Positions 1 to 64,000 of a DNA stretch of 64,000 nt are shown here, in pieces. The stretch is from Longimicrobiales bacterium (GTDB lineage: Bacteria; Gemmatimonadota; Gemmatimonadetes; Longimicrobiales; Gaopeijiaceae): contig OZ241869.1 of assembly GCA_965202805.1 (NCBI GenBank), positions 1,536,001-1,600,000 of the forward strand. Reading direction: 5' to 3'. Position 1 is the stretch's first letter. Each line of letters opens with the position of its first letter. The translations under genes were made by a program, and so were the position numbers. The notes below the pieces were generated by a model. It was given only the letters and a program-made list of their open reading frames with translations, was not told the DNA's origin and did not search any database.

Positions 1-1
1 C

Positions 2-394
2 GCGCCGACGAAGGACTACGCCGTCTCCCGCCTGACGCTGGTCACCAACGGCTCCGACCAGACCCTCGAGCAGATCATGAAGCAGCTGAGCAAGCTCATC
101 GATGTGGTCGACCTGCGGAACATGACCACCCGCGACCACATCGTGCGCGAACTGGTGCTCTTCAAGCTGCGCCTGACCACCGGCACCCGAGCCCAGCTGG
201 ACGAGATGGTGGCGGAGTTCGGGGGGTCCATCCTCGACGAGCACGAAGGGCACTATACCGTCGAGATCACCAGCAGCGGCCCGCGGATCGACGGCTTCCT
301 GGAGAGCGCGGAGCGGATCGCCGAGACGGACGCGCTGGTGCGCAGCGGCGCGATGGCGGTCTCCCGCGGTGCGCCGATCACCTGGCGGGGCTGA
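2..394 (+). CDS. ilvH: Acetolactate synthase small (regulatory) subunit, 5'-truncated by the window edge
   Basis: Frame is open from base 2: APTKDYAVSRLTLVTNGSDQTLEQIMKQLSKLIDVV...RELVLFK...VEITSS...LVRSGAMAVSRG, the typical IlvH/IlvN ACT plus C-terminal pattern. Confidence 0.88.
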   Translation, partial: APTKDYAVSRLTLVTNGSDQTLEQIMKQLSKLIDVVDLRNMTTRDHIVRELVLFKLRLTTGTRAQLDEMVAEFGGSILDEHEGHYTVEITSSGPRIDGFLESAERIAETDALVRSGAMAVSRGAPITWRG

Positions 395-492
395 GGCCGG
401 GGCGGCGCTCTGCAACGCCGCCATGAGCCCGAGCCTCCGGCAGGCTGACCCGCAGGTGTGACGGACCCGGCGCGAGCTTCGCGACCGGGGGC

Positions 493-3342
493 TCAGCCGG
501 CTCCGGGCGAGCGTCCTTCTTCCTCCTCGGAAATCGCCCGTACGCGGGTAAGCTCCAGCCCCAGCGTCCTGCCCTTCATGATCGCCGGCACCCCTTCTTC
601 CATCCACACCGGAGCGGGCGCGCCCTTCAGGTAGTGGTCGAAGAACTGCTGCATGCGGATCGCCCAGTCCTTCTGGTTGTGCCGTTGCCTGAGGCCGTGC
701 GCCTCGCCGTTGTAGTTGAGCATCCACACCGGCTTGCCCAGGCGGCGGAGCGCCACGAACAACTCGATCCCCTGATACCACGGCACCGCCCCGTCCTCGT
801 CGTTGTGCAGCATGAGGATGGGCGTGTTGATCTTGTCGGCGGTGAAGATGGGCGAGTTCTCGATGAAGCGCAGCGGATACTCCCAGAGCGAGCCCCCGAT
901 GCGGCTCTGGCCGCGTTCGTACTGCACGGCGCGGCTGCGTCCCGACTGCCAGCGGATGCCCCCGTAGGCGCTGATCATGTTGGAGACCGGGGCGCCCGCC
1001 TCGGCCGCCGCGAACAGGTCGGTGCGCGTCACCATGTAGGCGATCTGGTAGCCGCCCCATGAATGTCCCTGCACGCCGATGCGGTTCGCGTCCACGAACC
1101 CCGCCTCGACCAGCTCGAGGACGCCCGGGACCACCGCGTCGAGCGCGCTCTCGCCCGGATAGCCGTCCCGGTAGGGGATGTCGGGCACGAAGAGCAGGTA
1201 GCCGCGGCTGACGTAGAAGCTGCGGTTGATGGAGGAGCTTCCCGGCGCGGGCGCGGCGTAGCCGTGCAGGCCGTCCGAGGAGCGCTCGTAGAAGTACACC
1301 ATCATGGGGTGCTGCTCCGACGGGTCGAATCCTTCCGGCTTGTAGAGGATGCCCTGGAGGGGGATGCCGTCCATGGAAGTCCACTCCACGATTTCGGCGG
1401 TGCCCCACAGGTAGTCGGACTGCTGCGGGTTGGCGTCGGTGACCTTGCGCCCGTCGTCGAGGGCCGGGCCCGCCACCCACAGGTCCGGGAATTCCTCGAA
1501 GGTGGAGCGGGTGTAGGCAAAGACCTCCGCGTTCTGCGCCCGGAACAGGCCGGCGTAGCGGGCGTCGCCGGCGATGAGCTGCTCGGGTGCGGCGCCGGCG
1601 TCGAAGTCGCCCCGCCACAGCCCGGACGACTTGTCGTACAGGTGGAAGGAGGAGAGGTACACTTCGCCGGAGGGAACCGCCGGGTCGGCCGTGTCGAGGT
1701 CGACGTAGCGGAAGCGGGTGTCGGACGCGCGCCCGGCGCCCCGGGTGAGGTTGCGGGGGGCGGCGCGGCCGGTGGGGTCGACCGCCCAGATGTCGTAGCG
1801 GTCGTAGACCAGGAAGGCGGCATCGTCCTCCGTCCATCCGGCCGTTCCGTACGAGCGGGCCAGATCGGGACGGTCGTCCAGCACGTTGTAGAAGCCCGCG
1901 TCGATGCTGCCCGTCAGGTCGATCTCCTCCCCGCTGCCGGTGTCGATGGCGACCCAGATGCGGCGGACTCCGTCCCACCGGGTGATGTAGCCGCCGCCCG
2001 GCGAGAGCGTCCCCTGTCCCCGCACCCGCTCGGCCACCTGCCGCCGCGAGCCGTCCGCCACGTCGATGGTGTAGAGGTCCACGTAGCTGGCGTCCCACGA
2101 CACCAGCTGCCGGTAGGGAAGGTCGCTCCTCCCCATCGCGACCGCGCCGTCGCCGTCGTCGGCCACGGTGACGTCGGGCACCTCGGTGGTGGCGAGCTGC
2201 GCCGCGCGGCCGCTCCCGAGGTCGAGCACCGCCTGGTAGCTGCGCTCCAGCTCGTCCTCAAGCTGCACCAGCTGCATGGGTTGCAGCAGCGGGTCCTTCC
2301 AGTTCCAGATGTCGACCTGGACGCGCTCGTCCTCGGGGGTGTCGTCCTCGGGATCCGGAAGGGGCCGGGGCGCACTGTGGAAGAGGACGCGCGCGCCCGA
2401 ACCGGAGAACGACACCTCGCCGTGCTCGCTCGGGGCCCAGTCGGCGGGGAGTGCTTCCGCGCCCGGCGCCACCCGGGAGGTGGCCGTTCCCTCGCGCGCG
2501 GCGTACAGCGCGAAGGCGGGCGCCCCGGCCCCGCGGTCGTCCCGGTCGGTCAGGAAGGCGACCGCGCCGTCGTCGGCGACGGCGAGCCGCAGGTAGCGGC
2601 CTTCCCCGCCGGTGACTGTCTCCGCCCCGCCGTCCGGTCCGACGCGGAAGACGCCGTCGGCGGCGCCGTCCTCACCGGACGCCGTGTAGTAGAGCGCGCC
2701 GCCGCTGCCGGAGAAGGCGTAACTCACCGCGTGGTCGAAGCGGCGCTCCTGTCCGGTTGCGAGGTCGCGCACCACCAGGGTGGTTCCGTCTTCCAGGCGG
2801 GGCGGCCCTTCACCTCCATCGTCCTCTTCCGCCCCTGCGGCTTCCTCGGCCTCTTCCTCTTCCTCGCCGCCGTCCGCGGACTCCTCCATCAGGTACGCCA
2901 TCCACGAGCCGTCTTCGCCGGGCAGGCGGAAGGACCGGACCTCCGCAACGCGCGTCTCCGACAGGTCGGACAGGTTCAGGATCAGCAGCGAGTCACCGGG
3001 CGCGTCACGCGAGCCTCCGGCACGTGCCGCGTCGACAGCCGCCTCGGCAGGCTCGACCAGCGCGACCAGGAAGCGGGTGTCGGCGGTGAAGCCCGGATCC
3101 GCCCCCCTGGGAACGGTCACCCGGCGCCCGTCCTCCAGGCTCTCCACCACCAGCGTGGCGTCGCCGTCCCCGGGCACGAGCCGGTAGACGAGCCAGCGGC
3201 CGTCCCGGGAAAAGTCCTCGTCCTGGATCTGCTTCCAGATCGCGTAGGCGTCGTGGTCGAGAGGAGCCTTCTGCTGTGCCGAGAGTCCCGGGGACGCGCC
3301 AACCAGGATGGCAAGAGCCAGTAACCAACGGATCGTCTTCAT
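493..3342 (-). CDS. Exported S9 family (prolyl oligopeptidase/acylaminoacyl peptidase-like) serine peptidase
   Basis: Signal peptide MKTIRWLLALAILVGASPGLSAQ, beta-propeller region, nucleophile GHSWGGY, Asp in DEDGAV, His in GEAHGL. Confidence 0.9.
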   Translation of the reverse strand: MKTIRWLLALAILVGASPGLSAQQKAPLDHDAYAIWKQIQDEDFSRDGRWLVYRLVPGDGDATLVVESLEDGRRVTVPRGADPGFTADTRFLVALVEPAEAAVDAARAGGSRDAPGDSLLILNLSDLSETRVAEVRSFRLPGEDGSWMAYLMEESADGGEEEEEAEEAAGAEEDDGGEGPPRLEDGTTLVVRDLATGQERRFDHAVSYAFSGSGGALYYTASGEDGAADGVFRVGPDGGAETVTGGEGRYLRLAVADDGAVAFLTDRDDRGAGAPAFALYAAREGTATSRVAPGAEALPADWAPSEHGEVSFSGSGARVLFHSAPRPLPDPEDDTPEDERVQVDIWNWKDPLLQPMQLVQLEDELERSYQAVLDLGSGRAAQLATTEVPDVTVADDGDGAVAMGRSDLPYRQLVSWDASYVDLYTIDVADGSRRQVAERVRGQGTLSPGGGYITRWDGVRRIWVAIDTGSGEEIDLTGSIDAGFYNVLDDRPDLARSYGTAGWTEDDAAFLVYDRYDIWAVDPTGRAAPRNLTRGAGRASDTRFRYVDLDTADPAVPSGEVYLSSFHLYDKSSGLWRGDFDAGAAPEQLIAGDARYAGLFRAQNAEVFAYTRSTFEEFPDLWVAGPALDDGRKVTDANPQQSDYLWGTAEIVEWTSMDGIPLQGILYKPEGFDPSEQHPMMVYFYERSSDGLHGYAAPAPGSSSINRSFYVSRGYLLFVPDIPYRDGYPGESALDAVVPGVLELVEAGFVDANRIGVQGHSWGGYQIAYMVTRTDLFAAAEAGAPVSNMISAYGGIRWQSGRSRAVQYERGQSRIGGSLWEYPLRFIENSPIFTADKINTPILMLHNDEDGAVPWYQGIELFVALRRLGKPVWMLNYNGEAHGLRQRHNQKDWAIRMQQFFDHYLKGAPAPVWMEEGVPAIMKGRTLGLELTRVRAISEEEEGRSPGAG

Positions 3343-3743
3343 GACCCACCTGCTGCCGGAGAGATGTACGCGAAGCGAGGAATGCGCGGACGGCAACGGT
3401 AGACGACCGCGAAGAGCAGGGCAACGCCGCCCACGGACTGCTCCGCCCCCAATCCCGCCCGGCCCTCTGCGAACACCCGCGGCACGCGGGCGCCTTCGCG
3501 CCCGGCAAACCGCAAGGGCGAAAGGCTATCCACCGACCTTCGCCCTGGCGCCCGCGGTCCAACACCGACGAGGCACGGGCGCCGAGCATTCCGCACCTCT
3601 GCGATTGACAGAGTCCCGGGCTCGGCATCAGTGTGAAGCTCTCTGGACGGACCGGAGCGAAATCCGCCGAATCCTGTGGGCGCGAGCCGCCGAACCCAGG
3701 CATCGGATGGAGTCAATCGGAACGACAACCTGCGGAGGACACC

Positions 3744-4913
3744 ATGCGTGATTTCCGGATCCTCGCCACGACGCTCGTGCTACTCGCGATTCCCCTTCCC
3801 CTGCGCGCGCAGGCGGTCCCGGACATCGCCGAGCCCTTCAAGGTCGGCACCTTCGAGATCGGGGGCACACCCACGGTGTCGCTGGTTCTTCGCGACCAGC
3901 TCATCGTCGAGGTCGACGCCGCTAACACCGCCCTCCAGCGCGATCCCTACTACGCCCGCGTGCAGGCCCCGGGCGATATGCTGGAGCTGATCGAGCGCTA
4001 CGAGTACGGCCTCCAGCGTCGCCTCTACGAGGTTGTCAACCACCTGGTCGAGAACGACATGCTGGGCGCGAACCGCCCGTCCTGGGTGCACGATCTCGGG
4101 GACGTGCGCACCCTCCCGCCCATCCTTTACCCGGGCAAGATCCTCAACGCCGCGGTCAACTTCTACAGCCACGTCAACGAGACCGGCACCGAGGAGGAGC
4201 GTGCCGAGGCCCGGCGGCAGCGGCGCGAGAACCGCGGCGTGCCCTATCTCTTCCTTAAGCCGAGCAAGGGCGCGGTCATCGGCGACGGTGGCGAGGTGGT
4301 GCTTCCCTACGGGCGCGACCGCATCGACTGGGAGGTCGAGCTGGGCGCGGTAATCGGCCGGTCCGCCAAGTACGTCTCCGCGAACGACGCCGAGGCCTAC
4401 GTGTTCGGCTATCTGGTGTCGCTCGACATCTCCGACCGCGGCGGGCGTCCGCCGGGCGGCAACCCCATGACCTCCGACTGGTTCGTGGGCAAGGGCCACG
4501 ACACGTTCGCGCCCCAGGGGCCCTGGATCGTGCCGAAGGAATTCTACGGCAACCCGATGGAGATCCTGCGCCAGACGCTCGACGTCGGCGACGAGCGCAT
4601 GCAGGAGGCCACCGCCGGCGACATGATCCACTCCCTCTGGGAACTGATCGAGTACGGCTCCTCCATCATCACCCTTTTCCCCGGCGACGTCGTCAACAAC
4701 GGCACCTCCGGGGGTGTCGGCATGGGCACGGCGGTTCGGGGCGCACAGCGCTTCCTGCAGCCCGGCGAGCAGATTTCCGCCTCCATCGACGGAATCGGCA
4801 CACTGAACCTGTCGGTGGTGAGCGAGCCCGCGCCGACTGGGCTCACGGGCGCGCACCTGCCGCCCGTGCGGACCTATCGGGGGCCGCCTCCGGGGGGAAC
4901 TGACGGGCCGTAG
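3744..4913 (+). CDS. Fumarylacetoacetate hydrolase (FAH) family protein with N-terminal signal peptide
   Basis: GGAGG RBS before ATG 3744; motifs PYLFLKP, DWEVELGAVIG, DISDR, GKGHDTFAPQGP, TLFPGDVVNNGT. Confidence 0.85.
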   Translation: MRDFRILATTLVLLAIPLPLRAQAVPDIAEPFKVGTFEIGGTPTVSLVLRDQLIVEVDAANTALQRDPYYARVQAPGDMLELIERYEYGLQRRLYEVVNHLVENDMLGANRPSWVHDLGDVRTLPPILYPGKILNAAVNFYSHVNETGTEEERAEARRQRRENRGVPYLFLKPSKGAVIGDGGEVVLPYGRDRIDWEVELGAVIGRSAKYVSANDAEAYVFGYLVSLDISDRGGRPPGGNPMTSDWFVGKGHDTFAPQGPWIVPKEFYGNPMEILRQTLDVGDERMQEATAGDMIHSLWELIEYGSSIITLFPGDVVNNGTSGGVGMGTAVRGAQRFLQPGEQISASIDGIGTLNLSVVSEPAPTGLTGAHLPPVRTYRGPPPGGTDGP

Positions 4914-4935
4914 CAGGGGGAACGCCTCGGGATCC

Positions 4936-4981
4936 TGGTAGGGGGGGCTCCTCCTTACCAAGGTGACATGTTGTACCTTGG
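4936..4981. promoter_or_regulatory. Two overlapping inverted repeats upstream of hicBA (terminator and/or operator)
   Basis: TGGTAGGGGG..CTCCTTACCA hairpin with G-U pairs (4936-4960) and CCAAGGT-N10-ACCTTGG (4958-4981). Confidence 0.35.
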
Positions 4982-5141
4982 GTGTCCGGTTCGATACGCT
5001 CGCTCAGGCCGCGAAGGTGCTGGGTCTCAATCTGAGGGTCGATCTGGTCGGGTAGGCTCGGCTGGAGAGAAGAGCCGCCCAATGAGGTCCCGGTCGGGCG
5101 CACGCCGGGTCGGATTCATCACACCAACGGGGCGTGGGGTC

Positions 5142-5345
5142 ATGAAGCTCACAATCGTTGTCCATGAGGCAGAGGAAGGCGGCTATTGGGCTGAAGTGCC
5201 GGCCATCCGTGGATGCGTCTCCCAAGCCGAGTCGCTTGATGAGTTGCTTGATAACCTGAGAGAAGCGATCGAAGGATGCCTCTCTGTTGATGCCTCGGAT
5301 GTTCCGGTCTCGGACACCGACAGAATCATCGAGATCGCTGTTTGA
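5142..5345 (+). CDS. hicB: HicB family antitoxin (short, no DNA-binding domain)
   Basis: MKLTIVVHEAEEGGYWAEVPAIRGCVSQAESLDELLDNLREAIEGCL is the HicB partial RNase H fold signature; 67 aa. Confidence 0.9.
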   Translation: MKLTIVVHEAEEGGYWAEVPAIRGCVSQAESLDELLDNLREAIEGCLSVDASDVPVSDTDRIIEIAV

Positions 5346-5548
5346 AGACGGTAAGCGGCAAAGCCTTTTGCCGACTGCTTGAGTCCCAGGGCTGGAGGCT
5401 GAGAAGAATCCGTGGAAGCCATCACATCTACACGAAGGACGGAGTAGCCGCACGGATTTCGATTCCCGTTCACGGGAACGCCGACCTCAAGCGGGGACTG
5501 CAAAGACACCTGATGAGAATCGCCGACGTGAGTGATTCGGATCTGTAG
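5342..5548 (+). CDS. hicA: HicA family mRNA interferase toxin
   Basis: TTG start overlaps the hicB stop; LESQGWRLRRIRGSHHIY...ISIPVHGNADLKRG carries the catalytic GSH motif. Confidence 0.9.
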   Translation: MKTVSGKAFCRLLESQGWRLRRIRGSHHIYTKDGVAARISIPVHGNADLKRGLQRHLMRIADVSDSDL

Positions 5549-5631
5549 ACCGAATCACACAAAGCGGAGGTTGCTCGCCGCAGCACGCAGGCGCAGCGGA
5601 TGGATCCGGCGCGATGGGAAGGGCATGGGCT

Positions 5632-8600
5632 TCACTTGTCTTCTGGCTCGGATCGAAGAGTGTCCGCAGCGGATCGGTCGGTTTCACTGTCCTTCGGTAG
5701 CGCATATTCGACGATTGCACCACCCTGGCTAACGAGCCGGAGCCGTTCACCCGGACCCGGTTCGCGCGGGTTCGGAAGCCAGTAGCACGCTGGCTGCTCG
5801 GTCAGCGTCCTCACTACGCGCAGGATGCGCCACCGCTCGTTTCTTCTCGGGGCAATGCGGGTTGCGGCGTTGAGTTCGCTCGACGGCAGTTCGAACCTGC
5901 GGCCCTCACCCTTCGTCGCCTTGACCTCGACACACCAAGTCACTTCGTCGCGCGTGAACCGAAAATCGTAACCGAGGCTGTCACTGGTAACGTCCCGCTC
6001 GGCGTCCAGCAGGGGCACGACCTTGGTTCTGGACTCGGAGACCCATGCGCTCTCGTTGATGCCGAACTTGGCCCGGAGGAAGCGGAAAGCGTGCATTTCT
6101 CCGACGATTCCCACGAGTCCGGGGAGGTCGGGCGGGCCATGCAGGTGCGAGGTCCTGGGTCTGCGCCGGCAGACCTCGCTGTCGTTGGATACGCTGGGTT
6201 GCGTTCCGCCGCCACCGTCTGGTTCCGGCGGTGGTGGACCGATCCCCTCGGCTTGCCTGGGGTCGGGGAGTTTCTCTAGTCGGGCAAAGAGTTCGCGGTA
6301 CGACACAGGCCCGCCGATTTCGAAAGGCTTCCCCGCGACCTCGACGGTTCTCTTGCCTCGCTCGTCCTCGTCAGTCTGCCGCTCACGCCTCTTCCTAATC
6401 CTCTCTAAGTCTTCATAAGTGATGCCGAGCGTGTCGCGCATTTTTTCAATCGTCGTACAATGCTTGACTTTAGCGTAGAAATCGCTGTCGGCGACCGCTA
6501 GCTTTGCGCGTTCGAGCAGGTCATGTTCCGGCCACTTGCGCAGGTACATGGAGTCGTCCAGCCGGACTTCGGGCACCTTTGCGCTTGACGGCGGCTCGGC
6601 TCCCTTGTTATCGAGCCAAGTCTCGTAGAGTTCAACCACCTCTTGGACAGCGTCGTCGAGACGCTTCTGATTGTCACGCGCCACGTCGAGCGGATCGGTT
6701 TTCAAGGCCACGCCTGTTCGCTCGAGTGCTGACCGGAATTCGGCGACGGTATTCGCGCGCTCGAAGACATCGGGATGCGGCCCGGCCTCGGAAACGCGCT
6801 CGCATCGTTCGCGCAGGACATCAAGCACCGCGCTAAACGGCACATCCCAGTGGTCCTGGGACCATTGGGTCCACAGCCGCGGCCATTCGGAATCCTTCTC
6901 AAGGCTCTCGTGGACCGCGTTGAGTCTGGAGAAGAGCTTACCCTGATCCACGGAGTCGTCGGCAGCCGATGTGGCGACATGCCGGGCCAAGGCGCGGAGC
7001 AATGGCGCGGCTTCATCCAGCCACCGCTTCGCCTGGGCTTCGGCTTGGGTGTTGCTGACCTGCTTGTACTTGCCGCCGAGCTCCGCCAAAGCCTTGTTCC
7101 ATTCCTTGAGTTCGGCGGCGTCACCCAGTACCCGCCACGTCCGATATCCCATCTCGGTGTCGTCCCAGCACTCCCTGGCGGTTGCCAACAGTTCCTCGGT
7201 GGGCCACTCGTCGATTTTGGCATTCTCCGACAGCCATCGGCTCAAACTGGAGGTGTCCTTTGCGGCGCCACCGAGACCGTCTTCGGAGATATCACGAAGC
7301 TGCAGCACCGGACGAATGCGGTGGGCGAGGGTGGATGGCTCGCCGTGCCAAAGATGCCGGATGTTGGCCACGGCCACGGCATCGATCTCCGCCCGGTCCA
7401 AGGCTGCCTCGATCTGGCCCCGGGTCGGTTGCGGACGGCCATTCAGGGCACCCAGCACGAGACGAAGATCCTTGAGGAGATCCTGCCGGTCGAGAATGGC
7501 CTGGGAAGCGGCCGCAATCTCGTCGTACAGTCCGCCGTGCGCGATGTCCCGGTGCAGGACGAGGATGCGATCCCGCGAAAGCCAGTGAGCTCGGGGCTGG
7601 CTGTATGCAACGCTCCGTCCCGCGTCCACAAGTTCTACTTGAATGAAGGCGCATTGCCGGACGCGCGCGCGGCGAAGTCGGGCGGCGGCTTGGCGCCACG
7701 CCTTCGTCGCGGGTCCCGCCGGGTTCCCGCCTCCGTGCGCGTGAAGGGCAAGCAGGACGACCGGAAGCCAGCCCAAGCCCGCCGCGTCGAGTGTCTGCGT
7801 CCCGTCCACCGTTTGGGTGCTCGAGGCATGGTCGATCCGGCAGTGTTCCTCCAGCCCGGCCGCCCGTCTCGCTCCTAGCTTCACGAGGCGGTCGCGGAGC
7901 GGCTTCTTCGACGCTTCCTCCGGTCGCATGGCGACGATCGGCTGGTCGTGTTCCCGCAGAAGCCGGGTTTTCCAACTGTGATCCGGAAGATAGACATCCT
8001 CGAGTTTCTCAGCCGTGCGCACAGTTAATGTGCGAGGCTTGGTGCGAATTATGAACCGCGTCGGAAGGTCACCCTCCAGGTCCAAGTGTCTCCATCCGTG
8101 GCGGACCTGGCCAAGGAGTACGTTGAACCGGCCCGCCGGCATTGCGTTGTGGTTGTGGGCGCCATGCGCCAGTCCCTCGGCGACATCGGCCAGTGTTTCC
8201 AGGAGAGCCGGTCCCGCTCGCGCTTCTTCAGTCGGATAGACGTTGAGTCCGAGTCTCTCCAGGGCCACAAGCACCTCCTCGTCTTTGCCCAGCTGCTGGA
8301 CCAACTGCAATGAGAGCGGCGACAGGTCGCGGAATTGGCCGCTCGGGCCTCGAAGAAGAGATCCGGGCACGAACCAGCGTTGGTGCAGCGGTTTGCGGTC
8401 TCGGAGTGCTCCCTGGTCACCGCCTGGGGCGTCAACGAGCCAGGGCAAAGTCGACAGCCAGTGTTGGAGCGGAGATGGGATCCGCTGTGCCCAGTACCAG
8501 TCCCCCCTTCTCAGTCTGATTCTGACTTTTCGCCAGCCGTCCTCCCATTGCGTGAGTGACGCGAGGACGAGTTGCGAAAGAGCCGCTCGAGCTGGGGCGT

Positions 8601-11400
8601 CGAGATCCTCGCGATGAAGCAAGGGAAGGGTCTTGACGTTCTGGAGTTCGTATTGGAAGTGTTGCGGGTAATCAGGCTTGACCTGCCCGAGCACCGCTTT
8701 TCTCCAATCGTCCCAACCCTGCTGCGGCACGGAGACGGGGGCGTTGTCGGGAAGCGCAGGATCGGAACTGTTCATCCGATACCGGGCGGGCTGGCAGGCG
8801 TGCAACCGCAGCCCGTCCACCACTCCCGCGCGGGCGAACTGTTCGGCGCGATCGGCGAGGTCGATCCCATGCGGCTCGCCGTCGGCACCGCGATTGTCTT
8901 CTTGCGGAAACCACCGGTCGTCGTCGCTGGGCAGGAGCGCGTTCCGCAGCAAGTCCTCGCCCTCGTCGCCAGGTAGGCCATCGGCCAGCGTTTTGAGGTG
9001 GTCGCCGGAGCGTCCGGTCCACCCTGGCCCGAATACGGCCTCCTTCATTGCGAACCAACCGTCGGTGCAGGCTACGGGAAGCTCGGCGAGGCGATCCAAC
9101 AGACCTTCTGGTTCCTCACGGCCAACCACTTCCAGACTCCAAGCCAGCGCGTCGGCGCACTTCGCCGCCTCGGGGCTGCCATGGGCGACCGGCAGGTCCG
9201 GAAGAGATGGGACGATGACCATTCGGAGAAGATCCGCTCTCCGAAAGCTCCGCACGAACCGGCCGTCGAGGAACTTCTGGATTTCGGTCCGCCGGCGCTG
9301 TGGTCCTTCGTGCGTCTCCACTTCGCGATGGAGGAATGCCATCCGCTCCTTAAGGGAGGCTGGAACGGAGGCGACGAAGTCCGACGCGTCGTCGGCGTCG
9401 GTGCGAGGCTGGAAGAAGATCCGAACATCGTCCGACGCCGAGAGCAGCCGTCCGTCCTCGGTGGGCAGGAACTCCGCCTCAGCGAGAGCGTCGGCTTCCG
9501 GCTTCCCGGGCTCGGACCGCAATATCGGCGGAAGCACGGCGAGCACACTTCCCAGGAACATGTTCCAGTCGGGCGGCACCTCCCGGGGACGGTATCCGTC
9601 GGCTTCGGGATCCGCTTGCCGCAGGCGGACCCGCTCGGCCATTCGCTCCAAGGTGTGCGCCCATTCCTCAATTCGTGGAGTCGCCGAGTCACCCAGAGAC
9701 CCCAGAAGACGCTCGACGGCCTCGCGACGCTCGTCGAGCGCGGACGATGCCACGTCGAATCCAGCCTGTCCGCGCCACTCGGCCTCGCCGAGGGGATCGT
9801 CGGTCGGGATGTTCGGCATCGTTCGTGCGACCGCGGACCGTCGCCAACCGCAGTCGCACAGGATCAACTCCATCTGCTCGAGGGAGATACAGTCCTCCCG
9901 GCCGCGGGCGCGTTCACTGAGGCGCCGCGTCAGCTCGGGATCGTCGGACGCGGGCGAACCGGCCTGCGCAAGCAGGTCGATCACCGCCCGGCCGCGCCAC
10001 GGCTCTGGGGAACCCTTCACCAGTTCGAGAACCGCGTCGAGTGCCAGGTCCGTCACCAATTCAAGCAGTAGTTCATTGTATTCGTCACCGAAGTTGATCT
10101 TCTTCCGGTCCAGAGATCCGTAGAACGGGGCATTGACGTGCGCGCCCACGCCGGTCTCCATCTTGGTGGGCAGGAAGATGACGAAAGCGCCGCCGCGTGC
10201 CTCTCGCGTCTCCTCGACGGCAACAGCGACCTCCACCGTCCGCACCTCCGGCCATCGATTCGGAAGGTGGCGGACAGCCGCGGCAAGACGCTTGGCCTCC
10301 GCTGGCTGGTCAGCCCCTCCGAAGGTCCGGCTCCAGACGTGGAAAGACCGCTGGGTCACGTCGCTAGCGTCGCCCGCCCGCCTGCTCACTCGTAGTCGCT
10401 CATGCCGGGCGGCCGGCACGGGATTGGAGAGCTCGGAATCGATCCGGCGCTCGAGCTCCGTGTGTTCTTCGTCAATGGTGATCCGAAGCACCGACAGGTG
10501 ACGCAGGAACACCATCGCTGCCTCGTCCAACGCCCCAAGTTGCTCGCTGACCGACTTGACAGCTTCGTCGGCGCTGCCCGCCCGCCCGCCGTCCAGTGGA
10601 AGGCGAATGACCGTCACATGGCCATCTTCGAGAAGCCTCGCCACCTCGGGCGGCGGATCGCCGAGAAAGCGCGGCAGCACATAGGCCGAGAGGTGTTTGA
10701 CCTCTTCGGAGAGCCACTTCTCGACCTCTTCCACGGATTTGGTGCCGTTCCCGGACATGGTGCCCCGGTATTCCTCGATCTGTTTCTCCGACCAGTCCAC
10801 GACCGGTTCCTCGCCGAATGCCGAGTCCGTCGGCGCGTCACCGTTGAAGAGCTGCTTGGCCACATGGGCTATCGGATCAAGCACATTGGGATGGAAGCCG
10901 AACGTAAAGGCGGGCTTGTCTTCCGCTGGCGCCGTCGACCACACCTCCGGACGGGTTGTCAGTTCGAGCACGCTCCGAAAGCCCAGCCCTTTGTTACCGA
11001 CGCTCTCGTTCGGATTCTTGGGGCTCTGCGCGAGCTGGCAGATTCCGCTGAAGTCTTCGCGGCGAAAGGGCCGGCCGCTGTTGGCGATCAGCAACTCGGG
11101 TTGCTCGCGGGACGAGTTCAGCACGAAGGAGACCTGGCACCGGTCGTGGCTGCCGCCACCGAGGACATCGTGAGCATTCTGCAACAACTCCAGCACGGCT
11201 CGTCCCCGGTACTCCTGCGCCACCTGATCGCCCAGGCTGGCGACGGTCCGGTAGTTCGTCGTCCTGTTCCTCAGCTCGTCGAGAAAGGTGCGCACCTGAC
11301 GGCGGGCCTGCTCCTCAATGATCCGTCGGCCTGCCAGTCTCCGCTTGTAATCGAACCTCGGCGGTCCTTCAGTGGTCTGGTTGACGAGTTGTTCCTTCAT
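5632..11400 (-). CDS. 1922-aa sacsin-like GHKL (HSP90-like) ATPase with C-terminal DUF3883/NOV-C-type PD-(D/E)XK nuclease domain; putative anti-phage protein
   Basis: N-terminal ELLQNAHD, ANSGRPF, VGNKGLGFRSV, FLPT..G...HVNAPFYGSLDRK; C-terminal GIVGEMHAFRFL...DSLGYDFRF...VEVKAT...FELPSSE; AGGAG RBS upstream. Confidence 0.8.
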   Translation of the reverse strand: MKEQLVNQTTEGPPRFDYKRRLAGRRIIEEQARRQVRTFLDELRNRTTNYRTVASLGDQVAQEYRGRAVLELLQNAHDVLGGGSHDRCQVSFVLNSSREQPELLIANSGRPFRREDFSGICQLAQSPKNPNESVGNKGLGFRSVLELTTRPEVWSTAPAEDKPAFTFGFHPNVLDPIAHVAKQLFNGDAPTDSAFGEEPVVDWSEKQIEEYRGTMSGNGTKSVEEVEKWLSEEVKHLSAYVLPRFLGDPPPEVARLLEDGHVTVIRLPLDGGRAGSADEAVKSVSEQLGALDEAAMVFLRHLSVLRITIDEEHTELERRIDSELSNPVPAARHERLRVSRRAGDASDVTQRSFHVWSRTFGGADQPAEAKRLAAAVRHLPNRWPEVRTVEVAVAVEETREARGGAFVIFLPTKMETGVGAHVNAPFYGSLDRKKINFGDEYNELLLELVTDLALDAVLELVKGSPEPWRGRAVIDLLAQAGSPASDDPELTRRLSERARGREDCISLEQMELILCDCGWRRSAVARTMPNIPTDDPLGEAEWRGQAGFDVASSALDERREAVERLLGSLGDSATPRIEEWAHTLERMAERVRLRQADPEADGYRPREVPPDWNMFLGSVLAVLPPILRSEPGKPEADALAEAEFLPTEDGRLLSASDDVRIFFQPRTDADDASDFVASVPASLKERMAFLHREVETHEGPQRRRTEIQKFLDGRFVRSFRRADLLRMVIVPSLPDLPVAHGSPEAAKCADALAWSLEVVGREEPEGLLDRLAELPVACTDGWFAMKEAVFGPGWTGRSGDHLKTLADGLPGDEGEDLLRNALLPSDDDRWFPQEDNRGADGEPHGIDLADRAEQFARAGVVDGLRLHACQPARYRMNSSDPALPDNAPVSVPQQGWDDWRKAVLGQVKPDYPQHFQYELQNVKTLPLLHREDLDAPARAALSQLVLASLTQWEDGWRKVRIRLRRGDWYWAQRIPSPLQHWLSTLPWLVDAPGGDQGALRDRKPLHQRWFVPGSLLRGPSGQFRDLSPLSLQLVQQLGKDEEVLVALERLGLNVYPTEEARAGPALLETLADVAEGLAHGAHNHNAMPAGRFNVLLGQVRHGWRHLDLEGDLPTRFIIRTKPRTLTVRTAEKLEDVYLPDHSWKTRLLREHDQPIVAMRPEEASKKPLRDRLVKLGARRAAGLEEHCRIDHASSTQTVDGTQTLDAAGLGWLPVVLLALHAHGGGNPAGPATKAWRQAAARLRRARVRQCAFIQVELVDAGRSVAYSQPRAHWLSRDRILVLHRDIAHGGLYDEIAAASQAILDRQDLLKDLRLVLGALNGRPQPTRGQIEAALDRAEIDAVAVANIRHLWHGEPSTLAHRIRPVLQLRDISEDGLGGAAKDTSSLSRWLSENAKIDEWPTEELLATARECWDDTEMGYRTWRVLGDAAELKEWNKALAELGGKYKQVSNTQAEAQAKRWLDEAAPLLRALARHVATSAADDSVDQGKLFSRLNAVHESLEKDSEWPRLWTQWSQDHWDVPFSAVLDVLRERCERVSEAGPHPDVFERANTVAEFRSALERTGVALKTDPLDVARDNQKRLDDAVQEVVELYETWLDNKGAEPPSSAKVPEVRLDDSMYLRKWPEHDLLERAKLAVADSDFYAKVKHCTTIEKMRDTLGITYEDLERIRKRRERQTDEDERGKRTVEVAGKPFEIGGPVSYRELFARLEKLPDPRQAEGIGPPPPEPDGGGGTQPSVSNDSEVCRRRPRTSHLHGPPDLPGLVGIVGEMHAFRFLRAKFGINESAWVSESRTKVVPLLDAERDVTSDSLGYDFRFTRDEVTWCVEVKATKGEGRRFELPSSELNAATRIAPRRNERWRILRVVRTLTEQPACYWLPNPREPGPGERLRLVSQGGAIVEYALPKDSETDRSAADTLRSEPEDK

Positions 11401-11430
11401 CTGCCGGCCTGCTCCTAAGTCGTTGTGGCC

Positions 11431-12510
11431 TCACCCCACCCCCGGCCCGCTGACCTGCCACTCCACCACCTCGAGCGGCTCCCCCAGCAGAGCCGCCCCT
11501 CGCACCGGTGAGATCAGCTCCTCTCCCACGGCACGCCAGACCAGCCGCCTGAAGCGCTGCGGCTTCTCAAAAGCACCGAATCCCTGATCGTCACCCATCG
11601 GCTCCGGTTCCGTTGTTCGCCACGACCGGGCGAATGTGGCGAACGCGCGCCGGACCGCGGAAGGCCGCAGCACCCCCACCTGACCGAGGCGTACCAGCAT
11701 GGCCGCCGCCGAGACGCCGTAGGTGTGCTTGAGACGCGCGATCTCGTAATAGGTGACGCGGCGGCGCCTCGCTCCGACCTTTGCTAGGAGATCCCGGCCG
11801 GGGACGAGGAACGCGCCCGCGAAGCGGTTCATCGCCGCCTCCAGCTTGATGGCGGGGTTGCCGGTTGACCGGATGATCTTGTGGGCGAGTTCGTGGGCCA
11901 GGGTGAAGCGCTTGCGTTCGACGTTCGTCCGGCTGGATACCACCACCGCATCGGCGACCACCCTCCCCCGCCGCATGGCCCGGCACGCCAGGCCGCTGAT
12001 GCGCTCGGGGAGGTCGGCCTCGACCACCTTGATCCCTTTATCCTCCAGGAGAGCGCACAGGCTGGGCACCGGATCCATGCCCAGGTCCCATGCTTCGCGG
12101 AGTTGATCGGCGCGGTCGTCGATCTCGGCCTCGGTGGCGATGCAGTCGCAGCGGCAGTGCTCGAAACGGTCGCCCGCCGGCGGCAAGCCGAGAACCTCCT
12201 CGATGGTCAGATACCGCTCGAGGTTGTCGATCAGGACGGCTTCGGCTCGGGCTCGGTCGCGCGCGGAAGTGCCCGGGTCCTTGCGGAACTCGAGGCCGTC
12301 GAGGACATCGACCCGGTCGCTCATGAGGAAGTCCAGCGAGACATCGAGCGCCTCGCCAAGGCCGACGAGAACGGCCGACGAGGGCATCATCTTGCCCGCC
12401 TCATACTTGCTGATGGCCTGCGCGCTGACCTTCGGATCCATCCGCTCGGCAAGCGACCGCAGGGAAAGGCCCGCTCGCTTGCGGGCCAGCCGAAGTCGCC
12501 GTCCGAACAT
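11431..12510 (-). CDS. XRE-family HTH fused to ImmA/IrrE (peptidase M78) zinc metallopeptidase
   Basis: N-terminal RLRLARKRAGLSLRSLA...SAQAISKYEAGKMMPS HTH; C-terminal RKRFTLAHELAH (HExxH) and EAAMNRFAGAFLVP. Confidence 0.9.
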   Translation of the reverse strand: MFGRRLRLARKRAGLSLRSLAERMDPKVSAQAISKYEAGKMMPSSAVLVGLGEALDVSLDFLMSDRVDVLDGLEFRKDPGTSARDRARAEAVLIDNLERYLTIEEVLGLPPAGDRFEHCRCDCIATEAEIDDRADQLREAWDLGMDPVPSLCALLEDKGIKVVEADLPERISGLACRAMRRGRVVADAVVVSSRTNVERKRFTLAHELAHKIIRSTGNPAIKLEAAMNRFAGAFLVPGRDLLAKVGARRRRVTYYEIARLKHTYGVSAAAMLVRLGQVGVLRPSAVRRAFATFARSWRTTEPEPMGDDQGFGAFEKPQRFRRLVWRAVGEELISPVRGAALLGEPLEVVEWQVSGPGVG

Positions 12511-12539
12511 GCCGTTTTCTCCCCGTCCCTGTTACCGGT

Positions 12540-12578
12540 GGTTGACATAATACATGTACATTGGTATTAGTGTCAACC
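12540..12578. promoter_or_regulatory. AT-rich inverted repeat containing two opposed TTGACA boxes (operator with overlapping promoters)
   Basis: GGTTGACA-TAATAC-ATGTACATTG-GTATTA-G-TGTCAACC; minus strand reads TTGACA-N18-TATTAT towards the XRE gene, plus strand reads TTGACA-N17-TATTAG. Confidence 0.7.
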
Positions 12579-12634
12579 TGCAGTTGAGGATTGCCGAACA
12601 GGATGGCCGACAGTCGGGACGACGGGGAGGGGAC

Positions 12635-13018
12635 GTGGACAACGCAACGCGGCAACGGCCGCACATCATGGAACTGATCGACAACGCACCCTGGCGCGAG
12701 GCCGTCACCTACCGGAAGATCTGGCCCCATGAGTACGTGGTCGTCAAAAAGGACGGCCAGGAGGAGTTGCTGGCCGCGTTCTGCGAGCGCATCGAGCGTG
12801 GCGAGGGCATCGAGTGCCGGTTCTTCCACCAGACACGCCGGTACCTCTTCCTCGACGACTACAAGTACTGGATCATGGTGGAGTGCAGCGACATCGACCT
12901 CGACGCCGAGGACCACGTTCTGAACCGCGCGCGCTTCTACCGCGACAGGCGGGACTTCGTGATTCAGAGGGGCGATACCGGAAGCCGAGAGGACTACCCG
13001 GCGAACCCGGCGGATTAG
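12635..13018 (+). CDS. Small hypothetical protein (W..A.TY....PHEY...YL..D.YKYW.M...NRA pattern)
   Basis: GGAGG before GTG 12635 (alternative ATG 12668); coding-like codon bias; ends 15 bp before the nuclease gene. Confidence 0.7.
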   Translation: MDNATRQRPHIMELIDNAPWREAVTYRKIWPHEYVVVKKDGQEELLAAFCERIERGEGIECRFFHQTRRYLFLDDYKYWIMVECSDIDLDAEDHVLNRARFYRDRRDFVIQRGDTGSREDYPANPAD

Positions 13019-13033
13019 CGGGCCAGCGGCGCG

Positions 13034-14512
13034 GTGGACTCCATCTCCCGGCTCCTGAACCACCTGGAGGAGGTTCGGCAGGCACGAAACGAGGATTGCG
13101 TCCGTTTCCTGCAGGAGTTGACCCCGCCCCTGCACGCCACTCGCGCGGTCAACCGCGAACTGGATCGCCACCTCGCGCGCCGCTTCAACGTCTTCCGCTA
13201 CCTCCGCGACGACGAACTCGGCCTCTCGCGGATCATCGCCGACCTGCTCGATCCAGAGGGCGAGCACGGTCAGAGCACGACCTATCTGGAAGCGATGTTG
13301 GGGTTGCTGGAGGTTCCGTTTCGGTGCACCGCCTCCGACGAGATTCGGGTCCTGCTGGAGCGTGGGATCTCGGGAGGCAGGCGCATCGACGTCACGGTGG
13401 ACATCCCGACAGACGACGGGCCCTTCTGCCTCGCACTCGAGAACAAGCCGCGCGCCAACGACCAGCCCGGGCAATGCAGCGACTACCTGAAGTTCCTCAA
13501 TGAGAAATACGGCAAGCGCTTCCTCCTGATCTACCTGCCACCCCGCTACCGGATGCCCGACGAGTCCAGCCTTCGGTCGGACGATTATCGCAGGCACTGG
13601 ACGAATCACTTCCGCGTGCTGCCCTATGTTGCAGGCGATGCTCCGCATGGCGACGACGATCCCTCCGACGACGATGGCGGGGCCTTGGTGCGAGGCGACT
13701 CGGGCGCGGACTACGCGCGTACCGAGGACGATGCGCTTGCCGAGGACAAAGCCACAGATCACGAAGCTACGCCTGCCCATGCTGACGCGGTTGTCGGTGA
13801 AGGCGCCTCGCTGGCGGACTGGTTCGGAACCTGTTGCACGCTCAGCGACCCCGAGCGGCTGCGCTGGTTCCTCCGAGAGGCGCAACTATATTGCCGAGAA
13901 CATTTTGGAGATTCGACCATGGCTGACACCGAAGCCCGCTACATTCGCGAGTACCTTGACGAGAACCCGAGACACCTCCATGCGGCGTACGCGGTGGCCC
14001 GAGCCTGGCCCACCATCAAGCACGATGTCTGCCGACGGTTCCTGGAGCACTTGCGGGACAGGGTTGAGGAACGGTTCTCCGAGGAGATGCCGGAGATTCG
14101 GGACGACTTGCAGGTCAGTTGTCGGTACGATGACGAAAAGAAGTGGTCAACCCAGCTCAAGTTGAGGAGAACGATCATGATTCAAGCCGGGGGGCCTGGG
14201 CCCAGGCGATGGATCTGGGGCGTCCGCAACCCAAACCCGAAGACGCTGCGCGAAGAACTGCTGGCCGAGCTGAGGCGTCACGACCTCTCGCTTCAACATG
14301 CCAGCGACGGGTGGCCTCAATGGGAATACCTCCCTCGCTATGGACACTGGGACCGCCGTGTCCCTGAACTCGTCCAGGAACTTGCCGAAGGCGGCGGCAA
14401 AATCACCGATTATTATGTCAACGGGCTCCTCAACATCGCCGAAAAGGCTATCCCCGCCTTTGACGAAGTGGAGCTGGCGAACCAGAGCCCCTCGGCTTCG
14501 GAGGACTCCTGA
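13034..14512 (+). CDS. PD-(D/E)XK superfamily nuclease (PDDEXK_4-like)
   Basis: FNVFRYLRDDELGLSRIIADLLDPEGEHGQ, RRIDVTV, LALENKPRANDQPGQCSDY, LLIYLPP. Confidence 0.82.
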   Translation: MDSISRLLNHLEEVRQARNEDCVRFLQELTPPLHATRAVNRELDRHLARRFNVFRYLRDDELGLSRIIADLLDPEGEHGQSTTYLEAMLGLLEVPFRCTASDEIRVLLERGISGGRRIDVTVDIPTDDGPFCLALENKPRANDQPGQCSDYLKFLNEKYGKRFLLIYLPPRYRMPDESSLRSDDYRRHWTNHFRVLPYVAGDAPHGDDDPSDDDGGALVRGDSGADYARTEDDALAEDKATDHEATPAHADAVVGEGASLADWFGTCCTLSDPERLRWFLREAQLYCREHFGDSTMADTEARYIREYLDENPRHLHAAYAVARAWPTIKHDVCRRFLEHLRDRVEERFSEEMPEIRDDLQVSCRYDDEKKWSTQLKLRRTIMIQAGGPGPRRWIWGVRNPNPKTLREELLAELRRHDLSLQHASDGWPQWEYLPRYGHWDRRVPELVQELAEGGGKITDYYVNGLLNIAEKAIPAFDEVELANQSPSASEDS

Positions 14513-14542
14513 ACCGATCCCCCGCCAACCCGCCTCCGAACC

Positions 14543-16222
14543 TCAGTCCAGCTCCAGAATCGGATCCTTCTCCCCCGTCATCTCCCAGCGCGTGAGCACG
14601 ATGGGGATGACCCCGGCGCCGTAGAAGGCGTCGAAGAAGCGCTTGATGGTGAAGTCGTCGCCCTCCTGGATGGCGTACTCGGAGAGCAGCTCCTCAAGCT
14701 GGATCTTGCCGCTGACGTAGCTGGTGCCGTAGCCCGGCTGCCTGAGGTAGAGGCTCTGCTCGCCGCGCACCAGGTCGCCCTCCGTGAGCCATCCGCGCGG
14801 CGTCCAGGTCATCGCGTGCTCGACCGCCTCTTCCATGTCGAAGACCTCGCCGTGCAGGTTGAGGCCGCTGAGGGCGCGCGCCGCCCGCTGCGCCAGCATG
14901 ATCCACACGAGTTCGCGTGCCCGGGGAGAGTTCTCGTCCAGAAGCCCCAGGTGCATGAACATCTCCTCGACGCCGGTCGCCAGCCCCTCGGAGCGTGCGT
15001 CGAAGATGTTGTAGAGCGAAGGCGTGGCCCGGATGGGGCTCGGGTGCGGGTCTTCGCGCATGCGCGCCAGCTCGATCCAGTGGTGCATGTGCGGGCGGAA
15101 GGCGTCCGGATCGCGGTAGATGACTTCCTGGAAGAAGTTGCGCAGCTCGCCGGGCTCCACGGGGCTGAAGGCTCCGTTCACCGCCCTGAGCGCGGGATCC
15201 ATGTAGTCGAAGATGGTCTCGATCTCCTCTTCCTCCAGGAACCGCATGTACATGTCCACAGACTCGTTCAGGCGCCGGTCGTATTCCTCCGGAGAGGCGA
15301 TGCGTTCGAGTTCGGGCAGAGCGCGGTTGCGGTTCTCCTCCAGGCGCATCGAGGAATGCGAGCGCGCCAGCTCGCGGCGCATGAGGGTCACCTGCTCCTC
15401 CCACGAATACGGGACGAGATGGACGTTCTGCATGTACCAGGTGTAGTTGTCGGCCCCGACCCCGGACGGGCCGGTGCGGGAGGAGGCGCCCTCCTCCAGC
15501 CAGACGCGGAAGGCGTCGGAGGCCGCGCGTGCGTCGGCGATGGCCTGGTCGAGATCGGGGCTGGTGCCGGCGACCTGCTCGGCGTAGGTGTCGAGGTCGC
15601 TGGCCTGACCGGCGAAGTCGCGGATGCCGGCCAGCCAGAGGTCGCGGGCGTTGGAGTCGGCGAGGTTCACGCGGGCCTGTTCCAGCAACGCGGGGATGGA
15701 GCCGATGCGGGCCGTGAGTTCCGCCGCGTCGGCGTCAGACAGCGGATAGTCGTAGGTCCAGGTATCGACCCAGCCGTGAATCACGGCGCCCTCGTGGGCC
15801 GGGACATCGCTCTCCGCCAGGAACATGATCACGTAGAAGGCCGGGTCGCGCGCCCAGGGACGGCGCACGCGGTGGTCGAAGTCGAGCCCGTTCATCTCCG
15901 CCCTCACCAGGTGCCAGTCGATCTGTTCGGCAACCGGCCAGTCCTCCGGAGCGAGAGCGTTCAGGCGCAGCCGCCACTGCGGGAGTTCGGCGTGCTGGCG
16001 CGCCATCGCCGCCGCGGAGTAATCCGGGACGCCATCCACGAACTCGGGTATCTCGAAGGCGCGCCACTCCTCGAAGAGCTGGACCAGATCCGCGTGCGAG
16101 CCGGGGCCCGCGGCCACGACGGACTCGCCGGAATCCGCCGTGCACCGCACGAAGAGGAGTCCGACCACGATGAGCGCGATCCCGGCGACGAGGACGGAGG
16201 GACGAGGTTTGCTGCGGGACAT
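14543..16222 (-). CDS. DUF885-like exported protein (putative metallopeptidase-like)
   Basis: N-terminal hydrophobic segment ending in Cys; C-terminal RSEGLATGVEE...YLRQPGYGTSYVSGKIQL...FFDAFYGAGVIP pattern of DUF885. Confidence 0.7.
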   Translation of the reverse strand: MSRSKPRPSVLVAGIALIVVGLLFVRCTADSGESVVAAGPGSHADLVQLFEEWRAFEIPEFVDGVPDYSAAAMARQHAELPQWRLRLNALAPEDWPVAEQIDWHLVRAEMNGLDFDHRVRRPWARDPAFYVIMFLAESDVPAHEGAVIHGWVDTWTYDYPLSDADAAELTARIGSIPALLEQARVNLADSNARDLWLAGIRDFAGQASDLDTYAEQVAGTSPDLDQAIADARAASDAFRVWLEEGASSRTGPSGVGADNYTWYMQNVHLVPYSWEEQVTLMRRELARSHSSMRLEENRNRALPELERIASPEEYDRRLNESVDMYMRFLEEEEIETIFDYMDPALRAVNGAFSPVEPGELRNFFQEVIYRDPDAFRPHMHHWIELARMREDPHPSPIRATPSLYNIFDARSEGLATGVEEMFMHLGLLDENSPRARELVWIMLAQRAARALSGLNLHGEVFDMEEAVEHAMTWTPRGWLTEGDLVRGEQSLYLRQPGYGTSYVSGKIQLEELLSEYAIQEGDDFTIKRFFDAFYGAGVIPIVLTRWEMTGEKDPILELD

Positions 16223-16345
16223 GACGGCCTCCCGGAACTACGGTCCAATCGATGAGCAGGCTGCTCGCCTGTTCAGTCTACTCGATGTGCGGCCTGCTCG
16301 ACATGCGGCGCGGTCACGGCTTGCTGCGGTCGCGCCCGCCTGCGG

Positions 16346-18214
16346 TCAGGAGCCGTCCTCGCCCAGCGCCTGGGCCAGCGCCCCGCGCCCCCCCACGACG
16401 GGCAGCTCGAGGGCGGTTCCCGCCAGGTCGACGGTCAGACGGGTGCCGGGCTCGGGGTGGAGGGTGAAGTCGGCGTCGCTGGAGAAGATCATGAGCCCGA
16501 TACGATGGCCGGCCGGGATGATCTGGTCGTCCGGCTGAAGGTCGAAGGCGAGATCGACGAATTCGCCCGGCACCAGCGGCGTGCTCTCGGTGAGCGAGGC
16601 CGCGTTCTGCGGATCGGCCCAGCCCCGCGTGATCAGGTTGTCGTTGATGGCCGCGCCCTCGGTCCAGGGAAGCGACACCAGCCAGACCGAGAGGTTGGCG
16701 GCGGCGCGGTCGGCGGCGAGGCGGAGTGAAACGCGGGCGACGCCGGACAGGTGCACGCCGTCCGCGAGTTCGGGCGTCGCGAACAGCAACCGGTGCTCCG
16801 AGGCATCCGCCCCCGCCAGGTCGGCGCCGGAGAAGCTCACATCGTCGGTGAGCGATTGCTGCCCGACAGCCGGATCGGGTTCGAGCGATAGCATCCCCTG
16901 CATCCGTCCTTCGCCGGACGGGTGCACGCGCACGGACTCCGCGTCGGGGTGGGGATAGGAGGGATAGGGCGTGGGGCTCAGGCGATCGTCGCCCTCGCGC
17001 ACGATCCAGGCGCCCGGATCGTTCTCCACTCCGTTCTCGATTCCGTACAGATAACGGGAGAACCAGCGGTTCATGAGGGTGAGCGGCGGCTCGCCCCCGT
17101 GGCCCTGCTGGTGATAGTAGACCTGCACCGGCACGCCCCGGTCGGCCAGCGCGGCCACGATCCGGTAGCTGTGCTCGGGCATCACGTTCCAGTCGTTGAA
17201 GCCGTGCGCCATGAGGGTCGGGGCGCGCAAGCCGTCGACGTGGTTGAGGTAGTCGCGGCCCGCCCAGAAGTCGTTGTAGTCCCCCGAGGCGCGGTCGAAG
17301 CGGGCCTGCATGAGGTCGCTGCGCACCGTCCGGTTGCAGTAGTCGCGGCGCTCCATCGGGCCGCTGTTGATGAAGTCGTAGAGGACGTCGATGTCCTCGC
17401 CCGGATAGCCGCCCGGCGACCGCACCAGCCCATGCGATCGGTAGTAGTGGTAGTACGACGTGTTGGGGGCCACCGGAATGATGGCCTCGAGCCCCTCCAC
17501 CCCCGTCGTGGCGGCGGCGAGCGGCAGGGTGCCGTTGTAGGAGGTCCCGATCATGCCCACGCTGCCGGTGGACCAGTACGCGCTCACCTCCTCCCCGCCC
17601 TCGACCTCGGTGAAGCCGCGCGCGCGCCCGTTGAGCCAGTCGATCACCGCCTTGGGCGCCAGCGACTCGTTCTCGCCGCCCACCGTGGGGCAGCCCTGCG
17701 ACTGTCCCGTGCCGGGGGACTGCGAGTGCACCACCGCGAACCCGCGGGGCACCCAGGTGGCGATGTGCGAGTTCGAGATGACCGGCTGCTCCTCCATGTG
17801 GTCCATCGGGGGCATCACGGTGCGCGGCGGAGGCGGCGCGCCCACCTCCTGGCGGATGTCCCAGAAGTAGCTGAAGTCGAGCCCGCCGGTGCCGGAATAG
17901 TACGGGCTGGTCTCGTAGATCACGGCGACCTCGAGCCCGGACTCGGTCGCGGCGGGCCGGGTCACGTCGACATGCACCCGGTCGGAAGTGCCGTCCCCAT
18001 CGGAGTCGAAGTCGGTCTCGACCCAGAGTTCGTGCCGCACCCAGGTGGCCGAATCCGCGAACTCCGGGACGACCTGCGCCTCCCCGTCCTCGAAGACGGG
18101 CCGGGGCCCGTCGTAGCAGGCCGCGGCGGCGAGCAGCGGCAGGCCGCCGGTGAGTGCGCACGTCCGCGCGATGCGGAAGGGATTCGGGCGGGGGACGGGA
18201 GGGTTCTTCTTCAT
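16346..18214 (-). CDS. pepX: Xaa-Pro dipeptidyl-peptidase (S15/PepX, CocE/NonD family), probable lipoprotein
   Basis: VETDFDSDGDG, SPYY, AVIDWLNGRA, nucleophile GTSYNG, HGFNDWNV, ITRGWADPQN; lipobox LAAAAC. Confidence 0.82.
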   Translation of the reverse strand: MKKNPPVPRPNPFRIARTCALTGGLPLLAAAACYDGPRPVFEDGEAQVVPEFADSATWVRHELWVETDFDSDGDGTSDRVHVDVTRPAATESGLEVAVIYETSPYYSGTGGLDFSYFWDIRQEVGAPPPPRTVMPPMDHMEEQPVISNSHIATWVPRGFAVVHSQSPGTGQSQGCPTVGGENESLAPKAVIDWLNGRARGFTEVEGGEEVSAYWSTGSVGMIGTSYNGTLPLAAATTGVEGLEAIIPVAPNTSYYHYYRSHGLVRSPGGYPGEDIDVLYDFINSGPMERRDYCNRTVRSDLMQARFDRASGDYNDFWAGRDYLNHVDGLRAPTLMAHGFNDWNVMPEHSYRIVAALADRGVPVQVYYHQQGHGGEPPLTLMNRWFSRYLYGIENGVENDPGAWIVREGDDRLSPTPYPSYPHPDAESVRVHPSGEGRMQGMLSLEPDPAVGQQSLTDDVSFSGADLAGADASEHRLLFATPELADGVHLSGVARVSLRLAADRAAANLSVWLVSLPWTEGAAINDNLITRGWADPQNAASLTESTPLVPGEFVDLAFDLQPDDQIIPAGHRIGLMIFSSDADFTLHPEPGTRLTVDLAGTALELPVVGGRGALAQALGEDGS

Positions 18215-18265
18215 GGGCTCGGATCACCGGGGCGAGGGGGACCAGCGGGCCGATGGCCCGAAGAA

Positions 18266-18338
18266 TGGAGCCAGCCGGAATCGAACCGGCGACCTCCTGC
18301 GTGCAAAGCAGGCGCTCTCCCGACTGAGCTATGGCCCC
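18266..18338 (-). tRNA. tRNA-Ala (anticodon TGC), CCA not encoded
   Basis: Minus strand GGGGCCATAGCTCAGTCGGGAGAGCGCCTGCTTTGCACGCAGGAGGTCGCCGGTTCGATTCCGGCTGGCTCCA folds as a cloverleaf with G3:U70 Ala identity and a GTTCGA T-loop. Confidence 0.97.
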
Positions 18339-18546
18339 GTTGCAGAGCTGTGGTCCGGAGTTCGCAGATCTCCGCTCTCCCTGCCCCCGCCTCCAGTCCC
18401 GGGCGTGACCGGCAGGCAGGCGGGAATCTAGGAACGAGCGCCGATCCGTTCCAGTCTCGGGCCTGGGCGCCAGATCCGCGGCCCGGACGCGACGCGTCTC
18501 CGGCGGGGCTGCGCACGGCGTGGCGGGCACGGTATACTCTCGCATC

Positions 18547-19143
18547 ATGAGCGCCCCCCGCACATCCCTTCCGGGAGCCGTCTTCCTCGACCTCTACGGC
18601 ACGGTCGCGCGCGAGGTGGGCTACATCAACCACCCCGACCGCTTCCGCCTGCACGACTTTTCGGGCAAGGCGATCCGGCTGCTCAACCGGGCCGGCTACC
18701 GGGTATTCGTGGCCACCAACCAGTCGGGGATCACGCGCGGGTACTTCACCGAGGACGTGCTGAACGAGGTGCACCGGCGCCTGGTCGACGGTCTGGCGCG
18801 CGAGGGGGCCCGCGTGGAAGCCGTGTACCACTGCCCGCACCTGCCTGCCGAGGGACGGCCGACCGAGTGCGACTGCCGCAAGCCGCTCCCGGGGATGCTC
18901 CACAGGGCTGCGCGCGAGCACTCGGTGGAACTGGCCTCTTCCTGGATGGCCGGGGACATGATTACGGACGTGGAGACCGCACACGCCGCGGGAGCGCGGG
19001 GGATTCTGCTGCGCACCGGCTACGGGCGCGGCCAGATCGAGTACCAGCGCCACCGCTGGCGCGTCGAGCCCGACCTGATCTGCGACGACCTGCTCGCGGC
19101 CGCACACGCGATCGTGGCCGCGCTGCCGCAGGACCCGAGGTGA
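18547..19143 (+). CDS. gmhB: D,D-heptose 1,7-bisphosphate phosphatase-like HAD-IIIA hydrolase (motif I altered)
   Basis: AVFLDLYGT, VATNQSGI, YHCPH...CDCRKPLPGM, SWMAGDMITD; lies next to a heptose kinase. Confidence 0.8.
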   Translation: MSAPRTSLPGAVFLDLYGTVAREVGYINHPDRFRLHDFSGKAIRLLNRAGYRVFVATNQSGITRGYFTEDVLNEVHRRLVDGLAREGARVEAVYHCPHLPAEGRPTECDCRKPLPGMLHRAAREHSVELASSWMAGDMITDVETAHAAGARGILLRTGYGRGQIEYQRHRWRVEPDLICDDLLAAAHAIVAALPQDPR

Positions 19144-19150
19144 GGAGGAC

Positions 19151-20161
19151 ATGGACTCCGGCGATCAACTGAAGCGCCCGCGGGCGCAGGCGCTGAACGG
19201 CCTCGACGCACTTGCCGGACGCCGCATCCTGGTGGCGGGCGACTTTCTGCTCGACCGCTATCTCGTGGGACGGCCGACGCGCCTCTCCCGCGAGGCTCCC
19301 GTGGTCATCATCGAACAGGAGGATGACGATGTGAACCCGGGGGGCGCGGGGAACGCCACCCGCAACGTGCGCGCGCTGGGCGGGGAGCCGATCCCGCTGG
19401 GGCTGGTGGGAAAGGACCGGGAGGGAGATCAGGTGGTCGAACTGCTGCGGGCGGGCGGCATCGACACGCGCGGGATTCTTCGTGACCCGGAGCGCCGCAC
19501 CGTCACCAAAACCCGGATCCTCGCGGGAGCCGCCAATGCTGCCAAGCAGCAGGTGTTGCGGATCGACCAGGGCGGGGAATACGGCGCGAGCCGGATCGAC
19601 CGCCTCGTCCGGCGCGCGCGGGCACTGCTCCCCGAGGTGGACGCGGTGCTGCTCTCGGACTACGGGTACTCGACGCTGGCGCCACCGGTGCGTTCCTCCC
19701 TGATCGAAGGGGCGCGCGCGCGCGGCATCCCTTCGTGCGCGGATTCGCGCTACCGGCTGTCCGAGTTCCGGGGCGTCACAGTGGCGACCCCGAACGAGGA
19801 GGAGCTGGCTGCGGTCCTGGGACGCGTCCTGCGCGGTGACTCGGACGTGGCCACGGCGGGGCGGGAGCTCCTGAGCCGCCTCGATTCGCGCGCCATGGTG
19901 GTCACGCGCGGAAGCCGGGGGATGACCGTCTTCGAGGGCACGGGACACTGCCGGAACATCCCGCCCGCCCGCCGGGGAGAGGTGGCGGATGTGACCGGCG
20001 CGGGCGACACCGTGGCGAGCGCGCTGGTACTGGCGCTCGCAGCGGGGTTCGAAACCCTCAGCGCGGCGGTGCTCGCCAATGCGGCCGCTTCGGTGGTCGT
20101 CGGACGGCGGGGGGCCGCGACGGCCGGGCCCGCAGAAGTGGCTCGGGCGTTGCGGGCCTGA
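19151..20161 (+). CDS. rfaE: D-glycero-beta-D-manno-heptose-7-phosphate kinase (HldE/RfaE domain I, PfkB family)
   Basis: LVAGDFLLDRY...RLSREAPV, PGGAGNA, TVTKTRI, LSDYGY, TPNEEE, DVTGAGDT. Confidence 0.85.
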   Translation: MDSGDQLKRPRAQALNGLDALAGRRILVAGDFLLDRYLVGRPTRLSREAPVVIIEQEDDDVNPGGAGNATRNVRALGGEPIPLGLVGKDREGDQVVELLRAGGIDTRGILRDPERRTVTKTRILAGAANAAKQQVLRIDQGGEYGASRIDRLVRRARALLPEVDAVLLSDYGYSTLAPPVRSSLIEGARARGIPSCADSRYRLSEFRGVTVATPNEEELAAVLGRVLRGDSDVATAGRELLSRLDSRAMVVTRGSRGMTVFEGTGHCRNIPPARRGEVADVTGAGDTVASALVLALAAGFETLSAAVLANAAASVVVGRRGAATAGPAEVARALRA

Positions 20162-20177
20162 TCGGAATCGTCTCGTA

Positions 20178-20204
20178 TGGACTTAGTCCACTGGACTAAG
20201 TCTA
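20178..20204. repeat. Tandem 13-bp palindrome TGGACTWAGTCnn (14-bp period), copy 1
   Basis: TGGACTTAGTCCA-C-TGGACTAAGTCTA; a second copy lies at 63114-63140. Confidence 0.75.
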
Positions 20205-20281
20205 ATGCGTGCGTGGCGCGGAGTCCCAACACCAGGGGCGGACGGCAGCCAGAGCAGCGGGGCCGTGGCGCACCACCGCCC

Positions 20282-20698
20282 TCACAGCATGATCACGACG
20301 ACGAGCGCCTCCCACAGGGGCGTGGCGGGCGACGAGACGACTCCATCGATGTGATCCCCGTGCCATCTGAAGCCGCAAGGGAGGGAGGATCCTTCGACCG
20401 GATCGATGCTCATGTAGGGGCTTTCCGCATTCTCCCGGACGTAGCAGCCGATCCACATCCAGGGGACACGGTCCATGTCTCCGGCTTCCGGAAAAAGATG
20501 TCCGATGCCGATCCCGGCCCGGCTGAGCTGCCCCTTGAAGGCGTAGCGGAAGCCGACGAAATCCGCGGGGCCTTCGTATCCCGCCGGCACAGCGGCGGGC
20601 TCGAGATCCCCGGATACCCGCGGGATGTCCTGGGACCCCGCAGGATCCTCGCCACAGGCAACAGCCAGCAGCAGGACGACGGTCCAGATCCTCCTCAC
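20282..20698 (-). CDS. Small hypothetical lipoprotein
   Basis: GTG start overlaps the amidase stop (GTGA); [15 protein letters not shown] lipobox; 138 aa. Confidence 0.55.
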   Translation of the reverse strand: MRRIWTVVLLLAVACGEDPAGSQDIPRVSGDLEPAAVPAGYEGPADFVGFRYAFKGQLSRAGIGIGHLFPEAGDMDRVPWMWIGCYVRENAESPYMSIDPVEGSSLPCGFRWHGDHIDGVVSSPATPLWEALVVVIML

Positions 20699-22422
20699 GC
20701 CTCCACCGCCCGGGCCGCGCGCACGAGCGTGGCCTCGTCCCAGGGCTTCGCCACGAGCTGCACCGCGAGCGGCAGGCCGTGTTCGCCATCGCCGCAGGGT
20801 ACGCTGATCGCGGGCCAGCCGAGCGCGTTGAACAGATTCGTGAGGTCGGTGGAGGCGGGCATATCCAATAATGGGGCCACACCGGGCTGACAGGGCAAGC
20901 TCAGCAGGTCGACGTGGCGGCACGCGGCATCCCACCGCCCCCGGATCCAGTGCCTGAGCCGCTGCGCCCCGAGAAAGTCCTGGGCCGAGAAGGTGAAGGC
21001 GGCCACCAGGCGACCACGACAGAACTCGCCGTAGTCGTCGTAGTGCGCCCTCAGCAACGGCGCGTGATGCGCGGCGGCCTCCACGCCCAGCGTGAGCACG
21101 GCAACCTGACGCAGCATGTGGATCTCGTCGAGGTCGACCTCCACCAGGGTTGCGCCGGCCCGCTCCAGCGCACGGTTGGCGCGCGCCCAGGAACGCGAGG
21201 CTGCATCCTGAAGGGGCGCGCCGAGATGCAGGTCCCCGGGCACGCCGACGCGCAGACCGGACAAGCCGGCGCGCGAACGGCGCGGGCCTCCCACCGGGTC
21301 GCCGGTCAAGTCGGCCGCCACGAGAGGCGGGGCCGGTAGCGTGCGCGCGTCGCGCGGGTCGAGTCCCGCGATGGCGCCGAGCACGAGCGCGGCATCCTCG
21401 ACGCTGCGCGCGAGGGGGCCCACATGGTCGAGGGACCAGGCCAGCGTCGCGCAACCGTAGAGGCTCGCGCGCCCGAAGGTGGGCTTGAGCCCCACCACCC
21501 CGCACAGCGCCGCCGGGATGCGGATCGAACCCCCCGTGTCCGTGCCCAGGGCCGCGTACACCATGCCGCGCGCCACCGCCGCCGCCGACCCGCTGCTCGA
21601 CCCGCCCGCGTCGCGGGTGGGGTCGCGGGGGTTCGGGGTGGGGCCGTAGTGGGGGTTGGTCGACCCCGGCCAGTACGCGAATTCCGAAAGCCGGGTCTTG
21701 CCCACGATGACCGCCCCCGCCGCGCGCAGGTGCTCCACCGCGGCCGCGTCGTGGCCGGTGACGTGTTCCGCAAGGATTCTCGATCCGGAGGTGGTGACCG
21801 TGTCCCTCATGGCCAGGAGATCCTTGACCGCGACGGGAACCCCGTGCAGCGGTCCGCGCCATCTGCCGCCCGCCACCTCATCCTCCGCGCGACGCGCCGC
21901 CGCCCGCGCCTCCTCCGCAAGCACCAGTTGAAAGGCGTTGGCCCGGCCGTCGTCCTCCTCGATCCGGGTGAGCGCATGCTCGGTCAGTTCTACGGGCGAG
22001 ACCGCACCGGCGCGTACCAGTGGCGCAAGCTCGGCGATGGTCGCGGGCCAGCGCTCGCGACCGTCCCACCCCGGCGGCGAGGGTCGCAGATGCATTTGCG
22101 CGGCCTTTCCCGTGTCGGTGTCCCGTGCTTCATGGCACGCGGAGTCGGCTCCAGCGCGAGCGGCTGTCGGGGGCGTCCCCGCAGCCAAGCCCTTGGCCGG
22201 CTCGTCATCCCCCGGAGCATCGGGTCCGGCAAGCGACCATCCCGACAGGTAGTCCGGAATGCAGTCGTCCCCCGCCGCGAGGAAGGCGCGAAAGACGGCC
22301 GCCCGGTCCGTAATGCCCTCCGCCACCACCCGCTCGATGTCCTCCTCCCGGGCCGGAATGCCCGCCGCGCGCAGGTTCGCCCGCAGACCCTGTACGGCGA
22401 GGTCCCTATCGCGTGAAGACAC
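20695..22422 (-). CDS. Amidase signature family enzyme (GatA-like amidase)
   Basis: [42 protein letters not shown]. Confidence 0.88.
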
Positions 22423-23326
22423 TGCGGACGACGAAACCCAGGTTGGCGGGCCGCTCCGCCAGACGACGCATGTACCACGGATACCAGTGCGGCCCGTAGC
22501 TGATGAGCACCCGCACGGGGATCCCCCGGCGCCTCAGCGCCAGTTGCTCGCGCGCCCGGATCCCGTAGAGCATCTGCACCTCGACCGCGTCCGCGGGCAA
22601 GCCCATCTCCCGTGCTTCGTCCAGGATGCGGCCGAGCACGACGGTGTCGTGGGTTGCGAGCCCGTGGGGCGCGGCGGGATTCGCGTTCTCGAGCATCATC
22701 CGGGTCAGGACCATGAAGTTCTCGTCCACATCCGGCTTGCGGGGCCAGGCGATGTCGGCCGGTTCCTGATAGGCTCCCTTCACCAGCCGCAGACGGGCGC
22801 CCAGCGCGAGCAGCCGCTCGACGTCCGCGGCCGTGCGGTACAGGTAGGCCTGTACGCAGAGGCCGAGGTTGGGATGTCGGGCCAGCGTGGCGGTGAAGAT
22901 GTCCAGCGTCTCGTCGAGATAGGGCGACGCCTCCATGTCCACCCAGACGACGTTCCCATGCTCCGCCGCCGCAGCCGCCAGCCGTTCCAGATTGGCCTGC
23001 GCCACTTCGTGCCCCAGGTCCTGGCCAAGCTGGGTCAGCTTGATGGAGATCTGGCTGCTGAGCTCCCTTTCGGCGATGCGTCCCAGCAATCGCAGATAGT
23101 GTTGCACGACGTCCTCGATCTCGTCCCGGTCGTCAAGGGCTTCGCCGAGCTTTGTGAATACCGTCGAGATGTCGTGCTCGCCGAGTCGCCGGGCGGCCTC
23201 GAGCGCCGCGTTCGCGGTCTCGCCCGGCATGAAGCGCGAGACCGCCCGGCGGGCGAACGCGCGACGCCGCATCTGGCGCTCCAGCCACGCGTTCTCGGAG
23301 GCCCAGAGCAGAGCCTGGCGCAGCAT
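22406..23326 (-). CDS. Monofunctional proline dehydrogenase
   Basis: SRFMPGE, ISIKLTQLG, VDME, VQAYLYR, RLVKGAYQEP, ATHD, QMLYGIR, SYGPHWYPWYMRRLAERPAN. Confidence 0.92.
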   Translation of the reverse strand: MLRQALLWASENAWLERQMRRRAFARRAVSRFMPGETANAALEAARRLGEHDISTVFTKLGEALDDRDEIEDVVQHYLRLLGRIAERELSSQISIKLTQLGQDLGHEVAQANLERLAAAAAEHGNVVWVDMEASPYLDETLDIFTATLARHPNLGLCVQAYLYRTAADVERLLALGARLRLVKGAYQEPADIAWPRKPDVDENFMVLTRMMLENANPAAPHGLATHDTVVLGRILDEAREMGLPADAVEVQMLYGIRAREQLALRRRGIPVRVLISYGPHWYPWYMRRLAERPANLGFVVRSVFTR

Positions 23327-23328
23327 GG

Positions 23329-23391
23329 TCAGTTCGACTCCCGGGTTTGCGCGCAGCGAGGTCGCGGCGCGGGATCGGCTTCGTCGGGCAC
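23329..23391 (-). CDS. Candidate 20-aa leader peptide MPDEADPAPRPRCAQTRESN upstream of proline dehydrogenase
   Basis: AGGAGGTGA SD (23397-23405) 5 nt before GTG; TGA lies 2 nt before the ProDH ATG. Confidence 0.35.
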   Translation of the reverse strand: MPDEADPAPRPRCAQTRESN

Positions 23392-23426
23392 CCTGGTCAC
23401 CTCCTGATGTGGCGCGAAGGTGAGGC

Positions 23427-23455
23427 AGTATACGCCGGCTTGTCAGGTCGGCCAA
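23427..23455 (-). promoter_or_regulatory. Sigma70-like promoter of the ProDH-amidase operon
   Basis: TTGGCC-N17-TATACT on the minus strand. Confidence 0.5.
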
Positions 23456-23483
23456 GTCAGCTGCCCTGGGTTCTTCACCTCTC

Positions 23484-23499
23484 CGGCACCATTCGTGCA
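23484..23499 (+). promoter_or_regulatory. Possible sigma54 (-24/-12) promoter upstream of the spondin gene
   Basis: CGGCAC-CATTC-GTGCA, GG-N10-GC spacing. Confidence 0.3.
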
Positions 23500-23636
23500 A
23501 GCTCCCTGCAATAGACGTGTGTCGGACTGATGCGGAGCGCCGGTTGTCTTCGGATCAGGTTGCCAGACCGTGTCCGCAAGAGACATCGACGCTCCCCGGA
23601 AGTCGTGAACATTCACCGAAACCACAGGGAGCCAGA

Positions 23637-25019
23637 ATGATGACATTTGCCAGACGACTCGCGATCAACGCACTCGCTGGAGCCGTGATACTCGGAGCAT
23701 GCGACGACGACGAGGTTACGCCGGTCGAACCACCGGCAGCCGAGGCGACCACGTTCGAGGTCACCATCGAGAACGTCTCCACATCCTACGATTTCCTCGG
23801 GTCCGGCGTATTCGCCATCCCCGACGGTGCGGACGCGCCCGGTCCGCTTCATGCGGGCGAGGACTACCATTTCGACTTCGCGGCCGCGCCCGGCATGTAC
23901 CTTTCCTTCGCAACCATGTTCGTGCATTCGAACGACTACTTCTACGCGCCCGGCGGCCGTGGAATCCCCCTTTACGAAGCCGATGGCATCCCGATGGAGG
24001 GCGACCTGACGGACCAGGTCATGCTCTGGGACGCCGGGACTGAAGCCAACCAGGAGCCCGGATCCGGAGTCGATCAGGCACCGCGGCAGACGGGGCTCGA
24101 TACAGGTGATGCCGATCCTGACAACACGGTGCGGCTGGTGACCGACATGTTCGGGAATCTGCCGGACGTGGCCGACGTCATCCAGGTCACGCTGGAGGCG
24201 AAGGGCCGTGGCATGTTCCATCTTCGCATCAGGAACGTCAGCAACGAGACCACGCTGACGACCACGGACATGATGGTCCTTCCGGACGTCCCGCTCGCGC
24301 CGGGCGTGTGGGTGGTGCACAGCGAGCGGGATCCGATCTTCACGGAGGGCGAGGCGGACCGCGGGGAGGGTCTCGAGGGACTTGCCGAAGACGGCACCGC
24401 GGGCGAGCTGGCCGAAGCCCTGACAGCGCGCACCGGACTGACCAGCCCGATCGCACCAGGTGTCTTCGCGGTTCACACCGGCGCGGGCGTCCTCTTCGAT
24501 GATGGAGCGGCGGCGAGCGACGGCATGGAATCCCTCGCCGAGGACGGTGAACCGGAGAGGCTCGCCGACGAGCTGGCAGCCCTGGACGGAGTGGCGTCGG
24601 GGGCCTTCGCCACGCCCGTGGGAGGGGATGCTCCCGCTCCGGCATTCCCCGGTGAGAGCTACACCTTCACCTTCGAGGCGAACCCGGGCGACTACCTCTC
24701 CTTCGCCACCATGCTGGTCCAGTCCAACGACCTCTTCTTCGCACCCGACGAGCGCGGCGTCGGCCTTTTCGGCGCTGGCGACGAGCCCATCAGCGGCGAC
24801 GTCACCGACGAAGTCCAGCTGTGGGATGCGGGCACCGAGGTCAACGAGCCGCCGGGCGCCGGTCCCAACCAGGCGCCGCGTCAGGCCGGCCCGGATACCG
24901 GAGACGCCGAAGAGGGCGGTACAGTCCACGAGGTCGACGTGATGATGTCCGCCGACGGGTTCCATTACCCCGCCATCGCCGATGTCATCCGGGTGACGAT
25001 TCGTGCCCTGAGCAACTGA
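23637..25019 (+). CDS. Lipoprotein with two tandem Spondin_N domains
   Basis: Lipobox ILGAC; two copies of SFATM..(H/Q)SND.F.AP...WDAGTE.N..PG.G..QAPRQ.G.DTG. Confidence 0.85.
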   Translation: MMTFARRLAINALAGAVILGACDDDEVTPVEPPAAEATTFEVTIENVSTSYDFLGSGVFAIPDGADAPGPLHAGEDYHFDFAAAPGMYLSFATMFVHSNDYFYAPGGRGIPLYEADGIPMEGDLTDQVMLWDAGTEANQEPGSGVDQAPRQTGLDTGDADPDNTVRLVTDMFGNLPDVADVIQVTLEAKGRGMFHLRIRNVSNETTLTTTDMMVLPDVPLAPGVWVVHSERDPIFTEGEADRGEGLEGLAEDGTAGELAEALTARTGLTSPIAPGVFAVHTGAGVLFDDGAAASDGMESLAEDGEPERLADELAALDGVASGAFATPVGGDAPAPAFPGESYTFTFEANPGDYLSFATMLVQSNDLFFAPDERGVGLFGAGDEPISGDVTDEVQLWDAGTEVNEPPGAGPNQAPRQAGPDTGDAEEGGTVHEVDVMMSADGFHYPAIADVIRVTIRALSN

Positions 25020-25208
25020 TCCCTGAACGATTCCGCCGCCAACGTCGCCGGGAATCCATCCGGCCGGCCGTCCCGGGGCTTCCGGGGCGGCCGGCCGTTT
25101 CCCGCGGTGCGGACCGCGCCTCTGTCCCCGCGTCACGCCTCCCCCCGAGTGCGGGTCCCCCTCCACGCTCATCTGGAGCCGTGACCCGTCTCCGCATACG
25201 TTGGGGCC

Positions 25209-25973
25209 ATGTTCAGGACCCTGCTTCTCGAAGAGATGACCTGGCCCGAGGTGGAGGCGGCGCTGGCCGACGGGTACACGTCGGTCGTGGTGGCCGCGGG
25301 CGCGATCGAGCAGCACGGCAGGCACCTGCCGCTGCTGGTGGATGCGGCGCGCGGCGACCGGCTGGCGCTCGAGGTGGCGCGCCGCCTGGGGCGCAGCCTT
25401 GTGGGGCCCACGATCCGCGTGGGCTGCTCCGAGCACCACATGGGCTTCCCGGGCACGATTTCGCTCCGTGGTGACACCTTCAAGGCGGTTTGCCTCGACT
25501 ACGTGACCAGCCTCGCGCGCCACGGCTTCCGCACCGTGTACCTGGTGCCGTCCCATGGGGGCAACTTCGCGCCCCTCGCGACCATGCTGGAGGAGCTTCG
25601 GACCGCGGGCGCGCCCGAGTGCGAGGTGTACGCCTACACCGACCTGATGGAGTTCGTGGGTTTGTGGGTGGGAGCGGTGCGGGAGGTGGCGCCCGAACTC
25701 ACCCGGCGGGTGGGCGGGCACGCCGACATCGCGGAAAGTTCGGAGATGCTCTGCATCCGGCCCGACCTGGTGCGGGAGGAGCTGGCTGAGGCGGGGTATG
25801 TCGGCGGCTTCGACGCGGCGCTGGCGGAGCGGATCTTCGGGGAGGGGTTGCGCGCGGTCACTGCCAACGGAGTACTGGGAGACCCCCGCGGGATGAGCCG
25901 CGAGATCGGGGAGCGGTGCATCGCGCGGGCGGCCGAAGGAATTGTGGCGGCGTTCCGGGCCGTCCGTGGATGA
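25209..25973 (+). CDS. Creatininase/creatinine amidohydrolase family protein
   Basis: EEMTWPEV, GAIEQHGRHLPL..D, SEHHMGFPGTISL, SHGGN, GGHADIAESS. Confidence 0.88.
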   Translation: MFRTLLLEEMTWPEVEAALADGYTSVVVAAGAIEQHGRHLPLLVDAARGDRLALEVARRLGRSLVGPTIRVGCSEHHMGFPGTISLRGDTFKAVCLDYVTSLARHGFRTVYLVPSHGGNFAPLATMLEELRTAGAPECEVYAYTDLMEFVGLWVGAVREVAPELTRRVGGHADIAESSEMLCIRPDLVREELAEAGYVGGFDAALAERIFGEGLRAVTANGVLGDPRGMSREIGERCIARAAEGIVAAFRAVRG

Positions 25974-26022
25974 ATCCGCGCGCGTACTGCGAGAGGCGGG
26001 TTCGTCCGGGGGCTGCCGCGGG

Positions 26023-26991
26023 ATGAAGCCGGTCGGGCCCATCGGCCTCGCCGACATCCAGGCCGCGCGCGAGCGCATCGCCGGAGCCGCCATCCGTACG
26101 CCGCTCGTGCGCCTGGAGGCGCCCGGGGCGACCGCCGAGGTGTGGCTCAAGCTCGAGTGCCTGCAGCCCATCGGGTCATTCAAGATCCGCGGGGCCACCA
26201 ACGCCATGGCGCTCGCCGATCCCGCCCTGCTGGCGCGCGGGGTCTACACCGGAAGCGCCGGCAACATGGCCCAGGGGGTCGCGTACGAGGCCCGCCGGCG
26301 CGGGATTCCCTGCCGGGTGATCGTGCCGGACACCGCCCCCGCGGCCAAGCTGGACGCCATCGCCCGGCTGGGGGCGACCGCCGTCCAGGTGTCGTTCGCG
26401 GAGTGGTGGGGGGTGCTGCGCGACCACGGCCGTCCCGGTGAGGAGGGGTTCTTCGTCCACCCGGTAAGCGACCCGGACGTGATCGCCGGCAACGGCACCA
26501 TCGGGCTGGAGATCGTGGAGGACCTACCGGACGTGCGCGCGGTGGTGGTGCCCTTCGGCGGGGGCGGCCTGTCGTGCGGGATCGCCGCGGCCCTCCGGGC
26601 GCTTCGGCCGGAGGCGCGGGTGTTCGCGGCCGAGGTGGAGACGGCGGCCCCGCTGGCCGCGTCGCTGGCGGCCGGCCGCCCGGTGGAGGTCGCGCACACC
26701 CGCTCGTTCGTGGACGGAATCGGGGCCGCCGGCCTCCTGCCCGGGATGTGGCCGCTGGCCCGCGCGCTGCTGGCCGGGTCGCGGGTGGTGTCGCTCAAGG
26801 ACGTTCGCAGGGCGATCCGGCTGCTCGCCGAGCGCACGCACGTGGTCGCGGAGGGGGCGGGCGGGGCGGGGGTGGCGGCGGCGCTGGGCAATCTTCCCGG
26901 AGTCGGCAGCGGACCCGTAGTCGCGGTGGTCTCGGGCGGCAACATCGACACGCGTGTCCTCGCGGCCATCCTCGAGGACCGGGCGCCCTGA
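26023..26991 (+). CDS. PLP-dependent threonine/serine dehydratase family enzyme
   Basis: RTPLV, LKLECLQPIGSFKIRGA, SAGNMAQG, VPFGGGGL, SGGNID. Start could instead be GTG 25966. Confidence 0.85.
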   Translation: MKPVGPIGLADIQAARERIAGAAIRTPLVRLEAPGATAEVWLKLECLQPIGSFKIRGATNAMALADPALLARGVYTGSAGNMAQGVAYEARRRGIPCRVIVPDTAPAAKLDAIARLGATAVQVSFAEWWGVLRDHGRPGEEGFFVHPVSDPDVIAGNGTIGLEIVEDLPDVRAVVVPFGGGGLSCGIAAALRALRPEARVFAAEVETAAPLAASLAAGRPVEVAHTRSFVDGIGAAGLLPGMWPLARALLAGSRVVSLKDVRRAIRLLAERTHVVAEGAGGAGVAAALGNLPGVGSGPVVAVVSGGNIDTRVLAAILEDRAP

Positions 26992-27055
26992 CACGCCTGG
27001 CGCAGGCACCGCCGCCTCTGGAACCCCTCGCCCCCGTGCGACGTACCTATCCGGC

Positions 27056-27727
27056 ATGAGCCCCCAGACCAAACGACGCCTCACCTTCCTCGCCGGCTTC
27101 GCCCTCTATTTCGGGGCAATCTGGTTCGCGTGGGATACACCCATCGTCTATCCACTGAAGATCTTCGTGGTGCTGCTTCACGAGATCAGCCACGGCATCG
27201 CGGCGCTCGCCACCGGGGGCACCATCCAGGGGATCGAACTCGACCCGGCCCAGGGCGGAGTATGCTACTGTCCGGGCGGGAACGCCTTCCTGACGCTGTC
27301 GGCGGGATACCTGGGCAGCCTGGGCTGGGGCGCTCTGCTCCTCATGGGCGCGCGCGCCGGCACCCGCCCTTCACGGTGGATCGTCGGCGCGGTGGGCGCG
27401 CTGGTGGTCGTGCTGACGCTGCTGTACGTGCGCAACGCCTTCGGCTTCGGGTTCGGCCTGCTCTTCGGGCTGGCCCTCTTCGCCTCGGCGGCGAAGCTCC
27501 CGGCACGGGCGAACCGGGTACTGCTCACCGCGCTCGGGCTCACCAGCTGCCTCTACGCCATCCTCGACATCAAGAGCGACGTCATCGACCGCCCGGAGCT
27601 CCAGTCCGACGCGCGCATGCTCGCCGAGATGACCGGCATCCCCACCATGGCCTGGGGATTCCTGTGGATCGGGATCGCGATCGCCGTCGTGCTCATCCTC
27701 TTCCGCAAGGCGTTCCGGGAGGCGTAG
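27056..27727 (+). CDS. M50B-like membrane metallopeptidase
   Basis: VLLHEISHG (HExxH), LSAGYLG, QSDA; multiple TM segments. Confidence 0.82.
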   Translation: MSPQTKRRLTFLAGFALYFGAIWFAWDTPIVYPLKIFVVLLHEISHGIAALATGGTIQGIELDPAQGGVCYCPGGNAFLTLSAGYLGSLGWGALLLMGARAGTRPSRWIVGAVGALVVVLTLLYVRNAFGFGFGLLFGLALFASAAKLPARANRVLLTALGLTSCLYAILDIKSDVIDRPELQSDARMLAEMTGIPTMAWGFLWIGIAIAVVLILFRKAFREA

Positions 27728-27878
27728 CGCCCCAACCCGGAGCGGCCCCTCCCACGCCGGATCGAGCCGGACCCGACCGGCAGGCCCCAGGGTCTCGTTG
27801 CGCCAGCGCATCGGGCGTCGGTCACGTCCGCCCGGCGGCCGGCGACAAGTGAGCCCAAACGTCCGGGCTTCTGCATTC

Positions 27879-27907
27879 TTGACACGGGCGCCGGGACGGC
27901 AGACTAT
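27879..27907 (+). promoter_or_regulatory. Sigma70-like promoter of the free ACP
   Basis: Perfect TTGACA-N17-GACTAT; GGAG RBS before ATG 27959. Confidence 0.4.
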
Positions 27908-27958
27908 CCACCCGTCAGCCTGCGGATTCATGCCCAACCGAAACGGAGATCACAAACG

Positions 27959-28189
27959 ATGCCCGGAACCGAGAGCCGCCTGCGAGCACTGATCGATGAA
28001 CACCTGGCGCTTGATCATGAGCCGAGTCTTGCCGGAGGGTTTGCCGATTCAGGCATTTCCTCGATGGATGCGGTCGCCTTCATGAGGGTCGTGGAACGCG
28101 AGTTCAACGTGTCGATTCCGCCGGAAGACTGCGGGAAGATCGGCACCTTCGGGGATCTCGTCGCGCACCTCGACTCAAAGATGGGCTGA
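27959..28189 (+). CDS. Stand-alone acyl carrier protein (probable partner of the adjacent PKS)
   Basis: 76 aa, acidic; FADSGISSMDAVAFMRVVEREFNVSIPPED...TFGDLV is an ACP helix II/III pattern. Confidence 0.85.
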   Translation: MPGTESRLRALIDEHLALDHEPSLAGGFADSGISSMDAVAFMRVVEREFNVSIPPEDCGKIGTFGDLVAHLDSKMG

Positions 28190-28211
28190 CGGCACCAGTC
28201 CCGGGTGGGTT

Positions 28212-28230
28212 GTCCGGCCGACGGCCGGAC
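28212..28230. terminator. GC hairpin between the convergent ACP and PKS genes
   Basis: GTCCGGCCG-A-CGGCCGGAC. Confidence 0.45.
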
Positions 28231-28236
28231 GTGGTG

Positions 28237-28275
28237 CTCACGTATTCGGTTCGAAACTCACGTATTCGGTTCGAA
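28237..28275. repeat. 19-bp direct tandem duplication of the PKS 3' end including its stop codon
   Basis: CTCACGTATTCGGTTCGAA at 28237-28255 and 28257-28275. Confidence 0.9.
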
Positions 28276-31200
28276 CCAGTAGCGCTCGCGCTGAAAAGGG
28301 TAGCCGGGTACCGAGATCCGGCGCCGCGCTTCTCCCGCAAACAGTCCGGTGAAGGAAACCGGAAGGCCTGCCTCGTACGCCCGCGCCACCCACTGTTCGA
28401 ATGTGCCCGGCGCACGCCCTGCGCCGTTCGGCCAATCCTTCAGCGGCACGGGGCCCGGCACGGGGCCGGCACCGATCTCCAGAACCAGATCGACGTCGAG
28501 ATCCGCCAGCCCCCGGGTTGTTGCGCGTGCCACCTTTGCCGTGCGCGCCTGCTCGCGCCAGTACGCGACGTCGAGGGCCTCCGCGGGGCCGACGGCTCGT
28601 CCGCTCACCTGACTCAGGATGGCAAGCGAGGGTGACGAAAGCGCGATCTCGGGGAACGCCGCTTCCATAACGTCCATACCCAGTGCGGATGCGAAGCGAA
28701 GACCGTCTTCGAGGCCGAGCACCCCCGCGCTCCATGCCGCCGCCAACACGCCGACCCCGCGCCCCGACACCACGTGGGGCCGGATCCCGACGCTCGCCCA
28801 AAGCGCCGTAACCGCACACTCGAGGGCGAAGGTCGCTGGTTGGCTCCAGGCCGGGTCAATAGCCTCCGCCTTGCCGGTGGCCTGGCCGAACACCAGATCC
28901 CGCAGGGTAATCCCGCGCAACTGGTCCCGGAAGACCTCGTCGCAGCGATCCAGAATCGCGCGCACCACCGGCTCCGTCCGGTACAGAGTCTTCGCCGTCC
29001 CCGCCCATTCGCCACTCCCGGAGGCGTAGGAGAAGGTCAACTTCGGTGTCGTGGCGGCCGCCCGTGACGACATCGCCCCGTCCGAGCGTGCGACGGCGCG
29101 CAACCCCTCAAGCAGAGAGCCGGCATCGTGGAAAACAATGCCCGCCCGGTGCGGGAAATGGTCACGCCCGACGCCCGCGGTCCAGGCCATGTCCGACAGC
29201 AGGGAGTCCGCAGCCCCACGCTCCGCATCGAGATCCCGGGCCCGCGCGTCGAGCCAGGCGAGATACCGTTTCGCCAACTCGCGCAGCGCTTCGTCCGTCT
29301 TGCCGGAAATCGGCAGGATCCGGACAACGCGGGGGTTGACGTCACCTGATGCAGGCGGCTGTACCGTCAGCGGCTCCGGGATCGGTATGCCAACGGTTTG
29401 CGCGGGCCCGGCGGGCGCGCCCGGCGCGTCGGTCGCATGGGAGGTGTCATCGGGCGGTTCGTAGCCCTCCACGACGACATGAGCGTTGGTGCCCGATATC
29501 CCGAACGCACTCACGCCGGCACGTCGAGGCCGATCAGGATCCCGGGGCCAGCGCGTCGCCTCCGATGTCACCCGCACTGGAAGCGCGTTCCAGTCCACGT
29601 GCTCGTTCGGTCTCCTGAAATGGAGGTGCTTCGGGATCACTCCCCGCTTCATCGACAGCATGATCTTGATCAGCCCTGCGATTCCCGCAGCCGACTCGAG
29701 GTGGCCGATGTTGGTCTTTACGGAGCCGATCAGGAGTGGACGGCTCGGCTCGCGTCCCTCGCCGTAGACTGCGGCCGCCGACTGCACCTCGATCGGATCC
29801 CCCAGCGTGGATCCGGCTCCATGAGCTTCCAGATAGTCCACCTCCCCGGGTGCGACGCCGGCGCGCTCGAGTGCCTCCCCGATCACGCGCTGCTGCGCTC
29901 GCCCGTTCGGCACCGTCGGCCCCGCAGTCGCCCCGTTCTGATTGACCGCGGTGCCGCGAACAACGCCCCAGATCCGGTCACCGTCGGCCTCCGCTTCACG
30001 AAGCCGCTTGAGGACGACCATCCCACAACCCTCGCTCCGCACGGACCCGTTCGCCGAGGCGTCGAAAGTCTTGCACCGGCCCTCCGGCGACAGCATCCCC
30101 AACTCGACCATCTCCCTGGTCAGCCCGAGCGAGAAGATGGCGTTCACGCCTCCGACCAGCGCCAGGTCCACTTCACCCTGCCGCAGGGCAGCTACGGCGT
30201 GGTGCACGGCGACCAATGACGCCGCACAGTTGAGGACTACCGGCATCGTGGGTCCCATGAGCCCCAGCTTGTAGGCAATCCCGCCGAGCGCCATGGAACT
30301 CGCGGTGCCGAGATAATTGAGGTCCTGGCCGCCCGCCAGCATCATGAGGTCACGGTACTCGCTGGTTGCGATGCCCGCGTAGACGCCCGTGTTGCTGCCC
30401 CTCAAGCTCTCCAGATCGATTCCCGCGTCCTCGAACGCCCGCCAACTGGTCTCCAGGAGAAGCCGCTGCTGCGGGTCCATCAAGCGCGTGCCGATCGGCG
30501 TCATGCCGAAAAAGCGCGCGTCGAAACGGTCGATCCCCTCGACGAACCCCCCTCGGCCCCAGGCGTTGTCTCCGGCCGCGGGGTCGCCTGCAATCCCGGC
30601 CCAGGACCCGTTATCCTGTCGCCCGCTCGTCACGGCCTCTTGGCCGGCTTCGAGCTGGCTCCAGAAGGCCCGCAGATCCGGGGCACCGGGGAAACGGCAC
30701 GCCATGCCGACGATGGCGATCCCATCGTCCTCCCGCGGCGGCGGCGGGGCCGGCCCGGACGTCGGCTCGGGGGCGGAGACCGGCTCGGGGATGGGGACCG
30801 GCTCGGGGACGGTCGCCGACTCGGCGAGCGCGTCCACCAGATGGCCGGCGAGATCGTCGATGGTCGGGTAGTCGAATACCAGCGTATTCGGCGCGACATA
30901 CCTCTCGGAGAAGCTCCGGTTGAGGCGATTCCGCAGTTCGACCGCCATCAGAGAGTCCATCCCCAGGTCGAAGAATCCGACCGTGGGCGCCGGCGGCGTC
31001 GGCAGCCTCAGCACTGCCTGGACTTCCCCCTGCAGGAAGGATACGAGCAGGCTCTCGCGCTGCGCCGCCGGGGTCGTAGCGAGCTGTGCCAGCAGGTCTT
31101 CCGACAAGGATGGGCCGTCGTCGTCCCCGGCGACAGCGAGCAAGTCCTCCAGGAGGGGCGGACGGCCTCCGATGGATTCGCCGAACACCGGCCAGTCCAC

Positions 31201-34200
31201 CGCGGCCACCACGGCGCCCGTTGCATCCTGCCGCAGCAGGCGCTCGAACACCATGAAGCCCTGCTCAGGCGTGAACCAGCCCGTGCCGGATGCCTCTCGC
31301 CGCCCCGCGATTCGTTCGCGCTGCTCCTCCGCCTCGCCCAGCTCCGACCAGGCACCCCAGGCAATGGCTTGCCCGGGAAGCCCCACCGCACGCCGGTGGG
31401 CGGCGAGCTGATCGAGGAATGCGTTGGCGGCCGCATGGTTGGCCTGGCCCGGATTGCCCAGGACTCCGGCGACGCTGGAGAACAGGACGAACATGTCCAG
31501 ATCGCGTTCCATCGTCGCGCGGTGAAGATGCCAGGCCCCCAGCATCTTCGGCCACAGCACGGTCTCGAAGCTCTCCCAGCTCTGGTTCCCGAGGGCTGCG
31601 TCCGACAGCACGCCGACGCCATGGATGACACCGGCGAGCGGCGACAGCGTCCCGTCGATCCGCTCCAGCATGGCATCGAGCGCGGCCGTGTCCGTTACGT
31701 CCGCAATCTCCACCTCGATCCTGAACCCGCGAGCGCGCAGCGCCTCGATCATTTCTTCCGCCGCCGCGTCCGGCGACCGGCGGCCGTTCAGCACGACCGA
31801 TCCCGCGCCGCGCTCGGCGAGCCATTCGGCGAGGGCCAGACCAATGCCGCCCAACCCGCCCGTCACCAGATAGGTCCCATCCCGCCTTAGCCGCCCCGTC
31901 CTGAGTGGAGGCGCCGTCAAGACGATCTTGCCGATGTGCCGAGCCGCGCGCATGTAGCCCATCGCGGCGCTCGTTTCGGCGAACGGCCAAATCGTGTGCC
32001 TGAGCGGCGCAAGCTCACCCGTCGCGATGCGCGCCAGCACGCCGTTCAAGGCGGCACCCGGTCCCGCCGGGTCCTTCTGCTTCAGGGTGTAGAGATCGAG
32101 GATCGCATAGGCGACATCCGGCCGCAGCGCCGCCATCTCGTCCTCGCTGAGGATGTCCCGCCTGGCAAGCTCCACGAAGCGGCCGCCCTCGGCGAGGCAG
32201 GCGAGGCTCGCCTCGATGAAGCCTTCGCCGGTAAGGCTGTTCAGCACGACGTCGACCCCGGCGCCCCCTGTCGCATCGAGGATGCCCTGGCCGAACGCGG
32301 TCGAACGGCTGTCGAACACGTGCTCGACGCCCATCGAGCGGAGATGGTCCCGCTTGCGCGCGCTCGCCGTGGCGAAGACCTCCGCGCCTGCTGCCTGGGC
32401 CAACTGGATGGCCGCAAGCCCGACGCCGCCGGCCCCGGCGTGAATCAGCACACGGTCTCCGGCCTTCAGCCCGGCGAGCTCGTAGGACAGCACGCACGTT
32501 ACGAATACCGAAGGGATCGTGGCGAGCGCCGTGGCCGACACGTCCGGCGGGGCAAGCGCCACCAGTTCCTCCCGAGTGACGACCTCCGGCCCGAAGGTAC
32601 CGAACGCGAATCCGGCTACGCGATCGCCCACGACGAAGGTGGTTACGTCGGCCCCGATCTCGACGATCCGGCCGCACAGTTCCTCGCCCAGCGACCCCTC
32701 TTCCTCGACCAGGCCCATGGCCCGGAACACGTCCAGGAAGTTGAGCCCGCAGGCCTCGACCTCGACCCGCACCTCCTTCGGTGCCAGGGCACGGGGCGAC
32801 AATGGCTCGATTCCCAGCGCCTCGATCGCCCCGCCCTCGCCGGGCGCCAGCACCCAGTCCGCATCTTCCGGCAGGGCGAGGCGCTCCACGCCGGCGCCCG
32901 CCCGCACGAGCCGGGCCGCCTGGCGGCGCCCCTGGCGATGCGCGATGTGGTTCTCCGCATCGGGGAACAGCACTTCGTCCGCGAGGACTGCGTGTGGCTG
33001 CGCTGCCTCGGGGTCGAGGTCGATCATCCGCGGTTGCATCTGCGGCGCCTCCCGCGACACCACCTTGCCGAAGCCCCAGAGGGGGGTGCCGGCCAGTTGC
33101 CCGGTCCGTTCCCGTTCGAGCACCTGCGCCCCCCGGGTGACGAGCCACACGCCCTTCCCGGGCACGGCATCCGCGTCCGTGATGCCCTGCACAAGCGCGA
33201 GCGCGCTCGCCGACGCCCGCCTGGCATCCGCCGCGATGTCCGCAGTTGTCGCCGCCGCCCCGTGGCCGTCCTGTGCGACGAGATGCACCGCGCCGGCGAA
33301 GGGTACATCGGAGGGCAGGCCTTCGATAAGCGATCGCCACGACTCGCGCCGCTCAATGTCGACCGGTGCCGCAATGATCGCGGCCTCGCTCTCCGCAGCC
33401 GGGGTCGCGGCCTCCGGATCGTCGCCCGCCAGCACCACCCGCTGGTTCTGTGCCGCCAGTTGCGCCGCCAGCTCCGCCGCCACGCCACCCCGGTCGGCAG
33501 CCAGGACCCAAACGCCCTCCGGCAAGGCGATCTCGGCCGGACCCTGCGCCACGATCACCCCTCGATCCGGCAAGCCGGCCACTTCCTCCAGGTCCAGGCC
33601 GAGCACCTCGGATTCCGCAAACCCGGTATCCGCGAGTGCCCGCCGCCATACTTCGGGCCCCGCGAGAGCGTGGTCCGCGCGGTAGCGATCGTCGAAGCGC
33701 CACCATCCGTCCAGCTGCCCGAATATCAGATCCATCCAGCCCCTGCCGCGCTGGTTTTCGAGCGCCAGCAGCAGCCCGGAGGGCGCGAGGAGCGTCCTGC
33801 AGTGGGCAAGCGTCTCATCCAGATGGCGCGTGGCGTGCAGGACGTTGGCCGCGATTACCAGGTCGTAACCGTGGGCCTCGAAGCCCTGGTCCACCGGGTC
33901 CTTCTCGATGTCGAGCACCCGGTAGTCGATCGAGGCATCCTCGGCGCTGAAGCGTTCCTCGGCCTCCGCGAAGAAGCCCGCGGAGATGTCGGTATACATG
34001 TAGTCGAACCGTCCCGCCGGAAGCTCGGGCAGGACGTATTCGGTCGCCGAGCCGATCCCGGCGCCGACCTCCAGCACGCGCAGCCGTCGGCCCTCCGGCG
34101 ACTCGTCCAGGAGGGTGCGAACCACCTCGCCCAGCATCCGGTTCGCCGCCCGCCAGACCGCCGCCCGCCGATAGAGATCGGCAGCCGTCGGCTCCGCATC

Positions 34201-37200
34201 GCCGAACAGCAGCGACAGCGGATCCGCATTGCCGCGAAGCACCTCGGGCAAGGCGCCGGCACAGCGCCGAAACAGCCCGATCTCGTTCGTCGCGTGCGGG
34301 AACCGCCCCTCTGTCTCGCTCAGAAACGCCTCGACGTCGGGCGGCATTTGATCCGGCAACGGCTCGTCGGCTCCGATCGTTACGACGAAACCCTCGTCCT
34401 TCGCCTGCAACACACCTGAACGAGCCAGTATCGCGAGCATCCGGCGCAACAGATTCGTGTGCTCGGGCAGGACTTCCAGGCGCACGCACAGCTCTTCCGG
34501 GTCCACTACCGCTCCCGCCCTGCGCTCCCACCCCAGCGTTTCGAGCGCCGAAAGCGCGTAGCACCACGACACCCGCTCCATAACACCCTGCAGGTCGGTC
34601 TCGTCCGCGACCTCGACTCCCTCGTCAGCCAGATAACCGGAGAAGGCCCGCGAGCGGGAGGCCGCGGCCGACGGACTCGGAAGGAAGTCCGCCGCCGGCA
34701 TGCCCGGCGGCAAGACGCGGTCCCGCCATACGACCTCGTATAGCAATTCCTCCAGCCCCTCCACCGCAGGGAGCAGAGCACTCCGCGTCGCCCGCTTCAC
34801 CGTGTACCCGTTCAGCGTGCCGATCGGGGATCCGCCGAGGTCGCAGAGGGTGATGTCCGCGCTCAGCACTTCGGGTGGTTCACTGCCTGCGCTCTCCGGC
34901 GACCCCCTCATGCGGACATGGCAGAGCACCCGTTCCGGAAGCCGCTCCGGCACCGAGAGCCGTTCCCAGCCGAAGGGCAAATAGGTGACGTCTTCGTCGG
35001 ATGCGACCGTTCCGCGGGCGGCACCCATCACTTGAAAGCAGCCGTCCAGAACGAGCGGGTGAAACGCCATCCCGCTGCTGTCGGCAGAGTCCGGCAGGGA
35101 TACGGCGCCCAGGGCTTCGCCCGGCCCGGCCCAAAGCGCTTCCAATGTGCGGAAGGAGGGGCCGAGATCGATCCCGACCTCCGCCTTGGCCCGGTAGTAG
35201 GGCCCGAGGTCCACCGGCGCCAGATTGGACCTGAGCCGTGCTGGATCCGGCGATCCGTCCACGGGCGGCAGATCGGAACCGGAGCTTGTCGAGACCCGGC
35301 CCTCCGCGTGCAGCGTCCATTCCTCGTCGGGAGCCCTGCTCAGGATCCGGACGCGCCGCGAGCCACCGTCTCCGCCGCCGTCGAGCAGCAACTGAAGGCG
35401 ACGACCCTCTTCCCCGCTTCCGTCTGCATCGCCCGTCTCGGGGAACACCAGTGCGCTCTGCATCTGGAAGTCCTCGACGACCACTGGACCGGGGTCTTCG
35501 ACGGTGCAGGCCGATGCCGCCATGGCGCCAAAGAGCGCGCCGGGAGCCACCACCCGGTCGAACACGCGGTGGTCGCCAAGCCATGCCGGGTCGGAGGGAA
35601 ACAACTCGGTGTCGAAGCTGATCTCGCCGCTGGCAGATTCGTGGCGGCTGCCGAGGAGCGGGTGATCGGCGCTCGAGCGCCTCCGTCCTGGCGCGTCGAT
35701 CCAGTGGCGGTCGCGGCGGAACGGATACCCCGGCAGCGAGATTCGGCGCCGCGACTCTCCGGCGAAGAGCCCGTCGAAGCATAGCGGCAGCCCCGCGTCG
35801 TACGCTTCCGCTACCGCTGCGAAGAAGGCGTCTTCGGCCTCCGTTGCTGAAACGTTGCGTCCAGGCCGCTTGAGACTCGACAGCGCCACGGGAGGCTCGG
35901 GGGTCCCTGCCGACGCGGGCCAGGCGAGAGTGGTCATCGGCCCGAGCACCGCGTGCGGACCGATCTCCACGACCGCGTCCACACCCAGTCCCGCCAGCGT
36001 CTCGACGCAGGCGCGGAACGCCACCGGCGCGCGCATCTGCCGCCGCCAGTACGCCGCATCCAGCGCCTCGCCCGAACCAACCGTCCGTCCGGTGAGATTG
36101 CTGATGAAGGGAAGCGAAGGTGGCGCAAAGGCGACCCGCGAGAGAGCTTCCTCCAGATCGTCCAGAGCCGGCTCGATCATGGCGCTGTGGTAGGCGGGAC
36201 TCTTCCGGAGCCGCGCGACCCGAATCCCCGCCGCCTCCAGACGCTCGAGGATCGCGGCGACCTCCGCCGCCGGACCGCTGATGACCTGATGAGCGCCGTT
36301 GTCGGCGGCGATGCAGAGGCCGACGCCACGGCAGGCCGCATTGTGCTCGTCCAGCGCATCCGCGACGTGAGTGGCCGGCGCGAACACCGCGGCCATCGCG
36401 CCTTCGCCGGGAAGGGCGCCGACCAGCTCTCCCCGCGCCGCCGCAAGGCGCAGGCCATCCTCCAGGCCGAACACGCCCGCGGTGTGGGCCGCCGCGATCT
36501 CGCCCAGGCTGTGCCCCAGCACCACGTCCGGCCGAATGCCGAGGCTTGACCACAGCGCCGCGAGGGCGCATTCGAGTGCGTAGATCGCGGGCTGCTTCCA
36601 CTGCGGATCGTCCAGGTCGCCGGCGGCCGCAGGGCGACCGAACATCACGTCGAGCAGCGAGGCGTCACGCTCTCCCCGGAGCACCTCGTCGCACCGATCG
36701 AGCACCGCTCGCACCACCGGCTCGCTCGCATGGAGCCCCGCGCCCATGCCCGGCCACTGACTGGCCTGTCCGGTGCAGGCGAAAGCAATCTTCCCTCCCG
36801 CCCTCGGCCGCGACTCCGTTCGCGGACGCTCTTCCGCGGAGACGAGCGTCCGCAACTCCTCGCGCAACGACGCGCCGTCCCGGAACAACACGCCGGCTCG
36901 CCGGTCGAAGTGACTGCGCCCCACACCCGCCGTCCAGGCCATGTCCGCAAGGAGCGCTTCATCCGCGCCGCTCATGGCGGATGCCTTCCCCACTCCTGCG
37001 TCGACCCAATCGAGATACCGACCTGCCAACTCGCGGAGCGCCTCTTCGGACTTGGCGGAAAGCGGCAGGATACGCGTCACGCGGGCAGAGAGCTTTCCCT
37101 CCCGCGACGCGGGCAGGGGCAGCGCATGCGTGCGCTCCTCCGCAAGCGACACGGGCGGCACGGGGACCGGCAAGGCGGAGCCGACCGGCCACCGTCGGCC

Positions 37201-38562
37201 CTTCGGCCCCCCATCCTCCGAGGTGGCGTCGGCGGGTTCGTGCCCTTCCAGGAGGATGTGAGCGTTCGTCCCGGACCACCCGAAGCCACTCACCCCGGCC
37301 CGCGGGGGCCGGCCCGAACGAAGCGGCCACTCCATCCGGTCTCCCGTCACCCGCAGGAGAATCCGATCCCAGTCGATCTGCGGGCTCGGATTATGGAAGT
37401 GCAGGTGTTTCGGGATCGTTCGCCGTCCCATGGAAAGGACGGCCTTGATCACTCCCGCCACGCCCGCGGCCGCCTCCAGGTGGCCGATGTTCGTCTTCAC
37501 CGAGCCGATCAGGACCGGGCGCTCCTGTTCCCGTCCCCTGCCGTAGGCGGTTGCCGTCGCGCGGGCCTCGATGGGGTCCCCGACTTCCGTTCCCGTGCCA
37601 TGCGCCTCCACGTAGTCCACATCCGAAGGCTGGAGTCCCGCCCGCAGGAGCGCGTCCTCGATGCAACGTTCCTGCGCGTCCTGGCTCGGCACCGTCAGGC
37701 CCGGGGTCGCGCCGTCCTGATTCACCGCGGTGCCGCGGATCACGGCCCAGATCCGGTCGCCGTCGGCCACGGCCTCGCTGAGCCGCTTCAGGACCAGGAT
37801 GCCGCACCCTTCTCCTCGCACATAGCCGTTCGCCCCCGCGTCGAAGGTGGCGCACCGTCCATCCGGCGACAGCATCCCGGCGTTTGCGCGCATTTCGAAC
37901 AGTTGGGCCGACAGGATCGCATGCACGCCACCCGCCAGCGCCAGGTCCGCCTCCTGCCGTTGCAGCCCCGACACGGCCTGATGAATCGCCACCAGCGACG
38001 AGGAGCAGGCGGTGTCGAGGGCCATCGCCGGACCGTTCAGCCCCAATGCGAAGGCAACCCGCCCGATGGCGGTGTTGAAGGATGTTCCCGTGACCGAGTA
38101 GAGGCTCGCGGCCGGTTCCGTCGGTTGGCCCGCGTCGAGGACCAGCGCCCGGTAGTCGTAGTTGCTGATGCCCGCATATACACCGGTGCGGCTGCCCTTC
38201 AGCCGATCCGGATCGATCCCGGCATCCTCGAGCGCCTGCCAGCTCGTCTCGAGCATCATGCGCTGCTGCGGATCCAGGCGTTGCGCTTCGACCGGGGAGA
38301 TACGGAAGAACGAGGCGTCGAACTCGTCAAGTCGGTCGAGGAAGCCGGCAAACCGGCACCCCCTGGCAACCTTGTCGTCGGAAAAGAGCTGTCCCGCACG
38401 CCCGGCTCCGGAACCCGGAACCCCCTCGGTGACCGCGTTTACGCCGGCTTCGAGCAGATCCCAGAACTCGGGAACACCGGGTGCACCGGGAAATCGGCAG
38501 GCCATCCCGACAATCGCAATGGGCTCCGAGTCATTGGGGGGCATTGCTACCTCGTCCGCCAC
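28258..38562 (-). CDS. Type I polyketide/fatty-acid synthase KS-AT-DH-cMT-ER-KR-ACP-KS-AT(inactive), SupA-like
   Basis: KS DTACSSS/HGTGT/GHLEAAAG; AT GHSLG, YHS; DH HRVFDRVVAPG; MT LEVGAGIG, ANVLHAT; ER LIHAGAGGVG; KR VTGGLGGIG; ACP FFDLGMDSL; KS2 NCAAS/HGAGS/GHLESAAG; AT2 GRGVG. Alternative start ATG 38544. Confidence 0.93.
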   Translation of the reverse strand: MADEVAMPPNDSEPIAIVGMACRFPGAPGVPEFWDLLEAGVNAVTEGVPGSGAGRAGQLFSDDKVARGCRFAGFLDRLDEFDASFFRISPVEAQRLDPQQRMMLETSWQALEDAGIDPDRLKGSRTGVYAGISNYDYRALVLDAGQPTEPAASLYSVTGTSFNTAIGRVAFALGLNGPAMALDTACSSSLVAIHQAVSGLQRQEADLALAGGVHAILSAQLFEMRANAGMLSPDGRCATFDAGANGYVRGEGCGILVLKRLSEAVADGDRIWAVIRGTAVNQDGATPGLTVPSQDAQERCIEDALLRAGLQPSDVDYVEAHGTGTEVGDPIEARATATAYGRGREQERPVLIGSVKTNIGHLEAAAGVAGVIKAVLSMGRRTIPKHLHFHNPSPQIDWDRILLRVTGDRMEWPLRSGRPPRAGVSGFGWSGTNAHILLEGHEPADATSEDGGPKGRRWPVGSALPVPVPPVSLAEERTHALPLPASREGKLSARVTRILPLSAKSEEALRELAGRYLDWVDAGVGKASAMSGADEALLADMAWTAGVGRSHFDRRAGVLFRDGASLREELRTLVSAEERPRTESRPRAGGKIAFACTGQASQWPGMGAGLHASEPVVRAVLDRCDEVLRGERDASLLDVMFGRPAAAGDLDDPQWKQPAIYALECALAALWSSLGIRPDVVLGHSLGEIAAAHTAGVFGLEDGLRLAAARGELVGALPGEGAMAAVFAPATHVADALDEHNAACRGVGLCIAADNGAHQVISGPAAEVAAILERLEAAGIRVARLRKSPAYHSAMIEPALDDLEEALSRVAFAPPSLPFISNLTGRTVGSGEALDAAYWRRQMRAPVAFRACVETLAGLGVDAVVEIGPHAVLGPMTTLAWPASAGTPEPPVALSSLKRPGRNVSATEAEDAFFAAVAEAYDAGLPLCFDGLFAGESRRRISLPGYPFRRDRHWIDAPGRRRSSADHPLLGSRHESASGEISFDTELFPSDPAWLGDHRVFDRVVAPGALFGAMAASACTVEDPGPVVVEDFQMQSALVFPETGDADGSGEEGRRLQLLLDGGGDGGSRRVRILSRAPDEEWTLHAEGRVSTSSGSDLPPVDGSPDPARLRSNLAPVDLGPYYRAKAEVGIDLGPSFRTLEALWAGPGEALGAVSLPDSADSSGMAFHPLVLDGCFQVMGAARGTVASDEDVTYLPFGWERLSVPERLPERVLCHVRMRGSPESAGSEPPEVLSADITLCDLGGSPIGTLNGYTVKRATRSALLPAVEGLEELLYEVVWRDRVLPPGMPAADFLPSPSAAASRSRAFSGYLADEGVEVADETDLQGVMERVSWCYALSALETLGWERRAGAVVDPEELCVRLEVLPEHTNLLRRMLAILARSGVLQAKDEGFVVTIGADEPLPDQMPPDVEAFLSETEGRFPHATNEIGLFRRCAGALPEVLRGNADPLSLLFGDAEPTAADLYRRAAVWRAANRMLGEVVRTLLDESPEGRRLRVLEVGAGIGSATEYVLPELPAGRFDYMYTDISAGFFAEAEERFSAEDASIDYRVLDIEKDPVDQGFEAHGYDLVIAANVLHATRHLDETLAHCRTLLAPSGLLLALENQRGRGWMDLIFGQLDGWWRFDDRYRADHALAGPEVWRRALADTGFAESEVLGLDLEEVAGLPDRGVIVAQGPAEIALPEGVWVLAADRGGVAAELAAQLAAQNQRVVLAGDDPEAATPAAESEAAIIAAPVDIERRESWRSLIEGLPSDVPFAGAVHLVAQDGHGAAATTADIAADARRASASALALVQGITDADAVPGKGVWLVTRGAQVLERERTGQLAGTPLWGFGKVVSREAPQMQPRMIDLDPEAAQPHAVLADEVLFPDAENHIAHRQGRRQAARLVRAGAGVERLALPEDADWVLAPGEGGAIEALGIEPLSPRALAPKEVRVEVEACGLNFLDVFRAMGLVEEEGSLGEELCGRIVEIGADVTTFVVGDRVAGFAFGTFGPEVVTREELVALAPPDVSATALATIPSVFVTCVLSYELAGLKAGDRVLIHAGAGGVGLAAIQLAQAAGAEVFATASARKRDHLRSMGVEHVFDSRSTAFGQGILDATGGAGVDVVLNSLTGEGFIEASLACLAEGGRFVELARRDILSEDEMAALRPDVAYAILDLYTLKQKDPAGPGAALNGVLARIATGELAPLRHTIWPFAETSAAMGYMRAARHIGKIVLTAPPLRTGRLRRDGTYLVTGGLGGIGLALAEWLAERGAGSVVLNGRRSPDAAAEEMIEALRARGFRIEVEIADVTDTAALDAMLERIDGTLSPLAGVIHGVGVLSDAALGNQSWESFETVLWPKMLGAWHLHRATMERDLDMFVLFSSVAGVLGNPGQANHAAANAFLDQLAAHRRAVGLPGQAIAWGAWSELGEAEEQRERIAGRREASGTGWFTPEQGFMVFERLLRQDATGAVVAAVDWPVFGESIGGRPPLLEDLLAVAGDDDGPSLSEDLLAQLATTPAAQRESLLVSFLQGEVQAVLRLPTPPAPTVGFFDLGMDSLMAVELRNRLNRSFSERYVAPNTLVFDYPTIDDLAGHLVDALAESATVPEPVPIPEPVSAPEPTSGPAPPPPREDDGIAIVGMACRFPGAPDLRAFWSQLEAGQEAVTSGRQDNGSWAGIAGDPAAGDNAWGRGGFVEGIDRFDARFFGMTPIGTRLMDPQQRLLLETSWRAFEDAGIDLESLRGSNTGVYAGIATSEYRDLMMLAGGQDLNYLGTASSMALGGIAYKLGLMGPTMPVVLNCAASLVAVHHAVAALRQGEVDLALVGGVNAIFSLGLTREMVELGMLSPEGRCKTFDASANGSVRSEGCGMVVLKRLREAEADGDRIWGVVRGTAVNQNGATAGPTVPNGRAQQRVIGEALERAGVAPGEVDYLEAHGAGSTLGDPIEVQSAAAVYGEGREPSRPLLIGSVKTNIGHLESAAGIAGLIKIMLSMKRGVIPKHLHFRRPNEHVDWNALPVRVTSEATRWPRDPDRPRRAGVSAFGISGTNAHVVVEGYEPPDDTSHATDAPGAPAGPAQTVGIPIPEPLTVQPPASGDVNPRVVRILPISGKTDEALRELAKRYLAWLDARARDLDAERGAADSLLSDMAWTAGVGRDHFPHRAGIVFHDAGSLLEGLRAVARSDGAMSSRAAATTPKLTFSYASGSGEWAGTAKTLYRTEPVVRAILDRCDEVFRDQLRGITLRDLVFGQATGKAEAIDPAWSQPATFALECAVTALWASVGIRPHVVSGRGVGVLAAAWSAGVLGLEDGLRFASALGMDVMEAAFPEIALSSPSLAILSQVSGRAVGPAEALDVAYWREQARTAKVARATTRGLADLDVDLVLEIGAGPVPGPVPLKDWPNGAGRAPGTFEQWVARAYEAGLPVSFTGLFAGEARRRISVPGYPFQRERYWFEPNT

Positions 38563-38568
38563 AGCCCG

Positions 38569-40932
38569 TCACCACGAAAGCGTCTTAGAATATTTCACCG
38601 AGAACGCCCGCCCCGACGACAGCGGGGTACGCGGAATCATGTTCCGGTCCCGCTCCATGTGAAGGCCCTCGCTGTATACGACCCAGAGATCGGTGCCTTC
38701 GCTGAAGTGATAGCGAATGCGCGTGTTGATGCTGGTGAGGTCGTCCACGCCGTTGTACTGCGTGTACGTGCTCAGAGAAAGATGGGTGTCCAGCGCCAGC
38801 TCCACCTTGAGTTGCGCCAAATGCGTCGTGGTGGCCAGATCGCGCTCCGGAAAATCGATCCGATTGATGGAGTACGCCATCCCGAGCTCGAGATGCCCGG
38901 AGACATTCCACACGGGCCCGGCCGATACACCGATCCGGCTTCCGTCGTAGAAGGTGCCGGCTGAAGCCGTGAACCTGCCGCGGAAATCGTCGCTGCGAGA
39001 CAGCATGAAGTTGGCCGCAAACTCGTGAAACCAGTATTCACCCGCCGCGACTTCCACGTCGGAAATGGGGAACGGATCGCGCACGCTTTCGAACTGCGAC
39101 CTGACACCCACATCGAGCCTGGCTCCGCCCTTGAACTGGACCTCCGCCCTGGGATATACCTCCCTCGATTCCGGCGTTCCGTCCGAATTGCGGGTGAACT
39201 GCCTGGCGGTCAGCCGCACGCCCCGCCTGCGAAACATCGAGCTGGCGTCCATATACTCGCCGTATGCGAATTCCAGGCCGCCAAGGTTGAAGCCCGTGCG
39301 CCGCTGGAATCCGAGGCCGGGCCTGTAGTCGGATCCCGCTCGGACGGCATCGGCTGAGTAGGTGAATCCCACGTCGCGACGCCGCTCCCAGCGGGCCCGC
39401 ATCAGCCCGGTCTCCAGGCCGGTGGCGTCCGTCGTCGCCTCGTCGAAGGTCTGCGCCCATTGCAGCAGGGCGTACTCGTCGCCGGCCACCCGCACCGACG
39501 CGTCCAGTCCGTACGCGACGTTGTCCCCGCCGTGCGAACCCAACCGGCTGGTGACCATCGCGCCGACGGTCGAGTAGGGGTTCAGGACCTGCTGGCGCAG
39601 ACGCACCACGCCCATGTTCTCGGAAGACAGGCTGCCGTGCGCCCCGGTCTGCATGTTCAGGAGCCCGTAGTCCGTGTTCCCGATCCGCCCAACCGCGCGC
39701 ACGCCCCCGTAGATCTTCACGATCTCGCCCTCGTGAAGCCCGATCTGCCGGCTGTGGAAGAGCCGGTTGAAGGGCCCGCCGGTGTTGAAGTCGAAGGTTG
39801 CGGAGCGCTCCTGGAAGAACTGGCGCTTTTCGGGAATGAACAGGGGAAAGCGCTCGATGTTGATCTGGGCGCTATCGGCCTCCACCTGTGCGAAATCGGT
39901 GTTGGCGGTGAGGTTCAGCGCCAGGTTGGAGGTAGGAGAATACTTGATGTCGAGTCCCGCTTCACGGGTGCCGTCCTGTTCGGCATCCCACACCGAATCC
40001 GGGCCCCGGGGGCCGTCCGCGAGCTTCGGGGTCCGGCGCACGCCGCCCAGCACATAGGGCGTCGCGTAGACGGGAGTTTGCTGTCGCACGTTCTGGAGGG
40101 CGATGCGCTGAGCCTGGGAGGGCTTCACGAAGGCCACCCCGCCCCAACCCGGATCGATGTCCGGGAAGAGGTGGCGCTCGTCCTTGCGCGCGATCATCCG
40201 GTAGATGATCAGGCCCATCGTCACCTCCTCGCCCAGCACCTGGAAACCCAGGGTGGAGAAGGGAATCCGGAACTCGGCGAACCAGCCCTCGCCGGTTCGG
40301 CTGGTCGCCACATCCCAGTACGAGTTCCAGTCGCCATTCATGGGCAGTCCGCCGCCGACCGTAAACTGGGCATCGTTGTAGACCGTGCGGTCCACGCGCG
40401 TCCCCGCCGGATTGGTCAGGAACATGACGGCGGTCTCATAGTCATTGTAGCTGTCGACGATGATCGCCAGGGCGTCGTCCCCGCTGTACCGGTCGCGGTA
40501 GAAGGTGTTGGCGCGGATGCCGTCCGGATCGGAGTCGTACATGCGACCCGACACGTAGAGGAAGCGGTCATCGTGGGCGATGCGAACCTCGCTCGGCTCC
40601 GTGATGGGGCCATGGTACGTGGGGGCGAACACGATCATCGGGACGGGCTCCACGGCCTCCCATGCCGCCTCGTCCACGATCCCATCCAACTCGATGGGCC
40701 CCGAGATACGGGGAATGATCATGGGGATGGTCCGGGAGTCACCCGGGGACGGGTCGGGTCCGGCCTGCGGCACCTGCCCGCTCAGGGGCGACGGCCGGAG
40801 CCAGGACACCGCGAGAAGCAATGCCACGATGAAAGGGCCGGCGACCAGGCTCGGCACATCCACGCGGGATGCCCCGGCGAGGGGGCGGGCATCGCCGTCA
40901 CCCGCCGGCGTGAAGGAAACTGTAGCCCCCAT
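38569..40932 (-). CDS. CBM9-like/DUF5916 family exported or outer-membrane protein
   Basis: IELDGIVDEAAW, WFAEFRIPFSTL, NLTANTDFAQVEAD, FPLFIPEKRQFFQE, LFHSRQIG; C-terminal aromatic residue; ends 6 bp before the PKS start. Confidence 0.8.
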   Translation of the reverse strand: MGATVSFTPAGDGDARPLAGASRVDVPSLVAGPFIVALLLAVSWLRPSPLSGQVPQAGPDPSPGDSRTIPMIIPRISGPIELDGIVDEAAWEAVEPVPMIVFAPTYHGPITEPSEVRIAHDDRFLYVSGRMYDSDPDGIRANTFYRDRYSGDDALAIIVDSYNDYETAVMFLTNPAGTRVDRTVYNDAQFTVGGGLPMNGDWNSYWDVATSRTGEGWFAEFRIPFSTLGFQVLGEEVTMGLIIYRMIARKDERHLFPDIDPGWGGVAFVKPSQAQRIALQNVRQQTPVYATPYVLGGVRRTPKLADGPRGPDSVWDAEQDGTREAGLDIKYSPTSNLALNLTANTDFAQVEADSAQINIERFPLFIPEKRQFFQERSATFDFNTGGPFNRLFHSRQIGLHEGEIVKIYGGVRAVGRIGNTDYGLLNMQTGAHGSLSSENMGVVRLRQQVLNPYSTVGAMVTSRLGSHGGDNVAYGLDASVRVAGDEYALLQWAQTFDEATTDATGLETGLMRARWERRRDVGFTYSADAVRAGSDYRPGLGFQRRTGFNLGGLEFAYGEYMDASSMFRRRGVRLTARQFTRNSDGTPESREVYPRAEVQFKGGARLDVGVRSQFESVRDPFPISDVEVAAGEYWFHEFAANFMLSRSDDFRGRFTASAGTFYDGSRIGVSAGPVWNVSGHLELGMAYSINRIDFPERDLATTTHLAQLKVELALDTHLSLSTYTQYNGVDDLTSINTRIRYHFSEGTDLWVVYSEGLHMERDRNMIPRTPLSSGRAFSVKYSKTLSW

Positions 40933-41087
40933 CTGTCGTCCTCGTTTACCTTCGGCTGTCACCGAACCCGGTCAACGCTCTGCTCTCCGAGGGTTTTCCG
41001 CAACCCGCCGGGGCACGGCTTCCGGGGAACGCGTCCGATGTCCGCAGCGTCCCGGGAACAAATGATTCCCGGCACCCGGGCTTCTGC

Positions 41088-41116
41088 TTGCCGCCGGTGT
41101 AGCGGCCTTGTAGTAT
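41088..41116 (+). promoter_or_regulatory. Sigma70-like promoter upstream of the small ORF and NCS2 permease
   Basis: TTGCCG-N17-TAGTAT. Confidence 0.5.
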
Positions 41117-41247
41117 TCTTGCAGCCGCTCCATTGGGGGAGCGGCGGGGCCGCTGGGGAATCGCTCAGATGGCGTTCTCCGACGGACCGCGGGCGCGGGC
41201 CCGCCGGCGTTCGGCCCGAGGTCGACTCATGAAAAGGAGGTGATCAA

Positions 41248-41301
41248 TTGTCTAGTCCAAGTACTCTGTTCAGCCTGGCATGGGCAAGCGATCGCCGTTA
41301 G
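41248..41301 (+). CDS. Candidate 17-aa small protein MSSPSTLFSLAWASDRR
   Basis: Preceded by AAAGGAGGTGATC (full complement of the 16S 3' end), TTG start, TAG stop, then a 13-bp hairpin. Confidence 0.5.
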   Translation: MSSPSTLFSLAWASDRR

Positions 41302-41364
41302 CCGAGTGATCGTATCTGTTCCGGCCAGCGGCCATCGTGCCGGGCTGAGCAGAAAACGCAGGGA

Positions 41365-41398
41365 GAAGGCGCCGCCGGATCGTTTCGGCGGCGCCTTC
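41365..41398 (+). terminator. Strong hairpin (terminator or attenuator)
   Basis: GAAGGCGCCGCCG-N8-CGGCGGCGCCTTC, perfect 13-bp stem; only a weak U tract. Confidence 0.6.
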
Positions 41399-41487
41399 GT
41401 CGTGGTCGCGCGGTGCAGCCGCTCACTGCCGGCGCGGCTATCCCCGTATCCGGACCAGCGCGGACGGCACTGGTTCGGTCCAGCCCG

Positions 41488-43251
41488 GTGAGCGGCCGCA
41501 GTCCCGGCGGCGAACCCTCGCTTCGCTACCAGGCCGACGAGAAACCCCCGCTTCGGCTCGCGCTCGGGGTCGGCCTGCAGCTCGCGGTGCTCAACATGGC
41601 CGCGGTGATGTTGATCCCCATGGTCGTGATGCGGGCCGCGGGCATGAGCGACGCCTACCTCTCCTGGGCCGTGCTCGCGTCGGTGACCATCTGCGGCATG
41701 GCGACCATGCTGCAGGCGCGGCGCGCGGGACGCATCGGCATGGGGCACGTGATGGTCATGGGGACTTCCGGCGCGTTCATCCCGGCATCCATCATGGCGC
41801 TCGACCAGGGCGGCCCTGCCCTGCTCGCCACCCTGGTCGCGATCTCCGCGCTGGTCCCGCTTCTCCTTTCGTGGCGGCTTTCCCTCTTCCAGCGCGTCCT
41901 GACGCCCGCGGTCTCGGGCACCGTGATCATGCTCATTCCGGTCACGGTCATGCCGTTCGTCTCGAACCTCCTGGCCGGCTCGTCCGGGGCGGGCTCCCCT
42001 CCCGGCGCGCCGATCAGCTTCCTCGCGACCGTCCTGATCATCGGAGTCCTCGCGCTCAAGGCGAGCGGAGCATTGCGGCTCTGGGCGCCCGTGATCGGCG
42101 TGGTGCTGGGTTCGGTAATCGCCGCCGCGTACGGCCTCTACGACCTGGAGCGCGTCGCCGCAGCCCCCTGGGTCGATCTCCCGCGAATCCAGGCGCCCGG
42201 TCTCGACCTCGGCTTCGACGCAACCTTCTGGACGCTCCTTCCTTCGTTCCTGCTCGTGGCCGTGATCGCCGCCATCCGCACGATGAGCAGCGCGGTGGCG
42301 GTCCAGCGCGTCTCGTGGCGCCGCAGGAGCCGCGCGGTCGACTTCCGCGCCGTACAGGGCGCCATGGCGGTGGACGGAGTGGGCAACCTGCTCGCAGGCC
42401 TCGCCGGGACCGTCCCCGGCAGCGCGACAACCACGAGCGTGCCCCTGACGCAGCTTACCGGGGTGGCGGCGCGCGCGGTCGGGGTAGTGGCGGGGGCGGC
42501 CTTCATCGCCTTCGCGTTCCTGCCGAAGCCCTTCGCGGCCGTGCTGGCCATCCCCGATCCGGTCTTCGCCGGCTATCTGGCCATCCTCCTCGCGATGCTG
42601 TTCGCGATCGGCATGAAGATCGTGCTGCAGGGCGGCCTGGGATACCGCGAAGGCCTGGTCGTCGGCATCGCCTTCCTGGCCGGGGTCGGCTTTCAGTACG
42701 GCCTGATCTTCCCGCAGGAGGCGTCCCGATTCGCGGGCGGGCTGCTTGAGAACGGCATGAATGCCGGCGGTTTCAGCGCCATCCTCATGACGCTCTTCCT
42801 CCGCTTCACGGAGCCCCGTCCGAGCCGCATCGAAACCGGGCTCGGCAGCGCCGAACTACCGACGATCCGGACGTTCCTGAGCGATTTCGCATCGCGTAGC
42901 GGATGGGGCAGGGCGATGGCCGAACGGCTCGAGGCCGCCGCCGAGGAGGCGTTGCTCACGCTGGCGCGGGGGGAGGATTCCGCTCGGGAGCGGGACGCTG
43001 GTCAACGGCGCCTCCTGCTTTCGGCGCACCGGAAGAAGGGCGGGGCCGTGCTCGAGTTCGTCGTCGGCCCCGGGACCGAGAACCTGCAGGACCGGATTGC
43101 ACTGCTCGGCGACGACTCCGACGAAGCCTCCCTGGAGCAGGAGGTGTCGCTGCGCCTGCTCCGCCATCTGGCCTCTTCGGTTCGCCATCAGCAGTACCAC
43201 GACACGGATATCATCACGGTTCGCGTGGAAACTCCGCGCGAGTCCGCCTGA
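41488..43251 (+). CDS. NCS2 (xanthine/uracil permease-like) transporter with C-terminal degenerate HATPase-like domain
   Basis: LRYQADEKPP..LALGVGLQ, many TM helices, DGVGNLLAGLAG; soluble tail EAAAEEALLTL...EVSLRLLRHLASSVRHQQY. Confidence 0.75.
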   Translation: MSGRSPGGEPSLRYQADEKPPLRLALGVGLQLAVLNMAAVMLIPMVVMRAAGMSDAYLSWAVLASVTICGMATMLQARRAGRIGMGHVMVMGTSGAFIPASIMALDQGGPALLATLVAISALVPLLLSWRLSLFQRVLTPAVSGTVIMLIPVTVMPFVSNLLAGSSGAGSPPGAPISFLATVLIIGVLALKASGALRLWAPVIGVVLGSVIAAAYGLYDLERVAAAPWVDLPRIQAPGLDLGFDATFWTLLPSFLLVAVIAAIRTMSSAVAVQRVSWRRRSRAVDFRAVQGAMAVDGVGNLLAGLAGTVPGSATTTSVPLTQLTGVAARAVGVVAGAAFIAFAFLPKPFAAVLAIPDPVFAGYLAILLAMLFAIGMKIVLQGGLGYREGLVVGIAFLAGVGFQYGLIFPQEASRFAGGLLENGMNAGGFSAILMTLFLRFTEPRPSRIETGLGSAELPTIRTFLSDFASRSGWGRAMAERLEAAAEEALLTLARGEDSARERDAGQRRLLLSAHRKKGGAVLEFVVGPGTENLQDRIALLGDDSDEASLEQEVSLRLLRHLASSVRHQQYHDTDIITVRVETPRESA

Positions 43252-43335
43252 CGGCTGGTCGCGAGGAGGCGGCGCCCGACTTCTTCGGGACCGGATCGCA
43301 GGAACATCTTCAACTCAACCCACGGGAGATAAGAC

Positions 43336-43749
43336 ATGCACGACGTCAACCTGCTCGCGGTGCTGGTCGCCGGGCTCGTCCCGATGATCGTCGGCTCGCT
43401 CTGGTACGGCCCGCTCTTCGGCAAGCGCTGGATGGCGCTGATGGAGACGACGCCCGAGGAGATTCGGGAAGGCTTCAATCCGCTCAGGACCTACGGCATC
43501 AGCTTCCTGCTCTCGCTGGTCACGGCCTTCATCCTGGCCCAGTTGATCGCCGAAGTCGCGCCCGGGAGCGCATCCGCGATGGCCGGGGTCCACGTGGGGC
43601 TGATGGCGCTGGTCGCGTTCGTTCTTCCGGTGGCGCACCAGGGGGTCGCCTTCGAGAGACGCAAGGCGGGGCTCGCGTGGCTGAACGTCGCCTACAACGG
43701 GGTGGCGCTCATCGGACAGGCGGTTGTCCTCGCCCTGTGGGGCGCGTAA
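43336..43749 (+). CDS. DUF1761 family small membrane protein
   Basis: VNLLAVLVA...GSLWYGPLFGKRW, four TM segments; GGGAG RBS. Confidence 0.8.
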   Translation: MHDVNLLAVLVAGLVPMIVGSLWYGPLFGKRWMALMETTPEEIREGFNPLRTYGISFLLSLVTAFILAQLIAEVAPGSASAMAGVHVGLMALVAFVLPVAHQGVAFERRKAGLAWLNVAYNGVALIGQAVVLALWGA

Positions 43750-43826
43750 CCGACCTCGGCGTTGCGAAGTTCCGGCGCGGCCCCCGACGAGTTCGCGCAC
43801 GCGCTGCGGGGCAGGCCGGGCCATCC

Positions 43827-43854
43827 ATTACACAAATTACGTATTTTGTGTAAT
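43827..43854. other. 28-bp AT-rich near-perfect palindrome (11-6-11); dif/Xer-like site or orphan operator
   Basis: ATTACACAAAT-TACGTA-TTTTGTGTAAT between convergent genes. Confidence 0.5.
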
Positions 43855-43921
43855 CTGCCGCCACGGCACCGGAGCACCGGGCTCGCGTGGCCGAACACCG
43901 GTAACGGGCCTGGCGCGTTTC

Positions 43922-44842
43922 CTACTGGAGCAGCGCGCTCTCCTCCATGAAATCTCGCATCATCGCGACGCAATCCGCCGGATTCTCCACCTGGAGGAAA
44001 TGCGTCGTCTCCGGAATGAAATCGTAGTCCACGGTTTCGATGTGGCTGAGGTCGAAGGTGGGCAGGTAGGCGTAGGGCAGCGTCGGGTCGGAACCGATCA
44101 CCTTCGTCGGACACGGGAGATTGCCGAAGTCGACCAGGAACGCGAAGGTCCTTACGTAGGCGATGATCTGCGCCTCGTATTCGCGAGGGCAACGGAGTTC
44201 GTAGCCCCCTGCCCCGGAAGACTCCCGCAGAATCGTGCGGGCCATCAGATCCGCGGCCCCCGGAACCGCCCTGGTGAGCAACGGCAGGAAACTGAGGAGT
44301 TCCATGAAGTCCTCCCGCTTCCGGAATCGGTCCGCGCGACGGCTCGCCATCCCCGCCGCCGCCTCGGCGAGCGCGTCGAAGTCCGGGTCTTTCGGACCAG
44401 GCCGGTAGAGTGGCGGATCGAACAGGACCCATCCGGACAGCCCGTCGCATCCACCCGTCCCCAGCGTGGACGAGAGGAGCGCGGTCAGCGCGGAAAGGGA
44501 ATGAAAGACCCCGATCGTGGGCCGTTCGCCGTACCGGCGCGCCGCCGCTTCGATAACGCGCTCCTGATCCCGGACCAGGTTGGGCATGTTGTGCTCCGGG
44601 CGGTCCCCGACAGCATTCCAGCCATGGTTCCGCAGATCGTAGAGCAGGACATCGAAGTCACCCGTCAGCAGCGACCAGAACGGGTAGTAGAAATCCATGG
44701 CCAGCCCGTTTCCGTGGCCCAGCAGAAGACGCGGGCCGGCCGGATGCCCATGCCTGCGCAGAATCGTGACGCTGCCGTCGTCCTGACGGACCTCGTGCAC
44801 GGAGCGCGGCTCGGGGATCTCCCATCTGGCTGCCCTGTTCAT
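43922..44842 (-). CDS. Alpha/beta hydrolase
   Basis: LLGHGNG, YDLRNHG, GVFHSLS nucleophile elbow, LFDPP, THFLQVENP. Confidence 0.82.
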   Translation of the reverse strand: MNRAARWEIPEPRSVHEVRQDDGSVTILRRHGHPAGPRLLLGHGNGLAMDFYYPFWSLLTGDFDVLLYDLRNHGWNAVGDRPEHNMPNLVRDQERVIEAAARRYGERPTIGVFHSLSALTALLSSTLGTGGCDGLSGWVLFDPPLYRPGPKDPDFDALAEAAAGMASRRADRFRKREDFMELLSFLPLLTRAVPGAADLMARTILRESSGAGGYELRCPREYEAQIIAYVRTFAFLVDFGNLPCPTKVIGSDPTLPYAYLPTFDLSHIETVDYDFIPETTHFLQVENPADCVAMMRDFMEESALLQ

Positions 44843-44847
44843 GCCTG

Positions 44848-46722
44848 TCAAGGCGCGGGCTCAAGTACGCGTTCCGTCACAAATGCGGGGTCGATTCGCC
44901 AGAAGAGAACGCGGTAGTCGAACACGGTAAAGGCGATGCGGTCCCCGGCCGGCGAGTAGGCGGGCTGGGTCTTGTGTGAGGGGTCGAAGGTGAGCTGCTC
45001 GGCGGCTCCGCCCCCGGCGGGAACACGGAAGATCTGGAAGAACCCGTCGCTGGCCCGGTCCACATATGCGACCCAGCGCCCGTCGGCCGACACCCCGATC
45101 CCCGAATGGAGCTGGTCGGAGCCGTAGTCGTGGAAGCGCTCCGGCGCCCCGCCCGTACGGGGCACCCGCCAGAGGCTCTTGCGGCCCACCGCTTCCGCGG
45201 ACTCGAAGATGACCGTTTCGCCCGCGTCGGCCCACTCCCCCTGGATCACGTCCTGTTCGAAGCCCGTCAGCTCGATGCGCGTCTGGGGCTGCGTGACTTC
45301 CCCTGTCTCCTGGTCGATGCCGATCACGAACAGGTACGCCCGCCGCGCCCCGGACTCGTCCACGCGATAGCTGGGATAGAGGATCCAGCGCCCGTCGGCC
45401 GACCAGCGCGCCCACCCGGTCTCGTGGCCGCCTTCGCTGATCATGCGCGGCTCGCTTCCGTCCGCGGCCATGAGCCAGATGTCGTCCGACTCTTCATGGG
45501 TGTGGAAGGCGACCCAGCGTCCGTTGGGGGACCAGTGCATGCCCTGGTCTTCGGAGTAGGACTGGCGCATCACGCGCCCGGGCGCATCGTGGGGGGTGAC
45601 CGGGTCGGCCGTCACGATGCCGATGTGCTGTGCGATGTCCGGGTAGTGGAAGTCGTCGGTGACGTGGCGCCAGCTGCCGAAGGTGAAGGCGACCTCCGAG
45701 CCGTCCCAGCTCCAGGTGGGCGTCTCGGACTGGAAGGTGGTCAGTGGGGTGGACGGCCCGCCCGCGGCCGGCGCGGTCGCCACGAAGACGCGGTAGTCCT
45801 GGGACTTGAACAGGATGCGCCCGTCCATGCCTGCCGAGGGTGCGTAGGCGTCGCGGGAGAAACCGGTGAGGCGGACCGGCGCTCCGCCCGCAGCCGGGCG
45901 GGCCCACAGATCCAGAAAGCCGCCCTCGCCCGGCGCCGCATGGTAGACTTGGTCCCCTGCCGGCGAGAAGGCGAGCGGCCCGTATGTCTCCTGGTCCGTG
46001 AAGAGCGGCTCGGGCGCGTCGCAGGGGAGGTGCAGCCGCTGATGGTCGCCCTCGAGCGAGAGGCAGGACAGCCGCCCGTCCGGCGACCACGCGGGGAAGG
46101 AGAGCCGCGTCCCCGTCGCCGCCGCCCGCGCGTTGCTTCCGTCCGCGTCCAGCAGCCACACGGTGGACTCGCCTCCGGCCGACGACACGCCCGCCACGGT
46201 GGTTCCGTCCGGCGACCAGGCGAGCATGTCCAGCGACAGCAGGCCGGGCGATGCGTCGCGCCCCGGCCACAGCGGCTCCCGGGCGCCGGACGCGCGGTCG
46301 TAGACCCACCACTCCTGGCGGCTGCGGTCGAAGACGCGCTCCCGGGCCGCGACTCGGCGGCTGTCCGGAAGCCATGCGAGGAACCGGATCGACGCGGCGC
46401 CCGAGCCCATGACACGCTCCGCACCGCCCCCAGCCGGAACCACGTGCAGCCGGTCGCGCTCGGTGTACGCGAGCCAGCGGCCATCCGGCGACACCACCCC
46501 GAGCGGGTCCCGATACGCCACCGGCCCCACCTGCTCGGCGGAGGCGACGAAGTCGAGGGGCGGGAGGCCCGCGTCCGCTTCGGGGCCCTCGGCACACCCG
46601 CCGGCCATCGCGGCAAGCAGGCCGGCGATCAGGACGCGGCACGACGCGGGCTCCCACCGACCGGCCGAGCCGAGCTCGATCCGGGCCGCCGAGCCGCCCC
46701 GGCGGTTCCGACCGTCACCCAC
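44848..46722 (-). CDS. TolB-like/PD40 beta-propeller protein, probable lipoprotein (start uncertain)
   Basis: Repeated WSPDG/FSPAG/WSADG motifs; LLAAMAGGC lipobox-like segment. Confidence 0.75.
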   Translation of the reverse strand: MGDGRNRRGGSAARIELGSAGRWEPASCRVLIAGLLAAMAGGCAEGPEADAGLPPLDFVASAEQVGPVAYRDPLGVVSPDGRWLAYTERDRLHVVPAGGGAERVMGSGAASIRFLAWLPDSRRVAARERVFDRSRQEWWVYDRASGAREPLWPGRDASPGLLSLDMLAWSPDGTTVAGVSSAGGESTVWLLDADGSNARAAATGTRLSFPAWSPDGRLSCLSLEGDHQRLHLPCDAPEPLFTDQETYGPLAFSPAGDQVYHAAPGEGGFLDLWARPAAGGAPVRLTGFSRDAYAPSAGMDGRILFKSQDYRVFVATAPAAGGPSTPLTTFQSETPTWSWDGSEVAFTFGSWRHVTDDFHYPDIAQHIGIVTADPVTPHDAPGRVMRQSYSEDQGMHWSPNGRWVAFHTHEESDDIWLMAADGSEPRMISEGGHETGWARWSADGRWILYPSYRVDESGARRAYLFVIGIDQETGEVTQPQTRIELTGFEQDVIQGEWADAGETVIFESAEAVGRKSLWRVPRTGGAPERFHDYGSDQLHSGIGVSADGRWVAYVDRASDGFFQIFRVPAGGGAAEQLTFDPSHKTQPAYSPAGDRIAFTVFDYRVLFWRIDPAFVTERVLEPAP

Positions 46723-46829
46723 CGGCCGACCAAGGCCGCAACTCCATTCGTGTTGGCCGAAATCACCGCGGTCCGGCCCCGGGCCGGACCGATTAGCGGA
46801 GCCGCGCCGAATGCCCTGCCCCGGCGTCC

Positions 46830-47411
46830 TCACGTCCCGAACCATGCCGGCTCGTTCCCCGGTTTCCACTTGATGTTGCACCCGACGCTCGCATGCTGCT
46901 CGGCCAGTGGCGCCCGTCCGTCCAGCAGCGCATCGGCCGCCGCGCGCAGATCCTCGCCGGTCACCCGGGCCCCGCTGCCCGGGCGGGAGCCATCGAACTG
47001 GCCCCTGTACACCAGCCTGCGGTCGCCATCGTACAGGAAGAAGTCGGGTGTGCACGCGGCCCCGTACGCCCGGGCCACCTCCTGGGACTCGTCGAAGAGG
47101 TACGGGAACGTGTACCCCACCTGGTCGATCTCCTCCGCCATGCGCTCCGGCGAATCCGCCGGATGGGTGGCCACGTCGTTGGCGTTGATGCCGACCACGC
47201 CCAGCCCGCGAGCCTGGCAGTCGCGCGCGAACTCGGCCAGCTCGTGCCGCAGGTGCTTCACGAACGGGCAGTGGTTGCAGATGAAGGCGACCAGCAGCCC
47301 GCCCTCCCCGACCACATCGGACAGCGTCCAGTCGCGGCCGGAAGGATCGGGCAGGCGAAAGTCCGGCGCCGGCGTTCCCAGCGCCACCATGGTCGAGGGC
47401 GTGAGCACCAT
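46830..47411 (-). CDS. Thioredoxin-like AhpC/TSA family protein
   Basis: APDFRLPD, FICNHCPFV, YLFDESQEVARAYGAACTPDFF, SVGCNIKW. Confidence 0.9.
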   Translation of the reverse strand: MVLTPSTMVALGTPAPDFRLPDPSGRDWTLSDVVGEGGLLVAFICNHCPFVKHLRHELAEFARDCQARGLGVVGINANDVATHPADSPERMAEEIDQVGYTFPYLFDESQEVARAYGAACTPDFFLYDGDRRLVYRGQFDGSRPGSGARVTGEDLRAAADALLDGRAPLAEQHASVGCNIKWKPGNEPAWFGT

Positions 47412-47890
47412 TATGTCATCCCCATGCGCTGAGGCAACGTCTCCAGCTCGACGATCTCGTACCGCCGTATCCCGCTCGGGAGCCTCACCTCGACCTCCTC
47501 GCCCTGGCGCGCGCCCATCAGTCCACGGCCGATCGCCGACGCCATGGACACATGGCCCGCCTCGATGTCGATGTAGTCACCGGCCGCGATCGTGTACGTT
47601 GCCTGCATGCCCCGTACACGATCGTGGACCGTAACCCGGGAGCCAAACCCCACCCGATCCGGGGGCATCCCCTCGACATCGATCTGCGACAGCTCGGAGA
47701 CGCGCTGCCTCAGGTGGCCGATGCGGGCGTTCACGAACTGCTGCCGCTCCAGCGCCGACTTGTACTCGGAGTTCTCGCGCAGATCGCCCAGCTCGACGGC
47801 CTTGCGGATGCGCTCCGGAAGCTCGAAGGCCAGCTCGCGCGAGAGCGTCTCGATCTCGTCTTCTATCTTCTGTCTGATTTCGCTCAGCAT
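47411..47890 (-). CDS. greA: Transcription elongation factor GreA
   Basis: AVELGDLRENSEY, VGFGSRVT, SMASAIGRGLMG. Confidence 0.88.
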   Translation of the reverse strand: MLSEIRQKIEDEIETLSRELAFELPERIRKAVELGDLRENSEYKSALERQQFVNARIGHLRQRVSELSQIDVEGMPPDRVGFGSRVTVHDRVRGMQATYTIAAGDYIDIEAGHVSMASAIGRGLMGARQGEEVEVRLPSGIRRYEIVELETLPQRMGMT

Positions 47891-47933
47891 CCAGGCTGCT
47901 CCGGACGACTCGTGAAAACGCCGCGACGCGGCG

Positions 47934-48431
47934 TCAGGATCGCGGATCGGAAGTGGCCAGCACCACCTCGCGGCGCGCCTGCCGGTCCGCCTTGACCGCC
48001 TCCCGGACTTCGGAGTCCGCCACCCCCAGGATCTGCGCCGCCAGGATCGCGGCGTTCACCGCTCCCGCCTTGCCGATGGCGAGCGTCGCCACCGGCACGC
48101 CCCCCGGCATCTGGACCGTGGAGAGGAGCGAGTCGAGGCCGTCGAGAGCGGAACCCATGGGCACGCCCAGCACGGGCAGGGCGGTGCCCGACGCCACCAC
48201 GCCCGCAAGGTGGGCCGCCCCCCCGGCCGCCGCGATGATGACCGCCAGCCCCCTCTCTTCAGCGGTGGTGGAATACTCGTGCACCAGGTCCGGGGTGCGG
48301 TGCGCGGACATCACCCGGACCTCGTGAGGGACGCCGAGCGACTCGAGGGTGTCGGCGGCGTGGGTCATGACGGGCCAGTCGCTCTTCGAGCCCATGAGCA
48401 CGCCTACCTTGGGACGATTGTTGGAATCCAT
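47934..48431 (-). CDS. purE: N5-carboxyaminoimidazole ribonucleotide mutase
   Basis: [37 protein letters not shown]. Confidence 0.95.
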
Positions 48432-48629
48432 GCGAATGAAACCGATCCGGGCTTGGGGGAGTCGATGAACGCCGGCGCGAAAGCGGGTTCGAGCGTTGGA
48501 GGAAAGCCCACGATGCAGAACCGCCGCGAAGGGGTCAAGGGTTGAATTGGTGCCGAAGCCGGAGTTACTGTCGATAGCTGCGTCCGCATCCGTCCCGCCC
48601 GGCACCGTCAGATCAACAGGGGAAACCGC

Positions 48630-49043
48630 ATGAACATCAGGGTCACGCTTCGCTGGCTGCAGGTGCTCGACAAGCTCGAGCCCTGGTACAGGGCCAAGGG
48701 CCAGTTCGTCTTCTGGACCAGGGTCACCAGCGGAGAAAACACCGACGAACGCCGGTTCCCCGAAGAGGGTCACTACCCCATCTCGGATCATCGCCGCTGG
48801 AACAAGCTCGACCACCTGAACAAGGTCATGTACGAGGGCGAGGCCGGCGATTCCCTGAGCATCGAAGTACGCGGCGTCGAGATGGACATGTTCTCGAGCG
48901 ACGACGAGCTGGAACGCTATTCGCGCGACTTCCCGGGCCCGGTCGAATCGTGGGTCGGCCGCCATCAGCCGGGGGACGAAGGGCCGCCCGATCCCGAGGC
49001 CATGACCAACTGGCGGATCTGCTACGACGTGGAGGTCGTCTAG
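48630..49043 (+). CDS. Hypothetical protein
   Basis: 137-aa ORF with genome-typical codon bias, divergent from purE; no motif recognised. Confidence 0.65.
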
Positions 49044-49100
49044 CTTCAGGCGCGCCCGACCGGGCGTCGAGCCCCGATCAGGTTCCGTCGGAGTCGCGAT

Positions 49101-50381
49101 TCACCCGTCCCCCATGCGGACCAGGTGATACCGCTTCTTCCCTCGTCGCAGCACCACGAACTCGCCCTCCAGGGTCTGGTCCATCGTAACGCGCGCGGGC
49201 ACGTCCGCGATGCGGTGGTTGTTGACGTAGATGCCTCCCCCGCTGATGGCGCGGCGGGCGTCGCTCTTCGAGGCGGCCAGGCCAGCGCCGTGCAGCAGGT
49301 CCACGAGCGGGAGCCCCTCTCCCTGCAGGGCGCCGCGGGTGATGCGGCTGGAGGGCACGTCCGCGAAGATGTCCGCGATTTCGCCGGCGCCCAGGCCTTC
49401 GATTTCGCCGCCGAAGAGCGCCTCGCTCGCCTTGCGCGCGCGGCCCAGCCCGTCCTCTCCGTGGAGACGGCGGGTGACGTCGGCGGCCAGCGCCCTCTGC
49501 GCGAGGCGGCGGTGCGGTGCGCTCGCCGTTGATGACTCGAGCTCCTCGACCTCCTCCCGCGAGAACAGGGTAAAGAGGCGCAGGTAGGCCCCCACGTCCG
49601 CGTCCGGCGTGTTCATCCAGAACTGGTAGAAGCGATAGGGCGTGGTGCGTGCGGGATCCAGCCACACGGTTCCGCTCTCGGTCTTGCCGAACTTGGTGCC
49701 GGAGGAGGTGGTCAGGAGCGGGAAGGTGACCCCGTACGCGCGGGCGCCGCGCACCCGCCGGATCAGCTCGGTGCCCGCGGTGATGTTCCCCCACTGATCG
49801 CTTCCGCCCATCTGGACGGTGCACCCCAGCCGGTCGTAGAGCTCGAGGAAGTCGTAGGCCTGCAGCAGCACGTAGCTGAACTCGGTGAACGAGATGCTCG
49901 CCTGCGGATCCTGTACGCGCCTGCGGATCGAGTCCTTGCCGAGGAGGGCGTTGATGGAGAAGTGCTTGCCCACGTCGCGCAGGAAATCGACCATCCCGAC
50001 CTTGCCCAGCCAGTCCAGGTTGTTGGCCATGCGCGCGGGATTGCCCTTCACCTCGAAGTCGAGGAAATGAGCAAGCTGGGCGTGGATGCCCAGGGCGTTG
50101 GCCTCCGCCTCCTCCTTTGACAGAAGCACGCGCTCCGCGGCCTTCTCGGACGGGTCGCCGATCAGGCCGGTGCCTCCGCCGACGAGGGCTACGGGGGTGT
50201 GTCCCGCGCGCTGCAGGTGGACCAGCCCCATGATCGGGAGCAGGCTGCCTACGTGCAGGCTGGAGGCGGTCGGATCGAAGCCGATGTAGGCGACCCGGGG
50301 CTCGGCGGCGAACGCCTGCGCGGCACCGTCGGTGGCGTCGTAGAGCAGGCCGCGCCACTTGTATTCGTCGAGCAGGTTCAT
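49101..50381 (-). CDS. tyrS: Tyrosine--tRNA ligase
   Basis: YIGFDPTASSLHVGS (HIGH), QMGGSDQWGNI, KFGKT (KMSKS), C-terminal S4 domain ending LRRGKK. Confidence 0.96.
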   Translation of the reverse strand: MNLLDEYKWRGLLYDATDGAAQAFAAEPRVAYIGFDPTASSLHVGSLLPIMGLVHLQRAGHTPVALVGGGTGLIGDPSEKAAERVLLSKEEAEANALGIHAQLAHFLDFEVKGNPARMANNLDWLGKVGMVDFLRDVGKHFSINALLGKDSIRRRVQDPQASISFTEFSYVLLQAYDFLELYDRLGCTVQMGGSDQWGNITAGTELIRRVRGARAYGVTFPLLTTSSGTKFGKTESGTVWLDPARTTPYRFYQFWMNTPDADVGAYLRLFTLFSREEVEELESSTASAPHRRLAQRALAADVTRRLHGEDGLGRARKASEALFGGEIEGLGAGEIADIFADVPSSRITRGALQGEGLPLVDLLHGAGLAASKSDARRAISGGGIYVNNHRIADVPARVTMDQTLEGEFVVLRRGKKRYHLVRMGDG

Positions 50382-50500
50382 GGGCCGCGGGGATGGCTGG
50401 AACGGCGCCGGGCGGAGGTGGAACGATGGCCTGCCGGCCGGCGAGCATTGGCTTCCGGGACGGCCAAAGCTACAGGGTTGGGTGGCGATCTTCCATGGCC

Positions 50501-52009
50501 TTACGCCCGATCGAGGGCGGAGAGCAGGACTGCGAGGCGGGCACGGTCGATCTTGCCGTTCGGGTTGCGTGGAAGCGCGGCCAGCACCCCGAGGGCGCGT
50601 GGACGGGACGCGGGACCGAGCGCCTCCCGGCAGTGCCGCTGGAGCGCCTGCACGCGAACTTCGTGGCCGGCGGCGGGCACGACCGCGGCCGCGACCCGCT
50701 CTCCCCATTCGGGATCGGGCAGCCCCACCACCGCAGCCTCCGCCACCCCGGGATGCGCGGCCAGCACCCGCTCGATCTCCGCGGGGTCGACGTTCACCCC
50801 GCCGCTGACGACGCGGTGCGCCTTGCGGCCGGTGACCCACAGGTGGCCGTCGCGGTCGAAGCGGCCCAGGTCGCCGGTGCGGTGCCAGCCGTCCGGGCCG
50901 GTGATGGGCTCCCCACGGTGGTACGCGGGCGCGACCATGTCGCCGCGCACTTCGATCTCGCCGCCGGCGGCGATGCGGACCTCGACGTCGTCGAGGGGGG
51001 CGCCGGCCGTGCCGGCTTTGGCGCGCACCAGCGCAGGCGGGGCAGTGGCGACCTGTGAACAGGTCTCGGTCTTGCCGTAGGTGAGCGCGAGCGGCAGGCC
51101 GGACGACAGCGCGCGCTCCACCAGGGCGGGCGGGGCGCCCGCACCCCCCACCAGCACGCACCGCAGCGAGGCCGGGAGGGGATGGGGGAGGCCGGCGTCG
51201 AGCAGGCGGCCGAGCATGGTGGGCACCAGCGAGACGTGGCTGACGGCGTCCGCCTCGATCAGCTCGACCAGTACCTCCGGCCGCCAGCGGCCGCGCACCA
51301 CGACCCGGCTGCCTGCCGCCAGCGCCCGGTCGACCAGCGCCATGCCGCCGATGTGGGCGAGCGACAGGGAGGCGTACCAGATGTCTCCAGGACCCAGGCC
51401 CAGTCGGGCGCGCACGGCGCGCGCGCTGGCGTCGAAGTTGCGCCGCGTGAGCGCGACCGCGCGCGCCGCTCCGCCGGTGCCCGAGGTGCGCAGGATTGCG
51501 ACCACATCGTCGGGTCTCGAACCGGGCAGCGGCCCATCCGCGGGGGTCACCCGGCGGATGTCGGCCGCTGCGGCCGGTTCGGGAGCGCTCGACCGGTCTT
51601 CCGGCGGAAAGCCACGGTCCGCCAGCGCAAAGACCCCGCGCGGCTCCGCTCCCCCGCACAACCCCGCGACCACGCCGCGCGTCAGCTCCAGATGAGGCGG
51701 GGCGCACAGCACGACGGCCGGTCGCGCGACCGCGAAGGCATCTCCGAGCTCGCGGGGGGCAAGGGTCGGGTTGAGCGGGGCCAGCGCCGCCCCTGCGCGG
51801 GGCGCCGCGAACATGGCCGCCACCGCCGCCGTACCGGTTGGCGCAAGCATCCCGACCACATCCCCCGGCCGCACGCCGAGGGTCACCAGCCGGCGGGCCA
51901 AACGGTCGGCCGCGCCGTCCAGGTCGCGGTAGCTCAGGCGCGCACCGCCAGCGTCGAGCGCGATTCCGTCGGGGTGTGCCCGTGCCGTCCGTGCGACCGG
52001 GTCCCTCAC
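50501..52009 (-). CDS. menE: o-Succinylbenzoate--CoA ligase
   Basis: TSGTGG, SLVPTML, TYGKTETCSQ, TGDLG, LPRNPNGK; last gene of the men cluster, GTGA-coupled to menA. Confidence 0.82.
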   Translation of the reverse strand: MRDPVARTARAHPDGIALDAGGARLSYRDLDGAADRLARRLVTLGVRPGDVVGMLAPTGTAAVAAMFAAPRAGAALAPLNPTLAPRELGDAFAVARPAVVLCAPPHLELTRGVVAGLCGGAEPRGVFALADRGFPPEDRSSAPEPAAAADIRRVTPADGPLPGSRPDDVVAILRTSGTGGAARAVALTRRNFDASARAVRARLGLGPGDIWYASLSLAHIGGMALVDRALAAGSRVVVRGRWRPEVLVELIEADAVSHVSLVPTMLGRLLDAGLPHPLPASLRCVLVGGAGAPPALVERALSSGLPLALTYGKTETCSQVATAPPALVRAKAGTAGAPLDDVEVRIAAGGEIEVRGDMVAPAYHRGEPITGPDGWHRTGDLGRFDRDGHLWVTGRKAHRVVSGGVNVDPAEIERVLAAHPGVAEAAVVGLPDPEWGERVAAAVVPAAGHEVRVQALQRHCREALGPASRPRALGVLAALPRNPNGKIDRARLAVLLSALDRA

Positions 52010-52893
52010 CCCAGCGCGAACCCGAGCCCGAGCAGGACTCCGAAGAGCCCCAGGAAGCGGGCAGTCCCCGCCAGCGCGCGGTTCAGGGCGGCCGGGTCGC
52101 GGAAGGTCAGAACCAGCCGGAGCGACCCCGCCACCGCCGGAAGCGCGAACAGCGGGAGCAACACCCAGGGGCTCCAGCCGTGCAGCGCGATCCCGCCGAC
52201 GGGCACGGCCGCGGTCAACCCCAGCAGGAAGACGTACTGCGCCTTCGTCCACCCGCCCCCCATGCGCACCGCGAGGGTTCGCTTGCCGGCGCGCGCATCC
52301 GTCTCCATGTCGCGCAGGTTGTTCACCACCAGAATCGCGGTGCTGGCGGCCCCCAGCGCGACTCCCGCGGTCAGGGCGTCCGGACGGAATTCCAGCACCT
52401 GCACGTAGCAGGTCCCCGCGACCGCCACCAGGCCGAAGAAGACGAAGACGAACACATCGCCCAGCCCGTGATACCCCAGCGGCCAGGGCCCCCCCGTGTA
52501 GGCGATCCCGGAGGCGATGCCTGCCACACCGATCGCGACCACCGGCCACCCTGCCACCGCCGCCAGATACACCCCCGCCCCCGCGGCGAGCGCGAACGCC
52601 AGCAGCGCTCCCCGCAGCACGTCCCGCCCCTCGATCAGCCCGGCCTGGGTGACGCGCACGGGACCCAGCCGCCCCACGTCGTCCCCACCCTTCTGGTAGT
52701 CGTAGTAGTCGTTGGCCAGGTTGGTCCCGACCTGGATCAGCATCGCCCCGGCCAGCGCGGCCAGCGCGGGAAGCAGGGCGAAGCCGCCGTGCATGTGGGC
52801 CAGCCCGGTGCCGGCGGCGACCGGCGCGACGGCGGCTGTAAGGGTGCGGGGCCTGCAGGCCATCACCCAGGCCCGCGCGCCTACGGCAGCCAC
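52006..52893 (-). CDS. menA: 1,4-dihydroxy-2-naphthoate polyprenyltransferase
   Basis: [47 protein letters not shown]. Confidence 0.92.
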
Positions 52894-53717
52894 GGATACT
52901 TGCGGAAGTCCGGTTTGCGCTTCTGCAGATATGCGTTCCTGCCCTCCTGCCCCTGTTCCGTCATGTAGAAGAGCAGGGTTGCGTTGCCGGCGAGCTCCTG
53001 GAGGCCGGTCTGGCCGTCCACGTCGGCATTGAAGGCGGCCTTCAGGCAGCGGATCGCCAGCGGGCTCTTGTCCAGGATCTCCTGCGCCCACTGCCAGCCC
53101 TCCATCTCCAGCTCCTCCACCGGCACGACCTTGTTGACCAGCCCCATCTCCAGCGCCTCGGCGGCGTCGTACTGCCGGCACAGGTACCAGATCTCGCGCG
53201 CCTTCTTCTGTCCGACGATGCGGGCCAGGTACGAGGAGCCGTACCCCCCGTCGAAGCTGCCCACGATGGGCCCGGTCTGGCCGAAGACGGCGTTGTCGGC
53301 GGCGATGGTGAGGTCGCATACGACATGCAGCACATGGCCGCCGCCGATGGCGTATCCGGCCACCAGGGCGATGACCGGCTTGGGCATGGTGCGCATGTAG
53401 CGCTGCAGCTCGAGCACGTTCAGCCGCGGCACGCCGTCTCCGCCCACATACCCGGCGTCGCCGCGCACGCGCTGGTCACCCCCGGAGGAGAACGCGTACT
53501 TGCCGTCCTTCGCCGGGCCGTTGCCGGTGAAGAGGACGACACCGATGTCCATGTCCTCTCCCGCATCGCGGAAGGCCTCCTGCAGCTCGAACAGGGTCTC
53601 CGGGCGGAAGGCGTTGCGCACCTCGGGACGGTTGAAGGCGATGCGCGCCACCCCGCCGCACTTGTGATAGGTGATGTCCCCGTACTCGCGGACCTGCTTC
53701 CAATCCGGCTGTTTCAT
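52881..53717 (-). CDS. menB: 1,4-dihydroxy-2-naphthoyl-CoA synthase
   Basis: [49 protein letters not shown]. Confidence 0.96.
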
Positions 53718-53835
53718 TCACGATCTCCCGCTCTCTGCTTCATGCACGATCGCCGGCAATCCCGGCGGCCCGGCTCGGGCATCTCTCCCTGCGATTGTCA
53801 CGGAATATGGCGCGCCGAGGACGCTGCCGCGGCGC

Positions 53836-55701
53836 TCAGCCCGGGTCGACGGCGTCATACACCGCCTGACGACGAAGACGGTTCTGCTCCCGGTCCGTGA
53901 CGACCTCGACAATCCCGCTCCCGCCCCGGGCGATCGCCCGCTCCAGCGACGACGCCAGTCGCGCCCGCGTCCGGACGCGCTCGTGCGGCAGCCCGTAGAG
54001 GGCGGCCGCGTGGGCGAAGTCCAGCCCGTGCGGCGTCGCGAAGTGTCGGGTGAACGCCGGTTCGAAGTCCCGGATGGGGAGGAAATGGAAGATACCGCCC
54101 CCGTCGTTGTTGACCAGAACGAAGATCACCTCGGCGTGGTCGCGGGCGCTCAGGAGCCCGTTCATGTCGTGGATGAACGCCACGTCGCCGACGATGGCCA
54201 GCACCGGGCCCTCTCCCCCGGCGGCGACGCCTGCGGCCGACGACAGGATGCCGTCGATGCCGCTGGCCCCGCGGTTGCCGTGAACCAGAAGCGGCTTCCG
54301 GCTGGGGAAGGCGAAGGCGTCCAGGTCGCGCACCGGCATGCTCGACGACACGAAGATGGTGCTCCCGGGAGGTGCGGCGCGCACGACTTCCGCGCACACG
54401 GCGCCCTCGAAGAGACCGCCCCGCGCGCTCTCGGCGACCGCACGGGCGGCCGCCTGCCCTGCCCGGCGCCAGAGGCCGGACCAGGCATCCTCCGAGTCGC
54501 GCCCCTTGCCGCCCTGCTCGACTTCAGCGGCCCTGGACGCGTTCCCCGCACCCGCCCTGCCGGGCCCAGCTCCTGCGGCGGCGGTGCTCCGGCCGGCCCT
54601 GAAGGACCCCGTCCCCAACTCGGCGCACACGGCTTCGGCGCAGGTCGCTACATCGGCGCGCAGGTAGTCGGTGGCGACGTTGAGGTGATCCTTCCAGCGA
54701 TCTCCGCCGTCGATCACCCACTGCTCGCCTCGCGCTTCCCCGAGCAACGCCAGCAGACGCGCCGAGGTGGGGCTCGCGCCCAGACGCACGATGAGTTCGG
54801 GGCGCAGTGCGTCACGCACGGGTGGGTGTTCCAGGAAGAGGTCGTACCCGCCGATGCGCAGCGCCCCCTCCGCGTCGCCGAAGCGGGCGCCGGAGAGGGC
54901 ATCGGGAAGGAGCGGATATCCGGTGGCGGCGGCAAGGGCCTTCGCGGCGGGCCCGTCGCGCTCCGGCTCGGGCGAGGGGCCGGCTACGATCAGGCCGCGC
55001 TCCACCTCCCTCAGCCGCGCCGCCAGCTCGGCCACACGAGCCGCAGGGGGCGCCGAGCGGCGTACGGCGATGCGCGCGAGCGGCGCCGCGTCCGAACGGC
55101 CTCGCGCCGCCAGCGGACGCGCGGAGGCAAACCCCTCCGGCACCTCACCCGGGACGCGCGTCGGCGCGAGCGGCTTCGCGAAGGGCAGGTTCACGTGCAC
55201 CGGGCCGGCCGGGCGACCCCCGGCGGACGCCACCGCGCGCGCCGCCAGCGCCCGCAGATGCACGAGCGCCCCCTCCGCCGCCTCGGGAGGCGCGGCCTCC
55301 ACGAAGTCGCGTACGTAGCCGCCGAACATCCGCGTCTGGTCGATCGCCTGGTTCGCGTCTGCGCCCCGCAGCCGGTGGGGGCGGTCGGCGGTCAGCAGGA
55401 GGAGGGGGGCCTCGCTGTGCGATGCTTCGACGACGGCCGGAAAGAGGTTGGCGACCGCGGTCCCCGAGGTGGTGATCACCGCTGCAGGCCGCCCCGTCCG
55501 CTTGCCCAGCCCGAGCGCGAAGAACGCCGCCGACCGCTCGTCCAGGAGGGTGAAGATCCGCAGCCGCGAGTCTGCCGCGGCGGCCATGACCAGCGGGGCG
55601 GAACGGTAGCCGGGCGCCAGCACGACCTCGCGCACTCCGGCGCGCGCCAGTTCGTCCAGCAGGACGCCGGCCCACAGCAGGTTCCGGTTCGGACCGGTCA
55701 C
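53836..55701 (-). CDS. menD: SEPHCHC synthase (ThDP-dependent)
   Basis: PGYRSAPL, DERSAAFFALG, TSGTA, TADRP, NRGASGIDG, GDVAFIHDMNG, NNDGGGIF. Confidence 0.93.
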   Translation of the reverse strand: MTGPNRNLLWAGVLLDELARAGVREVVLAPGYRSAPLVMAAAADSRLRIFTLLDERSAAFFALGLGKRTGRPAAVITTSGTAVANLFPAVVEASHSEAPLLLLTADRPHRLRGADANQAIDQTRMFGGYVRDFVEAAPPEAAEGALVHLRALAARAVASAGGRPAGPVHVNLPFAKPLAPTRVPGEVPEGFASARPLAARGRSDAAPLARIAVRRSAPPAARVAELAARLREVERGLIVAGPSPEPERDGPAAKALAAATGYPLLPDALSGARFGDAEGALRIGGYDLFLEHPPVRDALRPELIVRLGASPTSARLLALLGEARGEQWVIDGGDRWKDHLNVATDYLRADVATCAEAVCAELGTGSFRAGRSTAAAGAGPGRAGAGNASRAAEVEQGGKGRDSEDAWSGLWRRAGQAAARAVAESARGGLFEGAVCAEVVRAAPPGSTIFVSSSMPVRDLDAFAFPSRKPLLVHGNRGASGIDGILSSAAGVAAGGEGPVLAIVGDVAFIHDMNGLLSARDHAEVIFVLVNNDGGGIFHFLPIRDFEPAFTRHFATPHGLDFAHAAALYGLPHERVRTRARLASSLERAIARGGSGIVEVVTDREQNRLRRQAVYDAVDPG

Positions 55702-55714
55702 CTTCCGTCGACGC

Positions 55715-57094
55715 TCAGCGAATGCCGCGGGCCCCGGCCGCGTCCAGCGCGCGCAGCACCGGCTCGAACTTGATCCCGGTCTCGTCCCACTCCGCCTCGG
55801 GGTCCGAACCGGGCACGATCCCCGCGCCGGCGAAGAGCCGCCAGGTGGTGGAGCGCGCCACCGCGGTACGCAGCGCCGGCACGAAGACCCCGTCGCCTCG
55901 GGTGTCGAACCACCCCACCGGGCCCGCGTACCATCCGCGCTCGAAGGGCTCGTTTCTGGAGAGCAGGTCGAGGGCGGCGTCGCGGGCCAGGCCGCAGACC
56001 GCGGGCGTCGGGTGGAGCGCCGCCACCAGTTCCAGCACCGATGTCCCGGGCCGCAGAATCGCCCTGATGCGCGTCTCCAGATGCTGGATGCGGGCCAGAG
56101 TGAGAACGTGCGGTTCGGCCTGGGCCTCGACCGTGCGGGACAGCGGCTCCAGGCGCGCGACCATGTCCTCTACGGTGAAAGCGTGTTCGACCCGATCCTT
56201 GGCGCTCTCGAGGAGCTGACGGGCGAGGGCCCGCTGCTCCTCGTCGGTCCTGCCGCGGGACACCGAGCCGGCGACGGCGGTCGCGCTGAACCGGTCGCCC
56301 CGCACGGTGGCGAGCGCCTCCGGGGTGGCGCCGACGATCGGCGACCCGGCCTCGGGCTCGAAGAGGAACACATGGGCGTCCGCATTCTCGCGCCGCAGGT
56401 GTTCGAGCACCTCCACCGGATCGATGGTGCCCGTCGTGGACACGTCGAGGATGCGCGCGAGCACCGCCTTCTCCAGCCGTCCGTCCTGGATCGCCGACAG
56501 GATCTCCTCGACCGCCCGCTGCCAGCTCTGGCGCCCCGACCGGAGGCGGGCGGCGGGATGCAGCGCCCGATGACCCCCCTTTCGAGCAGCCCGGGCCACC
56601 CCCTTCAGCGTGTAGACGAGCCGCGCCCGCAGTTGGCCGCGCACCGTCGCCACGTCTTCCCCGGGGCCGGCCAGCGTCTGGGTGGTGAGGCGTACGGTCT
56701 CCCCGTCGTGCTCCAGCTCCAGGTGCGGCACAACGAAACGCGCGCTCGGGAACGCGGCCCAGAAATCCCGCGGCACGTGATCGTCCCGGAATGAGAAGCC
56801 CCCGTAGAAGCGCAGCGCGGGCTCCCGCCCCCGCCTTCGCCATCCGTTCCCATGCTCGGGGCGCGCGAACCACCGAGCCCGGTCCTGGATCTCGAGGAAG
56901 CGATCCCGCGACCCGAGGCCGGACTGAACCTCCAGCGAATCGAGCTCCCCGACATGGGCCAGCCACCCGCGGCGTCGCGCCCAGAATCCCCGGGAGCGGC
57001 CCTTCCCCCATCTCAGGAAAGCACCGGGCTCCATATTGACGTGCTCGACGGTTTCGCGAACCAGCACGAAGCGCGGGGGTGCCTGTAGTCTCAT
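55715..57094 (-). CDS. menF: Isochorismate synthase
   Basis: KAVLAR, GATPE, KDRVEH, IQHL.T, LHPTPAVCG, ERGWYAGPVGW, FAGAGIV.GS; GGAG RBS. Confidence 0.9.
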   Translation of the reverse strand: MRLQAPPRFVLVRETVEHVNMEPGAFLRWGKGRSRGFWARRRGWLAHVGELDSLEVQSGLGSRDRFLEIQDRARWFARPEHGNGWRRRGREPALRFYGGFSFRDDHVPRDFWAAFPSARFVVPHLELEHDGETVRLTTQTLAGPGEDVATVRGQLRARLVYTLKGVARAARKGGHRALHPAARLRSGRQSWQRAVEEILSAIQDGRLEKAVLARILDVSTTGTIDPVEVLEHLRRENADAHVFLFEPEAGSPIVGATPEALATVRGDRFSATAVAGSVSRGRTDEEQRALARQLLESAKDRVEHAFTVEDMVARLEPLSRTVEAQAEPHVLTLARIQHLETRIRAILRPGTSVLELVAALHPTPAVCGLARDAALDLLSRNEPFERGWYAGPVGWFDTRGDGVFVPALRTAVARSTTWRLFAGAGIVPGSDPEAEWDETGIKFEPVLRALDAAGARGIR

Positions 57095-57314
57095 GTCTCC
57101 GATATGTGGCGTCCGCGGCCCCGGCGGAGGTGCTCCCGCGAAGGGCCTGTGGTCGATTCTGCGGCGACGGCGGCCAGCCTGGCGCCACAGCGCCGGAAAA
57201 CGTTCACCATGCCCGCGATGACGTGCAAGGGGCGCGTTGCCCCGCCTCCGGCGCGCGCCTATCATGAGCGGGGTTTTCTCACCCTTTTCCACCTCTTCCG
57301 CCACGAGGAAACCG

Positions 57315-58442
57315 ATGGACCGCAGACACTTCGTTCGTTCCGGCGCGACCCTGAGCGCCCTCGGCATCGGAGGCCTCGGCTTCCCCCGATTCGCCAACGC
57401 CACCTGGTCTCCCCGGCTGCAGGCCGACGGCGCCATCCGCATGAACTCCAACGAGAACCCGCTCGGGCTCTCGACCGCGGCGCGCCAGGCGGTCATCGAC
57501 AACCTCGACCTCGCGAACCGCTATCCGGGCGATCTGATCGGGCAGCTGAGCGACAGGATGTGCGCGTACTACGGCATCAATCCCGACCAGCTCGTGCTCG
57601 GGGCGGGCTCGACCGAAATCCTGCAGATGATCGTGCAGGCCTATGCGTCGCCGCTTCGCAAGCTGGTGCTCGCCGAGCCCACCTTCGAGGACGTGAACGA
57701 CTATCGCGACACCTATCCGTACGACGTGGTGACCGTCCCGCTCACCTCGAAGTACGAGCACGACCTGAACCGCATGCGCGAGGAGTCCGAGAAGGACAGC
57801 CGCCCGGCCATGGTCTACATCTGCAACCCCAACAACCCGACGGGCACCATCACCCCCAGCGCCGAACTCGACAACTGGATCGCGGACGCGCCGGAGCACG
57901 TGCTCTTCCTCATGGACGAAGCGTACTACGAGTTCGTCGAGGACCCCGCGTACTGGACGGCACTCAAGTGGGTGCACGACCGGCCCAACGTGATCGTCGC
58001 GCGCACCTTCTCGAAGATCTACGGGATGGCGGGGCTGCGCCTGGGCTTCGGCATCGCGCACCCGCACGCGGTCCGGCGCATGCAGGACTTCGCCATACAC
58101 AGCAGCGCCAACCAGCTGGCGCTGGCGGCCGGCATCGCCTGCTTCGGCGACGAGGAGCTGATGGCGAGGAGCCGCGAGGTGAACCGCGAGGCCCGCGAGG
58201 TCACCGAGGCCTGCCTGGACGAACTCGGCCTCGAGTACCTGCCCACCCAAGCCAATTTCCTGATGCACCGCATCAGCGGCGACCTGGACACCTACATCAG
58301 CCGCATGAGCGAGGCGGGCCTCCTGGTCGGCCGCAGGTTCCCGCCCATGCTCGACTACAACCGTCTCTCCTTCTCCCTCCCGGAACACATGGAGCAGTGG
58401 GCCGAGACGCTGCGCGACTTCCGCGGCAAGGGCTGGGTGTAG
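57315..58442 (+). CDS. HisC-like class I/II PLP aminotransferase with twin-arginine signal peptide
   Basis: MDRRHFVRSG Tat motif; NSNENP, NRYP, CNPNNPTG, DEAY, RTFSKIYGMAGLRLG. Confidence 0.85.
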   Translation: MDRRHFVRSGATLSALGIGGLGFPRFANATWSPRLQADGAIRMNSNENPLGLSTAARQAVIDNLDLANRYPGDLIGQLSDRMCAYYGINPDQLVLGAGSTEILQMIVQAYASPLRKLVLAEPTFEDVNDYRDTYPYDVVTVPLTSKYEHDLNRMREESEKDSRPAMVYICNPNNPTGTITPSAELDNWIADAPEHVLFLMDEAYYEFVEDPAYWTALKWVHDRPNVIVARTFSKIYGMAGLRLGFGIAHPHAVRRMQDFAIHSSANQLALAAGIACFGDEELMARSREVNREAREVTEACLDELGLEYLPTQANFLMHRISGDLDTYISRMSEAGLLVGRRFPPMLDYNRLSFSLPEHMEQWAETLRDFRGKGWV

Positions 58443-58448
58443 CCGGCC

Positions 58449-59279
58449 GTGACCTTCGGGAAGGCGCTCGGGCTGGTGGTGCTGGTCCTGGTGCTGCAAA
58501 CGGCGATCGCCCTCACGGCCTTCCTGCTCGATCCGACCTCCGGCACCTACAGCCAGCACCCGCTCACGCTCGGCGTCGCCAACCTCCTCGCCTTCGGCAT
58601 CGTGATCGTGGTGGCCACACGGCGCAGCGGCGTCGGCTTCCGCGAACCCTACCCGTTCCTGGCCGTCTCCATCCGGGTGCTCGCGCTCACCGCCGTTCTC
58701 ATCCTGGGCACCGTCATCCTGCTCTCCGACATCGACAATCTCACGCGCTCGGTCTTCCCGCCTCCGCAGACGCTGATCGAGGCGTTCGAGAGCATCATGA
58801 ACGCGGCGGACTATCCCTTCAGCAGCTTCTTCCTGCTCGTGGTCGTGGCGCCGGTGACCGAGGAGGTACTGTTCCGGGGCCTCATCCTGAGGGGATTCCT
58901 GGCCAACTACTCGAAGAGGAGGGCCATCCTGCTCTCCGCGCTGCTCTTCGCCGTAATGCACACCAACCCGTGGCAGTTCATCTCCACCTTCGTCGCCGGC
59001 GTGGTGCTCGCCTGGCTGCTGATCGAGACCGGATCGCTGCTGCCGTGCCTGTTCGCGCACGCAGTGGCCAACGGCACGGCGTATCTCGCGGGACTGAGCC
59101 AGGTGGAGGTCCCCGGCTTCACCGGCGGAATGGGAGACGCCGTGCAGTTCCAGCCCTTCTGGCTCAACGCACTGGGCGTGGCCTTCGCCGTGGGAGGCTA
59201 TCTCCTGCTCCGGCGAACCTTCCGGGAGCAGGCAGGCCCGCCCGACGACCTCTACCGCCGCCCAGGGGCGACTCCCTGA
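58449..59279 (+). CDS. CPBP (CAAX/Abi) intramembrane metalloprotease
   Basis: APVTEEVLFRG, FAVMH, HAVAN. Confidence 0.88.
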   Translation: MTFGKALGLVVLVLVLQTAIALTAFLLDPTSGTYSQHPLTLGVANLLAFGIVIVVATRRSGVGFREPYPFLAVSIRVLALTAVLILGTVILLSDIDNLTRSVFPPPQTLIEAFESIMNAADYPFSSFFLLVVVAPVTEEVLFRGLILRGFLANYSKRRAILLSALLFAVMHTNPWQFISTFVAGVVLAWLLIETGSLLPCLFAHAVANGTAYLAGLSQVEVPGFTGGMGDAVQFQPFWLNALGVAFAVGGYLLLRRTFREQAGPPDDLYRRPGATP

Positions 59280-59308
59280 GCTTCGACGCCGCGCGCGAGG
59301 AGCCGCTC

Positions 59309-59578
59309 ATGCCATCTCCCTCATCCGTCCGACCGGGATACTGGACCGCCAACCTGCGCTACCTGGCGATCCTGCTCTCGATCTGGTTCCTGGTGTCGTT
59401 CGGCTGCGGCATCCTGTTCGCGGACGCGCTCAACGGCTTCCGGCTCCCCGGCACGGGCTTCAAGGTCGGGTTCTGGTTCGCGCAGCAGGGATCCATCTAC
59501 GCGTTTCTGGTGCTCATCTTCGTCTACGTCCGGCTGATGAACCGCCTCGACCGGGAGTACGGAGTGGAAGAGGAATGA
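59309..59578 (+). CDS. DUF4212/DUF485-type small membrane partner of the sodium:solute symporter
   Basis: YWTANLR...GFWFAQQGSIY..F...MNRLDREYGV; GAGGAG RBS; immediately upstream of the SSS gene. Confidence 0.85.
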   Translation: MPSPSSVRPGYWTANLRYLAILLSIWFLVSFGCGILFADALNGFRLPGTGFKVGFWFAQQGSIYAFLVLIFVYVRLMNRLDREYGVEEE

Positions 59579-59591
59579 GGGGGGCGGCCCG

Positions 59592-61313
59592 ATGAACGTT
59601 CAGGCCTGGACCTTCACCCTGGTCGCGATTTCGTTCGCCCTCTACATCGGCGTGGCGGTGTGGTCGCGCGCGAACACCACCCGCGACTTCTACGTGGCGG
59701 GCAAGGGCGTGCCCCCGCTGGCCAACGGCATGGCCACCGCCGCCGACTGGATGTCGGCCGCATCGTTCATCTCGATGGCCGGGCTGATCGCGTTCCTGGG
59801 CTACGACGGCTCGGTGTACCTCATGGGCTGGACCGGCGGCTACGTCCTGCTGGCGCTGCTGCTGGCCCCCTACCTGCGCAAGTTCGGGCGCTACACCGTC
59901 CCCGATTTCGTGGGCGACCGCTACTACTCGAAGACGGCGCGGGTGGTGGCGGTGGTGTGCGCCATCTTCATCTCGTTCACCTACGTGGCCGGCCAGATGC
60001 GCGGGGTGGGCATCGTCTTCAGCCGCTTCCTCGAGGTGCCGATCGGTTGGGGCGTGGTGATCGGCATGGCCATCGTCTTCTTCTACGCCGTGCTCGGCGG
60101 CATGAAGGGGATCACCTACACGCAGGTGGCGCAGTATTGCGTGCTCATCTTCGCCTACATGGTGCCCGCGATCTTCCTGTCGATCCTCATCACCGGCAAC
60201 GCCGTCCCCCAGCTCGGCCTGGGCGGCGCCGACCTGGTCAGCGGAGAGTACCTGCTGGACCGGCTCGACGGGCTCCACGAACAGCTGGGCTTCGCCGCCT
60301 ACACGGACGGCTCCAAGTCGACGCTGGACGTCTTCGCGATCACGGCCGCGCTGATGGTGGGTACGGCGGGGCTGCCGCACGTGATCATCCGCTTCTACAC
60401 GGTTCCGCGCGTGCGCGACGCCAGGATTTCGGCGGGATGGGCGCTGCTCTTCATCGCCATTCTGTATACGACGGCACCCGCGGTCGCGGTCTTCGCGCGC
60501 ACCAACCTGATCAACACCGTGTCGGAGCAGCCCTACGAGGCGGTGCCGGAGTGGTTCACCACCTGGGAGAACACCGACCTGATCGCCTACGAGGACCACA
60601 ACGGCGACGGCCTCATCCAGTTCGTCGGCCCGGACGCCGTCGATGGCGCGGGGCAACCCGTGCGGAACGAACTCACCATCGACCGCGACATCATGGTGCT
60701 GGCCAACCCGGAGATCGCGGGGCTGCCGGCCTGGGTGGTCGGGCTGGTGGCGGCGGGCGGGCTTGCGGCGGCGCTCTCCACGGCCGCGGGACTGCTGCTC
60801 GTGGTCTCCTCGGCCATCAGCCACGACCTGCTCAAGGGGGTCTTCCGGCCCGGCATTTCCGAGCGCGGCGAGCTGGTATGGGCTCGCGTCAGCGCGGCCT
60901 TCGCGGTCGTGCTGGCCGGCTACCTGGGGATCAACCCGCCCGGATTCGTCGCCCAGGTGGTGGCGTTCGCCTTCGGGCTGGCTGCGGCCTCGTTCTTCCC
61001 CGCCATCATCCTCGGCATCTTCTCGAGGCGGATGAACCGGGAGGGCGCGATCGCCGGAATGATCTCGGGCATCGCCTTCACGGCCGCCTACATCATCTAC
61101 TTCAACTACGTGAATCCCGGGGCCAACACGCCCGACAACTGGCTCCTGGGGATCTCGCCGGAGGGCATCGGGTTCGTGGGCATGCTGATCAACTTCGCGG
61201 TCTCGGTTACGGTGTCCCGCTTCAATCCTCCACCCCCGGAGGAAGTGGGCCGGCTGGTGGAGAACATCCGGGTGCCGAAGGGCTCGGGACCCGCGCACGA
61301 GGTGTCGGCATGA
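59592..61313 (+). CDS. actP: Sodium:solute symporter, ActP (acetate/monocarboxylate permease)-like
   Basis: NGMATAADWMSAASF, LRKFGRYTVPDF, GGMKGITYTQ, GTAGLPHVIIRFYT, AAALSTAAGLL. Confidence 0.85.
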   Translation: MNVQAWTFTLVAISFALYIGVAVWSRANTTRDFYVAGKGVPPLANGMATAADWMSAASFISMAGLIAFLGYDGSVYLMGWTGGYVLLALLLAPYLRKFGRYTVPDFVGDRYYSKTARVVAVVCAIFISFTYVAGQMRGVGIVFSRFLEVPIGWGVVIGMAIVFFYAVLGGMKGITYTQVAQYCVLIFAYMVPAIFLSILITGNAVPQLGLGGADLVSGEYLLDRLDGLHEQLGFAAYTDGSKSTLDVFAITAALMVGTAGLPHVIIRFYTVPRVRDARISAGWALLFIAILYTTAPAVAVFARTNLINTVSEQPYEAVPEWFTTWENTDLIAYEDHNGDGLIQFVGPDAVDGAGQPVRNELTIDRDIMVLANPEIAGLPAWVVGLVAAGGLAAALSTAAGLLLVVSSAISHDLLKGVFRPGISERGELVWARVSAAFAVVLAGYLGINPPGFVAQVVAFAFGLAAASFFPAIILGIFSRRMNREGAIAGMISGIAFTAAYIIYFNYVNPGANTPDNWLLGISPEGIGFVGMLINFAVSVTVSRFNPPPPEEVGRLVENIRVPKGSGPAHEVSA

Positions 61314-61372
61314 ACGGCGCCAGGCGGGGGCCGTCAGCCCGCGGACGCACTCCTCCCCGCATTCGAGCGGCG

Positions 61373-63106
61373 ATGTATCCGCGCTGGATCGCGGCGCTCT
61401 GCGCGGGCGCGCTATGCCTGACGGGATGCGCCGGTGATGAAAGCGGGTACGATGTGCTCATCCGTGGAGGCACGGTCTACGACGGCTCGGGCTCGCCCCC
61501 GGTGGTGACCGACGTAGGCATCCGCGGAGACCGCATCGCCGCGCTGGGCGACCTTTCCGGCGCCGAGGCCCCGCAGGTGCTCGATGCCTCCGGCATGGCG
61601 GTGTCCCCGGGCTTCATCAACATGCTCAGCTGGGCCAACGAATCGCTCATCGTGGACGGCCGCTCGCTCGGCGACATCCGCCAGGGGGTGACGCTGGAAG
61701 TCCTCGGCGAAGGCACATCGATGGGACCGGCGACCGGCGGCATGAAGGCGGACTTCCTCGGTGACTTCGTGTCCTGGCTGGGCGGGACGGAAGCCGCCGC
61801 GCGCGCCCTGGGCCTGCCGCCGGATGCGCCGCTGGAAGTGCCGTGGACGACGCTCGGCGAATACCTGAGCTTCCTCGAGCGCAAGGGCGTCGCCACCAAC
61901 GTGGCCTCCTTCATCGGCGCCACCACCGTGCGCATCCACGAGATCGGCTACGAGGACCGCCCCCCGACCGCGGACGAGCTGGAGCGCATGCGCGCTCTCG
62001 TGCGCACCGCCATGGAGGAAGGCGCCGTGGGGGTGAGTTCGGCGCTCATCTACACCCCCGGCTTCTTCGCCGACACCGACGAGCTGATCGCGCTCTCCGA
62101 GGTCGCCGCCGAGTACGACGGGATGTACATCTCGCACCTGCGCAGCGAGGGCGCGCGGCTGCTGGAATCGGTCGAGGAGCTCATCACCATCGCGCGCGAG
62201 GCCGGCATCCGCGCCGAGATCTACCATCTGAAGGCGGCCGGGCGCGAGAACTGGCACAAGTTGGAGGACGTGATCGCGCGCGTGGAACAGGTCCGCGCCG
62301 AGGGGCTCGGCATTACCGCCGACATGTACACCTACACCGCCGGCTCCACCGGGCTCGACGCCGCCATGCCGCCCTGGGTGCAGGAGGGCGGCTACGACGC
62401 CTGGGCGGAGCGCATCCGGGATCCGGAGATCCGCGCGCGCGTCGTGGAAGAGATGCGCACACCGACCGACGAGTGGGAGAACCTCCTGCTGGCATCCGGC
62501 CCCGAGGGGGCGCTGCTGGTCGGGTTCCGCAACGAGGAGCTGCGCCGCTACCAGGGCATGACCCTGGCCGAGGTGGCCGAGGAGCGCGGCACGCCGCCCG
62601 AGGAGACCGCCATCGACCTCGTGATCGAGGACGGCACCCGGGTGCAGGTCGTCTACTTCCTCATGTCCGAGGAGAACGTGCGCCGCCAGATCGCGCTGCC
62701 CTGGGTCTCCTTCGACTCCGACGCCGCGTCCATGGCCCCGGAAGGCATCTTCCTGCAGAACAGCACCCATCCGCGCGCGTACGGCAACTTCGCCCGCCTG
62801 CTGGGCAGGTACGTGCGCGAGGAAGGGGTCATCCCGCTGGAAGAGGCGGTGCGCAAGCTGACTTCGCTCCCTGCGGCCAACCTGCGCATCTCCGACCGCG
62901 GGCGGCTCGCGGAAGGCTATTTCGCGGATGTCGTGGTGTTCGATCCGGCCACCATCATCGACCACGCCACCTACCAGGACGCCCACCAGCTCGCCACCGG
63001 GGTGACGCACGTGTTCGTCAACGGCGTGATGGTGCTTGAGGACTCCGAACCCACCGGCGCGATGTCCGGCCGTTTCGTGCGCGGGCCGGGCTGGACCGGC
63101 CGTTAG
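61373..63106 (+). CDS. N-acyl-D-amino-acid deacylase family amidohydrolase, probable lipoprotein
   Basis: Lipobox CLTGC; GGTVYDGSG, SPGFINM, SHLRSE, YHLKA, HPRAYGNF, ADVVVFDP, HVFVNG. Alternative ATG 61310. Confidence 0.85.
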   Translation: MYPRWIAALCAGALCLTGCAGDESGYDVLIRGGTVYDGSGSPPVVTDVGIRGDRIAALGDLSGAEAPQVLDASGMAVSPGFINMLSWANESLIVDGRSLGDIRQGVTLEVLGEGTSMGPATGGMKADFLGDFVSWLGGTEAAARALGLPPDAPLEVPWTTLGEYLSFLERKGVATNVASFIGATTVRIHEIGYEDRPPTADELERMRALVRTAMEEGAVGVSSALIYTPGFFADTDELIALSEVAAEYDGMYISHLRSEGARLLESVEELITIAREAGIRAEIYHLKAAGRENWHKLEDVIARVEQVRAEGLGITADMYTYTAGSTGLDAAMPPWVQEGGYDAWAERIRDPEIRARVVEEMRTPTDEWENLLLASGPEGALLVGFRNEELRRYQGMTLAEVAEERGTPPEETAIDLVIEDGTRVQVVYFLMSEENVRRQIALPWVSFDSDAASMAPEGIFLQNSTHPRAYGNFARLLGRYVREEGVIPLEEAVRKLTSLPAANLRISDRGRLAEGYFADVVVFDPATIIDHATYQDAHQLATGVTHVFVNGVMVLEDSEPTGAMSGRFVRGPGWTGR

Positions 63107-63113
63107 ACAGGGA

Positions 63114-63140
63114 TGGACTAAGTCGGGTGGACTTAGTCTG
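63114..63140. repeat. Tandem 13-bp palindrome TGGACTWAGTCnn (14-bp period), copy 2
   Basis: TGGACTAAGTCGG-G-TGGACTTAGTCTG; matches the copy at 20178-20204. Confidence 0.75.
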
Positions 63141-63148
63141 ACCGCGGG

Positions 63149-63958
63149 TCAGTCTGGAACGAACGCCACGATGCGCAGCGGCCCTCCGCTGCCCCCCACG
63201 ATCTTCATGGGCAGCGCCACGACGAAGGCGCCCCACTCGGGAAGCTCCGGGAGGGAAGCCACGTTCTCATAGCCCGGGATGTTCTCCCAGTAGAGGATGC
63301 GGTGCGTCTCGAAGGCGCTCGACTGCCCGTAGTCGAGGCTGGGCGTGTCGAGGCCCAGCGCCGCAATGTCGCGGTTTTCGACCAGCCACTGCGCCGCCTC
63401 CGGGTCCAGTCCCGGGAAGTGGAGCTCCGGAATCGCCTCCTCGCCTCGCAGGCCAGTCCCCAGGTAGCGGACGGGGTCCGGCCAGCGGTCGGCCCAGCCG
63501 GTATCGAGCAGGACGGTCGTCCCCGCCGGGATGGGACCATGGCGCGCCTCCCACGCGGCGATCGCCTCCACCCCCACCTGGTGGTCCGGGTTGTCACCCG
63601 CCGGGTCGCGGATGACGGCCGCCGGCCCGATCAGGGCGGAAAGAGGGATCTGCGCGGTTGATATCCTCCCCTCGGCGAAGTGGATGGGAGCGTCGACATG
63701 GGTGCCGCCGTGTTCGGACGACGCGAAGTTGAAGGCGGCGTAGAAGTACCCGCCCTCGGTCATGCCGTAGGCGACCGTGTCCAGCACGAACGGATCCGCG
63801 GTGGGCCAGAAGACGGCGTCGGCGGATACGTCGTGGGTCAGGTCGAGCCACCTGCCGCCGGAGCCGTCGAATACCGCCGCATGGTCCGGGGTCGCCGGCG
63901 CGCATCCCGAAGCCAGCGCGAGCGCGATGATGATGTGAAGTCCGGTCGTTCGTTTCAT
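63149..63958 (-). CDS. Cyclase family (kynurenine formamidase-like) metal hydrolase, probable lipoprotein
   Basis: Lipobox LASGC; HGGTHVDAPIHF, DTPSLD, GYENV, PMKIVGGSGGPLR; GGAGG RBS. Confidence 0.88.
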   Translation of the reverse strand: MKRTTGLHIIIALALASGCAPATPDHAAVFDGSGGRWLDLTHDVSADAVFWPTADPFVLDTVAYGMTEGGYFYAAFNFASSEHGGTHVDAPIHFAEGRISTAQIPLSALIGPAAVIRDPAGDNPDHQVGVEAIAAWEARHGPIPAGTTVLLDTGWADRWPDPVRYLGTGLRGEEAIPELHFPGLDPEAAQWLVENRDIAALGLDTPSLDYGQSSAFETHRILYWENIPGYENVASLPELPEWGAFVVALPMKIVGGSGGPLRIVAFVPD

Positions 63959-64000
63959 GAAAACCTCCTCCCACGACGCGCAATGAGGGCCGCCATGTCT

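Follow-up and report, generated by a model that had tools for sequence, protein, structure and literature searches.

We find that a variable insert in the genome of a Longimicrobiales bacterium probably represents a mobile core, in which a regulator gene and a small divergent gene (WPHEY) flank a conserved palindrome, joined to exchangeable defence cargo. On this reading, the regulator, a fusion of an HTH domain and a metallopeptidase, likely represses both promoters until its peptidase domain brings about a predicted self-inactivation. The features lie within the 64,000-nucleotide stretch of DNA that was analysed (the window):

4898-14541: variable insert of 9.6 kb, between convergent FAA-hydrolase and DUF885 genes
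5142-5548, plus strand: hicB-hicA toxin-antitoxin pair (Pfam HicB_lk_antitox and HicA_toxin), a convergent passenger
5632-11400, minus strand: tmtA, 1922 aa, Tiamat GHL ATPase with C-terminal PD-(D/E)xK (DUF3883/NOV_C) nuclease; cargo
11431-12510, minus strand: XRE HTH-M78 (ImmA/IrrE) Zn peptidase fusion, 359 aa, CapH-CapP-fusion/RmrA-like regulator; core
12541-12587: predicted operator and face-to-face sigma70 promoters (GTTGACA-N23-TGTCAAC-N5-GTTGA; leftward promoter TTGACA-18-TATTAT)
12635-13018, plus strand: WPHEY gene, 127 aa, without known family or fold; core
13034-14512, plus strand: PD-(D/E)XK nuclease, 492 aa, PDDEXK_4 and PADLOC candidate PDC-S26-like; cargo

The insert and its genomic site

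An earlier note on this DNA described four open reading frames in two divergent operons, and their coordinates and lengths are as it claimed, with 30 bp between the regulator stop and the TmtA start and 124 bp between the regulator and WPHEY genes. WPHEY starts at a GTG with GGAGG upstream, and its homologues begin at the same position. The block had also been thought less GC-rich than its surroundings, which is borne out by 64.0% GC in the insert compared with 69.8% and 69.6% in the flanks and 68.4% in the genome; GC this low is seen in 19 of 416 windows of equal size. GC3 is host-like in the core genes (0.84 and 0.89) and lower in the cargo genes (0.75 and 0.77).

The region is a defence insert, as proposed, and lies between the FAA-hydrolase and DUF885 genes, a site left unoccupied in 13 of 18 genomes of the genus. 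Contigs that link 4894/4897 directly to 14552/14542 represent alleles without the insert, and the occupied sites carry regulator and WPHEY in 5/5 cases and tmtA in 3/5. No integrase was seen inside the insert (4898-14541), and a tRNA-anchored island was rejected because the sole tRNA of the window lies 3.7 kb outside it. The hicBA pair that was said to border the block is indeed present, but it is convergent and a separate passenger, which co-occurrence ruled out as a member of the module; in runs X6 and X7 its stretch is swapped for 1240 other bases.

The giant gene is a Tiamat tmtA

Judged by its sequence, the 1922-aa gene, earlier called Tiamat-like, is Tiamat TmtA: a PADLOC run returned a full-length match to PDLC03971 (residues 24-1899, E 1.5e-200, 667 bits). 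The N-terminal Hsp90-like ATPase scores above the cut-off of NF047352 and the C-terminal nuclease above that of NOV_C (PF13020), and Pfam SACS reaches 31.5 bits, just below its cut-off of 32.8. The motifs singled out earlier are all present (ELLQN at 71 and YD..EVK at 1811-1827 of TmtA, HELAH at 206 of the regulator), and E71, N75, the glycine motif G135-G140, E1768, D1812, E1825 and K1827 are invariant in 8/8 aligned proteins. Tiamat, as described in the main text of its preprint (bioRxiv 10.64898/2026.09.30.754977), shares with this TmtA the N-terminal GHL ATPase, the long middle, the C-terminal PD-(D/E)xK and the catalytic residues, but our protein lacks a Pfam match to DUF3684 at E 0.1. 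Anti-phage, ATPase and DNase activities are demonstrated for B. cereus Tiamat only, which is an ATP-driven clamp with ssDNase/nicking activity. The Tiamat neighbours that the preprint text names are helicases, methyltransferases, MADS1-like HTH and WYL regulators, and XRE, ImmA/IrrE or CapH are not among them. Nine of 14 close tmtA genes have no regulator of the present kind and sit behind pglZ, GmrSD-DUF4268, PDC-S11 or PDDEXK_4, so TmtA does not need the regulator. One TmtA match was found in plasmids (27%).

The regulator belongs to a clade that lost its PIN partner

Sequence comparison places the regulator in the CapH-CapP-fusion/RmrA-like type, in agreement with its earlier assignment as a CapH/CapP-type fusion. 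It matches Pfam HTH_3 and Peptidase_M78 as well as 14 RmrA HMMs (PADLOC, best E 1.6e-43, up to 147 bits), which also match other XRE-M78 proteins, and its conserved H206, E207, H210 and E224 form the HExxH...E M78 signature. In CapP, a C-terminal GAF domain forms an ssDNA groove and the cysteine switch is not universal (bioRxiv 10.1101/2022.04.27.489752). We found neither in the regulator, whose structure model (pLDDT 90) contains only helices from 197 to 354 and which has no cysteine between H210 and E224. The earlier suggestion of induction by DNA damage was drawn from analogy only and is unsupported, the ssDNA-sensing GAF domain and the cysteine switch being absent.

Regulators linked to WPHEY form a single clade in a 38-row tree (18/18, support 0.98), nested among PIN-linked regulators. 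No PIN gene was found at the loci of this clade, a PIN query gave no match in this genome, and the WPHEY clade has lost PIN. Relatives of the regulator stand ahead of a PIN toxin gene and opposite CBASS, DUF2188 or ubiquitin-like operons, and further relatives are opposite IetAS, ubiquitin-like or CBASS genes. In all five plasmid relatives examined (60-62%), a PIN gene follows the regulator and DUF2188 lies opposite, with CBASS behind DUF2188 in two. No regulator match was found in viral contigs, and with the sparse viral and plasmid matches of WPHEY and TmtA this led us to reject carriage of the close family by phages or plasmids. At one locus (L040), WPHEY is kept with a mere regulator remnant.

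HTH-peptidase fusions with vapC opposite defence operons have already been described (Lau et al., bioRxiv 10.1101/2022.04.27.489752). Like CapH-CapP, the present locus combines an HTH and an M78 peptidase divergent from a defence operon, which is the WPHEY-nuclease arm here and a CBASS, IetAS, Azaca or ubiquitin-like arm in relatives, and close relatives show the published vapC and DUF2188/CBASS/ubiquitin-like contexts. It differs in that the regulator is fused and lacks GAF domain and cysteine switch, PIN is lost, WPHEY replaces DUF2188, and cargo also lies on the regulator's own strand. The RmrA-like HTH-peptidase architecture is shared with RosmerTA and with COG2856-Xre fusions with PIN or RelE (PMC2701414, PMC10440598), but there is no RmrT or PIN partner here (PADLOC matched RmrT to none of the four encoded proteins) and TmtA fills the slot.

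A conserved palindrome separates the two arms

The palindrome noted earlier in the intergenic region is real (GTTGACA-N23-TGTCAAC at 12541-12577), and a second repeat, TCAAC-N5-GTTGA, lies at 12573-12587; the role as operator is predicted. Of 37 regulator genes, 31 have the palindrome upstream, compared with 0 of 20,000 random windows, the pattern having been derived from the same 37 loci on which it was counted, and it is partly explained as two TTGACA boxes. The palindrome accompanies the regulator gene even where WPHEY is missing. The genome searched (4.02 Mb) contains its full motif just once, which rules out a genome-wide regulon. No terminator-like site was seen between regulator and tmtA. 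The sole RNA-labelled run (X20, share 0.05) yielded short contigs over the regulator, WPHEY and nuclease start, which are uninformative on transcription.

A stable core carries exchangeable cargo

Regulator, operator and divergent WPHEY make up a stable core, with the regulator-WPHEY pair in 18/18 loci of the clade. TmtA lies behind the regulator in 5/18 loci and the PD-(D/E)XK gene behind WPHEY in 3/18. Other loci carry swapped cargo (GmrSD-like in G011, Azaca in G010, PDDEXK_4 on either arm). The four genes had been regarded as one system, which they are not: they occur together in 2/18 loci, and alleles exist without tmtA, without the nuclease or without any of them. It is highly improbable that a true four-gene, DNA-damage-inducible system operates here in which TmtA and the nuclease cooperate; the full set is found again in G005, and piecewise in runs X3 and X6, but this reading has to accommodate its rarity together with alleles that have tmtA and lack the nuclease (G008, G340, L019) or the reverse (G012, L040, run X10).

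Relative to genes of the window, dN/dS was 0.05-0.15 for the regulator, 0.09-0.22 for WPHEY and 0.07-0.16 for the flanks, compared with 0.29-0.36 for tmtA and 0.38-0.56 for the nuclease. Scanning hand-picked ORFs on both arms, we recognised no adjoining defence cargo at 9 of 18 core loci, so factors other than cargo may account for the retention of the core. This half of the loci also fits an orphan antitoxin, in which the fusion would be a remnant of an HTH-peptidase/PIN pair that regulates only itself, and tmtA, the nuclease gene and hicBA would be promoterless or independent passengers, without meaningful regulation, at a hotspot between convergent genes. Consistent with such passengers, at least five different genes precede tmtA in the phylum, and the five tmtA genes linked to the regulator do not group as one clade. 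However, purifying selection has continued to act on the regulator, its catalytic residues and the operator since PIN was lost, and at no fewer than two chromosomal sites and in further strains the distance from the regulator to tmtA is 4-30 bp or a single gene; we consider an orphan antitoxin unlikely. In G005, tmtA has a dS of 0.66 beside neighbour genes at 0.17-0.29.

A proposed model for control of the cargo

Under the favoured reading of a core with exchangeable cargo, an HTH dimer would bind GTTGA/TCAAC half-sites overlapping each of the two -35 boxes, and tmtA would be co-transcribed from the regulator promoter, in the slot filled by a PIN toxin at related loci. Cleavage by the M78 domain would lift repression, with a trigger that need not be ssDNA. 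TmtA might then be the ATP-driven clamp and ssDNase/nickase that Tiamat is in B. cereus, and the second arm would supply the nuclease, with WPHEY as a putative nucleic-acid-binding accessory. Costly nucleases would in this way be held low in uninfected cells, the cargo likely staying silent until stress. As a counterpoint, the operon under regulation in Lau et al. (bioRxiv 10.1101/2022.04.27.489752) is the one on the opposite strand, which here is the WPHEY-nuclease arm and not tmtA. On the account given in PMC13064477, Pez-Ham offers an experimental precedent, in which a toxin-antitoxin-derived repressor throttles a defence nuclease; both regulator and defence system differ from ours, and in that case control is demonstrated experimentally.

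The combination had not been recognised as a named system; tmtA is a known anti-phage gene and the regulator architecture is published (Lau et al.). The parts are mostly of known types, with WPHEY the exception; what is new is Tiamat in the PIN slot and a nuclease-associated WPHEY family without a Pfam or fold match. A literature search, mainly of openly readable papers and including the main text of the Tiamat preprint, turned up neither a Tiamat associated with an HTH-peptidase regulator nor any mention of the WPHEY motif. The locus is a compact natural test of what GAF-less fused HTH-M78 regulators sense and cleave and of whether Tiamat requires transcriptional throttling.

WPHEY and the PD-(D/E)XK nuclease

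WPHEY is aromatic-rich and abundant in sponge-associated bacteria; it has no match in Pfam or NCBIfam and 1243 homologues. Elsewhere it is fused to or upstream of several nuclease families, being joined to or standing before at least three nuclease types and the Azaca system, and it is a strong contender for a defence accessory domain of a new kind. Among 48,161 chains the best Z was 4.6, Foldseek gave no match at E 0.001 and the Atlas no usable match; because only one of five models passed pLDDT 70, these searches show neither a new nor a known fold. One distant locus was found in viral contigs and none in plasmids.

PIN loss and WPHEY gain fall on one branch, which raises the question of whether WPHEY replaced PIN as a toxin or partner neutralised by the fusion, in a RosmerTA-like addictive pair that stabilises cargo. 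RmrA antitoxins do partner unrelated toxins (PMC10440598), and purifying selection acts on WPHEY even at loci where no nuclease follows it. Nevertheless, the coincidence on one branch counts as a single event, and the regulator clade is absent from 19 of 23 close metagenome loci of WPHEY. In addition, WPHEY occurs in fusion with nucleases and is divergent from the regulator gene, and L040 retains it beside a regulator remnant, which leaves such a pair quite improbable. Rather doubtful, too, is a broader conjecture, in which an HTH-peptidase clade, having traded PIN for WPHEY, turned into a portable bidirectional promoter switch that picks up defence genes (Tiamat, GmrSD, Azaca, PD-(D/E)XK). 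WPHEY would then be an undescribed small fold that recognises DNA that is foreign or modified, and would both direct several nuclease families to their targets and provide the signal that sets off the GAF-less peptidase.

Among PADLOC candidates, WPHEY is fused to or precedes members of PDC-S11 (DUF4268 nuclease) and itself has no model. The 492-aa nuclease resembles PDC-S26 (PDDEXK_4) over residues 40-182 only, its N-terminal nuclease domain, and D119, E136 and K138 are invariant in 5/5 aligned proteins.

The locus and its Tiamat gene

Four open reading frames, their 30-bp and 124-bp gaps, a palindrome, a GC dip and hicBA had been described in an earlier note, and all are present in the window sequence:

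4898..14541, insert between FAA-hydrolase and DUF885 flanking genes
5142..5548, hicBA toxin-antitoxin pair
5632-11400 (-), tmtA, 1922 aa
11431-12510 (-), regulator, HTH-M78 fusion, 359 aa
12635-13018 (+), WPHEY, named for its motif, 127 aa
13034-14512 (+), PDDEXK_4 nuclease, 492 aa

By its sequence, we assign the 1922-aa gene to Tiamat. The likeness that the note had pointed out was borne out by the PADLOC check it proposed, in which, at the level of the HMMs, residues 24-1899 matched the TmtA model PDLC03971 (E 1.5e-200). TmtA joins a sacsin-like ATPase to a NOV_C/DUF3883 nuclease, and its catalytic residues do not vary in 8/8 aligned relatives; Tiamat of B. cereus is reported to have ATPase activity, to cleave ssDNA and to introduce nicks into dsDNA (10.64898/2026.09.30.754977). 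The protein is a mosaic, with 40 to 89% identity to relatives across 150-residue bins and conflicting trees by region. The relatives come from Longimicrobiales/Gemmatimonadota MAGs, and of the habitat-labelled runs that contain at least a fifth of the stretch, one is a marine metagenome and the others are sponge metagenomes.

Elsewhere in the window, a tRNA-Ala gene (18266-18338, -) lies 3.7 kb outside the insert, and the N-terminal start of a 3434-aa ORF (28258-38562, -) resembles a ketosynthase; this ORF may be a polyketide synthase of a type common in sponge symbionts.

Core and cargo across loci

In a FastTree phylogeny of 38 regulator genes, which omits the remnant L040 and the partial gene G427, includes some near-identical strains and carries one PIN label assigned by eye (G434), the 18 regulators divergent from a WPHEY gene group into a single clade (support 0.98) that lies within the PIN-linked regulators. 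No PIN gene was found at these 18 loci, and WPHEY is truncated at one (G361). The note had treated the four genes as a unit; they do occur all together, but at only two of the 18 loci. Overall, tmtA lies downstream of the regulator at five (the window's own genome, G005, G008, G340 and L019), separated from it in two by a 390-aa gene without known family, and PDDEXK_4 follows WPHEY at three, with the G012 copy frameshifted. Other loci carry a GmrSD-like gene (G011), Azaca (G010) or, on the same arm as the regulator, PDDEXK_4 (L041); among hand-picked ORFs, no cargo was recognised at 9/18.

Both flanking genes were present in 18/19 searched genus genomes, with the insert site empty in 13 and occupied in five, always by regulator and WPHEY. 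Contigs from public sequencing run X4 have an empty site, those from X10 and X20 an allele without tmtA and hicBA, and those from X6 and X7 tmtA alleles with another gene stretch replacing hicBA. Core and cargo are also set apart by codon usage and by selection, the latter measured by pairwise Nei-Gojobori comparisons against the window that are not independent.

Regulator and its predicted operator

The palindrome GTTGACA-N23-TGTCAAC overlaps two face-to-face -35 boxes, and a third half-site yields TCAAC-N5-GTTGA. The former lies upstream of 31/37 regulator genes versus 0/20,000 random windows and the latter upstream of 25/37 versus 10/20,000, both patterns having been derived from the same 37 loci, whose kin are not independent. 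Spacers differ across loci, whereas the half-sites and the TAnnnT -10 of the regulator's promoter are kept. A promoter scan gave a single match, equal to the chance count (0.8), and therefore conservation alone counts. At locus L039 (9940-9978), the palindrome ends 1 base before the regulator ATG and the leader is gone, which would fit leaderless transcription driven by the predicted -10.

The regulator is of a known type: an XRE HTH domain joined to an M78 peptidase in which H206, E207, H210 and E224 are present. Plasmid records matching it at E 1e-30 numbered 46; in all five opened, which were among the closest, a PIN/VapC gene lies directly 3' of the relative and DUF2188 on the opposite strand, with CBASS behind DUF2188 in two. 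Relatives in Gemmatimonadota (50-80%) face ThiF/DUF6527 ubiquitin-like genes, IetAS, a CBASS cyclase, PD-Lambda-5 or DUF2188. Lau et al. (10.1101/2022.04.27.489752) describe this setting as 'CapH-CapP fusion plus vapC' and with DUF2188, and it is likewise that of the COG2856-Xre/PIN association (PMC2701414). HTH cleavage has been proposed for such fusions (PMC10440598). CapP is described as sensing ssDNA between its peptidase and GAF domains (10.64898/2026.05.16.725639). The regulator model (pLDDT 90) has helices alone beyond residue 197; it therefore lacks the CapP sensor, and induction by DNA damage is no more than an analogy.

Most likely, the fusion would repress both promoters until its own peptidase inactivates it on some signal, whereupon TmtA and the second nuclease would be made on demand. 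Against this stand the half of core loci without visible cargo and the lack of such a regulator at most tmtA genes. There is a published parallel in which a defence nuclease has captured a TA repressor (PMC13064477). The literature searched contained no report of an HTH-peptidase regulator over Tiamat or of the WPHEY family. Of chief interest are WPHEY and the putative GAF-less switch.

The window's own genome encodes a second HTH-M78 fusion (G000:C1:1959121-1960386; 27-29% identity), beside which neither the operator nor recognisable defence genes were found. G041 (L037:5406-7158) carries a complete RosmerTA pair, as defined in 10.1101/2022.05.11.491447 (RmrT, E 4e-44, and an RmrA-like gene), with an LmuA-like gene close by. 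G186 (L166:4858-10958) has two tandem regulator copies upstream of an MmeI-type IIG restriction-methyltransferase.

The WPHEY family

WPHEY matches no Pfam or NCBIfam family, and its sole PADLOC match has E 0.046. Homologues of similar length number 1243 and cluster representatives 623; W, P, H, E and Y plus YWxM and NR are retained across 58 distant rows. A scan of 23 representatives that were longer or atypical found DUF4268 in four and an ADP-ribosylglycohydrolase domain in another (P0189); PDC-S11 matched 2/4 rescanned representatives, and three more show a PD-(D/E)xK-like motif by eye. At 23 close metagenome loci, from few samples and with some duplicates, a same-strand nuclease-like gene follows WPHEY within 316 bp in 14 and the regulator clade is present in four. 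WPHEY also precedes zacA at two distant loci. The nuclease fusions and aromatic residues suggest that WPHEY may be a nucleic-acid-binding accessory.

tmtA with and without the regulator

The TmtA family occurs in 14/401 phylum genomes and the regulator in 22/401, the two being adjacent in three. Across all sources, 5/14 close tmtA loci sit behind the regulator; in one of the nine without it, the contig ends 0.5 kb upstream. G006 (L014:5442-10089) has a shorter TmtA-like gene (1032 aa) convergent with a different HTH-M78 fusion (27% identity).

A 383-393-aa protein adjoins tmtA, on either side, in 5/14 close loci; its loci are G008 (L010:12873-14054), G005, G340, L019, G238 and G010. It has no Pfam or PADLOC match and is not found in the window's genome, and its Atlas neighbours are hypothetical proteins throughout. 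In G238 (L171:3441-14991), a gene of this type and tmtA stand in line within a BREX operon, between pglZ and brxL.
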